From: Balanoglossus misakiensis
Taxonomy: Eukaryota; Animalia; Hemichordata
Assembly (NCBI GenBank): GCA_040954595.2
Contig: CM082589.2
Coordinates: 11,048,894 to 11,112,893 of the forward strand
Reading direction: 5' to 3'
DNA: 64,000 nt
Shown here: in pieces, positions 1 through 64,000 of the stretch
How the letters are laid out: each line of letters begins with the position of its first letter
Position numbering within the stretch: position 1 is the stretch's first letter
The notes under the pieces: generated by a model
The model's input: only the letters and a program-made list of their open reading frames with translations
What the model was told of the DNA's origin: nothing
Databases searched by the model: none
Position numbers and translations under genes: made by a program

Positions 1-3000
1 GACTTTGCAAAATCTCAAAATTTCGTTGATTTTTGAAAAAAATCATGGGGGAAAATCATCAAAAATGACAAATTTACGACTACAAAATCTCAAAATTTCG
101 TCGATTTGTGAAAAAAAATCATGGGTGAAAATCATCAAAAAATGACAAATTTTTGACTTTGCACAATCTCAAAATTTCGTCAATTTTGAAAAAAATCATG
201 GGTGAAAATCATCAAAAAATGACAAATTTTCGACTTTGCAAAATCTGAAAATTTCATCGATTTTTGAAAAAATCATGGGTGAAAATCATGAAAAAATGAC
301 AAATTTTCGACTTTGCAAAATCTCAAAATTTCGTCGATTTTTGAAAAAAATCATGGGGAAAATGATCAAAAAATGACAAATTTTCGACTGCAAAATTTCA
401 AAATTTCGTCAATTTTGAAAAAATCATGGGTGAAAATCATCAAAAAATGACAAATTTTCGACTGCAAAATCTCAAAATTTCGTCGATTTTTGAAAAAAAA
501 CGGGTGAAAATCATCAAAAAATGACAAATTTTCGACTGCAAAAACTCAAAATTTCGTCAATTTTGAAAAAAATCATGGGTGAAAATCATCAAAAAATGAC
601 AAATTTTCCTCTTTGCAAAATCTATAAATTTCGTCGATTTTTGAAAAATTTTCAACTTTGCAAAATCTCAAAATTTCGTCAATTTTTGAAAAAAATCATG
701 GGGGAAAATCATCAAAAAATGACAAATTTTCGACTGCAAAATCTCAAAATTTCGTCGATTTTTGAAATAAATCATTGTTGAAAATTATCAAAAAATGACA
801 AATTTTCCTCTTTACAAAATCACAAAATTTCGTCGATTTTTTGAAAAAAGACGGGTGAAAATCATCTAAAAATGACAAATTTTCGACTTTGCAAAATCTC
901 AAAATTTCGTTGATTTTTGAAAAAAATCATGGGGGAAAATCATCAAAAAATGACAAATTTTCGACTTTGCAAAATCTCAAAATTTTGCCAATTTTGAAAA
1001 AATCATGGGTGAAAATCATCAAAAAATGACAAATTTTTTACTGCAAAATCTCAAATTTTCGTCGATTTTTTAAAAAAATTGTTGAAAATCATCAAAAAAT
1101 GACAAATTTTTGACTGCAAAATCTCAAAATTTCGTCGATTTTTGAAAAAATATCATTGTTGAAAATCATCAAAAAATGACAAATTTTCCTCTTTGCAAAA
1201 TCTCAAAATTTCGTCGATTTTTGAAAAAAGACATGGGTGAAAATCATCAAAAAATGACAAATTTTCGACTTTGCAAAATCTCAAAATTTCGTCGATTTTT
1301 GAAAAAATCATGGGTGAAAATCATGAAAAAATGACAAATTTTCGACTTTGCAAAATCTGAAAATTTCGTCGATTTTTGAAAAAAATCATGGGGGAAAATG
1401 ATCAAAAAATGACAAATTTTCGACTGCAAAATCTCAAAATTTCGTCAATTTTGAAAAAAATCATGGTCGAAAATCATCAAATAATGACAATTTTTTTACT
1501 GCAAAATCTCAAAATTTCATCGATTTTTGAAAAAAATCATGGGTGAAAATCATCAAAAAATGACAAATTTTCGACTTTGCAAAATCTCAAAATTTCGTCG
1601 ATTTTTGAAGAAAATCAAGGGTGAAAATCATCAAAAAATGACAAATTTTCGACTTTGCAAAATCTCAAAATTTCGTCGATTTTTGAAAAAAATCATGGGG
1701 AAAATGATCAAAAAATGACAAATTTTCGACTGCAAAATTTCAAAATTTCGTCAATTTTGAAAAAATCATGGGTGAAAATCATCAAAAAATGACAAATTTT
1801 CGACTGCAAAATCTCAAAATTTCGTCGATTTTTGAAAAAAAAACGGGTGAAAATCATCAAAAAATTACAAATTTTCGACTGCAAAAACTCAAAATTTCGT
1901 CAATTTTGAAAAAAATCATGGGTGAAAATCATCAAAAAATGACAAATTTTCCTCTTTGCAAAATCTATAAATTTCGTCGATTTTTGAAAAATTTTCAACT
2001 TTGCAAAATCTCAAAATTTCGTCGATTTTTGAAAAAAATCATGGGGGAAAATCATCAAAAAATGACAAATTTTCGACTGCAAAATCTCAAAATTTCGTCG
2101 ATTTTTGAAATAAATCATTGTTGAAAATTATCAAAAAATGACAAATTTTCCTCTTTGCAAAATCTCAAAATTTCGTCGATTTTTGAAAAAAGACATGGGT
2201 GAAAATCATCAAAAAATGACAAATTTTCGACTTTGCAAAATCTCAAAATTTCGTCGATTTTTGAAAAAATCATGGGTGAAAATCATGAAAAAATGACAAA
2301 TTTTCGACTTTGCAAAATCTGAAAATTTCGTCGATTTTTGAAAAAAATCATGGGGGAAAATGATCAAAAAATGACAAATTTTCGACTGCAAAATCTCAAA
2401 ATTTCGTCAATTTTGAAAAAAATCATGGTCGAAAATCATCAAATAATGACAATTTTTTTACTGCAAAATCTCAAAATTTCATCGATTTTTGAAAAAAATC
2501 ATGGGTGAAAATCATCAAAAAATGACAAATTTTCGACTTTGCAAAATCTCAAAATTTCGTCGATTTTTGAAGAAAATCAAGGGTGAAAATCATCAAAAAA
2601 TGACAAATTTTCGACTTTGCAAAATCTCAAAATTTCGTCGATTTTTGAAAAAAATCATGGGGAAAATGATCAAAAAATGACAAATTTTCGACTGCAAAAT
2701 TTCAAAATTTCGTCAATTTTGAAAAAATCATGGGTGAAAATCATCAAAAAATGACAAATTTTCGACTGCAAAATCTCAAAATTTCGTCGATTTTTGAAAA
2801 AAAAACGGGTGAAAATCATCAAAAAATTACAAATTTTCGACTGCAAAAACTCAAAATTTCGTCAATTTTGAAAAAAATCATGGGTGAAAATCATCAAAAA
2901 ATGACAAATTTTCCTCTTTGCAAAATCTATAAATTTCGTCGATTTTTGAAAAATTTTCAACTTTGCAAAATCTCAAAATTTCGTCGATTTTTGAAAAAAA

Positions 3001-6000
3001 TCATGAGGGAAAATCATCAAAAAATGACAAATTTTCGACTGCAAAATCTCAAAATTTCGTCGATTTTTGAAATAAATCATTGTTGAAAATTATCAAAAAA
3101 TGACAAATTTTCCTCTTTGCAAAATCTCAAAATTTCGTCGATTTTTTGAAAAAAGACGGGTGAAAATCATCTAAAAATGACAAATTTTCGCATTTGCAAA
3201 ATCTCAAAATTTCGTTGATTTTTGAAAAAAATCATGGGGGAAAATCATCAAAAAATGACAAATTAACGACTACAAAATCTCAAAATTTCGTCGATTTGTG
3301 AAAAAAAATCATGGGTGAAAATCATCAAAAAATGACAAATTTTCGACTTTGCAAAATCTCAAAATTTTGCCAATTTTGAAAAAAACATGGGTGAAAATCA
3401 TCAAAAAATGACAAATTTTTTACTGCAAAATCTCAAATTTTCGTCGATTTTTTAAAAAAATTGTTGAAAATCATCAAAAAATGACAAATTTTTGACTGCA
3501 AAATCTCAAAATTTCGTCGATTTTTGAAAAAAAATCATTGTTGAAAATCATCAAAAAATGACAAATTTTCCTCTTTGCAAAATCTCAAAATTTCGTCGAT
3601 TTTTGAAAAAAGACATGGGTGAAAATCATCAAAAAATGACAAATTTTAGACTTTGCAAAATCTCAAAATTTCGTCGATTTTTGAAAAAAAATCATGGAGG
3701 AAAATCATTAAAAAATAACAAATTTTCGACTGCAAAATCTCAAAATTTCGTCAATTTTGAAAAAAATCATGGTCGAAAATCATCAAATAATGACAATTTT
3801 TTTACTGCAAAATCTCAAAATTTCATCGATTTTTGAAAAAAATCATGGGTGAAAATCATCAAAAAATGACAAATTTTCGACTTTGCAAAATCTCAAAATT
3901 TCGTCGATTTTTGAAGAAAATCAAGGGTGAAAATCATCAAAAAATGACAAATTTTCGACTTTGCAAAATCTCAAAATTTCGTCGATTTTTTAAAAAAAAT
4001 CATGGGGAAAATGATCAAAAAATGACAAATTTTCGACTGCAAAATTTCAAAATTTCGTCAATTTTGAAAAAATCATGGGTGAAAATCATCAAAAAATGAC
4101 AAATTTTCGACTGCAAAATCTCAAAATTTCGTCGATTTTTGAAAAAAAACGGGTGAAAATCATCAAAAAATTACAAATTTTCGACTGCAAAAACTCAAAA
4201 TTTCGTCAATTTTGAAAAAAATCATGGGTGAAAATCATCAAAAAATGACAAATTTTCCTCTTTGCAAAATCTATAAATTTCGTCGAATTTTTGAAAAATT
4301 TTCAACTTTGCAAAATCTCAAAATTTCGTCGATTTTTGAAAAAAATCATGGGGGAAAATCATCAAAAAATGACAAATTTTCGACTGCAAAATCTCAAAAT
4401 TTCGTCGATTTTTGAAATAAATCATTGTTGAAAATTATCAAAAAATGACAAATTTTCCTCTTTGCAAAATCTCAAAATTTCGTCGATTTTTTGAAAAAAG
4501 ACGGGTGAAAATCATCTAAAAATGACAAATTTTCGCATTTGCAAAATCTCAAAATTTCGTTGATTTTTGAAAAAAATCATGGGGGAAAATCATCAAAAAA
4601 TGACAAATTAACGACTACAAAATCTCAAAATTTCGTCGATTTGTGAAAAAAAATCATGGGTGAAAATCATCAAAAATGACAAATTTTCGACTTTGCAAAA
4701 TCTCAAAATTTTGCCAATTTTGAAAAAAACATGGGTTAAAATCATCAAAAAATGACAAATTTTTTACTGCAAAATCTCAAATTTTCGTCGATTTTTTAAA
4801 AAAATTGTTGAAAATCATCAAAAAATGACAAATTTTTGACTGCAAAATCTCAAAATTTCGTCGATTTTTGAAAAAAAATCATTGTTGAAAATCATCAAAA
4901 AATGACAAATTTTCCTCTTTGCAAAATCTCAAAATTTCGTCGATTTTTGAAAAAAGACATGGGTGAAAATCATCAAAAAATGACAAATTTTAGACTTTGC
5001 AAAATCTCAAAATTTCGTCGATTTTTGAAAAAAAATCATGGAGGAAAATCATTAAAAAATGACAAATTTACGACTGCAAAATCTCAAAATTTCGTCGATT
5101 TGTGAAAAAAAATCATGGGTGAAAATCATCAAAAAATGACAAATTTTGACTGCAAAATCTCAAAATTTCGTCAATTTTTGAAAAAAATCATGGTTGAAAA
5201 TCATCATGACAATGACAAATTTTCGACTTTGCAAAATCTCAAAATTTCGTCGATTTTGAAAAAAATCATGGGTTCGTCCATTTTTGAAAAAAAAACATTG
5301 GGTGAAAATCATCAAAAAATGACAAATTTTCGACTTCGCAAAATCTCAAAATTTCGTCGATTTTTGAAAAAAATCATGGGTGAAAATAATCAAAAAATGA
5401 CAAATTTTCGACTTTGCAAAATCTCAAAATTTCGTCGATTTTTGAAAAAAATCATGGGGGAAAATCATCAAAAAATTACAAATTTTCGACTGCAAAATCT
5501 CAAAATTTCGTCAATTTTGAAAAAAATCATCGGTGAAAATCATCAAAAAATTACAAATTTTTTACTGCAAAATCTCAAATTTTCGTCGATTTTTTAAAAA
5601 AATTGTTGAAAATCATCAAAAAATGACAAATTTTCCTCTTTGCAAAATCTCAAAATTTCGTCGATTTTTGAAAAAAGACGGGTGAAAATCATCAAAAAAT
5701 GACAAATTTTCGACTTTGCAAAATCTCAAAATTTCGTCGATTTTTGAAAAAAATCATGGGTGAAAATCATCAAAAAATGACAAATTTTCCTCTTTGCAAA
5801 ATCTATAAATTTCGTCGATTTTTGAAAAATTTTCAACTTTGCAAAATCTCAAAATTTCGTCAATTTTTGAAAAAAATCATGGGGGAAAATCATCAAAAAA
5901 TGACAAATTTTCGACTGCAAAATCTCAAAATTTCGTCGATTTTTGAAATAAATCATTGTTGAAAATTATCAAAAAATGACAAATTTTCCTCTTTACAAAA

Positions 6001-9000
6001 TCACAAAATTTCGTCGATTTTTTGAAAAAAGACGGGTGAAAATCATCAAAAAATGACAAATTTTTGACTGCAAAATCTCAAAATTTCGTCGATTTTTGAA
6101 AAAAAATCATTGTTGAAAATCATCAAAAAATGACAAATTTTCCTCTTTGCAAAATCTCAAAATTTCGTCGATTTTTGAAAAAAGACATGGGTGAAAATCA
6201 TCAAAAAATGACAAATTTTAGACTTTGCAAAATCTCAAAATTTCGTCGATTTTTGAAAAAAAATCATGGAGGAAAATCATTAAAAAATGACAAATTTACG
6301 ACTGCAAAATCTCAAAATTTCGTCGATTTGTGAAAAAAAATCATGGGTGAAAATCATCAAAAAATGACAAATTTTGACTGCAAAATCTCAAAATTTCGTC
6401 AATTTTTGAAAAAAATCATGGTTGAAAATCATCATGACAATGACAAATTTTCGACTTTGCAAAATCTCAAAATTTCGTCGATTTTGAAAAAAATCATGGG
6501 TTCGTCCATTTTTGAAAAAAAAACATTGGGTGAAAATCATCAAAAAATGACAAATTTTCGACTTCGCAAAATCTCAAAATTTCGTCGATTTTTGAAAAAA
6601 ATCATGGGTGAAAATAATCAAAAAATGACAAATTTTCGACTTTGCAAAATCTCAAAATTTCGTCGATTTTTGAAAAAAATCATGGGGGAAAATCATCAAA
6701 AAATTACAAATTTTCGACTGCAAAATCTCAAAATTTCGTCAATTTTGAAAAAAATCATCGGTGAAAATCATCAAAAAATTACAAATTTTTTACTGCAAAA
6801 TCTCAAATTTTCGTCGATTTTTTAAAAAAATTGTTGAAAATCATCAAAAAATGACAAATTTTCCTCTTTTGCAAAATCTCAAAATTTCGTCGATTTTTGA
6901 AAAAAGACGGGTGAAAATCATCAAAAAATGACAAATTTTCGACTTTGCAAAATCTCAAAATTTCGTCGATTTTTGAAAAAAATCATGGGTGAAAATCATC
7001 AAAAAATGACAAATTTTCCTCTTTGCAAAATCTATAAATTTCGTCGATTTTTGAAAAATTTTCAACTTTGCAAAATCTCAAAATTTCGTCAATTTTTGAA
7101 AAAAATCATGGGGGAAAATCATCAAAAAATGACAAATTTTCGACTGCAAAATCTCAAAATTTCGTCGATTTTTGAAATAAATCATTGTTGAAAATTATCA
7201 AAAAATGACAAATTTTCCTCTTTACAAAATCACAAAATTTCGTCGATTTTTTGAAAAAAGACGGGTGAAAATCATCTAAAAATGACAAATTTTCGACTTT
7301 GCAAAATCTCAAAATTTCGTTGATTTTTGAAAAAAATCATGGGGGAAAATCATCAAAAAATGACAAATTTTCGACTTTGCAAAATCTCAAAATTTTGCCA
7401 ATTTTGAAAAAATCATGGGTGAAAATCATCAAAAAATGACAAATTTTTTACTGCAAAATCTCAAATTTTCGTCGATTTTTTAAAAAAATTGTTGAAAATC
7501 ATCAAAAAATGACAAATTTTTGACTGCAAAATCTCAAAATTTCGTCGATTTTTGAAAAAATATCATTGTTGAAAATCATCAAAAAATGACAAATTTTCCT
7601 CTTTGCAAAATCTCAAAATTTCGTCGATTTTTGAAAAAAGACATGGGTGAAAATCATCAAAAAATGACAAATTTTCGACTTTGCAAAATCTCAAAATTTC
7701 GTCGATTTTTGAAAAAATCATGGGTGAAAATCATGAAAAAATGACAAATTTTCGACTTTGCAAAATCTGAAAATTTCGTCGATTTTTGAAAAAAATCATG
7801 GGGGAAAATGATCAAAAAATGACAAATTTTCGACTGCAAAATCTCAAAATTTCGTCAATTTTGAAAAAAATCATGGTCGAAAATCATCAAATAATGACAA
7901 TTTTTTTACTGCAAAATCTCAAAATTTCATCGATTTTTGAAAAAAATCATGGGTGAAAATCATCAAAAAATGACAAATTTTCGACTTTGCAAAATCTCAA
8001 AATTTCGTCGATTTTTGAAGAAAATCAAGGGTGAAAATCATCAAAAAATGACAAATTTTCGACTTTGCAAAATCTCAAAATTTCGTCGATTTTTGAAAAA
8101 AATCATGGGGAAAATGATCAAAAAATGACAAATTTTCGACTGCAAAATTTCAAAATTTCGTCAATTTTGAAAAAATCATGGGTGAAAATCATCAAAAAAT
8201 GACAAATTTTCGACTGCAAAATCTCAAAATTTCGTCGATTTTTGAAAAAAAAACGGGTGAAAATCATCAAAAAATTACAAATTTTCGACTGCAAAAACTC
8301 AAAATTTCGTCAATTTTGAAAAAAATCATGGGTGAAAATCATCAAAAAATGACAAATTTTCCTCTTTGCAAAATCTATAAATTTCGTCGATTTTTGAAAA
8401 ATTTTCAACTTTGCAAAATCTCAAAATTTCGTCGATTTTTGAAAAAAATCATGGGGGAAAATCATCAAAAAATGACAAATTTTCGACTGCAAAATCTCAA
8501 AATTTCGTCGATTTTTGAAATAAATCATTGTTGAAAATTATCAAAAAATGACAAATTTTCCTCTTTGCAAAATCTCAAAATTTCGTCGATTTTTGAAAAA
8601 AGACATGGGTGAAAATCATCAAAAAATGACAAATTTTCGACTTTGCAAAATCTCAAAATTTCGTCGATTTTTGAAAAAATCATGGGTGAAAATCATGAAA
8701 AAATGACAAATTTTCGACTTTGCAAAATCTGAAAATTTCGTCGATTTTTGAAAAAAATCATGGGGGAAAATGATCAAAAAATGACAAATTTTCGACTGCA
8801 AAATCTCAAAATTTCGTCAATTTTGAAAAAAATCATGGTCGAAAATCATCAAATAATGACAATTTTTTTACTGCAAAATCTCAAAATTTCATCGATTTTT
8901 GAAAAAAATCATGGGTGAAAATCATCAAAAAATGACAAATTTTCGACTTTGCAAAATCTCAAAATTTCGTCGATTTTTGAAGAAAATCAAGGGTGAAAAT

Positions 9001-12000
9001 CATCAAAAAATGACAAATTTTCGACTTTGCAAAATCTCAAAATTTCGTCGATTTTTGAAAAAAATCATGGGGAAAATGATCAAAAAATGACAAATTTTCG
9101 ACTGCAAAATTTCAAAATTTCGTCAATTTTGAAAAAATCATGGGTGAAAATCATCAAAAAATGACAAATTTTCGACTGCAAAATCTCAAAATTTCGTCGA
9201 TTTTTGAAAAAAAAACGGGTGAAAATCATCAAAAAATTACAAATTTTCGACTGCAAAAACTCAAAATTTCGTCAATTTTGAAAAAAATCATGGGTGAAAA
9301 TCATCAAAAAATGACAAATTTTCCTCTTTGCAAAATCTATAAATTTCGTCGATTTTTGAAAAATTTTCAACTTTGCAAAATCTCAAAATTTCGTCGATTT
9401 TTGAAAAAAATCATGAGGGAAAATCATCAAAAAATGACAAATTTTCGACTGCAAAATCTCAAAATTTCGTCGATTTTTGAAATAAATCATTGTTGAAAAT
9501 TATCAAAAAATGACAAATTTTCCTCTTTGCAAAATCTCAAAATTTCGTCGATTTTTTGAAAAAAGACGGGTGAAAATCATCTAAAAATGACAAATTTTCG
9601 CATTTGCAAAATCTCAAAATTTCGTTGATTTTTGAAAAAAATCATGGGGGAAAATCATCAAAAAATGACAAATTAACGACTACAAAATCTCAAAATTTCG
9701 TCGATTTGTGAAAAAAAATCATGGGTGAAAATCATCAAAAAATGACAAATTTTCGACTTTGCAAAATCTCAAAATTTTGCCAATTTTGAAAAAAACATGG
9801 GTAAAAATCATCAAAAAATGACAAATTTTTTACTGCAAAATCTCAAATTTTCGTCGATTTTTTAAAAAAATTGTTGAAAATCATCAAAAAATGACAAATT
9901 TTTGACTGCAAAATCTCAAAATTTCGTCGATTTTTGAAAAAAAATCATTGTTGAAAATCATCAAAAAATGACAAATTTTCCTCTTTGCAAAATCTCAAAA
10001 TTTCGTCGATTTTTGAAAAAAGACATGGGTGAAAATCATCAAAAAATGACAAATTTTAGACTTTGCAAAATCTCAAAATTTCGTCGATTTTTGAAAAAAA
10101 ATCATGGAGGAAAATCATTAAAAAATGACAAATTTTCGACTGCAAAATCTCAAAATTTCGTCAATTTTGAAAAAAATCATGGTCGAAAATCATCAAATAA
10201 TGACAATTTTTTTACTGCAAAATCTCAAAATTTCATCGATTTTTGAAAAAAATCATGGGTGAAAATCATCAAAAAATGACAAATTTTCGACTTTGCAAAA
10301 TCTCAAAATTTCGTCGATTTTTGAAGAAAATCAAGGGTGAAAATCATCAAAAAATGACAAATTTTCGACTTTGCAAAATCTCAAAATTTCGTCGATTTTT
10401 TAAAAAAAATCATGGGGAAAATGATCAAAAAATGACAAATTTTCGACTGCAAAATTTCAAAATTTCGTCAATTTTGAAAAAATCATGGGTGAAAATCATC
10501 AAAAAATGACAAATTTTCGACTGCAAAATCTCAAAATTTCGTCGATTTTTGAAAAAAAAACGGGTGAAAATCATCAAAAAATTACAAATTTTCGACTGCA
10601 AAAACTCAAAATTTCGTCAATTTTGAAAAAAATCATGGGTGAAAATCATCAAAAAATGACAAATTTTCCTCTTTGCAAAATCTATAAATTTCGTCGATTT
10701 TTGAAAAATTTTCAACTTTGCAAAATCTCAAAATTTCGTCGATTTTTGAAAAAAATCATGGGGGAAAATCATCAAAAAATGACAAATTTTCGACTGCAAA
10801 ATCTCAAAATTTCGTCGATTTTTGAAATAAATCATTGTTGAAAATTATCAAAAAATGACAAATTTTCCTCTTTGCAAAATCTCAAAATTTCGTCGATTTT
10901 TTGAAAAAAGACGGGTGAAAATCATCTAAAAATGACAAATTTTCGCATTTGCAAAATCTCAAAATTTCGTTGATTTTTGAAAAAAATCATGGGGGAAAAT
11001 CATCAAAAAATGACAAATTAACGACTACAAAATCTCAAAATTTCGTCGATTTGTGAAAAAAAATCATGGGTGAAAATCATCAAAAAATGACAAATTTTCG
11101 ACTTTGCAAAATCTCAAAATTTTGCCAATTTTGAAAAAAACATGGGTTAAAATCATCAAAAAATGACAAATTTTTTACTGCAAAATCTCAAATTTTCGTC
11201 GATTTTTTAAAAAAATTGTTGAAAATCATCAAAAAATGACAAATTTTTGACTGCAAAATCTCAAAATTTCGTCGATTTTTGAAAAAAAATCATTGTTGAA
11301 AATCATCAAAAAATGACAAATTTTCCTCTTTGCAAAATCTCAAAATTTCGTCGATTTTTGAAAAAAGACATGGGTGAAAATCATCAAAAAATGACAAATT
11401 TTAGACTTTGCAAAATCTCAAAATTTCGTCGATTTTTGAAAAAAAATCATGGAGGAAAATCATTAAAAAATGACAAATTTACGACTGCAAAATCTCAAAA
11501 TTTCGTCGATTTGTGAAAAAAAATCATGGGTGAAAATCATCAAAAAATGACAAATTTTGACTGCAAAATCTCAAAATTTCGTCAATTTTTGAAAAAAATC
11601 ATGGTTGAAAATCATCATGACAATGACAAATTTTCGACTTTGCAAAATCTCAAAATTTCGTCGATTTTGAAAAAAATCATGGGTTCGTCCATTTTTGAAA
11701 AAAAAACATTGGGTGAAAATCATCAAAAAATGACAAATTTTCGACTTCGCAAAATCTCAAAATTTCGTCGATTTTTGAAAAAAATCATGGGTGAAAATAA
11801 TCAAAAAATGACAAATTTTCGACTTTGCAAAATCTCAAAATTTCGTCGATTTTTGAAAAAAATCATGGGGGAAAATCATCAAAAAATTACAAATTTTCGA
11901 CTGCAAAATCTCAAAATTTCGTCAATTTTGAAAAAAATCATCGGTGAAAATCATCAAAAAATTACAAATTTTTTACTGCAAAATCTCAAATTTTCGTCGA

Positions 12001-12170
12001 TTTTTTAAAAAAATTGTTGAAAATCATCAAAAAATGACAAATTTTCCTCTTTTGCAAAATCTCAAAATTTCGTCGATTTTTGAAAAAAGACGGGTGAAAA
12101 TCATCAAAAAATGACAAATTTTCGACTTTGCAAAATCTCAAAATTTCGTCGATTTTTGAAAAAAATCATG
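1..12170. repeat. AT-rich satellite DNA array, ~76-78 bp monomer, with higher-order repeat structure
   Basis: Continuous tandem copies of consensus GACTTTGCAAAATCTCAAAATTTCGTCGATTTTTGAAAAAAATCATGGGTGAAAATCATCAAAAAATGACAAATTTTC from base 1, ending abruptly at ...AAAAATCATG|GCAGG near 12170. Identical or near-identical spurious ORFs recur at offsets of 962, 1228, ~1344 and 6410 bp. Confidence 0.97.
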
Positions 12171-12720
12171 GCAGGTGTCAAAGGTATCCCCCTGTATTTG
12201 GCATTTCATGATAGTTTCATCCCTCCAAATACCAAAGCTGCACCTGTACAACGGGATGAGATATGGCACTGTATGACAGAGGTCATCAAAATCACCTTAT
12301 ACATTTGGGCAAAAACCAACTGACTCTTACATTCGTCCCTGTGGAACAAAAACCACACCTATCGCCCTGTTGGTTAGTGTCCAATTAAATGTACAAAATC
12401 AATGACTTAGGCAGGTGCAACAGGTGACCCCGCCTTTGGTATATCATTATGGTCCCATCCGTATATGCCCCCCCCCCCCCCCAAGCCAAAGCTGCATGCA
12501 TCTTCTGTAGATGCTCACTAAGCAAAAGTAGGTGAAAGGTCACATAAGGTCGCCCACAACTTGACGGGAAAATCGGACTTCATATTGATCCATGTGCAAC
12601 AAATACCACGCTACCACCCCTTTCATTGACCCCACAATTACGCATGCACATAATTATTGAGTTACGCAGGTGTCACAGGTGACCCCCGAATCGGGTGTAT
12701 TATTTTGGTCCCATACAGCT
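12171..12720. repeat. Degenerate ~240-255 bp tandem repeat at the satellite border
   Basis: GCAGGTGTCAAAGGTATCCCC (~12171), GCAGGTGCAACAGGTGACCCC (~12410) and GCAGGTGTCACAGGTGACCCC (~12666), with similar downstream sequence such as CAAAGCTGCA, GACT(C)TTACAT/GACTTCATAT and (A/T)ACCAC. Confidence 0.5.
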
Positions 12721-13054
12721 GCATGTAGCTGCGTGCCGTTACGGGCGACCTGATAACCCACACGGCCACCTGCGGGCCGACCCCCATACTGAACGTCCAG
12801 TTGCAACATCACGACTGAAGTAGGAACTTTTGAACGGCAACGAAGCCTGATCTCTGATTATTGCTGGTACCAAACTCCCTTCGTGCAAGAAAATCACTGG
12901 TCTGCTGACGTATTTCAGGCAATTTCCCAAACTACTATCCACTACATGTGACTACAATGCTAATGAAACCTCCCACAACATTAGCGACTTAGAGTCAAAG
13001 CCCACTGCCAGTGTAGCCGGGTTTGCGTAGACACATTTGAATGGCAACAGCTAA

Positions 13055-16000
13055 CAAATAATAACAATTCTTTATTTCAGACTTTAAAAAAAGTCCATAT
13101 ACCCAAAAGAGAGAAGAAAAAAAAACAATAATAATAATCTGACACTGAGACACACACAAAAAAAAACTTACATGATATACAATTGCTTTCGCCAATGTTT
13201 GAAAAATATGCTGTCAGTCGCTCTATCTGATGAACAGATCGCATCAAGTAAAACATTAGAAGAATTTTCGAGTCTACGCTTAAGATGGGTCCCTGGGATC
13301 TTTTTGCTCGTTGCTATGGGCCTTTATAGGACATTACACCCCGATTTGGACTAAGCCGTTTTCAGAGTCTAACAAGGGGCTGGTAACTAGTTGAAAATCT
13401 GCACGATTGTGAGCGCGCGCCCCCTGACGCCATTGATATGAAAATTAGCTAGGTCAAATTTCAAAAGCCTAAGGCTTTTTATTCCGTGACCTCAAAAACG
13501 AACTTGATACGTATTCATTAGTTGCTTGAACCAGGGAAGATCGTGACGGATTTTGTTTTCGAATATTATCGTTGTATCCTAAGATTTCAGCATACCCGTA
13601 CCACACCTGAAAAAGTCATCGATTTTGGGTGTTTTTGGACGCACTCTTCCACCGGTATCGCTTCTTAGCACGACGAAAACCGAAAAAACGATCCGTCACA
13701 CTGTGCGGAAGTGCGTTCTCAACAAGCAGGTCAAATTTGACTGGCGTACGTGGCCTATGAAAAAAGACTTAGGGATTTTCGTGAACGGTACAAAATCTCT
13801 GTGTACAAAACATTGGATTTTTAGCGTTCGATCCAGTTACTGTGGTTACAGGACGCGCACGCTATCGCTGACCGCTGCTTTGCCGTATTAGCGTGGCGGC
13901 CTATGGCCGGGTGGTAGCTGCCGTAAACATACTCGGACAGGGGGTGTGCACATAATCGTGCAGATTTTCAACTAGTTACCAGCCCCTTGTTAGACTCTGA
14001 AAACGGCTTAGTCCAAATCGGGGTGTAATGTCCTATAAAGGCCCACAGCAACGAGCAAAAAGATCCCAGGGACCCATCTTAAAACTGTACATATTGCATC
14101 TAAAAACTTCACCAAGTGACAATACATGTACATGGTTTGTAGCAAACATACCCGATGCACAGCAAAATGGCGGAAGACCGAGAAATCTTCTGCAAACATT
14201 ATTGTACATAGTTTTAAATTTTTTCATCGGTTTAACTTTAAAGGATGCCCACAAACTGCAACAGTAAATATTACTACAATATGCCAAAAATAAAACTTTC
14301 TTCACATCTTGACTACAATGTTGAAAATGTCTCAATAGCATGTTTGCTCTTACACAAAATGCTCTTCTCTGTCGTTCAATATCTTCATTATCACAACCAT
14401 CACAAGATATAACATGGCCCAGATAGGTGTGTACAGGTACAAACTTTAAAGTGATGTCATTAAGTTTAACCGAAGGAATTCTTTGAACGCTCATATTCTT
14501 CCCATTAAAAAGCATGCACACAGTTTTACTAGAATTATAAATGATATCATAATCCTTGCCATAAATTTCACAAATTCTAAGAAGACGGCGTAGACCCTTA
14601 ATACTTGGACTGAGTAGAGTCATGTCGTCAGCGTAACCTAAAGTGTTAGCGCTGACACCACACATGGTACAGCTAACTTTGGCTTTACAGAGTGCATTGA
14701 TAATATCATCAATGTAGACATTAAAAAGATAGGGAGAGAGTACCCCCCCTTGTCTTACACCGTTAGAAACAGAAAACAACTCTGAGGTTTCATTACCCCA
14801 CAACACAGTAAACAATTGATTTCTGTACCATTAATATAAAATTCGTACAGCATACAAGGGAACATTCCTGTCGATGTGCTTGTTAATTATAACCAGTTTA
14901 AAGTGATTAACTCTGTCAAAAGCTTTTGAAGCATCCAGAAAACAAGTAAACACTGGTCTTCCATTGCTGGTGTAGTAGCTAATGATTTCTTTAAATGCAA
15001 ATAAACACAGGTCAGTTGAATGTTCTCGCTTGAAACCAAATTGTAAATAATGAGAGGTAAGAAACTCCTCACAACGAGAAAGTAAAATATGCTCAAAAAC
15101 TTTAGAGAAAACAGTTGCTAGTGCTATCGGCCGGTAGTTACTGGCATCACTACAAAGCTTAGTTTTATCCTTAATAATTGGAACTAAATTAACATTGATA
15201 GCCTCAGTTGGCAGGTAACCATGAACAATCATTGCATTAATACAACAAGTCAAAAAGGGTAAAATAGAGGAGTCTGAGAATTTGAGGTGCTCAGCTAAAA
15301 TATTGTCAATGCCAGCCGTCTTACCATCAGGTAACTTATGTATAGCAGAAATTACTTCGTCTTCAGAAACATACATATCAGAAGAAAATTTAACATACTT
15401 CATTTTCTCCTCGATGTCATTTTTACCAGTCTGAGCCTGGACAGAATTCAAAATATCACTGAAATGCTTGTGCCACATAATTGCAATTTCACTCTCACCA
15501 GTCGCTCCACCTACAGTGTCAGAAAGCGGCGTTTTTCTGCTAGTTTGCTTTCTGACTTCCTCCCAGAAGTCGTTCTGTTTGTGGCAGCGTAAATTATCAG
15601 CCATCTTGTCAGCCCTATTTTGATTCTCAATCTTTTTACAAGCACGTAAAGCATACTAAAAACGAGCTCTGGAAGATTTCATGGTTTCAAAAAGCGGGCC
15701 TTGTTTAGGTTAACCCACATCAACCCATAATAAAAACATGGAACGGGCATAGTCGTGACTTTCTTTTACAAAATCGTTCCAGCCAGGCACAACATGAACT
15801 TTCTGGTGAAACTTACGTCTAATGGTATCTTTTGCAGCACAATTCAATGCGTCCACAATACTACTATAACAAGTATCAATTGCCTGTAAATGCGAAGGGT
15901 CTGTACAGTTCACATTAGTGCAGAATAACTCTTCGGATAAATTAATCTTATCAATCTTGGCTTTGGTACAACCGGTGTAGGCGGATATATTCTGCTGTGA

Positions 16001-16190
16001 CAATTTTTTCCAATCAACTCGAAAATTACATTGCTTGAAGGAACTACTGCTGAAGCTTTCATCAGCAGAAGTGTTGAAATGAACCTCTATTGAAACAGGA
16101 ATATGGTCGGAGTCAACAACATTGCAAAGACTCGAAATTGAAAGAACATTGCTATGAGAAATTTCAGTGGTAACACAGTAGTCAATCCAA
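13055..16190 (-). mobile_element. 5'-truncated, disrupted non-LTR retrotransposon (APE endonuclease remnant plus reverse transcriptase; RTE-X/L2-like, clade uncertain)
   Basis: Minus-strand ORF pieces carry the APE C-terminal motifs WIDY...DSDH (~16190-16100) and RT motifs NYRPIAL, QFGFK, FLDASKAFDRVNH, GVRQGGVLSPYLFNVYIDD and LGYADD. The frame resumes past the MITE (…FKRRLENSSNVLLDAICSS…HWRKQLYIM*, stop at 13168). A CTGAAATAAA 3' tail lies near 13070. Stops and frameshifts separate the pieces. Confidence 0.9.
13284..14078. mobile_element. Non-autonomous TIR element (Kolobok-type MITE, 795 bp) inserted in the LINE RT ORF
   Basis: ~125 bp near-perfect inverted repeats (13284-13408 / 13954-14078), TTAA on both sides (13280-13283, 14079-14082) and GA..TC (RR..YY) termini. 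Removing it with one TTAA restores the RT frame. Confidence 0.88.
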
Positions 16191-16199
16191 ACTCAGCGT

Positions 16200-16847
16200 A
16201 ATTCAATAAAACGCCCTAACACAGCCTGAACTCCGATAATGTGTTGTCCCAAAATTCATTCCGTGGAAAATAATCACTGGTCTGTTTACGTATTTCAGCC
16301 GATTTTCCAAGGACTACTGCAACCCGCCAGAAGTGAGTAGCCTGCTAATGAGATCTCCACAACATAACGTAATGACGGTCAAAGTCCGATGCCCCAGTGT
16401 CCGTCCTCAGCCCACCAAAAAAAGCGAAAAAATATTACAAAAACCTTCTTCTCAAAATCGACGTGGCCTAGGACCTTGAAATTTGGCACAGGGGATTTTG
16501 GCCACATGGTCTACAAAAATCGCGAAAAGAATGTACATGCCCCCATTAACGTGCAAATTAGGTCAATTTGAAAATTTCGCTCGATTATAGCAACAAAGTC
16601 ACGTGACTAATTACAAATTCAAAGGGCTGGTGCACCAGTACTATGGGCCCCAACCACCGTGCCAAATTTGGAAGGCGCACCTGCCGGAATTTCAGAGAAA
16701 AACGGGCGCAAAAAAACGACTCAAGAAGAAAGAAGACAAACTCCAGCAATAACAGAAGGGGACCAAGCGCCTGAGGGCTCTTGGTCCCCTAAATATGGGA
16801 CTAAACTTGACAGATACCCGGAATATTTTCCTATTCAGGATACCTGG
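16200..16847. repeat. Left part of copy 1 of a 1125 bp tandem duplication, split by the giant transposon
   Basis: Matches 35863-36510 (the same 60 aa ORF appears at 16389 and 36052). Contains a hairpin GGGACCAAG…CTTGGTCCC next to a GAA-rich tract, reminiscent of Helentron-type non-autonomous elements. Confidence 0.92.
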
Positions 16848-17191
16848 AACAGCACGAAAACAATTTCCCAATTACCGAAAAACACACTTTTTTCAAAAAT
16901 TTCTACAGAAATATCAGGTTATTAAATTCAGTTATGTTGTACTTGATAATTTCACTGTGAATTTCTGATTTAGTCAAAAGTGGCTGAACATACTGGAAAG
17001 TTAAAGATATTCTTATGGAAATAACTAAATTTAAAATATAACATATTAAGTCATATAATTTTCCATGGTAACTATGTGAAAATGAAGAAGCAAAAGTCAT
17101 TTTATTACTTTTCAAGTGAAATTTCATTAATTGGTCGTTACTAAATTCTTTTTCGAAATATGTTGAGTTCCAACATGTGTCGGCTTGTCAG

Positions 17192-18013
17192 TTGCAAGAA
17201 ATTTCTTGCATGGGTGGGCGTGTCCATTGCAAGAAATTTCTTGCATGGGTGGGCGTGTCCCTTGCAAGAAATTTCTTGCATGGGTGGGCGTGTCCCTTGC
17301 AAGAAATTTCTTGCATGGGCGGGCGTGTCCCTTGCAAGAAATTTCTTGCATGGGTGGGCGTGTCCCTTGCAAGAAATTTCTTGCATGGGTGGGCGTGTGC
17401 ATGGGTGGGCGTATCCCTTGCAAGAAATTTCTTGCATGGGCGGGCGTGTCCCTTGCAAGAAATTTCTTGCATGGGCGGGCGTGTCCCTTGCAAGAAATTT
17501 CTTGCATGGGTGGGCGTGTCCCTTGCAAGAAATTTCTTGCATGGGTGGGCGTGTCCCTTGCAAGAAATTTCTTGCATGGGCGGGCGTGTCCCTTGCAAGA
17601 AATTTCTTGCATGGGTGGGCGTGTGCATGGGTGGGCGTGTCCCTTGCAAGAAATTTCTTGCATGGGTGGGCGTGTCCCTTGCAAGAAATGTCTTGCATGG
17701 GTGGGCGTGTCCCTTGCAAGAAATGTCTTGCATGGGTGGGCGTGTCCCTTGCAAGAAATTTCTTGCATGGGTGGGCGTGTCCCTTGCAAGAAATTTCTTG
17801 CATGGGTGGGCGTGTCCCTTGCAAGAAATTTCTTGCATGGGTGGGCGTGTCCCTTGCAAGAAATTTCTTGCATGGGTGGGCGTGTCCCTTGCAAGAAATT
17901 TCTTGCATGGGTGGGCGTGTCCCTTGCAAGAAATTTCTTGCATGGGTGGGCGTGTCCCTTGCAAGAAATTTCTTGCATGGGTGGGCGTGTGCATGGGTGG
18001 GTACGTCCCTTGC
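17192..18013. repeat. Left subterminal 35 bp minisatellite (~23 units) with a perfect 18 bp palindrome per unit
   Basis: Unit CCCTTGCAAGAAATTTCTTGCATGGGTGGGCGTGT; TGCAAGAAATTTCTTGCA is its own reverse complement. It explains the six repetitive ORFs in the track. Confidence 0.97.
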
Positions 18014-19195
18014 ATTGCAGGAAATATTTTAGACATGTCCCATCTGAAAAAAAATCAAGGCATATCAGTTTTCCTTGTTATAGGTTCACTCTATGTTCAC
18101 AAACTGCTAAGGATGTTTATAAAGTACAGTCTTCTATCAGATTTTTGATAATAAGGTAATAAACAGAACTGACACAAACATGTAATGTTTTTATGGCATT
18201 TATTCAAATGTAAACAGTGTGTAAATAAATGTCAATAACACACTATGTGTCATTCACATTTTCAAGATGGGTTGAAATACTTTATCTGAACCTTGAAAAC
18301 TTAAAAGATATACGGTCACCTATGAAAAATAAACTATAGATACCATGGCAAATTGAGATCTAGCCACCATCTGTTCTTTATAACGGTTAAATATGCCATT
18401 TCTGACATATATGGGCATATATATTGGAGGTGACTGAGGTATGCCTTTAAATACACACATAAGATCAGTAAGTGAAAAATATACATGTAAAATCTTTTAA
18501 GATTTTCCTCATTGAAAATGAAGGATAAAACTCATCTTTAGGCCACTCCTGAAAAATTCTGTATCAGGTAAATGAAATATATTTTGCACTTGTGAATTTG
18601 TTCTTAGTCAATGAAATCATGGCTATTTTTTTCAATTGCATTACACTATAAACCCATACCAAATATGACAATATAATGCTTTGAAATTGAAATAAAGACA
18701 TCCTCAAGATTATTTATACCAACTTTGAGAACTATCAGACAGGCAACTCATTCAGCCTTTTTAGAGAATTTCTTAACAATAAACAGAACTTGTCCCCAAC
18801 TTATATGTACAAATTATTACACAATTTAAATTTGGTTACCATTACACCTGTTCTTAAAAAATGTAGTGACCATGTAACACATGGCATCCGTATACAAAAT
18901 ACGGGAAATTTCGCAGAGAGAAATCTGTCTGAAGTGCCATTCGAAATACACTGAAAGCTTGTTGCGAAAATTAACTGTACAGATTTGTAATGCTTAAAAA
19001 ATTACAGTCAAATTACAGTTCTGAGTGAAAATATACACACAAGTACTACAGTCGTTGAGTGAAATAATGTTCAAAATACAATTTTATCTATTCGGTTATT
19101 CACAAATTATTTGTTGCACACTTTATCAGTGATTTAAAACCAGGTGTTTTCAACTAATGTGAAAAACATAAAATCACTGGTTACACTAAAAACAC

Positions 19196-22100
19196 TCACC
19201 CAGCAGCTTCATCAAGTTCTGAGTACTTTTTCTTCAGTTCATCAGCTGTTGCTTTTTTCAGGCATCCTTTCTTTGTAAGGGTGAAATCCCAAAGAATACA
19301 CGACTCAACAGGAATGGTGTCCACCCATGGCCTTCTGTTGGTTGCAAAGCCATGATATGCTTCCTTCCACATACCATTGTACTTGCCAACTAACCAGTGG
19401 ATGTTGAGCTCACTGTCATTTCTCTCTATAACCTGTGCTATTTGTGGCCTGGCATCATTGTCTGGTGCCCAGACTGCAATCAGCATTCCCTGGTCAACAG
19501 TATCAAAACTGTTCATTTCTTGCACTGCTGGGGCTTCCTGGTCTTTGTTTTGATTACCAATTGTCACCTATTCATCAAAAAGATAGAAGACAGAAGGTCA
19601 TTGCAGATGTTACAAATAATACTGCAATACTGAGTGAATCAGTATTGAGTAGAAACTTTGCACAACCCATTCTGCACAATACAATAGCACATTTTGTAAC
19701 TGTATTTAAATTATACTTATTCTGTTACAGACCAATAAAACACTTACTGGAGGACATGGAGCTGTTAGTTTCTCTTGGATACGCCTCAGTTCCTCTGGCA
19801 TATCTGTAGTATTTTCATTTCGTGCATGTTGTTTTCTAAGTGCTGCTTCTTTTAGTATATGGATCTGCCATCGCGTGGGTACACTGTTAGGAACCTGAAA
19901 GACATATTTTAATACATGTTATAACTTCAATTATAAAAGGGAATGTTGGCAAGGATGGAGTTGAATGTAATTTTAACAGTTGGGTTGGGTTGGGTTGGGT
20001 TATTTTCTATTCAATCAATCAATCAGAGAAATTTGTATAGCGCCAATATCTATAACAAGTGTCATACTCAAAGGCGCTTATGCTCATTAGCCCACACCAT
20101 ATGCTCTTGCGAATCTATGAATCAAAAGCAAATTTTGGTTTTACTACTTCTGGTACGCTAAAACGCCCAGTACATTCCTTGTCTCCCTTGCTTCATGTAA
20201 GTGTAGTCAAAACACATTGAAAAATGCATATGAATGGAATTATATGTAGACCAACCTTCTCCAAGTCTGTTATTTTTTCCATGAAGGTTTTCCAGGTTTG
20301 GACAGCTTGACTGGTCATTCTGTGGGCGAAACCAGCTGGAATGCTCTTTAATAAGCCATCCACGTCTAGTTTCATTAGGCTTGGTACAACCCATTCAGGT
20401 GGTTTATCAATGTTTGGGATAGTCTAAATGAATCAAAGTATATAAATGCATTAGTTGGTTGATTATTTGTTTCATGAAAATATACAGAGAAGAAATGCAG
20501 ACACAACATGGGTACAGATATGAATTACACAATTCAGTAGATAAATCATAATCCCAGAAATATCACAATCCTCTAATTTTCTATTGTACGAAGGTAACCC
20601 GTGTGTGATGAAATAAAACTATATTGTCGCCAAGCTTAATTTTGAGATAAACTGCATTAAATTATTTTGTTCTCAGAATTTAAAATGCCGTGTCAGCATT
20701 TTCCCTCATGATGGAAAAGTTCATGGCCTTGTATCTCAAAAATGAGCACAGATACCCAAACATTTTACTACACATTTAGATAATTACAAAGGAGAATCCA
20801 AAAATTAACAATTTAAAAAAGGGACAATAATTTGTTTTACCACTTGTACACCCTTAATTCTTATAGTGTGAACATGTCATCAAAAGTAATTACTACTTAC
20901 CATCAAACACAGAAGACCAGGAATCTCAACACCATCCTTTGGCATCGGCTGCCATGGATCTGTACACCATTCTCTGTACTGCATATAGGCTTTATCATCC
21001 ACTTTCCTAAAGCGGAAGTTGTGCGGACGGGAATGGCCTTTAAAATCTTTGTGCATGTGAGGAATAAGCCATTCCTTGATATTCAGCAGTTTTGTTGATA
21101 TTGCTACGTTGATGGCTGGTGTGTAGCTGCTTTCAATGATTGAGATTAAATCTGAGAAAATAGGTATAATCAGCAAATGAGTATTTAACATGATGTTGTA
21201 AAATGAAACATAGTGCATACACTTTTATCTGGCCGGCCGGCTGGCCGGTTATCAGTCTAAGAATGTAGACCGTTAATCAGAATATGTTTACCAATGTTTC
21301 AATTACTGAAAAACTGCTAAAGTTATTTACTTTTCAGCTGATCTATTTTATCCCGGCAGCACATTTTCTGTTGAATATTATGCACACTATTTGTGTTCCT
21401 GTTCAGTTTCTTGGATCTGACATCAATTGAAATTGTCTCTGTTCTCTATTGTTCTTATCAACTTACCTTCAACTGTGTAGGCATTTGATCTTTTTAATCC
21501 CACTGAGATCTTTGAAAACATCTGATCAACATTTTCATGCGTATGTCCCACAGGCAGAAAATTCACATAAATCTGTAATGATTACAATAATACGTATATT
21601 GTTAAACTATGAAATCACTGCTTTGAGCATATGCCAACCTCATTTTTTACAAACTAACAATGAAGAATTGTTCTTCATGAATGGTATTCATTTTGGATTT
21701 TATAATTAATGTGCCTAGAATTTACCATAGGTTAAACAATGAAGCACTTACTTCTTCAAATATATCCAGTTGTATCAGCAAGGCCATGAGACTCAACAAG
21801 AATCGGTTCTTGTTCTCCCGGAAACAATTGTCAAGTTGCAAATACAATGTTTTGGCTAGATGATCTTTGGATTCTACCAATACTTCTAGTAGGATATTCA
21901 TGGTCAAGTTGCTGTCGTGTGGAAACTGGTTCATGTCTATATAAACATATGGTATTTTCCCAGATGACACTCCAGTATGCAGTATATTGCCTGTTAAAAG
22001 AAAATTATATTATAGTATAGTGGTGGTAAAATGTGTGGTTTGTGAAATATTGGCAGAACTTCCTTCAGATTAAAATTCACATAATTTCAACACACATACA

Positions 22101-24567
22101 CAAAATGGAAGCTAAACATTAAAGAATATTTATAAAACACTTTAGTTAAAATGTGATATTATGTTGATGGGACTGATGATGAACAAATTTGTTCTTAACA
22201 AATGACTAGATGGAAGTGTACCGATAGTTTAAATGCAAAAAGAGCAATGAAGCAAAGTATCTCTCACTAGTACCTGTAACATGTGTCCGCAATCTCCACA
22301 AATTTGATGTTGCCTTGTCTTCTTTGATCAGGTGGGGTATATCTGTTTTGCTTTGATCCATGCCATCTTGAATGATAGCCATAATTTCATCTGGTTCCCT
22401 TTCTGCTTTTTCACGGTGGTAGTGATAACGCTTGCGTTCATTCCTTTAAAAGAAAAAAAAAAAATTGAGAATCGATTACTAATTTATTGAGATGTGGACA
22501 TACTTCTTTACAAGTTATCAATTTCACATCTATTTCTGCAAAACAAATGAGGTCACACACACACACACACACTCATGTATTGACTGTGCTTATGTGGGTG
22601 TGGTGCAAAAATGTGACTATGGGTTTTTAAAAAAAGATTATCATGGGTACTAACAAAACTGCAATTCAAGGTGAAGTACTTTACAAATCAAAGCACGATA
22701 TCAGCCATTTGTGGTGATCTGTCACCATTTTGATTTATGCGGCAAATGCAAATTTTTGTTCTTCTCCTGAAAGCAAGTTGAAACATTAAATGTTGATATG
22801 TGTAAACTGCATTGTTATTGTTGACAGTTTAATAAATTTCTTGTTTACTTACTCTACTTGTTTCAAGTGAAGTGCAACTAGACCTTTGACTCGACTTCTT
22901 TCAAACTCAGCTCTTGCTTTTGCAAATTGTTCATCCAGCCGAACACATGTTTCACAGCACACAAACTCGCTGCCCTATAAAAAAAAACATGATTAGTGAT
23001 CAGATACATACACTTCGTCAGTCACCCGTCGTAGCCTCCAAAGTCGTGTAAACCGTAGCAATGCGCCCGGAAGAGCCTCGAGCCTGCTACCGGCCATAGT
23101 CACTTCGGACCCTAGCTCTGCGTACAGGTCTGTGCGGTCCCGACGAACACACAGATCTGTACGCAGAGATATTCGTAGCTCTGTGTGGCAGGGCTGTGTT
23201 GTTACGGCGAGCCTCCACCCACACTGTAACAACACAGCCCTGCCACGCAGAGCTAAGATATTCGGACCCCTTCATGTCTTACCTTCGGCAAAGAAGCAAA
23301 ACTGTTGTATTATTGATGTGGTAATACTCGTCAGTTGCATGCGTTAATCATTGAAACTATACGGTGCAAAGAGACGGACATTGGGGACAACGGAAACATT
23401 TTGTATGCCACCGGCATGACAGGAACACAGACAAGCGGTACATTCACCACAAATCTCCGACAAAACAAAGGACAAAATGGCGTACTAGTCAGTATTTTAC
23501 GTCACGCTTGGATGATACCATTGTTTCTAGGAGTGGCGGAGGGTGATCAGTGGGAAATCTTGTGTAAACACATCGGTGCGATCATACAGATTTAAATACA
23601 GGGAAGAATTTGGCACAGTGTCACTGTAAAGTCTTACCTTTCCGATGACGAATTCCCGAAGGTGAATCTTCCATACTCTGCAGAAATAATCGTAACAGAT
23701 CATGTCTCTGGGACCGGCCCCTCGTGAACTGAACTCGTCTTTCATTCGTTGGTAAACCATGAGTTTGGTCCACGAACAGGGAAGGATCACCCTGTTTGCA
23801 TCATTGGGCATGTAGTCGCCCATTCTTTCGAAATAGAAACGCATCCAGGCAATCGCTTCTGTAGTTTTGTCCGTCATGTGACTTTTGCCGGAATTGCCGT
23901 GACGAACAGTCACAATGTCTTGCAGAAATAACTTTTCACATTCTGCAAAACGATAATCAGACACGTTGTATGCCAGTTGCCAAGCCTGTCGACACACTGC
24001 TCTTCCGGCTATTCTCATATTTGTTTCCGCCACAGGTTTTGATTTTATGAACCTCTTGTAAGAATTCTCACGAAAGCATCTTAATATGAACTGTTTCTGT
24101 CTGGACTCGTTCTCTAGGTTTTTCATATGTCGATCACACTCAAGCATTTCGTTTATAGTCAGGTTTCTAAGGCACCAATCTTCACAGCAGGGTTGACGTA
24201 ATACATCAAACGGGTCCCTTACCGGCTCACTGATGCGTCTCTTCTTAGGTGTGGACGTTACACGTTTAGTTAGTGGGTATGCACGTTCAACCGAGTCGAT
24301 GGCGGCAGTTTGTGAACTATAGCACATTGAGTCAGAATCATCATCGGTGCATGAGATGTCATATATTACAATCTCTTCGTTCGGGTTCGTTGCATTATCA
24401 TAAAAATCTTCTGAGGACGAGGACGAATCAAACAGTATTTCTTCCGATGAAGCGGACGAATCAAACAATATTTCTAGGCTTGCCATGTCATAATAGACTC
24501 CAGAGCGACCATGAGTATTTGAGGTGTCACGTTCGGGCTGGTCAGCCGCGTCTGCAGGTCCGGTCAT
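19196..24567 (-). CDS. Sola-like DDD transposase, 9 exons, ~834 aa, with a C-terminal Tudor/SH3-barrel-like domain
   Basis: Exons 24567-23638, 22974-22853, 22443-22274, 21990-21752, 21572-21467, 21151-20901, 20423-20256, 19894-19748, 19567-19196, all GT-AG, total 2505 nt in one open frame. Motifs: CCxxxC…IAGRAVCRQAW…HGNSG…LPxxxTK…YxYFCRVW…CETC, then IIQDGMDQ, LYLQLDNCFRENKN and FLPVGHTHENVDQMFS (three candidate catalytic acidic motifs). The start codon could instead be a downstream ATG. Confidence 0.85.
23113..23255. mobile_element. Two nested hairpin MITEs with TAG..CTA-type ends and 9 bp TSDs (AcademH-like), in transposase intron 1
   Basis: 23176-23255 is flanked by AGATATTCG on both sides. 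23113-23171 is flanked by TTCGGACCC once the second element is removed. Both are largely palindromic. Confidence 0.75.
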
Positions 24568-24989
24568 GTGTCGCGTCGTTAATTAGGCCTACGTGATTCA
24601 CGTGACCAGCGCGCGGCGCGAATGTCTGTCGTGGTTTGCGAGAGGGTCTGTCGCTACCAGTAACTACAGTAGCGGATGTCAGTCCCTTGGGTCAGTTGTA
24701 GTCCGGGACCGACCCCCGCCACTGGAATTGCAGCTGCCGAGCAAGCCGTTACGCAGTCCGCGAAAGTCAAAAGCCATAGAACCAAAGTACATGTAATCAC
24801 TTTTGTCCCAATAAAGTGGAAATCTATACCAATTTGTTTCGCTTGTCCTTCGAACGAAAGAGCGTCAAGAGGTCAATGAAATGTCACTATTAAAGTAATA
24901 CCTATTTTTCAATTAAATGAACACTATAATAACTACGATTGAAGTGTATTTCATGTAATATGCGTACATTAAGAGATCTATTTACGTAA

Positions 24990-27320
24990 ATCTAAGTTAG
25001 TTACAAAACCAGTCTTTATCTGTGTATCGAAAATTGAACGTACCGCGTGTATTCTTTTGAAATAAAACTGAACTTAGGACAGGTGTGAGAAACTGTTTAA
25101 ACTCTGAACACACTGCGTGCGACTACCCCCGTTTAAAACTGACGTGCTCATCATATTACAGCCCCGGATTACAGCTTCTGTGAAGTCAAAATATGTTTCT
25201 CTTGTACTGCAATTAAATGTTAATAATGTTTTTCTCTGTTTGGGAGCAGAGGTTTTGTCTTAAAATCAACTTTTGTTGTGTGCGAGCGTGCGTTGGACGA
25301 ACGTCATGAATTTTAACCAGTGACATGACAGGAAGTTCAACAGCAGGGCGATTAGCAGGACGATTCGCACTTTTCTGGTGGGACATCGTGCATGTGCATT
25401 GTTGACGAGAAAAATGCAGGAAACTCGCCAGGTGTAGCTTGACCAAACTACGCGACAAGACGGCCGTCAAATATCCCCAAACAAGCTTGTATGAGTACAC
25501 CAACTTGTGAGTCAAAGGTTTTCCAAGTGTAGATAGGCCTATACACCGAACACGAGTTTGTATGGTTTTTGAATTAGAGTGCCGTGACAGGCGCCTGTCA
25601 ATAGCCTCGGCTATTTACCAGTAAATCCCCCCATTTTGTAAATCTGAGTTAGTTACAGAATAATTCTTTATCTGTGTATCGAAAATGGGACGTGTATTCT
25701 TTTGAAATAAAACTGCTCCGTTAATAAATGACGTGCCCATCACATTACAGCTTCTGTGAAGTTAGCCCTACGTACGTACATGCAGGGGTAAGCCTGTGTG
25801 TTCGTGGCGTTACACGGCCTGGAAACGCCGCGAACGCACAGACCTGTACGTAGGGCTACTGTTAGACTAGCCCACTAGTCGCTTGGTGATTTTTAAATAT
25901 CAATACTCAATATTTTCGGTGTTTTTTTGTCTTAATAAATAAATGCAATACTTTTTGCGTGAATGCTTGCCTTGAGCGTGTTTTTAATAGTGAGGTGAGT
26001 TTCGAATTTGGGACTGAGCTTGTGGTTTCGGGTAGCGTCGCGTTCCCTACACATAATGAAGCCCATAGACTTGGAGCAAGTCTAGGCTACTGTTAGTCAG
26101 AATATGTTTCTCTTGTACGGCAATTAAATGTTAATAATGTTTTTCTCTGTTTGGGAGCAGAGGTTTTGTCTTAAAATCAACTTTTGTTGTGTGCGAGCGT
26201 GCGTTGGACGAACGTCATGAATTTTAACCAGTGACATGACAGGAAGTTCAACAGCAGGGCGATTAGCAGGACGATTCGCACTTTTCTGGTGGGACATCGT
26301 GCATGTGCATTGTTGACGAGAAAAATGCAGGAAACTCGCCAGGTGTAGCTTGACCAAACTACGCGACAAGACAGCAGTCAAATATCCCCAAACAAGCTTG
26401 TATGAGTACACCAACTTGTGAGTCAAAGGTTTTCCAAGTGTAGATAGGCCTATACACCGAACACGAGTTTGTATGGTTTTTGAATTAGAGTGCCGTGACA
26501 GGCGCCTGTCAATAGCCTCGGCTATTTAAATCCCCCCATTTTGTAAATCTGAGTTAGTTACAGAATAATTCTTTATCTGTGTATCGAAAATGGGACGTGT
26601 ATTCTTTTGAAATAAAACTGCTCCGTTAATAAATGACGTGCCCATCACATTACAGCTTCTGTGAAGTTAGCCCTACGTACGTACATGCAGGGGTAAGCCT
26701 GTGTGTTCGCGGCGTTACACGGCCTGGAAACGCTGCGAACGCACAGACCTGTACGTAGGGCTACTGTTAGACTAGCCCACTAGTCGCTTGGTGATTTTTA
26801 AATATCAATACTCAATATTTTCGGTGTTTTTTTTTGTCTTAATAAATAAATGCAATACTTTTTGCGTGAATGCTTGCCTTGAGCGTGTTTTTAATAGTGA
26901 GGTGAGTTTCGAATTTGGGACTGAGCTTGTGGTTTCGGGTAGCGTCGCGTTCCCTACACATAATGAAGCCCATAGACTTGGAGCAAGTCTAGGCTACTGT
27001 TAGTCAGAATATGTTTCTCTTGTACGGCAATTAAATGTTAATAATGTTTTTCTCTGTTTGGGAGCAAAAGTTTTGTTTTAAAATCAACTTTTGTTGTGTG
27101 CGCGCGTGCGTTGGTCGAACGTCATGAACTTTAACCAGTGACATGACAGGAAGTTCAACAGCAGGGCGATTAGCAGGACGATTCGCACTTTTCTGGTGGG
27201 ACATCGTGCATGTGCATTGTTGACGAGAAAAATGCAGGAAACTCGCCAGGTGTAGCTTGACCAACACCACGCGACAAGACGGCCGTCAACGGCCCACCGA
27301 ATCAAGCGTGTCTGACACCA
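24990..27320. repeat. ~910 bp tandem repeat (about 2.5 copies) in the shared upstream region of the two transposon genes
   Basis: The same minus-strand ORF ends at 25213, 26124 and 27031 (offsets 911 and 907). The two middle copies are nearly identical, and the outer edges are more diverged. Confidence 0.92.
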
Positions 27321-27415
27321 ACTTTAGGGTTTCGTCGAATCATGGGTTTCCCAAGTGTATATATACCATGTATACTGCGAACACAAGTTAGTGTGCCACA
27401 GTCTGCATATTCGAC

Positions 27416-30400
27416 ATGGGGCGAAAGAAGTGGTGGTTGGAAGAGTCCAGCAACGCAGCGTACTTGTATTCTATCGAAAATGGCAAGAAATTTAGGATGC
27501 GAAACAAGAAGACTGGGGTGGAGTTTGAAGAGGTTATTTCGATGTCTGTTTTTAAAGACAAGCCGGACGCGTTAAAGGTAAGACTTTGGTCGCTGTCACT
27601 GTCAGCAGTTTTAAACCAAGGAGCACCTTGTGCGCTGTGTATGATGATTAATTCGTGAAATTGCTGCCATAACATTGCAGTACATGATGTACAGTCTATG
27701 CTAGCCGTGCGTACAGGTATGTATGTTCCCGGTGTTACATGGTGTAACGCCGGGAACATACAGACCTGTACGCACGGCTAAGTCTATGCACATGCAGTGC
27801 CCGCACTGACCAAACAACAACATATACATTATGATCGCGTTGTCAAATAACCGCTGTTTATTTTTTTAGACAAACGTACAAGCAATTCCGCCTATGTAGT
27901 GACGACAAGTGAATCTATTTTTAACGCTTCCCGTACGACCTACATGTCGCACCGTAGTTGAGAGCTAGCGCTCTCAACCATGGTGCGGCCTGTGCTGTGG
28001 GTTGGATGGTCTGAAGTGCGGATGATCGCTCCTGTTATCATCGGTCCAAATTGGCACCGTGCCGCGAGTCGACACTTCAGCCTGCGTCTATGTAAACAGT
28101 TGTCATCTGCTACAACTTCACAAGCGCATAAACCGTCGAGCTACGTGCAGCCGGTGTGATGTTGATAACCGCGTGCATTATTACCGTTATAATTTCTTCT
28201 AAAATACTTTTACATTACAGTTTGAATTTCTGCAGTCATCTGGACAGAATTTTGTTTTTGTGTTGGAGAGGAAATACTTTGAATGGAATCGGTCCACGTT
28301 CAGCAGAAAGTTCAAGGAGGCAAGCACCCCAGGAGAAATGGTAGCTGTCTTTACTGACTGGCGAGCTCAATTTAATGATAGTCCAATGTCTATAGGGGGT
28401 ACCGATGACGAGGAGGATCAAGAAGATCATGATGGTGAAATCATTTTCAACACAAGTTCTCCAAACTGTAGTGGCAGATCTACTAGTTCACTTGACAGCC
28501 CACATGCACGCCCCAGTAGTGGCCGTCCAGCTTCGGGTAGAATGTAAGTTTTTTTTTATGCATTGTGCCACTGTGAGAGGACATAAACACAGGATCAACT
28601 TTGTATGTTTAACGACAAATAGGAAGTGCATGGCTGATTTAATTTGTAATATATCCATCAATATTGACATTTCTATACCTTATAGTGACCTTACTTTGCA
28701 AATTTTATAATTTCTGGGAATCACTATTTTTGCTTTGAAGGCTGTGTTTGAACCATGTAATGACTGTTTCCCAAGCCTGTTCTATATTGTACTGAGGCTC
28801 ATTTCCTTTAGAATCTCCATTACTTTGATAGCTTTTGTACTAAATTTATTATGTCTTCTCTTGTTTTTATGTGGGTGCGTAAAAAAGTAGATATTGTCAT
28901 TTTGTGTCATTTAAAATTCACTTACAAATGGTTCTGCTTTCAATGTTATGAACACAACCATGAAATCAGTGAAAAAATCAATTTAAAAAAAATCCTCATT
29001 TTTCTTCCCTATAGGGTACGTCCTAAGAAGCGGAAATTGACCCAAGCGACTGATTCAGTTAGTGCTGTTACGTTGAAAAGGCAGTATGTAGAGGAACTTA
29101 AAAGTGATGTTCAGACCCGTGTACATCAGGCATTTTGTGGTAAGGTTGTTAGTTCTTACATGGATATATGGGAGACGGTCCAAGGACTGTTTCTGTGAAT
29201 CCTGTTGGCAGTTCATGTCCATTAAACATTTCTTTGTGTCACTACTGTCAATTTTCACAATTTCATGGATCTCAACCATTTTGAATAGCAAAGCAAACAA
29301 GTTGATAACCTTATGTAATTCTTATGACAGATGTTATTTGAAATATATGCATCAAATATTGACATTTCTAGAGAGAGAGAGAGTTATGTATGTAATTATT
29401 TACACTGCTGTTCACTTTCAGGACATTTTACCATAAGTGTAAGAGCATTGGAAGGAGGGGACCAGCAAATCCGTGAAAGTGATGATCAATTTCTTAAGCA
29501 GCTAATCAAGTCTATGGAGGATTACAGAGATGAAGCATACCAGCCATTGTGTTTGTCTGTGAGGGATTTACTAGACACCTCCCAGTTTGATGGAACAAAG
29601 GCAAGCATATTTAAATTTTCACATTCCCGTCTTATGTAGCAAAGACAGATACTGAGTATGGCTGTTATCAAATATCACATGAGAGACCAGTTATCATTTT
29701 GGAATGGTGTAATAATATTTTACTTATCTAATGTCATGTTTTTCGTTGATTCATGTGTTCTCACCGTGGCAAGTTTGCTGAATTCTGCTGCACATGTTCT
29801 TGATGTTGACAACCCTCCAGCTCACCCAAGTTTTCCTTGTTTTGGTGTGTTGTATGGGCTGTCACCTGTCGTTCACAACTTTACATTATATTTTTCTCAC
29901 GTTTAATGCTGTACACAATAAATACAGCAAAAGATGAAAGGTTTCTTTCAAAAGCCGAGTTCCTATCAACAATTAACAGCAGAATGTTTCAGATTTGAAT
30001 TGGAGTAGAGTAGAGTAACAATTACTTCTGTGTACATGTCTGTGTGTTCCTGGCATCAGATAGTCTCTACCCAAGCCCTGCTTCAGTCCATAAACTATTA
30101 AAAATGGTGTCTGGTTCTGCGCGGGATTGCACATTGGTGTTGCCAATACTGAATAGTGCAGTGTATTTCTTTTCAGGTCAATGGTTATGCCTATGATGTC
30201 ATTGGTGGCCAACACACCCTACTTGCCACAAGAGAACTTGCAAAGCGTCATCAAAGTGATCACCGATTCAAGACTTTAAACTGTGTAGTGTATGTGGGAC
30301 TTCAAGATGAAGATAAGAAGTGGTTAGGTGTTCGCCACAACAAAACTGGTGAATTCCGTCATGCAATGACATTCAGAGACAAGGTAATTTCATTTCAATA

Positions 30401-33400
30401 AACTTTTGAATGTAGCTGGTGTTGACCATCAGGTCATTCAATGAGAACTCATTAGTATACATGTATTTGTAACCATATAAATAGGTTGTGTAAATCAGTG
30501 CAAATTGCAAAATCATCTTAAAAGGGAACAATCACAGAAACAGCTTCATCTGTTTGCTATAAATGTGAAATAAGATTCTTTTTGTTAATATGAAATATGC
30601 ATCAAGTAAAGGCTATTAACTTGTTAAATAAAAGCCATTTGCCCTCCAGCATAGGGCAAATGACATTCTGCATTCAGGGCCCATAAACCAATGTATTCAG
30701 GGTTTCTCACAGATGCTAAACCAAGTGGTTTGTTTGTTTGGTAGGTTGCAATCTGCCGAGCAAGTCGGAGTGAAATGCCGGAGGATATACAGCCCAGTGA
30801 GTTTAAGAATTCATGTAGAATTATTCTCAATGAGGTAAGTTGTTTTCGTCAATGTGGAAATTCAATGTGGTGTCTTTTAAAGAATGTCAGTATTAAGATA
30901 TGGCAGAACTTATTTTCCCAACATATTTTTTTCATCGCCCCGTTTGATATTTAAATAAAATACAACATTACATGCATAAATAAATCAAAGTTTGTGAGAC
31001 ACTGTTAAGTTCCAAATAATAGTAATTTTTAGTACTTGCCTGTCTTCTATATTTCTCACTGCACTTCAGACTTACAATATTGTAATACACCATAGTTAAG
31101 TTACATGAAATTATTTTCACAGTAACTGGTTGATTAATATTAATGCTTCCCCGAAAAGTCCAGTTTGCTGGCTTTGCAAAATAATTGGCATGTCATATTT
31201 TTGTCTTCTGTAGGAAAAAGTCAACCAGACAGTTGACATAGCATGCATGTTGGCTTCGTATGATGATCCAACATATTCATTAATCAGGCAGTTCCTGGAG
31301 ATGTTTGAAGATGGAGGTCTCAAAGACCAGAAGCTGAAATCATCAGACAGGATTTCAAGACCGGACTTCAAACCTTACAAGTTCAAGCATTTCAAAGTTT
31401 TGGATGTCAAGACAATCCAGTCCCTTCTTCAAGATGCTATAGACCACAATTTATCCCTTGAACAGTTCACTCAGGAAAGCGCTGTCCTTTCGAAACTCAG
31501 ACGTGTTCAACGTGCGTTCATTCACGAGACAGGAGTGTGCGATTGGGAAGAGGCAGTAAAGACATATCCTCATGAAACAACACGGGAACGACTTCTAAGA
31601 TTTACAAACCTAAAATTCAATGGACTGACCATACCAGAGACCTTTGTGCAGTATTGTCGAAGAGTACAGAGGGAGAAAGCTGAGGGCCTTAATGCCAGAC
31701 CAGCAGACGTTTACCCTGGTAATGGAGGGAACCGAGGAATAATCTTTCAGGCAGATGTGCTGAAGTTGAACCAGACTATTCTCAAGGAAAATGGGGTGAA
31801 CTGTGATGGCTTCGACCTGGCTGTTGTTGATGTTCCCAGTGTGAGTTATTTCATTTTTTATTGCAAGGTTATAATATTGCTAAGGCATTGGAAAAAGCAT
31901 ATTTTTTAGACCAAACATTTCTCAGATTTAAAATTAAGTGTTAAGTGAGAATGAAGACATTAGCTACGTTTTTCCGTGCAGACATATTGGGATATTCACT
32001 GGTAAATCTCATAAATCTGAAGTAATTGGTGAGATCATGTTGAGTCTCATATTACACTCCTTGTAGGACTGCACCATTATTTATAGGGGGTGATTACAAA
32101 CAAAGGGGTTGCAGAACGATAGTATTGTTTTATCATTTGATATAGAGTTTAAAAAAGACAGTGTGATCAGAGTCATCTACGGGGCGTATAGCTATATAAA
32201 TTCCTTCCAGTGCAATGATTTCAGGGCAATGATTTATTACAGGGTGTCATTTAATTCCATAATCTCACCCAATTACACCTTCTGAGATTGGCAGTAACAT
32301 TTTTTTACAAATATTTTACATTGTGTTTCAGGACTGGTCAATGGATGATATTAGGGAATTTGTAGTTGTCATGAAAAATCTAAATACGAATACCAGCAGT
32401 TACAGGGTCATTCTGCTTTGTGAAGTTGACAACCTGGTGAAAATCAAGCAAGAACTGAAAGCCACACACTGTTTCAAGAGAGTTGAAGATGGATTCTACT
32501 ATGTGGAAAACACAAAAAGAGGTTTGTATACATATTTAGTACCTAGCTGGTATATTTAAATATAAAATTATGACCTTTGACATCAGACCACTCTTATCAC
32601 TTGCACCTACCATTTAACTATATTAAGTCCATATTAAAATATTATAAGCAGCAATATTTGTCTTTCATATTTCTTTCAGAGACAAAGGTGACCTTGACAC
32701 GTTCCGTCAAGGGATTGGTTGTTGCGTATGCATCAACTTCTGCACAGATAACAGAAGATCAAGTCTCCTGTGCTGGCAGGCATAATTTTTGGAGTGTGAA
32801 GCAGGATGTTCTGGAGAAGGATGGGGAGGGTGCTGTAATTTGCTCAAGGCAAAAGCCGCTTAACCTGTTTGAGTATCTCATTAAAGACTTTGCATCGCCA
32901 GGATCATGGATGCTGGATGGTATATGTGGTGCAGGTGAGATACAGAACATTTACATCACTCACAATCTAGCCAACTGTAGTCAAAACGGGGTAACTGATG
33001 AATGGACATCACAGTGTTCTCTCATATTAATGAGTGTTGGCCAATACCCCCTTTCATTTGTGGAAAACATAAAAAACAATGTTTATTTTACACAACAATG
33101 AATTGCATCGTTATGCAAATAAGTCAATAATTTATCAGGGATTGCTGGGGAAAACACTCATAGTCATTTTTGAAAAATAAAGTAACCTGCAGATGTAAAA
33201 ATTTTGACTGGTTGTGCAAGTTTACCTTTGGTGCTCGTTTTGCGTAACATGAGTGGAGTGGAAGGGCTGTTAGGCCAATAATCATTATTGTCTCTCTCTG
33301 TTTCGAAAGTTTACACGCAGTCATCCCATAAGGCTAGCACACTATTTTTCTGTCAATGAACCCGTAGTACTGCTGGTATTCTTTCCAGTAATATACGTAA

Positions 33401-33668
33401 AATTATATCAACTGATGGAAAAGAGGTGACAGGTAGAGACATTGTTTTGTATAATATATACTGTGATGCAAAGACCCAATTTTTTGCAATGACTATATTA
33501 ACATTTACAAATATATTGCATTTTTCAGGCACTGCTGTAATTGCTGGGCTGACAAATGATGTCAACGTGGTGGGAATAGACACCAATGAAAGATGTATCT
33601 CTCACTGCAAAGTGAGATGTCAATCTCTTCTTGGACTAACAGATGCAGAAGATCTGGAGTTTGATTGA
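27416..33668 (+). CDS. ParB/Srx-like domain fused to a beta-class N6-adenine/N4-cytosine DNA methyltransferase-like domain, 10 exons, ~760 aa
   Basis: Exons 27416-27577, 28236-28543, 29015-29139, 29422-29600 (GC donor), 30177-30383, 30745-30834, 31214-31840, 32332-32521, 32680-32934, 33529-33668; total 2283 nt in one open frame. NLS-like RPKKRK. ParB-like QIRESDDQFLKQLIKSM…PLCLSV…YDVIGGQHTLLA…VVY…LGVRHN. MTase-like IFQADVL…FDLAVVDVPS, then QKPLNLFEYLIKDFASPGSWMLDGICGAGTAVIAG…VVGIDTN (motif IV before motifs X-I-II, the beta order). Confidence 0.82.
27702..27780. mobile_element. 79 bp palindromic MITE, TAG..CTA ends, 9 bp TSD (AcademH-like)
   Basis: AGTCTATGC at 27693-27701 and 27781-27789 flanks TAGCCGTGCGTACAGGT…ACCTGTACGCACGGCTA. 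Confidence 0.85.
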
Positions 33669-33896
33669 TGAGGGTTTTGATAAGATGCTCATACAGTACA
33701 CCTAATACAGTCCTGTATGTTTGAGCTAATATTATGAATTTTCTGTTTTTATGCATTTTCTCTGTCTTTTTCCACATATTTTGAACAAATCTTGATTTCT
33801 GAAAGTGAAAAGCTGATTTCTTAAGTTGGTCTGAGTTACCATGGTTTTGTTCAAATTGTTGCAAAATGTGCATTTTTATAATTTTTGCAATTTTTG

Positions 33897-34818
33897 TCTG
33901 TGGGTGTGTCCCTTGCAAGAAATTTCTGACATCTGTGGGTGTGTCCCTTGCGAGAAATTTCTGACATCGGTGGGTGTGTCCCTTGCGAGAAATTTCTGAC
34001 ATCGGTGGGTGTGTCCCTTGCAAGAAATTTCTGACATCGGTGGGTGTGACCCTTGCAAGAAATTTCTGACATCGGTGGGTGTGTCCCTTGCAAGAAATTT
34101 CTGACATCGGTGGGTGTGTCCCTTGCAAGAAATTTCTGACATCGGTGGGTGTGTCCCTTGCAAGAAATTTCTGACATCGGTGGGTGTGTCCCTTGCAAGA
34201 AATTTCTGACATCGGTGGGTGTGTCCCTTGCAAGAAATTTCTGACATCGGTGGGTGTGTCCCTTGCAAGAAATTTCTGACATCGGTGGGTGTGTCCCTTG
34301 CAAGAAATTTCTGACATCGGTGGGTGTGTCCCTTGCAAGAAATTTCTGACATCTGTGGGTGTGACCCTTGCAAGAAATTTCTGACATCGGTGGGCGTGTC
34401 CCTTGCAAGAAATTTCTGACATCGGTGGGCGTGTCCCTTGCAAGAAATTTCTGACATCGGTGGGCGTGTCCCTTGCAAGAAATTTCTGACATCTGTGGGT
34501 GTGTCCCTTGCAAGAAATTTCTGACATCTGTGGGTGTGACCCTTGCAAGAAATTTCTGACATCGGTGGGTGTGACCCTTGCAAGAAATTTCTGACATCGG
34601 TGGGTGTGTCCCTTGCAAGAAATTTCTGACATCGGTGGGTGTGTCCCTTGCAAGAAATTTCTGACATCGGTGGGTGTGACCCTTGCAAGAAATTTCTGAC
34701 ATCGGTGGGTGTGTCCCTTGCAAGAAATTTCTGACATCTGTGGGTGTGACCCTTGCAAGAAATTTCTGACATCGTTGGGTGTTGACATCGGTGGGTGTGT
34801 CCCTTGCAAGAAATTTCT
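33897..34818. repeat. Right subterminal 35 bp minisatellite (~26 units), related to the left array
   Basis: Unit CCCTTGCAAGAAATTTCTGACATCGGTGGGTGTGT: same length and same orientation as the left array, differing at about 4 positions. Confidence 0.97.
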
Positions 34819-35385
34819 TAACTTGTATGAGATCTTAATTTTAATGAGCATAAACATAATTTTTGTGTGAAAATATCTGTAAATCAACTTTGTAATTTTT
34901 ATCAGTGCTTTTTATGCAAGAATATTGGGCTTATCTGTATAAAACTCCTTATGTGTAAGAATAAACACAAAATTATTGGTTTGAAAACCTCGAATGTCAC
35001 ATTGTGATTTTTTCATTGTTAATTTTTCTATGGTGGACTATAGATATCACTATTTCTATGAATTTTTTTATTTTTTATTTTCTACAAGTTAGTAATAAGT
35101 TTTTCAATAATAATTTGTGAAAATGTTCCCACCAACCATAAACAGTCTAAGCACCAATTATCAATGTGGTTTTTTTCACCATACTCGTTTTCTTTATAAA
35201 TACATGAAAGTAGATTTTTCCTTTAAAATATCGGCGATGGAATATGCAAAGGCAACTAAAGAAAAGATTACTAAGTAAAAACTATACATCTTCATAATTT
35301 AACTGCTATTTTAACTTTATTTCAATGAAATTTCCTGAAATTTTTGGTTTTCGGTTATTGGGAAATTGTTTTCGTGCTGTTCTGG

Positions 35386-36988
35386 TTGCATTTCCACCTA
35401 AAGGCGTCCTATTGGCGTGGAAATTGTATAACTTGAAATCGTTTGACTGGGTGATAGGTATTAATATCTTATGATGTTATAAAACACTTGGCTCGCCGAA
35501 GGTATGGACCGATTATAGCGTCAGTCGTGTCATACAATCTATATGAACGTCATGGGTCAATAAACTTGATGGTCCAATAAAATTCAATGGTTAGTAAAAC
35601 TATTGTGTCCAATGTCTGCAGAGTATACTGGCTGCAACATGTGTATGAGTCAGGATTAATGTCTGTAGCCATCAACCCAAAAGGTGAACGTCCTATTCTC
35701 ACTAACTTAAATAGGTTTTGCGACCTAGTTGAGTTATAAAAACCTTATGATAAAGTCGACACAATTTCAAGATGACGATGTGCAAATGAGAGTTCATAAG
35801 CTAAAGTAAAGTTCAATGAATTCTATACAAAGTTCAAAAAAGATTGTTTACTAAAGGAAGACAATTCAATAAAACGCCCTAACACAGCCTGAACTCCGAT
35901 AATGTGTTGTCCCAAAATTCATTCCGTGGAAAATAATCACTGGTCTGTTTACGTATTTCAGCCGATTTTCCAAGGACTACTGCAACCCGCCAGAAGTGAG
36001 TAGCCTGCTAATGAGATCTCCACAACATAACGTAATGACGGTCAAAGTCCGATGCCCCAGTGTCCGTCCTCAGCCCACCAAAAAAAGCGAAAAAATATTA
36101 CAAAAACCTTCTTCTCAAAATCGACGTGGCCTAGGACCTTGAAATTTGGCACAGGGGATTTTGGCCACATGGTCTACAAAAATCGCGAAAAGAATGTACA
36201 TGCCCCCATTAACGTGCAAATTAGGTCAATTTGAAAATTTCGCTCGATTATAGCAACAAAGTCACGTGACTAATTACAAATTCAAAGGGCTGGTGCACCA
36301 GTACTATGGGCCCCAACCACCGTGCCAAATTTGGAAGGCGCACCTGCCGGAATTTCAGAGAAAAACGGGCGCAAAAAAACGACTCAAGAAGAAAGAAGAC
36401 AAACTCCAGCAATAACAGAAGGGGACCAAGCGCCTGAGGGCTCTTGGTCCCCTAAATATGGGACTAAACTTGACAGATACCCGGAATATTTTCCTATTCA
36501 GGATACCTGGTTGCATTTCCACCTAAAGGCGTCCTATTGGCGTGGAAATTGTATAACTTGAAATCGTTTGACTGGGTGATAGGTATTAATATCTTATGAT
36601 GTTATAAAACACTTGGCTCGCCGAAGGTATGGACCGATTATAGCGTCAGTCGTGTCATACAATCTATATGAACGTCATGGGTCAATAAACTTGATGGTCC
36701 AATAAAATTCAATGGTTAGTAAAACTATTGTGTCCAATGTCTGCAGAGTATACTGGCTGCAACATGTGTATGAGTCAGGATTAATGTCTGTAGCCATCAA
36801 CCCAAAAGGTGAACGTCCTATTCTCACTAACTTAAATAGGTTTTGCGACCTAGTTGAGTTATAAAAACCTTATGATAAAGTCGACACAATTTCAAGATGA
36901 CGATGTGCAAATGAGAGTTCATAAGCTAAAGTAAAGTTCAATGAATTCTATACAAAGTTCAAAAAAGATTGTTTACTAAAGGAAGACA
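35386..36988. repeat. Remainder of copy 1 (35386-35863) and uninterrupted copy 2 (35864-36988) of the 1125 bp tandem duplication
   Basis: 35386-35863 matches 36511-36988 (offset 1125), and 35863-36510 matches 16200-16847. Confidence 0.93.
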
Positions 36989-37189
36989 TGAAAAAACTGA
37001 TATCGTCTCTTCATATTCGTACATGTCCAACTGTTGTGATTTGACCCCTCCCCCCCCCCCAGGACATGGTACATGAAGCTATTACTTAGTACACACTTAA
37101 ACAATTGGCATTTGAAGTGCCTTGCTTGACAGTGTTTAAAGCGGTGGTCAGTTGCGTTTATCTCTCGCCACTTCATGCATCATGTCGCC

Positions 37190-37490
37190 TTAAAGGGGCA
37201 AACTCTCTCTCCCGTCGCCCTTTTCTATTAATAATGTTTGATACAAGACACCGTTTATATTAATGGGCATGTGTATATGTAGTGAATGAACGTTCAACCG
37301 CACACAACTTCCATCCTGCTTGTATGATATGAGAGTAAAAACTCGCCCAAAATGAATAAATGGTAGAGACCGATTTTTCAGTTTGGCGAGTTTTCGCTCT
37401 CGTGTCTACATGCGGGATGGAAGGTGTGTGCGGTTGAACGTTGCATCACTATATATCCACATTTACATTAACATAAACGGTGTTTTGTAT
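37190..37490. mobile_element. Kolobok-like MITE family member (partial)
   Basis: Starts TTAA-AGGGGCAAACTCTCTC, with an internal palindromic body shared with the copies at 38285, 50165 and 50841. Confidence 0.65.
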
Positions 37491-38284
37491 TGTCATTTCT
37501 TTTAATCGTGGATTTTCGTTTCTGATTTGTATGTATAATGAAAATCCATTTTGGGTCACTGCACTTGTTTTCGACTTTAAACAAGGCCGTGAATTTAGTC
37601 GATAATTGAAGAAAACTGCTGACGGTCAGCATTTTCTACCAATGGTTTGCCTATGGATACAATATTGAACAAAGTTTATCTCAAAATAGACCGTGGTGAA
37701 TTTATTTTGATTTGTCGGAGCTATGTGTAAAATTTCCTGAAAATGACAATAATAGAAGGGAGTTTTCTAACTATTCTCCATGTACTCCTATGGGAAGAGA
37801 CACAGGCGCACTGTTTACCAGTTGACGTTCTGCGCGTACATCATTGAGTGTACTGGCAGCTAACTTATTGTTTATTTGTAACAGCAATTGGATCTTGGAG
37901 CACTGTTTGGAACACCCTTTGTGAAATATGAATGTCCAGAAGGTAAGTTGAATTGACCCTAGCCCTTTCACCAACATGGTTCAGTCAAAACCAATTGTTT
38001 TCTATGGTAATGTTGGACCTCTAAAGAGGAAACGGGGGGGGGGGGGGTGATGAAAGGTTTAAGACTTACAGATCACAACTTAAATAGCCATTCAGAAAGA
38101 GGCTTAGAGTGGAGTATCAAATCGGACGATACCACTGACTGGTGGAGGAAGACAAAATAAGCAAACTGAGTAGATGAGTGCTCAGATTTCTTCAGAGGAC
38201 CAAACGTTTCAAAGAATTATACGTGACAATCCATGCCTGGTCCGTCAGTAGATATAAACAGAACATTGTGGCTGTATTCATTAA

Positions 38285-38575
38285 AGGGACAAAGTCTCTC
38301 TCTCGCTGCCCTTTTTCCATTAATTATGTTTGATACAAGACTGCGTTTATATTATTCTACATGTGGATATAGTGAATCAACGTTCAACCATACACACCTT
38401 CCACTCCGCTTGTATAGACACGAGAGTTTTAAAAAGTCGCCAAAATGAATAAACGGTCTCTACCATTTATTCATTTCGGGCGGGTTTTTACTCTCGTATC
38501 ATACAAGCGGGATGGAAGTTGTGTGTGGTTGAACGTTCATTCACTAACATAAACGGTGTCTTGTATCATGTCCCT
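38285..38575. mobile_element. Kolobok-like MITE
   Basis: TTAA-AGGGACA…TGTCCCT-TTAA; same family as 37190 and 50841. Confidence 0.8.
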
Positions 38576-41500
38576 TTAACACTTTTGAAGCATTTTACTA
38601 ATGCTAACATGACTAGACCAATTGAATGATGTTGCATTGCAGGTTATCAACTCAGAGGGGCGTCTTGTTATAAAGCGGTACCTGACAAACAATCAGCTGG
38701 CAACGCTGAAAATACCTGTCAGTCGTAAGTATGAAAGTATACATCATTTGAGTAGAATTTTATGGGAGATCCTAACAAGGCTTGGACATGTCACGCACAA
38801 ATACAAAGGGCGCGTATAAAGACAGACAAAACCTCGCTTAGTGTGAGGTGTTCAGCGATTGCATCTGATAAGTCGAAAATGCTTGATCACGTGTCATGTT
38901 CAGTTGGGAAATTGGATATGTCTCAGGCCAAAAAAACTAATATGTGCTATTCCGATTACATGGTTTTCAAAAATAGGGTAGGTAGAAAGGGACATTTTTT
39001 TATTTTTCAATTTTTTTATATCTTTGGCCGTCGTAGTGTAGAAGAATGACATCATAGTTCTTGCGTGATTCTCGCAATTTTCATGAATTGTTGTATATTT
39101 GACATCGTTATTTTTACTTCCGGTTTACGAAGATCTAAACTGTTTTGGGTCGGCGGGCTAAAATTAGGGTAGTTCGGGTAATCGTTATGACATTGGGAGC
39201 TACGGCTGCAAAGCCATGTGTCTCGTGCGAAAAGGGCCCTTAACCTTTTGCAATATTTAACAGCAAACAACAGACAGTTTTGAGAATAAAAGGTTTCCGT
39301 CGTGTCTGACTTTCATATCGCATTAATAGCATATCCCTAAATTTAAAGAAATTAGGAGAGACAGAGTGAAACAGGCAGAGTGGCAGACAGACACAAGCAG
39401 ACAGACAGAGCAACATTCATCAGTAGAGACACTCATCGGTCGCTCGCTCGCTCGCTCGCTCACTCTCTCTCTCAGAGAGAGGGGGCAGACAGTCAGACAG
39501 ACCGACGTTGACAGACAGTCAGTAAGTCAGTCAGCCAGTTAATCAGTCAGTCAGACGTCAAAGACACAGTGACACAAACACAGCGAGGGAGACAACAGGA
39601 CCTTTCATGCTTAAACCCCTGTTCTTCTGTTATAAACTTTGAAAACCGTTCGTTTTCAGACTGCAGATTGCTCGAATAACGCGACACACTGCCGAAACAA
39701 TAAAACAAATACTAGTGGGAGCTCATAAAATAAAATCGCTCAACCATTCCGTCGTCCTGAGTGACCTCAGCCACATTAATTCCGACGTCTTTTTAGGGTC
39801 ATGAAAAAAGTCACAAATAAGGTATTTCCCCTAGGTCCACCTGAAGCAAAAAGTTTTCGTTTCGACTCCATCATTCCGAATAGTAAGAAAGCAACAAAAT
39901 TGAAAAGACAGATGTAAAATGCACTCTCTCTCACGTGGTAACGTTTGTAACTATGGCAATCACGGTACGTGTTCAGTACACAGACAGGGAGAAAAGTTTC
40001 TCCATGCAGTACATGTGTTCAGTAAGGTTTGACCTTGGTTTTACATTGTACCATGATCGCCGCTTTCTAAGCATGGATGAACGACGGCGGTCAGACCCAA
40101 TCGAACCCTTTCATGTCAGATGACCACGGTATCTCCACTGTGAGATGACATTTGACAAACCATTTGATTTCAACAAAATCTTCGCGTCGTCAACGCGTCG
40201 CATACCAGTCGCATATCGGTATTTACCCAATCATAAAAGTTGGAAATTCGGGAGACTCGATCTGCAACCAAGTTGAGAGTAAATTTTGACGTTTGACTAT
40301 TGGCAAGTAAACAGGTTACACAATGACTTGTCGGTTTTTCCTCCGTCATGGTCGTTCTCGACCCAAGTCCCCCCTCCCAATGTCCTTCCTTGACATTTAG
40401 ACACACCTTGCGGTATGACCTTGGTGGTCATGTGCAATTAGTTTTCTTGTATAAAAGCTTTTCATGCCGGGGTAGACGACTTGTGCGTGGATCATCAACA
40501 TTTCAGTGATATTTCAACGCAAAGTTTTAGCAATATTAAGAAAACAGGTAGTGAGGTGTCAAATGCATATCAATGTACGAAAATTAGGTCAAGCCACCCG
40601 ACAGCAACCGCTTTCACACAGTGTCGGACGTTGCACGGAATGTGAAACGTTACACTGCTTCGGCCGTTCACATGCACCTGGGCGTTGGTTTGATTGATGG
40701 TCAAACGCCCCCACTTACTTTGGGCGTTTTCAATGGTAAATGTGTCGTATTGATCAAAACCTTGCCGTAAACACATTTTTTTTGCTGAATCAACATTCAG
40801 AGTTCAGCCGTCTAGTTAACGAAGTATTGAAGTAAGCCACTTGTTCATCATTTTTTGTCTGTCAAACGTGTTTATTCGGACAGGGACCGGCCGCCGATGA
40901 GGGGTTTAGGGAGCCCACACGTACACTCTGGTACCTGGACAATTAACATAGACATGTCGTGTGTACCGTCCGGTTCGAAAAGATTGGTTTAAGGTAGTCC
41001 TGGTAACAGTCATCCTAACGAGGCCAGGGGAGGTCTCCAAGGGCGAAATAAACATAGCTACCGATGACGAGTCGAATTCGAATCGGACGATGCTTGTTCA
41101 TAAAAGGCACAGACATAAAGCTTCGAAGTTTTTTGTCTGTGTAGTAAAGATACGACTAATCAGCCTATAGTGTAACCGTAGACCCTGGAGAAATACCAGA
41201 GCACAGCACAATGCAGCAAATGGAGTGAAACAAGAACAAAGCTTAGTATCTGCCGCAAACAACGCTAAATCACACATTGACACTCCAAATAGAAGCAAGA
41301 CAGCCGGGGGGGGGGAGGCACAGTTGTAGATCGCGGTTTTGACCCGCCCCTTCCACATCCTGTAGATGTTTGTGCGTCCAAGGCATTTTTGATAAAATAT
41401 AGACTTTTGTTTTTAGCTCGAGTGTGGCCTAAGTATATCACCGTTCCCACGAAAAATGTCTGTCTTTTTCAAAACGTTGTATTATACTTCTGTGTTATTT

Positions 41501-43199
41501 GAACTCTAATACAAGTGACAGTATTAGAGGACAGATTTGGCACAGACAAAATTCGTATTAACAAACCACAGAGAAAACGTCAAAATGGAGCGATTTATAA
41601 AATGATCAATTCCACGAGTTTGCAAATTAAAGTTAAAGAGATACAGTTTCATTGGGTGGATCACTATCCTAGAGCGGTCTGGAAGCATGGGTGGATTTTT
41701 ACCTGGTGTTTGTTTACCTGGTAAAAATAGGCTATTGTTCTCCCCTGCTTTTCATAGCGGATTTTTTAACACGTCTCCTCGAGATCAAACATTAATGAGC
41801 GATTAAAAGCGCTTCGTATACTTTTTGTGGGTCGAGTTGTGTTTTTCGTTTTATTTGGTCATTAATTCGATCAGAATGGATTGTTTATTGTTGTATTGTT
41901 AAAAGCTTGGATTTTATGTTTCAGTTGTGCAGAGTGCTTAAGTATGCTCGACTTGCGTGGCAATTCTGCATATTTGGAGCATTCTTTGGAATTTAATTGA
42001 TTTGGACATGAGTTTGTTGTTTGGTTGGTCATGGAACAACACGTGACATTGTCTGCATGACATTCTTTAGGGTGTTCCAATTCTGTAAATGACATGAGGT
42101 GGTTACATAGGACCATATATGGCTGAGATGAGAACATATGGCGGCGCTCTTTTTTCGCGTGTGCCACCCACTAAAAATCTGTGATTGGCTACATCTCAAT
42201 TTGCCATGGTAACTATAGCTAATTTTCCATAGGTGACCGTATACCTTTAATTGCCTGTTGGTACTAAACAGCACTCTCCCCGAGTCTAGTGAAACATCAT
42301 TTTTGGGGATCTGGATTTCGTGTTCATTATTGCGTGACTGATACGGCGGGTATCGATTGGAATAGGCCCTATCGTTAAAATAGAAGTTCATTCTTGTCGG
42401 GCGACCCAGGAAGGCATAAGCTTGACGTGCCTAAAGTTTGTCGGACATTGTTCGACCATCACGGCTGCAAATTGGTTTAAGTTCGACCCTGGGCCCGGTG
42501 TAGCCTGCTCCAATAGAAATGGAGAAATTAAGTATAAGGCAACAACCCGAATGTGCCACTTTTTCACTGACAGCATCCCTATAAAACCACAGTAAGTGAT
42601 AAAACAAAAGGTTAGGTCGACTTTTCATGTCCTTATGCGCATGAAAAGAAAAGAATGAGACAGGGTCAATGAAGTCTAGTTTCGTGTCTTCGTGCACACG
42701 AAGACGCCCGAGCCGTTCATCATCATGGTATTCCTCGTGGAATCTCTTGGCAAGTGCATGGCGTGTACCGAGTCAGAACATGTAAATACTGACTTCTGCC
42801 ATAGACGTACCAGGTGCTTCGACGAGTTGGCCTTCGGCATTGTGGTTTTTTGGCTTTTCTAGTGAAGCCGAAGGCCAAAACCCCCCCCCCCCCCATCTCC
42901 CCCCCCGCCCTCACCAGTTTTTGTAGTAGATATGTTCTTCATGCCTACCCCAATTCTACCGCTGGCTGCGCTGTCACAGTGACCTCAAGCCAGGTCAAAT
43001 TTGAGCTAAAAGACAAGTTCCGTCTACATACTCATGAATATTTCTTGGTTTCTTCGCGTATAAACTCAGGAATACTATGCCCCTGAAGCCTCGGCTGGCT
43101 TTGATGCACGTTATCATGTTTTAATTAGTCAAAGACCCACAGTAGCAAAGTAGGTAATTGTCTTTTTTTCACGCGTATCCTTTGGTCATATATTCTGCC

Positions 43200-43545
43200 T
43201 GCAGCCCCCAGCCCTTGCTGCAGTTTGCAGCCCCTCCATCTCCCCTGAACGAGTTTTGGTTTTGCCGATTGAAGTTGAATAACTGGGGAAAACGTAGGCA
43301 AAATCGACAAATACCGCGACATCCTTTGCCAGGTAAGCGCTGTATGGGTTCCGGGACCGATTTGGCGAAAAAATTGTGGAAAATTGTGGACTGGAGACGT
43401 CTGGAGTGTAGAAATTCGCTCCGGGCCCAAATCCCGGTCGCTCGTTGTGCGGTTTAGAATAGCTGGGACCTGCAGCCCCGCAAAAACAAAAATCGTCAAG
43501 GGGAGATGGAGGGGCTGCAAACTGCAGCAACCCCCAGCCCCACAT
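43200..43545. mobile_element. TIR-bearing MITE-like element
   Basis: TTGCTGCAGTTTGCAGCCCCTCCATCTCCCCT (~43215) is inverted at ~43499-43530. Confidence 0.55.
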
Positions 43546-45159
43546 TCGCTGATATAATTGTCACGTACCTCGATAGTTATTATAATTTTTAGTTAGAGAC
43601 GGCCTTGTAGACTCGGAATTGTAGACTAGCGACGGCTCAGCTGGCATATCGTACCACTTTTTCTGTTACATTGCCGACCGGCCCGGCGCAACTACCGAGG
43701 AAAGATACGGGTGTGCTCGTGGGAATTGTCAACTACCCGTTCATCGTTCGACTGCTCAACACAGATCATTGATAACACAATGTCACATTTCGAACTAATT
43801 TTGAAATTCTGGATAAATTCTCCAAATATCCTGTTAATCTGGGATTTTCTTCCATCACCTTGATGCAACTGTATCAGAATTTGTCTTTTAAGTTTATTCA
43901 CACCAAAAAAAAAACAACAACAGCCATTTCCTGGAAATTGTCATGTTTTCTCTAAAAGAAATAAGCTGAACTTTTTTATTCAAAGGAAACGTTCAGCAAT
44001 TTTTTTTCTCCCCAAAATTCAGGTGAATTTTTCACAGATTCTTTTTTCCCAGAAATTCTGCCGAAATCTACACTAATCACACACTTATTGGAAAGGTGTA
44101 ACACAAAATATAGACTTTACAAACAAAAATCTAATGTTATACATTTATGAACCTCTTATTCACCAATATTAAATGTTTTCAAAGAGGAAATGTATTATTC
44201 ACGGACTGGAATTTCGAAATTAGTTTGGAACATGTTTGATGTGTTATAAATTGGTTTATTTTCAGATTTTATGGTGGGCACTTGACAGTAATTGAGGGTT
44301 ATTCTGAAAATCGTTATGCTGGAGCAGAGATTGTAAACCAGATTGAAGAGACTTCCAATGAAACAGCGAACCATGGTTGGATTGGTGAGTGTGTCTTTTA
44401 ACAGTGTTTGTCAGTGTTCCCAAATAATTTGTGGGTGTATCAAGTGTAAAAAATAACTGGTTTTGGAATTTGACAGTTTACAAGTAAGCACTGCATAGTA
44501 ACACTTGAATGATAATTGTCTCAAGATGGTAATTGAAAAGCCTATTTTTTACATCTCAATAACCTCACAAAATCTTGCTATTAAGTGACTCTGTATGCAG
44601 TTTTTCATCCAGATGGAGGGATGAGGGAATTCGCCCACTGTCAGCATGTTGGCACCCCCCTAGAAATTTGTCAAGGGGGAAATGGTGCCCCTTACAGACT
44701 CAGCGATGTCACTCATTCCCCTCCTTGCAAGAGTGCAACTATTCAAGCAAAGGGGGACATATCCCCCCCCCCCCCCATCCTGGATGAAACACTGCTGTAT
44801 GCATCTTCTTTCTTTATTTCCATTTTATAGGATTTAGTGGACCCAATCGAGATGGCAGTGTGGAATATGATTATTCAGATGGCAGGAAAGGTAGTGTCTT
44901 TGATGGTCGATGGGCAGACACAGAACCTGATGCCTCCACTGGGCAATGTGTGAGGTTAAACCTCTTTGAAAATAATTACCCATTGTATCATGCAAGATGT
45001 GATGATGTCAGTCTGTCAATGTGTGAAGTAGCAGCTTGTGCTGAAGGTAAGTCTGATTCAAATCAGCTAGAATCTTCCCTTACTCGCATCAGGTCTTTAC
45101 TTTTCTCGCACTGCTGTAGTCACCTCCCAATATATATACTAAGAGAGAGTGTGTGCAAA

Positions 45160-45440
45160 AGAGCGGGAGGGAGAGGCTGGGAGGGGAGAGTGAGAGGGGA
45201 GGGAGAGAGAGCTGGAGAGTGACAGGGAGGGAGGGAGGGAGGGTGGTAGTGAGGGAGAGGGGGAGAGAGAACTAGAGGGAGAGGGAGGGGTAGAGGGGGG
45301 TAGGGAGGGAGAGAGAGCTAGAGAGGGGTGGGAGGGAGGGAGAGGGGCGGGAGAGGGGAGGGAGAGGGGCGGGAGAGGGGAGGGAGAGAGCTAGAGAGGG
45401 AGGGGGAGGGGGTGGAAGGGAGGGAAGGAGAGAGAGTTAG
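45160..45440 (+). repeat. Polypurine (GGGA/GA-rich) low-complexity tract
   Basis: Nearly pure G/A run in an intron. Confidence 0.9.
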
Positions 45441-45642
45441 AGTCCCCTAAGCAATACAAGATATACTTGGAAGAGCTCACCACTAAAAGTTAAACAAGGG
45501 GGATCAGATCATGTGATGTCTCCTTGGGTGCAGAATGGTGTTATATTTGAAATTCAAAATTGAGGCCAGTTGTCGCTAGATAATTCCACTCATTAATTGT
45601 ATGGTTATGTTTACTTAACAATTTCTTTTAGACTATTTATGT

Positions 45643-47085
45643 AATAGAGAACCACCGACCCCGAGGTGGTTCTTGGTTTCGAATTGCCGAGGGCCGCAGG
45701 CCCGAGGCGATTGGAAACCAAGAACCACTGAGGGGGAGGTGGTTCTCTAACTTAAACCACGACCCCCCACAGGCATTGTCACCATTGGAGCTTCGTGTAC
45801 CACAAAGACGTCGTTTTACTCAACGATTCAATAAAATGAACGAACAAAAGCTTATCAAAAGAGGCTTATTCTTCATTGCTGACTGTGAAATTTGGTTGGC
45901 CACCCCTTTTCCTATAAATGAATCATGTCGTGGGCAGGTAGTTCTAGACCGCCCTGCTGGGCCTTACAAGATCGCCCACGCTTGACAGGTGTTACTCTAA
46001 ATGTTCATGCTTACGTGTCAGAGTGATATGCTAATTTCAAACACTAATTTGCATCAAATTAAACTTTACAGGTGTGTTACGTAGTGTATTATGGGAAGCG
46101 TTACAGCTATTGGGGTTTTGCGTGCACATGGTAAGCTTACGCGAAAATTTTCTAGGCCAAATGCAGAAGGCCTACATGTAAGTGTCACGTTTTTTTTTTA
46201 TTTTCCTTCAAATGTCCATGAAATCGATCTGAAGATACATGTAGTTCCGATCTATATCATCTGCGAAAACAAGCGGCTACATGTTGGTAAAGCAAAAACC
46301 GGGTAACAATGCTCTACATGGTACTACTGCCCGTCTGTGTATTGGCCTCCCTGGCTTTTGAACGAACCACTCTCTACGAGCCACAGCGGCAACACGTCTG
46401 TATGGTAGCGATATTGGTGAGTAACTCATCTGCGAAAAGACTTGATACCGAAGTGAATCCGTCCGACATTACAAACCCACGTCTGGTGAACAGCAACAAA
46501 AAGTAAGCAGAATTTTGCAAGGTACGCGGGTTTTAGGCCTAAAACAGCCAACCTTGTTACATGTCGGTAGTGAAGCAAAATCGAAATGAAGCATCTGGTT
46601 AGAGTAATGCAAGCAAATCTGGGGATAATGTGATTTAGTATAATTTTCTAGAAATTTGTAGTTAATTTATTGCAACGTTAGTTTGTTTCTGGTGAATTGA
46701 TTTTTGTCTATTTTATACTTTTATTATCATGTTATGAAGACTCTCGAGAGCCACCAAGACATTAGCTTTGTACGTCAGTAGACAAAACTGTGAATGTGAA
46801 GCATTGAATGAAATGATCCGGAGACTGTCGCATATCCAGTTCGCTTTCAATGAACATAACAATTACTCTATTCAAATGAAATGTACTTTGAATACAGGTA
46901 TAGAAGTAAATGTAATTATGCAAATAAAGCATTGTGTATTTGTATTTTTGTTACGACAGGTGAGACTGAGTCCTGCGGTAGTTCTAGAACCCCCGGAGGT
47001 AGTTCTAGAACTACCCGGGACTTGGTTTTAAACCTGTGGTTTTGTGTGAGACGGAGGTTCTCTCAGTGAATGACTTGTCTATTGA
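45643..47085. mobile_element. Probable non-autonomous element with short inverted motifs (Crypton-like)
   Basis: GAGAACC… and …GGTTCTC near both ends, a long hairpin at 45647-45748, and repeated GTAGTTCTAGA motifs. No coding capacity. Confidence 0.4.
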
Positions 47086-47189
47086 ATAGTGTGACGTCAC
47101 GATCGTGGTTTAATTGTATGATCATCTCCTTTGCAACTAAAGACTACTTTTGAACTGTCAGCAGAAAGTCTGATCCTCAAAGAATTTTG

Positions 47190-47385
47190 TACTGTAAACA
47201 GGAAATTTTCGCGAGCGATAAATTTTTGCGAACTATGCGAGAGCCAAAAAAAACGCGAAAATAAACAAGTTGTGTCAAAATGTTTTTCGAAGATAGCAAT
47301 GCCGTGAAATATGAGAATGCGAAAATCAATCATCGCATAACAGTTGCCACTTTTGATATCATGAAAAATTTCCTGTTTTACAGTA
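47190..47385. mobile_element. TACTGTAAA…TTTACAGTA MITE family (further copies or fragments at 52678-52888, 52930-53130, 53358-53567, 56180-56375)
   Basis: Terminal inverted TACTGTAAA/TTTACAGTA with internal TTTTCGCG/CGCGAAAA motifs. Confidence 0.75.
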
Positions 47386-48129
47386 TGTCATAAATATAAA
47401 TCAGAAACAAAACTGGGCCAAGTATTTTAAGAATCTGGCATCTGTCACACTGATAGTTTGAGCTTAGAGAATCATAATATGCGGTTCTTGGAATTTTCGG
47501 GTGTGATAAATGTCGTTTCAAAATTTTTACATTTGATTTATACTAATACAAACATTGTTTTATACATGTACATTGGATACTCACTGTTGGTGAAGTAATT
47601 TTATCATCAATGAAATTTCGTCAACTTGATGAGCTGAATCTTTATGACCATTCATCACACAAACATACTCTTTCTTTTTATTTTAATGATATTCAGGAAC
47701 ATGTGGTGGTTTGGAAACTGGTGAATCGGGGACCTTTCACAGCACTGGATACCCAGATGATAATTATTACATTCTACAAGAATGTATTTGGACAATCCAG
47801 GGACCTGCAACATCCAGAATAAGTGCTCACTTGTAAACTGTCAAATTCCAAAACCAGTTATTTTTTACAGTAAAACTTGCATAAACCACTAACTCTGTCT
47901 AATCTGGAAACCTGCCTATACAAAACACCTTTTCCCGTCCATTCGACATACAAACACTTTAAAAAAAAAAACAGACACATGTATTAGATTTAAATTCATT
48001 TCAACTAAAAAAAAAATAATTTGATTTTTTTCTTCCTTATAACAAACATGATTTTTGGTAAACTTTTGAATTAAAGGGCCATTATCTATAACTTCAGGCT
48101 AGTTTATCAGTAATTTTGTTTTGTGTTTA

Positions 48130-48783
48130 TTACACCTCACGTATTATACCGTTTTCGTGATTGGCTGAGACGCGCTCACGTGATATAGAAAAAAAAGTGA
48201 TATAACATGGCTAGAGTTGATAAAGCCCTGTCGCGTGCGCTGATATTGCCCACTTGGTTGTTTTGGTGTTCTGGGCACGACTTCTGCGCGTTCCAAACTG
48301 TCGTTCAATGGCTTCCTTCACGATCAGTCAACTCCCGCATCTATATGGCTTCAAAGCGACACACAGGCTTAACACCTGTTCTACTGGATGATATTTTACT
48401 GCAAACGGGCAGTAAATACACCAAAATCGCAACCAACAGCGCAGTATTTTCAAAATAATCTAAGTTCGAAGTAGGTATCGTATAATTCTTGGGAGATCGA
48501 GACATTTTACATTCTCAGCAACGTACGACATATGGACGCGAGTCTACATGCTACATGCTGCAGTGTATGTACGTTCAAATGTTCGGCGTAATAAAATTAA
48601 TAACACATTATGCTCGGGCAACATCACGATTTGAAGCCTGCCCTCGGGCTGGTGATCTCTGACCAAAATATTGATGATACCCTCGCCTGCGGCTCGGGCA
48701 TCATCAATATTATGGTCAGAGATCACCATCCCTCATGCAGGCTTCAAATCGTGATATTGCCCTCGCTATCATGTGTTATTATT
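48130..48783. mobile_element. Probable non-autonomous Crypton-like element
   Basis: GATTGGCTGAGA motif near one end and a long hairpin TAATAACAC…CTCGCCTGCGGCTCG…GTGTTATTA at 48598-48782. Confidence 0.45.
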
Positions 48784-50840
48784 TAAATTAAACACTTTTT
48801 CTTGTTCCTCTCCTCATGAGTAACCCATCACACCCAGCTCTCTGCTTGTCAACGAGTCATGTGTATGTGTACTGACTGTTGTTATTATTTACGAATGTTT
48901 TCAAACAACAACAATGCCGATTGTGCCCTCATAGGTTTCGTTGAGAAGTTAAGACTATGGATTTAACTCTGCCCTGCGTAGCTGAACAAGAAACTATAAT
49001 TGATACACAGAATAGAAATACTGAAAAATGCAAAAAGTTACAGCTAATGGGGCTTAAGTCATGAAACTGTGTTTATTTTCATGTATATTGGCTTGAGACA
49101 GCTCACTATTTATGATGTGTGTTGTGACATTTTTTATTCTTTTCAGTTTCTACATTTTGACACTGAACTTTATCATGATACTGTTGTCATTGTCGAGGTG
49201 TCTGTGTTTGACCCATCCAAAGTTCTTGCCACATACAGTGGACCGGACCAGCCTGATGAAGTTATTAGCAGTGGTAATGCAATGTTGGTGAAATTTCTCT
49301 CAGATAGTTCGCATACTGCTACTGGCTTTGAAGCATCTTGGCAAGCAGGTAATACCAAGTTTTATACATAATGTAAAACTGGAAATTTTCGCAAACGATA
49401 AATTTTCGCGAACTACACATAAACTTTGCATGTGTGGACACAAGGCAACTAAAAGCATTAATGCTCTGTGTTTACCTTAGGCAAATAGTGTCTCTGAAAC
49501 GTTTCGAATTTTACCCTACGTGAACCTGGTATAACATTATAGATTGCACATGTAGGCAATATTTGCCCTACCTCGACTGTGATCTTGCTGATGTCCTGTT
49601 TGTGAAGTGTTTCTGTTAAGATGACTTCTTCTTTCTTTCAGTGTATTCTTTGTGTGGTGGGAATTTCATAGCACAGTCATATAAACAGAATCTCAGCAGT
49701 ACAGAATATTTTGAAGGCAAGAATTATCTCAACAATGAAGATTGTAACTGACAGCTGGCATCATTCACAACAGAATTTGTTGTCACTTTACAGGTAGTGG
49801 ATTCAGATGCAATTAATCGTGTGAGTTGTTTTACAGCATGACAAAAATTAGTAATTATATTTTTAAAAATACATTTTATTTTTGTCATTTCTGGTCAATT
49901 CTCAGTAGTCACTTTTCCGATTTCTTAAAATTTGGTTTACAAGGACCTACAATATTTGTTATTATGGTGTACATAAACATGTGACAAATATCAATACTGG
50001 GGAGGAGGGGGGTGGGTAGTTTTAGACATTTTTGGTCCAAAAGTCCACTTATGTCAGAAACGGCTCTTCCAGTTGTTTTGGATTTTGGTTTATTGGGATG
50101 TGAAAATATTCTTTATCAGATGTATTCTTATATTACCTCATCAATGCTAAAGGTGTCCTTATAGGGACGAAGTCTCTCTCTCTCGCTGCCCTTTTCCCAT
50201 TAATTATGTTTGATACAAGACACCGTTTATGTTATTCTACATGAGGATATATAGTGAATCAACATTCGACCACACACACCTTCCATCCCATTTTTAGGAT
50301 ATGAGAGTAAAAATCTCGCCCAAAATGAAGCGGGATGGAATGTTGATTCACTATATATCCACATCTAGAATAACATAAACGATAATCAAACGATAATTAA
50401 TGGAAAAGGGGCAGCGAGAGAGAGAGAGACTTTGCCCCTTAATGGTTTTGTGTAGGAAATTGTGATCACTATGATTGTACGGTATGTCACATTTAAATGT
50501 ACATATCAAATGGGAGCAAAGTGTCTTTGATGCTATTTTTTATATCTTTTCCGTTTATCTCCTTTGCAACAGAAGATGGGGCTGATCAAGTGTCTGTATA
50601 CGATGGCGCTGAACTGAATCCTGCCCTCAGACTTGCTTTATTTTCTGGGATGGAGTTACCCAATGTCATCATATCTTCCAAAAGTATGATGAGAGTTGAC
50701 ATTAAGAGTGATGATGCAGTTACAATGAGAGGTTTTCATGTACATTACTGGGCAGGTAGGTAACGCATTCAAATTGATCAAGACGTTGTTTGAATGAAGA
50801 GGCAATCAAGGATTCATGATGCAAGAGAACAATGTTTTAA

Positions 50841-51189
50841 AGGGACAAACACTCTCTCTCGCTACCCTTTTTCCAGGAATTATGATGATACAATACAGCG
50901 TTTATGTTATTCTACATGTGGATATATATTGAAACAACGTTTGACCACAAACAACTTCCATCCCACTTGTAGACACAAGAGTGAAAAAACTCGCCAAAAT
51001 GAATAATTGGTCTCTACCGTTTATTCATTTTGGCAATATTTTTACTCTCATATCCTACAAACGGGATGGAAGTTGTGCGTGGTTGAATGTTGATTCACTA
51101 TATATCCACATGTAGAATAACATAAACAGTGTCTTGTATCAAACATAGTTAATGGAAAAAGGGCAGCGAGTGAGAGAAACTTTGTCCCT
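50841..51189. mobile_element. Kolobok-like MITE (a related copy lies at ~50164-50438)
   Basis: TTAA-AGGGACAAA…TTTGTCCCT-TTAA with a long palindromic body. Confidence 0.82.
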
Positions 51190-51567
51190 TTAAATCACTT
51201 AAAATCATTCCCAAAGAATTTCAACCCAGTAAGAATTGTAAGGATCACAGATCTATCTTCTTTTGCCATTCTTTCTGGAAGTTTATAATATAAGCTAATC
51301 TGATACTGGGTCATTATGGAACTTTTTAACAGAAAAAATAACAAAATGTGAAAAAAGTTAAATGAGTTTAATTTGATAACTACATGTATAACGACAGAAA
51401 GGTTTGACCTAAGGAAGTCATATACAGTTAACAGTCATTTCTTCTGTCGCGTACGACTTTTTATCCAGAAGGCAATTATTATGTGATTTGATCCCCTAGC
51501 ACAAAATAAAAGGCAGCCAGGATTACACCAAACCTGTGGATTGAATTCATTATTCCTTGTTTGGTAT

Positions 51568-52320
51568 TTTTAGCTTGGCTGTCACTTGTGTCAGCCAAGC
51601 TGTAGCAGTAGGTTGATAAGTGTCCGTCTGTCGTCCGGCGTCCGTTGTCCGTCGTCCGTCAACTTTCGGTATTTCAATCTTCTTCGTTAAAACGACATTG
51701 CATATTTAGCTATAATTTGGTAGGAATGTGTGTTATGGTGCCCCTACCTGATTTTGTAAATTTGGATTTGATGGGGTCATAAATATGCAAATTAGATCTA
51801 AAATAGAATGTTGGTCAAACATTTTCTTCTCCCTAACTACATGTACGATGGAGCTGAAATTTGGCAGGAATGTGTGTTATGGTGCCCCTACCTGATTTCA
51901 TAAATTTGGATATGATCGGGTCATGAATATGCAAATTAGATCTAAAAATATAATTTTTGGTAAAAAATCTTCTTCTCCCTAACTACATGTACGATGGAGC
52001 TGAAATTTGGTAGAATGTGTGTTATGGTGCCCCTACCTGATTTTGTTTTATTGGAATTTTGATCGGGTCATGAATATGCAAATTAGTACCTTGGTACTTC
52101 CTTTTGATGTTGTTCTTTAGGAATAAATTCTTTCTTTCTTTCTTTAGCACAATGAATCAGGCTGAATGTGGATATTAAATACTTGTGATGTCTATGTTTG
52201 GTTTTGTTTAATAGAATACAATTGTTATGATTAAAACCTAGGGTATTCATATCATTGCCCAGCTATAGGTTTCACTGTTAAAGTCAGCAGAGCTCTTTTG
52301 ACCGATAGGTCACTTGTTTC
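51568..52320 (+). mobile_element. Helentron/HINE-like non-autonomous element
   Basis: Starts TTTTAGCTTGGCTG…CAGCCAAGCT (hairpin), then a GTCC microsatellite and ~3 internal ~145 bp tandem units (GAATGTGTGTTATGGTGCCCCTACCTGATTT), ending …CACTTGTT. Confidence 0.6.
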
Positions 52321-54714
52321 TTTAAAGGTTGCCAGGGAATTGAAATTCTGCGTAGTTTTGGCACGATTCAGTCACCAGGGTATGATGTTAGCACTTACCC
52401 TGATGATGTTATGTGTAGCTGGTTAATCAAGGAACCAACTGGAAGACCATTAACTCTTATCTTTGATGAGAACTTTGGATTAGAGAGGAACACAGATGTT
52501 GATTACATCATTGTGAGTATCAGATATGATCATGAGTCAGCCATGTTAAAAATATTTGTCATATTAAAAAATTTGTCATATTATTTTGCAGTGATTTTAG
52601 TTTGACAATTTTGGCAGACATTACTTCAAACTATACAACTTTGGAACACAATTTGGAAATTTAATTAATCACATATATACTGTAAAACGGGATACTTTTG
52701 CAACATGAAATTTTCGCGTTATCAAAAGAGGCAAGTGTTATGCAACAATAACTTTTCACGTTCTTGTATTTCACTGCATCATTATCCCCGAAAAACATTT
52801 TTACGCAACTTTTTATTTTCATGTTTTGATGGCTCTCACGTAGATCGCGAAAATTTATTGTTTGCGAACATTTCCCATTTTACAGTATGTTGAGTAGCTG
52901 TTACAGCAGGAAATGCAACAAGGATTGAATACTATAAAATTTTCGTGAACGATAAATTTTCGTAAACTATGTGAGAGCCAAAAAATATGAAAATAAAAAG
53001 TCGCTTAAAATGCTTCAGAGATAACAATGCAGTAAAATATGCCAATGTGAAAATTAATTGTCGCGTAACAGTAGCCACCTTTGATATCGCGAAAATTTCC
53101 TGTTGTGAAGATTTCCCGTTTTACGGTATTTACAATGCATGCTTAATTTGTCTTTGTTTCTGAAGGTATACAATGGTACTGAGAGTGATGATGATGTCAT
53201 TATTGGTCCATGGAGTGGCAATTCTGATGGAGTCATTGATGGCACTGTGCCACCACCCGATTGCCGTACAGACATTGGACACTTTTCGGTTGTGTTCAGG
53301 AGTAGTAGAACACGACCAGCTAAAGGATTCAGGGCTTCATTTTCACCAGGTACACATACTGTAAAACACTTTATTTTCACGAGTTGAAATTTTTCGCGAC
53401 ATCGAGAGAGGCCACTGTTTCGCCAGTGTTAATTTTCGCGTTCTCTTATTTCATTCATTGCATCTTTATCTTCAAAAAAATTACGCAACTTTTTATTTTC
53501 ACGCTATTTTGGCTCTCGCGTATTTCGCGAAAATCTCTTGCTCGCGAAAATAAAGTGTTTTACAGTAACTTACTAACATTTCAGAAAAAGTTGTTACAGA
53601 ATTCTTAGAAACACACTCTCCCTTTATTCCTTGTGATTTAGAGTCATTAATTGAAAGGTGCAAATGTTTTTGAATTTTTACGAAACTTCAAAGAGCTGGA
53701 AAAACAGAGACAGTAATTTCTTACAATTGCAATGCAATTTTGGACCATTGACAGGAATGGCAACACTCTTGTATCACACTCAATAAAGTGATGGGGTCGT
53801 CGCACTGCGTTTGTTTGTTTATAAACATTGCAATTCATCCACAAATCCCTGAAATTAGACAGCCACGACCTACTAGGATCTTCAGTTGCTGTCATGGACA
53901 GTCTAGGATACTGTCAGCTGCTTCGTTCATTCTAAGAATTATCTTATTTGAGGGATTTGTGGATGAATTGTAATGTTTATAAACAAACGCAGTGCGACGA
54001 CCCCTTCACTTTAAAACAACTGACATTTATGAGTTTAAGTATTTGTCTGCATGCATTCTTATCATTGTGATCCTTGTTCTGACAGACTGTCCCGAAATTG
54101 TGATTAGTGAGGGCGTGGTGACCAGTACAGAGATAGAAGGTATGATGTCTCTGTCTCATTCCAATGCTCGGACGGTTATCCAGTAGTTAAAGGGGATGTC
54201 CGGTCTAGCTGATATCTACATAATTTTGTAGCTTTGAGGTCACTCTTTCAGGAAAAAAAAAACATTTTCGCCGTGTATAAGTCGTACCAGCTATGCAAAT
54301 ATGCCTAGCCTGGTGTCTTGTATCCAAGATAATTAATGAAAAAAGTGCAGTGATGAGAGAGACTTAATTTGTCTCTTGAATCTATTATTAGCAACAACTT
54401 GAATGACACTAATTTGTTGTTTATTTTTTAGGAATAACATGTGGTGGACCCCCTGAGTGCAGCAATGGAATTCTTACCAATGTTACCAGTACAGTGTATG
54501 GTGGCATTGCTTATTATCAATGCATTGAGGGCTATCAGTTTATAAATAATGTGTCTTCATTGGAATGCCAAGCAGATGGTGTCTGGGGTCCACTTGTGCC
54601 CCAATGCGAGCGTAAGTTGATATTTTTGAAAACAATTAAACTGCCATTGTAGTGCACACTTAGGAGACGGATTTTCAGAAAAATGTTAGTCCTCTGAACC
54701 TTTCAGTGCTTTAA

Positions 54715-55014
54715 AGCCACTAGAGCTGCCACTTTTTGCATTTATTTTCAGATTTTATTTTCCGACGTAGATTGGTACATTGAAATAATTAAGCTTACTG
54801 ATAGGGATACAAGAACATGTCATCAATGCCTGATTGTGGCTGTATGTTGCAATTTAAACGTGCAATGTATTAAACAGGTGCCGTACCCATTTTATTAAAA
54901 TCAGCCTCCATACAAACAGTATGCAGCTAGCTATCGTGGTATGCATCACCATAGATTTGAAAGGTTTTACTGTGGAAAAGAAAAAAATTGTGAAATTTGG
55001 CAGCTCTAGAGGCT
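54715..55014. mobile_element. Kolobok-like MITE
   Basis: TTAA-AGCCACTAGAGCTGCCA…TGGCAGCTCTAGAGGCT-TTAA. Confidence 0.78.
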
Positions 55015-57817
55015 TTAAAGTGTGTGATGAGTCGTTTTGAAAACAAAGTATAACACAGGGTGTTCACTGTCATGTTTTCATAAAAATCACTGACTCAAGT
55101 TGAAATTCTCTCCATAGCGTTATGATGGGGCACTTTGTGCTGGTTGCTACATTCCACATGGGTGTCTAATTGGGACATTACACACTGAATGTTAAACCAG
55201 ACACTGGTAACTTGAAAATATGCAGGATTGTGAGGGTTACTGCATGTCCCTTTAAACCATTTTCCTAGTATTAACACACTTGTAATGTTATCTGTTCATC
55301 TTATCCAAACAGCTCGCGAGTGTCCACCACCGAATGTAGACAACTACTTATCATATGAAATTGTTAATGGTGATTCATTGATTTTTGGAACAACCGTTGC
55401 CTACTCATGTCCATCTGGCTACAGTCTGACTGGCTACACTGTCTCTACATGTGGTGAAGATGGATCATGGATTGGAGATCCAGGATACTGTCAACGTAAG
55501 TCATTTAAGGATGTACATTCAGTAAAATTGAAAATATGGTCATTTCTTTTAATTGTTAATTTTTGGATTATCCTATGTATGTATAATGAAAATTTGTGAT
55601 AAAATATAGGGGTCACCACGCTTGTTTTTGAAATACAGAGTCATGAATTTAGTCGATAATTGAAAAAAAGGAGTCAATGGTATCTGGACTTTTATAGTGG
55701 GAACTTGGGGTGAAAATGTTAAAGTTGTGACAGAATACAGATACCCAATATATATACCACAATCAAGTCTGCATCCACATAGTGTTTTATTTTTTTTACT
55801 TGCAGGATTGAACTGCAGTGATATACTCATAACAGACCCACATCTACAAGCTGTCCCTGATAGTGGACCATATTATATGGGCAGTAACATCACATTCTAT
55901 TGTAATGCTGGCTATGAATTAAATGGTGCTGATTACCTGACTTGTCAATCCGATTTACAGTGGAATAGTGCAATACCATCATGCATTGGTAAGTTCACAT
56001 CAAGATTGGTCTTCATGTGGTTGTCTGCTTATGAGGTACCGTAATCGATCACTCCAGTAATTTGACTATTTATCATAAATGTCACCTAAACTACATGCTG
56101 ATAGGACATACAGTTCATGCCATGCAAATCTATGGCTGTCAGAAATTTCATGATTTTCGTAATTTTATTTTTCATTGATTACTGTAAAATAGGAAATTTT
56201 CGCGACAAAGAAATTTTTTGCGATATCAAAAGCAGAAACTGTTGTGAGACGATTAATTTTCATGTTCTCGTATTTCACTACATTGTTATCACTGAAAATA
56301 GTTTTTTACGCAAAAATGTCTTTTTTTTTTGGCTCTTGCATAGTTCGCGAAAATTTGTTTGTGAAAATTTCCTGTTGGTCTGGTGGTTCCCAGCTAAACT
56401 TGTTGGTCTGAATTTACCAGCGGACCTGTGGGATTTTGATCATATCTTGATGAATAACATTTCAGATATCAATGAATGTAGTACATTGGTGGCACGGTGT
56501 GGAATCAATCAAGTCTGTGAAAATAGAGATGGTGACTATCAGTGTGCATGTTTGGTGGGATTTGAACCAGATGTGAATGGAACAGCATGCAAAGGTGAGA
56601 CATAAACAAGTCACTTGCAACATAACTTCAAGTCACTATTTTCACATTTAACACATTCTGAACCTATTTCAGAATTCCGGATAAATTTTTGGAATGACCT
56701 TTTAATCTCAGGTGTCTTTTTCTCATAGGATTACATTGATAATTGCTAGAAAACAAACTTCTACTATTGTCATTTTCACGAAATTTTACACATAGCTCAG
56801 TCTAGTAAATATAAATTCATTGGTCAAATAAAATTGTGTGATTACAATGCTCTATTTTGAGATAAATTTCTTTAAGGTTTTTGTCCATAGACAAACCATT
56901 GGTGAACCATGCTGAGTCAGCAGGTTTCTTCTATTATCAACTAAATTAATGGCCTTGTATTTCAAAAGCAAGCAAGGTGACGCCTTTATTTTATCACAGA
57001 TTCATCTTGTACGTACACAAGATAATCCCAAAATTCACGATTAAAAGAAATGACAATACTTTCAATTTTACTGAACGTACATTGTTTTAATCCAATCCAT
57101 GTTCCTTCTTTGTAGATATAAATGAATGTGCTTCACATTCTTGTGATCAACTTTGTAAAAACACTGCAGGTGGTTTTCAATGTTCCTGTGAAGAAGGCTA
57201 TCTCTTATATGCAAATAACGGCACAGGTGGATTCTATCTGCCACCTGGAGAAACTGGTCTCTCAATGTATGATGTCTACACTTTTAACCAATCATGTGTT
57301 CGTAAGTATCATGTTAAACTAAAGAGTTAAAGGTATATGATCACCCATGGAAAAATTAGCTATATATAGTTACCATGGAAAATTGAAATCTAGCCAATCA
57401 CAGATTTTCATTTGGTGGCACACGTGGAAAACAGGCGCCACCATATGTTCTTTAGAATGCTCAAATACGCCATTCAGCCATATATGGGAATGTGTATTGA
57501 AGGTGACTGTATACTTTTAACCAAGATTTGTCATATTATTGACCTTTATACCGCAATGAATTTGCAGCAACAAAAAGTGGACAAAAAGCTGAATTTCATA
57601 ATTGGATTTCATAATTTTGCCGTAATTCAATAATGAAATGTGGAGAAAGTCAGCAGACCAACTTTGCACTGTTATTATTTATTTTGGATTTGTTTCCCTC
57701 CTGCTAACAAAAGTGTCCTCTCACCTCATGGCATGAAGATGCATTGAATTCTGAGAAAAAGGGGATTAATACTTGAGTGTATTTACAAAGACAAACAAGC
57801 TCACTGGTAGCATTTAA

Positions 57818-57924
57818 AGGGGAAGTCCGGTTCAGCTACATAATTGGGTAGCTTTGAGGTCATTCTTTCAGAAAAAAACATTGTGTAGAAATTATGCATA
57901 AATCAGCTGGACAGGACTTCCCTT
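57818..57924. mobile_element. Short Kolobok-like MITE (same family as the insertion at 54191)
   Basis: TTAA-AGGGGAAGTCC…GGACTTCCCTT-TTAA; shares GTAGCTTTGAGGTCAxTCTTTCAG with 54191-54260. Confidence 0.7.
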
Positions 57925-58557
57925 TTAATATTTCCAAGCAAGGCAATTGGTTTACTGCAACAATTACTTTGAAAACACAGTGTAAAACAACAATCATGAT
58001 ATGAATGTTACTTTAATAGATAGTCATACTTATATAAGCATGACTGTCTATGTTGGTCTGTAAGTTGTATTTGAAAGAAAAGTTTCATGTACGAATAGTA
58101 CAAAGATTGACATTTAGTCCACAAATCCCTGAAATGAGACAGCCACGACCTACCATTAACATTAACCAGAGCACACAGTAACCAGGCCGTAGTGGACAGT
58201 GTTCTGCCCATTAATTTTGAGTGTTCCCTTACGAAAATAGTCTATAGACTTCTATAAAAATTCCAAAGAAAATTAAGCGTCCGTCCATAAAAATTCATTA
58301 GAATTTCTGTAGAAATCCTATAAATTTCTATAAACCTTCTATGGAATTATATGGAATTTAATTGACATTTGGCCCCCTTTTTCTATTAAAATTTGTAGAA
58401 ATTCTATAACTTTCAATCAAAGTTCTATAGAAAATCCATTTAATTCCATCCATGTTCTGCACAGTGGTATTGAATTTATATTGAATTTATATATGAAATC
58501 TATATATTTTTTATAGAATTTCTATTACTTTCAATAGAAAATATATATACATATTAA

Positions 58558-58629
58558 CCCTTTTAATCCTGGCTTTCTGGGAACCGTATGCGAATTTCTC
58601 CTCTATATAGGATATCCGGCCAGAAAGGG
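58558..58629. mobile_element. Miniature piggyBac-type MITE
   Basis: TTAA-CCCTTT…AAAGGG-TTAA. Confidence 0.65.
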
Positions 58630-58927
58630 TTAATACATATATTCATATAAATACACACACACAAATAAATATCTACACACAATCCAACAATCCAATCAGC
58701 CATCAAAAACACAGTCTACTAAATTACTAGTTATAACATTTTTATTTAAAAAAAACAATACTTGCAAAAAATAAACAAACTGACATTTAAAATATAAATC
58801 AATAAAATGAGAAAGTTAATTAAAGAAACAGTACTTGTGAAAAAAAAAGTAAATCAATAATAATGAGAAAGTTCATTAAAAAAACTGACATTAAAAAAAC
58901 TGACATAAAAATGTGAAATTCATTAGT

Positions 58928-61766
58928 TCATCGTCCCTCGACAGCTGTCAGTCGGCAGGCCTTCCCTTCAGAGTAGAGTTTGTTTTTTATATGCTGCACT
59001 ACCTCCATCTCTGGGCATTTGAATTTTTCACAGACTAAATCTGTAAATAGACAGAAAAGATAAGGTCATTATAATGCATCTATGTATTAACTGGTTAAAA
59101 TCTATCTTACTCAAATGATTTTTCATAAAAAAACCATGCAATCTTCGCTTGTACCAATACAACATGATGAATGATTTTCAAACAGCATCTTACTAATATT
59201 TATGGTTTTATAAGGCTCTGTGATTTTCTTCATCTTGTTCATACAAATAAAATGCTAATTTAATTTTGGTCAAATGGAAATTAAAATTATTTTTAAATAC
59301 AGCACAAAAACCATTAAATACAGTTATTATACTATATTATCAATACATATATAACATACCTTTTATGGCATTCACTTTTGCTGTATCTAAAAGTGGTTTA
59401 GCTTTGCTGCCTGCAATAGCATTACACTTTCTACCGCTGTAGGAATGCGTCCTCAGCTCATCCTTGCTGAAGAGTGTAGTCATGAGATCATATGTGAATT
59501 TTTTACTGGTCGCCCGGCTGCACCGTGAAATTTGTTGTTCAGTTATTATGCTTGTTGCTGACAACTGAAACACAAAAAGAAAAACAATATTAATACTGCA
59601 CAATTGTTAGGATTAATTTCAAAATATATCACCGTATCACTGTGTGAAATTTTGATATTTTGAAAGTAATGATGGCCATATCCCATAAATGTTCATTTAA
59701 CCTCATTGAGAGACAGCAAAGGCTTACCTCTTCTGTTCTGTTTGCACTGTCAACTGTATCGCTCAATGGGCCACTCTTGCTGGAAACTGGAGGATCAGTC
59801 TGACCTGTCATTCCCTGCATTTTTTCCAGCAGTTCTGGTAAACCTTCAGAAAGATAAAAAATAACTACATATGAGTGGTATACCAAACGTGACCTAAAAA
59901 TAACACATGTTGTAACTCATCTCCATCTACTGAAGCATATTACATGTAATGTTTGCACATGATTATGACTTAAATCTTACTGTGCCCCTACCTTTACAAA
60001 TTGCCAGTGCATTTCTCAAGGCCAAATTTTCTTGCTGCAGCTTACGATTTGCCTTTCTCAGCTTCTCAAGCTCCCCACCATTGTCTGGTGTCACATCCAA
60101 AGGTAGATTTGACACCCCCTAAATAAAAAGTATCAACATATTGTGATTGACTTTTTATAAACATTTTTTTTCAACTCAGCGTATATAACTTGTGCACTGT
60201 ATGAAAAGGAAGAAATGTAAGTTTCAGTACACATTTACACCACATCGTGAAAAGAAAACTAAGAATGGGGATTGGTAGTTGGAACAATGAACAGAATTAT
60301 ACAAAACTGCCGCTGATATGTCTAAAAGTATAGGTGGTGATCAAAAATATATAGGGGAGGTTTGTCTTAACCGCCATCTTGGAAACAAGGTGAGTTGTGG
60401 GATAGAACTGGAGGTGTTTGGAGGGGTACCTCCACAAGTACCCTCCAAAACACCTCCAGTTCTATCCCACAACGCACCTTGTTTCCAAGATGGCGGTTAA
60501 GACAAACCTCCCCTATAAAAACTGGTGTGAAATCTCTATTCACTATTAACTTTCTGTTATTGATAGGGTGATGGCATATCTTTGAAACCCTTTGGTTATA
60601 GGTACAGTCGCAGTGCTACGTTTTTACGTCGCTTCTCCCAAAAATGTTCTATCAGTAACAGACTTTGCACTAATTTTCATGTTGTTGTTTTTTATTGACA
60701 AACAGCAGTTTTTTCATAGATGGCATATCACACATTAGAATTTAAATGAAACATTGGAATCATATCTGTACACTGATTGGTGCTCATATAACAAGGCATA
60801 TTGTTTAAAAAAAACACTTACCATATTTTCCAAGGAGCTCAAATCTGTATACACTCTCTTCTGCAAATCTGACTTTCCTTTATCCTTTTCAATCCTCTCT
60901 AGCAGCTTAGATGACGCTTTCTTCTGTGCTTGCTTTGGTCTTTTCTGTTTCTTAGCTTTCACCACACACTGAAATACGATATAATCTTGTGTATTATTGA
61001 ATAAGTAGAAACAGTAAATAAAGTTACACAGAAAACTGAACTCAAGGTGGAGCGGTGGGAATGATGCTCTCTAAACAACAATTACCAAGCAATGTAAAAA
61101 TTGTGGTGATTGTGTCTGCTTGACTGTACTCTTACCTCATTATCTTCACTGTCACTTGAACTTGAAAATCTTTTTACTTTTCGTTCACGCTTTCCCCTCC
61201 CAAACTGAGGTGTTCTTATGTCTGCATCCGCTCCCTTCTTCACGTACATGTTTGCAAGACGAACAAGCTCTAATCTGTCATCTAAGAAAATATTATTTGG
61301 AAAAAATACATGTTCAGTTTTAGCCATGGCTACAAAGAAATCAATAAAATGTGAGTAGACTGCTCATGCAGTGAATAACAGTGATTGACACCTGATACTA
61401 ACAATAGGAAAACAGCTGGTTCTGTTTATCTTGACAAGCCTTGTCAAGATAAACAGGAAGTGTGTCATAACAGTTTGGCTTTTGGTAAGCTAGTCAGTTC
61501 GCGTTTTATGAAAAAAACAGCAAAGTACACTCCAAAATGCTTCAAAGTTTCACACAAAACGAAATCAACACTTCAAAGAACTTACCACTGAATTTCACTA
61601 CTTTTGCACCGTATCTTGAAAACCTGCCGCCTTTCTTATTGGGCCAGGCCACAACGCAGTCTTCGTCATAATCAAAATCTTCCCAGTCGTCCAAATCTTC
61701 GATCCACTCCGTTTCACCAACCTCAACGGAAGAGTCTTCAACGAAGTCGAAAAGAGCGTACTTCAT
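58928..61766 (-). CDS. BEN-domain protein with a coiled coil, 7 exons (transposon accessory gene)
   Basis: Exons approximately 61766-61586, 61281-61136, 60969-60822, 60118-59992, 59846-59728, 59565-59360, 59040-58928. N-terminal YALFDFVEDSSVEVGETEWI…W…YGAKVVKFS, RGKRERK, coiled coil ELEKLRKANRKLQQENLALR, and C-terminal KKFTYDLMTTLFSKDELRTHSYSGR…KPLLDTAKVNAIKDLVCEKF…IKNKL, typical of BEN domains. Confidence 0.8.
60349..60516. mobile_element. Near-perfect 168 bp palindromic MITE in a BEN-gene intron
   Basis: TATAGGGGAGGTTTGTCTTAACCGCCATCTTGG… is inverted as …CCAAGATGGCGGTTAAGACAAACCTCCCCTATA, with ~80 bp arms. Confidence 0.85.
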
Positions 61767-62463
61767 GGTAGTCGATATTGTTTAACACTGACTGATTGTA
61801 AACTTACGAGTTGACGCGGTTACGACGATGTTGGACGGCGGCTGCTGCTGTGTCGGCAAAATGCAAGCTGATGCTCACTTGAAACACCCGCGTTTATATC
61901 CAAAGCGAAGATCATATTTAAATATGTTAATTTATAAACAGAGGCACGACCACCGATAGGCTGAACGGGAAACATGCAAAGTTGACCTATGCGTAATAAA
62001 CCTGCGACGCATCATGCAAACGTGACCTTTACAGTATGTAAATGTCACTAAGCAGTGTAAACAGTGAAAACGTAGAGCATGCTGGGTAATCATAATCTCC
62101 CAGCATTGCAAAACTTATCATTTTCATATTTATTTCTTATTTTTTCCTTAAAATGGATATTCTATGCCGATTTAAACCGCTACAGTGTAAAATCAGTGTA
62201 AGAAATAAGTGTAAAATTTTGATTCACTAGCACTGCGCGATGACCAGACTTCCGATTATAGCCGAACACCGCCGAAGTTACGAACGATCGAGATCAGGTC
62301 TTGATCATTGTTCCAGGTCATGCTAGCGACATACATTTGTACGTCCCGTAACGTCGTTCGCCAGTTCACTGGCCTTGGAAACCCGTACTTTGAGCCTGTT
62401 TTGTGACAAACATTGCGTTACCGTGATCGTTTTCTGTCACCGAAGATATAGTATATTACCACA

Positions 62464-63120
62464 ATGCCAAACCTTCCTATACGGACCGTCAGGGGACCGT
62501 ACAAGAGGTACCTTCGGGACCCGGAAGTAAGTGTGCCCAAGAAAACATTGCAACGAATGCGTCGTGAAAATGAGAAACTGTTACTGAATGAGCATTTGGT
62601 AAGTAGATTTCTAAATACATGTAGGTTAATATATACTAGTTAGAATAACGTTGACTGTTATTGTGACACGTACGTGAATATGCGTTTCTACATGTGTGTG
62701 TTTCACTTTATGTTAAATCAAAATGAGAATTGGGTCACTCGCTCAGTTTGTGCAGGAAAACGCTACCCGGCAAATATGAATATGTTTAAAAACTTGGCAA
62801 CTCCCTGAAATAACCTGCTAATTAACATTTCTATTTTATTTCAGGCAGATGATTTTGAGTCTGATGAAGAGCAGATTTCATTTTCAAATGGAAGTAATGC
62901 TGGCAGTGACAGTTTTGAAGATGAAGTCAGTAGTTGTGATGACAGTGATGACTACACCAACAGTGAAAGTGCTAGTGGCAGTAATAGTGACAATAACAGC
63001 AACAACTGTGATGGGTTCAGTGACAGTGACAGTCTTGGTGATTTGAATGAAGATGATAGCCACAGTGAGGAAGATAACAATGATGGCAATGAGAATGCAT
63101 GTCCACCTGTTTCTAATGTG
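62464..63120 (+). CDS. First two exons of a probable EnSpm/CMC-type transposase gene (continues beyond the window)
   Basis: Exon 62464-62598 MPNLPIRTVRGPYKRYLRDPEVSVPKKTLQRMRR…; exon 62845-63120 is acidic and Ser/Asp-rich; GT-AG, phase 0. The RGxYKxYL..P…P..T..R start plus acidic linker resembles animal EnSpm-like transposases, but no catalytic domain is in view. Confidence 0.55.
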
Positions 63121-64000
63121 GTAAGTTTCTACTACAAATATACCTATGAATAATTCTGATTTGCTGAGTCAGAGATTCCTGGTGAAACGAGGCATAGCTC
63201 ACGTGTAAAGAAAATTATAGAATATTATTGACAATAGTGAAAACATAATTGATTGATACCGTCAATGACCTTTCTAAATAATTTTGAAAATAATGAAACC
63301 AAATATGTACTGTTCTGATTTGAACACATACCAAATGTGAAATACTAAAAAATTGCAAAGTAAATTGAAATCATCACTGAAACCATTAGCAAATTGTGTT
63401 CAAATTTGGGATGGATGATATAAGCAGGGTTGTTATGTTTGTAATTTGTCTAAATTATCACAAATTTAGCAATGTTACAGTTTTTGGGTAATTTTTGATA
63501 TTTGGGTTAAAATTTATTTCTCTAATCACTTGACAAGGGTCTCAGATATATTCTCATTGTGACATATTAATAATATTTTCAAGTTATTGTCTTTTGGGGC
63601 AATTTTTGGTCAATGATTTGGTTTTACAAAATGTATTCCAATTTATTTCGGGGGTTTACTTGGGGTATTCTTGTTACAAAGTGAACATGTGTACGCAGTT
63701 CAATTTCAACAACAGTTATTATTGAACCAGTGGGGGTATGTACTTTGTTTACTTAGAATTCCTCTACAGTGGCCAGAGAGAAAATATAAAAATATAAGAT
63801 AATCATTTTCAGTGAACAAAAATCATGAAAAGTTTGTATTGCTTTACTTGAAAAGTACATACAGATGCAGTTATAATTTAGTGAACTATGTAGTCAGCTG
63901 GCAGAGGCGAAGCAAAATGTAGCATAACTTGGGGAATACTTTACATGTGTGTATACATATACAGATATCGTGTTTAAACCCATTCTGATAAAAAATATGA

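Follow-up and report, generated by a model that had tools for sequence, protein, structure and literature searches.

Giant DNA transposons of algae were described in 2025 to carry accessory genes that join a ParB-like domain to a methylase, and the published account proposes that the encoded proteins bind and modify their own element (PMC12477816). In that description, Sola1-1_Ec32 of Ectocarpus is 21.5 kb long, has terminal inverted repeats (TIRs) of 282 bp with the termini AACCG-CGGTT, generates a 4-bp target duplication and encodes, on the strand opposite to the transposase, a protein of 1104 aa with a ParB-like and an N4C/N6A methyltransferase domain, the latter predicted to be active. The Plavaka elements of Bostrychia (17-19 kb) have an EnSpm-type transposase and are described with the two functions in separate genes, PAG2 encoding a PF01555 methylase with a SET domain and PAG3 a ParB-like domain with a 2OG oxygenase; tandem inverted-repeat arrays adjoining the ParB-like gene are proposed as binding sites (bioRxiv 10.1101/2025.02.11.637652). 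The order ParB followed by a beta-class methylase also occurs in phage and prophage fusions, such as the Wolbachia phage WO methylase and the ParB-Tls loci (PMC4738411).

Among eukaryotic host genes, bdelloid N4CMT and Marchantia DN4MT1 are reported as active 4mC writers with a beta-class fold of bacterial origin, in which the SAM motif follows motif IV (PMC8885841, PMC10406627, bioRxiv 10.1101/2021.02.12.428880). In solved beta-class enzymes, as described, the flipped target base stacks on the motif IV tyrosine, and the loop behind this residue makes the DNA readout (PMC10406627); the double change of SPPY to APPA is reported to abolish the activity of N4CMT (PMC8885841). METTL14/MTA9 and the MTase domain of the DIRS1 retrotransposon are described as cases in which the fold outlives the catalytic residues (PMC4738411).

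Here, we analyzed a 64-kb stretch of DNA from the hemichordate Balanoglossus misakiensis (64,000 nucleotides, hereafter the window; features given without a sign have no strand). It contains an animal version of the ParB-methylase transposon design published for Ectocarpus Sola1-1. Our literature searches found no animal, catalytically broken form of this design, while an earlier description in Repbase, Iyer 2011 or Bao 2009 is possible.

A Whole Sola1-like Transposon Next to Its Empty Site

The stretch at 16848..35381 (18,534 bp) bears the hallmarks of a cut-and-paste transposon. Its TIRs start with AACAG on the left (16848..16881, +) and finish with CTGTT on the right (35348..35381, -); they are identical at 33/34 positions, and an imperfect match continues to about 87 bp. 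Flank comparison identified the target site duplication CTGG on both sides (16844..16847 and 35382..35385, both +). Both flanks are copied without interruption at an empty site (35863..36988) with a single CTGG at 36507-36510, and the identity is 100% on either side (16200-16847 to 35863-36510, and 35382-35863 to 36507-36988). The target duplication can alternatively be read as a 2-bp TG, with element ends that are then one base longer. The flanks are animal DNA with CUB/Sushi/EGF exons.

TIRs and a 4-bp target duplication are traits of Sola1, and both are confirmed for this element by the empty site. The Sola1 target site is described as AWWT-type (PMC3845634), but the single insertion examined here has CTGG instead, and we therefore class the element as Sola1-like, not as Sola1. 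It shares with the published description of Sola1-1_Ec32 the giant size (18.5 kb here), the 4-bp target duplication, ends of the form AAC-x-G and a ParB-methylase gene opposite the transposase. It differs in its 34-bp TIRs, its animal host and its shorter accessory protein (765 aa), as well as in a broken motif IV, where the published description predicts an active methyltransferase (PMC12477816). With Bostrychia Plavaka as published, it has in common the giant size, the combination of methylase and ParB-like functions and the presence of repeat arrays, while its protein lacks SET and oxygenase domains.

The transposase-like gene (19196..24567, -) has nine exons and an open frame of 834 aa with a DUF7869 domain (Pfam match on P0159, E 2.7e-68). 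The protein is 68% identical to Saccoglossus LOC144350661 across 603 aa, and D377/D461/D503 are candidate catalytic residues. A literature search for DUF7869 returned no paper, and none that ties the domain to Sola. The gene stands head-to-head with the accessory gene, on opposite strands, around a divergent promoter region (24568..27415) containing a tandemly repeated block of ~907 bp (25184-27395, third copy partial).

The Accessory Gene Encodes a ParB-like and a Methylase-like Domain

The accessory gene (27416..33668, +) consists of ten exons, and its spliced frame of 765 aa is free of internal stops. The protein contains, in this order, an N-terminal beta domain, an acidic linker, a ParB-like domain, a helical region and a beta-class methyltransferase-like domain. 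The donor of intron 4 is GC.

Exon 7 (31214-31840, +) carries IFQAD and FDLAVVDVPS at its 3' end, with the motif IV remnant DVPS (residues 568-571; 31829..31840, +) directly in front of the phase-0 intron 7 (31841..32331, +). Exon 8 (32332..32521, +), which starts with DW, is followed by intron 8 (32522-32679, +) and by exon 9 (32680..32934, +) with QKP (692), SPGSWMLDGICGA, and the larger part of motif I, which binds SAM in this enzyme class (DGICGA, 32916-32934). After intron 9 (32935-33528, +), exon 10 (33529..33668, +) contains GT...VVGID, with the rest of motif I and with motif II (GID, D737), and the stop codon. The first-pass annotation had quoted these motifs in this order, with a DVPS|DW junction and three introns inside the domain. 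Every motif was located in exons 7-10, and the three introns have GT-AG ends and are joined in frame.

The closest relative is Ptychodera flava XP_070534462 (85% identical), and further full-length relatives occur in sponge, anemones, echinoderms and hemichordates. In the methylase-like domain, identity is 150/181 to P. flava and 58/125 and 69/177 to two Saccoglossus proteins; the names of two Saccoglossus loci are missing from the PMC4738411 supplement. When metagenomes were scanned with the relative P0004 as query, zero relatives were obtained. Bacterial contamination was ruled out by the ten exons, the animal flanks and the relatives within animal assemblies, in agreement with the long residence in eukaryotes that had been deduced from the introns. 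Some relatives are fragments or degenerate, as would suit a passenger relic without present function. Yet the splice sites of all ten exons are intact, the 765 codons are free of stops, full-length relatives extend from sponge to hemichordates, and the linker is less conserved toward P. flava (56/81) than the folded domains (132/142 and 150/181); we regard a relic as very improbable.

The ParB-like domain was recognized from a predicted model of the relative P0001. The model matched PadC (Z 10.2, rmsd 2.7, 96 aligned), pNOB8 ParB (Z 10.0, rmsd 4.7, 212 aligned), KorB (Z 8.6) and Srx (Z 8.4), and Foldseek reported a ParB match at E 1.8e-5. PHROGs matches on P0001 were ParB-like (E 3e-4) and methyltransferase. 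The fold of the ParB/Srx N-terminal domain is hence predicted for this relative. Alignments reach weakly into the helical region, namely pNOB8 ParB at model residues 193-461 and, in the helix-turn-helix comparison, Spo0J at 224-453 (Z 5.8). The ParB-like region was the most conserved part of the protein in 7/7 pairwise comparisons.

The corresponding motif of the window copy reads GGQHT (residues 273-277; 30204..30218, +), with Thr at the Arg position of phage ParB-methylase. The Arg of GxxR belongs to the ParB nucleotide-binding motif; the protein of phage WO carries it, whereas it is missing in the window copy and is absent from 68/71 motif-bearing proteins (present in 3/71). Clamp behavior like that of ParB is therefore doubtful. 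The N-terminal 108 residues gave weak PH-fold matches (Z 5.8-5.9).

The nearest prokaryotic look-alikes are phage ParB_N + N6_N4_Mtase fusions (scores 0.84-0.85, taken as a lead only). Phage and prophage fusions share the domain order of the window protein but, unlike it, keep DPPY and the ParB Arg and have neither introns nor an extra N-terminal domain; identity to the family is low and alignments are partial. Direct sequence searches also matched CBR_g41648 and CBR_g66820 of Chara braunii, which have the same ParB-like, helical and methylase regions. Their motif IV reads DFPY/DLPY, the loop after it is 12 residues longer and motif I is FSGSG, so that they are intact in sequence. The Chara proteins are named only 'DNA methylase N-4/N-6 domain-containing'. 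The same label on echinoderm proteins should not be taken as evidence for 4mC/6mA writers.

The Methylase-like Domain Has Lost Its Active-Site Loop

A family profile searched against the PDB gave beta-class methyltransferases for all of the best nine matches (E 3e-11 to 4e-6), with alignments confined to the region past motif IV; a chance resemblance was rejected on this result. Exon 9 by itself produced a weak, subthreshold Pfam PF01555 match (E 0.047). The predicted model of P0004 matched CcrM (Z 21.9, rmsd 3.2, 209 residues aligned) and N4CMT (Z 19.1), and its best 20 matches were all beta-class DNA methyltransferases; the P0001 model matched the same fold with Z 14.9 and rmsd 3.4 over 177 aligned residues. 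Motif IV at 568 precedes motif I at 714, a permuted order that is a beta-class trait and collinear with the phage enzymes. By these models the domain is a member of the beta-class fold, which does not class it as an active enzyme. The amino-methyltransferase identity proposed in the first-pass annotation is borne out by the family profile together with the folds predicted for the two relatives P0004 and P0001, which stand in for the window's own protein. SAM-binding motifs I and II are present in the window copy (DGICGAG, GID), and with D568, P570, QKP, GxG and D737 the residues for binding SAM and the amine are largely retained.

The annotation had further described DPPY as changed to DVPS. 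DVPS is present, but a swap of two letters is not the lesion. Close kin have a nonproline second residue too (DLPY in phage, DFPY/DLPY in Chara), and the Val is therefore not what sets DVPS apart. An aromatic fourth residue (Y/F/W) was found in 0/65 distinct non-Chara rows of the family alignment versus 5/6 Chara-type rows, and the loop after motif IV lacks 12 residues relative to Chara and 5 relative to three phage enzymes. As judged from the aligned sequences, the family as a whole has lost the motif IV Tyr together with 5 to 12 residues of the ensuing loop, and intron 7 coincides with the site of this deletion. The alignment of motif IV across family members suggested in the annotation thus places the loss in the family and not in one copy. 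The equivalence of motif IV is based on a multiple alignment with four phage enzymes and on structural ranges, not on residue-level superposition.

An alternative junction that restores motif IV was rejected after donor scoring, a scan of intron 7 and inspection of splice sites. The donor at 31841 has 7/9 consensus letters and ranks at the top of five candidate donors scored. In none of the plus frames of intron 7 is a Pro codon followed by one for Tyr, Phe or Trp, and the Pro codon of DVPS has neither a GT nor a GC donor immediately 3' of it, so that a micro-exon restoring an aromatic fourth residue is impossible. A weaker in-frame donor at 31868 adds nine residues including Tyr and Phe, with Ser staying in fourth place. 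The RefSeq model of P. flava XP_070534462 has the junction at the identical position (DVPN|DW).

The 65 non-Chara rows are mostly single-exon fragments and mutually related, and their tyrosine losses are therefore not independent events. Position 1 of motif IV is D/N/S in 51/65 and position 3 is P in 35/65, while K, E or D predominate at position 4. The combination [DSN]xP is retained in 32/65 rows, with DPP or NPP in 7/65. Of the non-Chara eukaryotic rows, 14 extend as far as motif I; GxG is kept in 8 of these and gone in 6, the losers including sponge, anemone and one Ptychodera paralogue. In a tree of 24 methylase-domain rows (P0183, P0158, P0016, P0006 and P0164 were omitted as too short and P0145 as too degenerate), Chara and phage rows split from the loop-deleted rows at only 85/76 support and branches are long; the tree accordingly falls short of demonstrating one single loss.

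In solved enzymes, the two missing parts serve to stack the target base (Tyr) and to read DNA (loop). Methyl transfer was therefore probably lost, and we propose that the domain is likely a pseudo-enzyme. The first-pass annotation had left the choice between a pseudo-enzyme and altered specificity, and the sequence evidence leans to the former while the latter keeps a share. In the latter reading, the active site would have been rebuilt and the domain would still work as an amino-methyltransferase, writing 6mA/4mC on the element or using another amine-bearing substrate: the amine would be activated by D568 together with the main-chain carbonyl of residue 569, and W573 would stack the base. The retained D, P, QKP, GxG and motif II acid and the [DSN]xP rows are compatible with this, as is a Trp two residues past motif IV that is conserved in 16 rows, which span sponge and hemichordate and include an amoebozoan; METTL3-type enzymes use the Trp of DPPW. 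In phage (KWD) and Chara (PF/HF), however, the aromatic residue aligned with W573 stands at the end of the loop and is present besides their Tyr, and so W573 is not a relocated Tyr by sequence. The drift at positions 1 and 3, the K, E or D at position 4 and the loss of motif I in 6/14 rows also argue against activity, and we consider a rebuilt active site unlikely.

That the Trp after motif IV substitutes spatially for the Tyr is conceivable. A working phage-derived parS/ParB-methylase module, which loads on the arrays described below and writes 6mA/4mC on its own element with Trp573 in place of Tyr, appears improbable to us. If true, it would mean a noncanonical amino-methyltransferase site and a bacterial-type epigenetic mark that elements of hemichordates, echinoderms, cnidarians and sponges write on themselves.

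Membership in the same gene family as Marchantia DN4MT1 or bdelloid N4CMT is unsupported. Both retain SPPY and, in the accounts published, are host genes without a ParB-like domain, unlike the window protein (PMC8885841, PMC10406627). The retention of a fold beyond its catalytic residues resembles METTL14/MTA9 and DIRS1, the latter also transposon-borne. METTL14, as described, pairs with an active subunit, whereas the window element encodes no active partner, and the DIRS1 domain belongs to a different MTase group and element class (PMC4738411).

Palindrome Arrays and the Proposed Role of the Accessory Protein

Arrays of 35-bp units lie near both ends of the element. The left array (17174..17990) contains an 18-bp palindrome 22 times, 20 of them perfect; the right array (33900..34782) contains an imperfect form of this palindrome, with 26 matches within 3 mismatches, the last at 34805. 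When the whole 64-kb window was scanned with up to 3 mismatches, the 18-bp palindrome was confined to these arrays, which stand 326 bp (left) and 599 bp (right) from the element ends, downstream of both genes and away from the promoter. By analogy, the palindromes are likely candidate binding sites of the accessory protein.

We propose, with even confidence, that the last domain of this intact transposon gene is a likely pseudo-enzyme and that the protein binds the arrays of its own element, helping the transposase on ends that are 18.5 kb apart. The ParB-like and helical part would bind the palindromes much as ParB binds parS, and with the protein loaded on either end of the element, end pairing or transposase access would be aided. 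The retained methylase fold may serve as a dimer scaffold, perhaps still holding SAM.

The arrays could equally be read as transposase sites. Subterminal repeats frequently have this role, and the accessory protein would then work elsewhere, for example on target-site chromatin or, by way of its N-terminal domain, as noncatalytic partner to a host protein, with the arrays as transposase sites or neutral minisatellite. The weakly PH-like N-terminal 108 residues, a fold commonly serving protein contacts, and the missing ParB Arg would fit such a role. In Plavaka as described, however, inverted-repeat arrays likewise stand beside the ParB-like gene despite an EnSpm-type transposase, so the ParB-like protein looks like the shared partner (bioRxiv 10.1101/2025.02.11.637652). 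The ParB-like region is also the best conserved part of the protein, and we hold a role away from the arrays to be quite improbable.

Alternatively, a pseudo-enzyme bound to the arrays could protect chromatin from silencing, like VANC of VANDAL elements, and be dispensable for cutting. VANC21 is reported to bind short motifs densely arrayed in noncoding parts of its own element (PMC5735166). In the window element, CpG observed/expected is 1.11 in the divergent promoter and 1.09 in transposase exon 1, without the depletion of the gene bodies (0.52 and 0.63). The arrays themselves are CpG-poor (0.55 and 0.49) and lie near the termini, not at the promoter. Ordinary expressed invertebrate genes typically show the same CpG pattern. 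Protection from silencing is a reading to which we give some weight, though less than would make it likely.

Returning to the proposed binding of the end arrays, the history of the gene was likely as follows. A eukaryotic transposon would have captured a phage-type ParB-methylase fusion, which stayed catalytically intact, by sequence, in Chara, while the active-site loop would have been lost in the lineage that is represented by animals and a single amoebozoan. The intact Chara and broken animal relatives form a natural pair with which to ask whether the transposon keeps the gene for methylation or for DNA binding. The window copy brings the algal design to an animal in intact form, with the empty site adjacent and an 18-bp palindrome as candidate binding site. 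Saccoglossus relatives of the transposase-like and the accessory gene are each listed on a contig of 576,650 bp, presumably one and the same.

Gene model and the motif IV junction

The accessory gene, which encodes a ParB-like and a beta-class methyltransferase-like domain, was modelled with ten exons on the plus strand (27416-33668), and the stretch flagged by the first-pass annotation corresponds to the end of exon 7 through exon 10. The frame of 765 residues is stop-free; that the gene is a relic seems highly improbable. Of its introns, eight have GT-AG ends and the remaining one has GC-AG ends. Intron 4 requires the GC donor (29600-29601) and gives the same protein junction in the Ptychodera flava model.

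In the spliced frame, the motifs follow the order originally proposed: DVPS at the place of the catalytic motif IV (residues 568-571; 31829-31840, plus strand), QKP at residue 692, DGICGAG (motif I, the SAM motif) at residue 714 and GID at residue 735. The DVPS|DW splice junction was likewise recovered, with a phase-0 intron after 31840. Its donor at 31841 carries 7 of 9 consensus letters and ranked top among the five scored. No GT or GC directly follows the motif IV Pro codon, and nowhere in intron 7, in whichever plus frame, does a Pro codon precede one for an aromatic residue, so that no micro-exon could restore an aromatic in fourth place. The RefSeq model of P. flava (P0001, XP_070534462) is 85% identical to the accessory protein over 716 columns and shares the identical junction, although its final exon is unlike that of the window gene and ends before motif I. 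The closeness of this relative makes an acorn worm the likely host. The splicing proposed for the window gene is based on the gene model and on this relative's junction.

Predicted folds

Structures were predicted for P0001 (pLDDT 83.7) and a second relative, P0004 (pLDDT 82.8). CcrM was the top structural match for both, in agreement with the beta-class methyltransferase identity and fold claimed from the sequence; P0004 residues 443-663 aligned to CcrM with a Z of 21.9 (rmsd 3.2, 209 residues), and the top 20 rows of its search were all beta-class DNA methyltransferases. In the P0001 model, PadC aligns with residues about 200-327 (Z 10.2) and pNOB8 ParB with residues 193-461 (Z 10.0, rmsd 4.7), so that a ParB-like fold is also predicted. 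PH-fold matches of residues 1-108 were weak (Z 5.8-5.9). The N-terminal domain of the accessory protein (27416-28380, residues 1-108) is predicted to be strand-rich with a helix at its end; relatives from sponges, anemones, echinoderms and hemichordates retain it with identities of 21-45%.

The ParB-like motif reads GGQHT. The ParB-methylase fusion of the Wolbachia phage WO carries an arginine at the place of its last residue, as do 3 of 71 relatives having the motif (count not de-duplicated). In ParB, this arginine belongs to the GxxR nucleotide-binding motif.

Loss of the motif IV tyrosine and loop

A search with P0001 yielded 376 representatives at E <= 0.001, of which 150 were listed. Among twenty of the matches, those with a named source belong to Ptychodera, Saccoglossus, Holothuria, Patiria, Exaiptasia, Actinia, Halichondria, Branchiostoma (ParB-like part only), the amoebozoan Clastostelium and Chara; Apostichopus is a further source. 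Two Branchiostoma belcheri proteins (P0150, P0185) combine the ParB-like domain with another C-terminal half in which no methylase-like domain was recognised.

From 185 proteins, 129 domains could be aligned to a profile covering the surroundings of motif IV; 84 of these have a residue in the motif column, 71 of them distinct. None of the 65 distinct non-Chara rows has Y, F or W at position four (K 18, E 18, D 7), whereas five of six Chara-type rows have Tyr. Compared with four phage enzymes and the six Chara rows, animal rows lack the Tyr and the loop after it; the DLPY...KWD phage type has 5 residues more at this place, and Chara has 12 more. As read from this alignment, the lesion is therefore a deletion of Tyr and loop. 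Of the DPPY-to-DVPS change described in the first-pass annotation, the absence of the catalytic aromatic stands, while the valine itself is unremarkable. In 26 of the 65 rows the frame goes on with Val and terminates within 80 residues; since this is the pattern that genomic DNA would give if read through a GT donor located there, the intron site is likely old. Sixteen rows have xW after motif IV, including P0004 and P0005, which are long frames on short contigs, and P0080, a Clastostelium Trinity transcript; these three cross the junction without added residues. The Trp aligns with a loop-end aromatic that phage and Chara enzymes carry besides their Tyr.

In enzymes of solved structure, motif IV residue 1 and the residue 2 carbonyl hold the target amine, stacking on the base falls to the Tyr, and the loop after it reads DNA (PMC10406627). 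We consider it probable that catalysis has been lost. A rebuilt, still-active site, in which W573 might stand in for the Tyr, would fit the retention of D568, P570, QKP, GxG and D737 in the window copy and the DPP or NPP of 7 family rows; we regard it as unlikely. Among 14 non-Chara eukaryotic rows reaching motif I, GxG is kept in 8 and lost in 6. The tree (separating support 85/76, long branches, six rows left out) falls short of proving one single loss event. Judged by sequence, the Chara family looks intact, and it may comprise active 6mA/4mC writers; one member (P0030, CBR_g41648; a 1,825-residue model) has two ParB-methylase units in tandem, each with DxPY.

A transposon with palindrome arrays

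The gene lies in a transposon of 18,534 bp (16848 to 35381) with inverted ends identical at 33 of 34 positions (AACAG...CTGTT) and CTGG flanking both sides. A 1,125-bp unit has two copies of 100% identity: the transposon splits one of them (16200-16847 and from 35382 on), and the other is intact (to 36988), joining both flanks unbroken (648 and 482 bases) around a single CTGG, and represents the empty site. The repeat could stem from a recent tandem duplication or from haplotypes, two in number, that the assembler set in tandem; with either origin, the empty site fixes the element ends and points to a young insertion.

On the minus strand, a nine-exon transposase-like gene (24567-19196; Pfam DUF7869) has an open frame of 834 residues, three candidate catalytic aspartates and 68% identity to Saccoglossus LOC144350661. 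The latter and an accessory-gene relative, LOC102805610, are each listed on a 576,650-bp contig, an equality of size from which alone we infer linkage. The last transposase exon (19196-19567, minus) encodes a separate region of about 120 residues; it has no Pfam match, and the Saccoglossus relative conserves it. The promoter region shared by both genes (25184-27395) contains a block of about 907 bp in two near-identical copies (899/905) and a partial third (350/378).

Arrays of 35-bp units lie 326 and 599 bp inward of the element ends, most units containing the 18-bp palindrome TGCAAGAAATTTCTTGCA, which is matched 22 times on the left (20 of them perfectly) and 26 times, imperfectly, on the right. 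It was found nowhere else in the window at <=3 mismatches. Subterminal repeats are often bound by transposases. Here, the ParB-like and helical part would bind the palindromes, and the protein would hold or pair the distant ends for the transposase; together with lost catalysis, we judge this reading evenly balanced. A VANC-like anti-silencing function (PMC5735166) is fairly unlikely, and action of the accessory protein away from the arrays very unlikely.

Relation to known elements

The closest description is Sola1-1_Ec32 of Ectocarpus (21.5 kb, AACCG-CGGTT ends, 4-bp duplication), in which a gene with ParB-like and N4C/N6A methyltransferase parts lies opposite the transposase; in its authors' proposal, the element that encodes such a protein is also what the protein binds and modifies (PMC12477816). 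Because the Sola1 target is AWWT (PMC3845634) and that of the window element is CTGG, we call the latter Sola1-like without classing it as Sola1. In Bostrychia Plavaka elements, with inverted-repeat arrays, methylase and ParB-like genes are separate (bioRxiv 10.1101/2025.02.11.637652). Eukaryotic clades have been traced to ParB-terminase-locus methylases, and DIRS1 elements have been described whose methylase domains are inactive (PMC4738411); the animal family was not found in the portions of that paper and its supplement covered. Related literature includes PMC8885841, bioRxiv 10.1101/2021.02.12.428880, PMC12344493 and PMC4455052. No report of the animal form or loop deletion was found in a search spanning few subscription papers, with Repbase outside its scope. 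We conclude that the feature is real and a variant of a recently described kind.

Elsewhere in the window, an AT-rich satellite array (1-12171; unit of about 78 bp, higher-order repeats, GC 26%) is followed by a small MITE-like element (13280-14082; 143-bp inverted repeats, 96% complementary). Part of a broken non-LTR retrotransposon (14033-16192, minus), which has in-frame stops and matches reverse transcriptase, sits immediately left of the duplicated flank, and host-gene exons encoding CUB, Sushi and calcium-binding EGF domains lie at 49048-56605 (plus).
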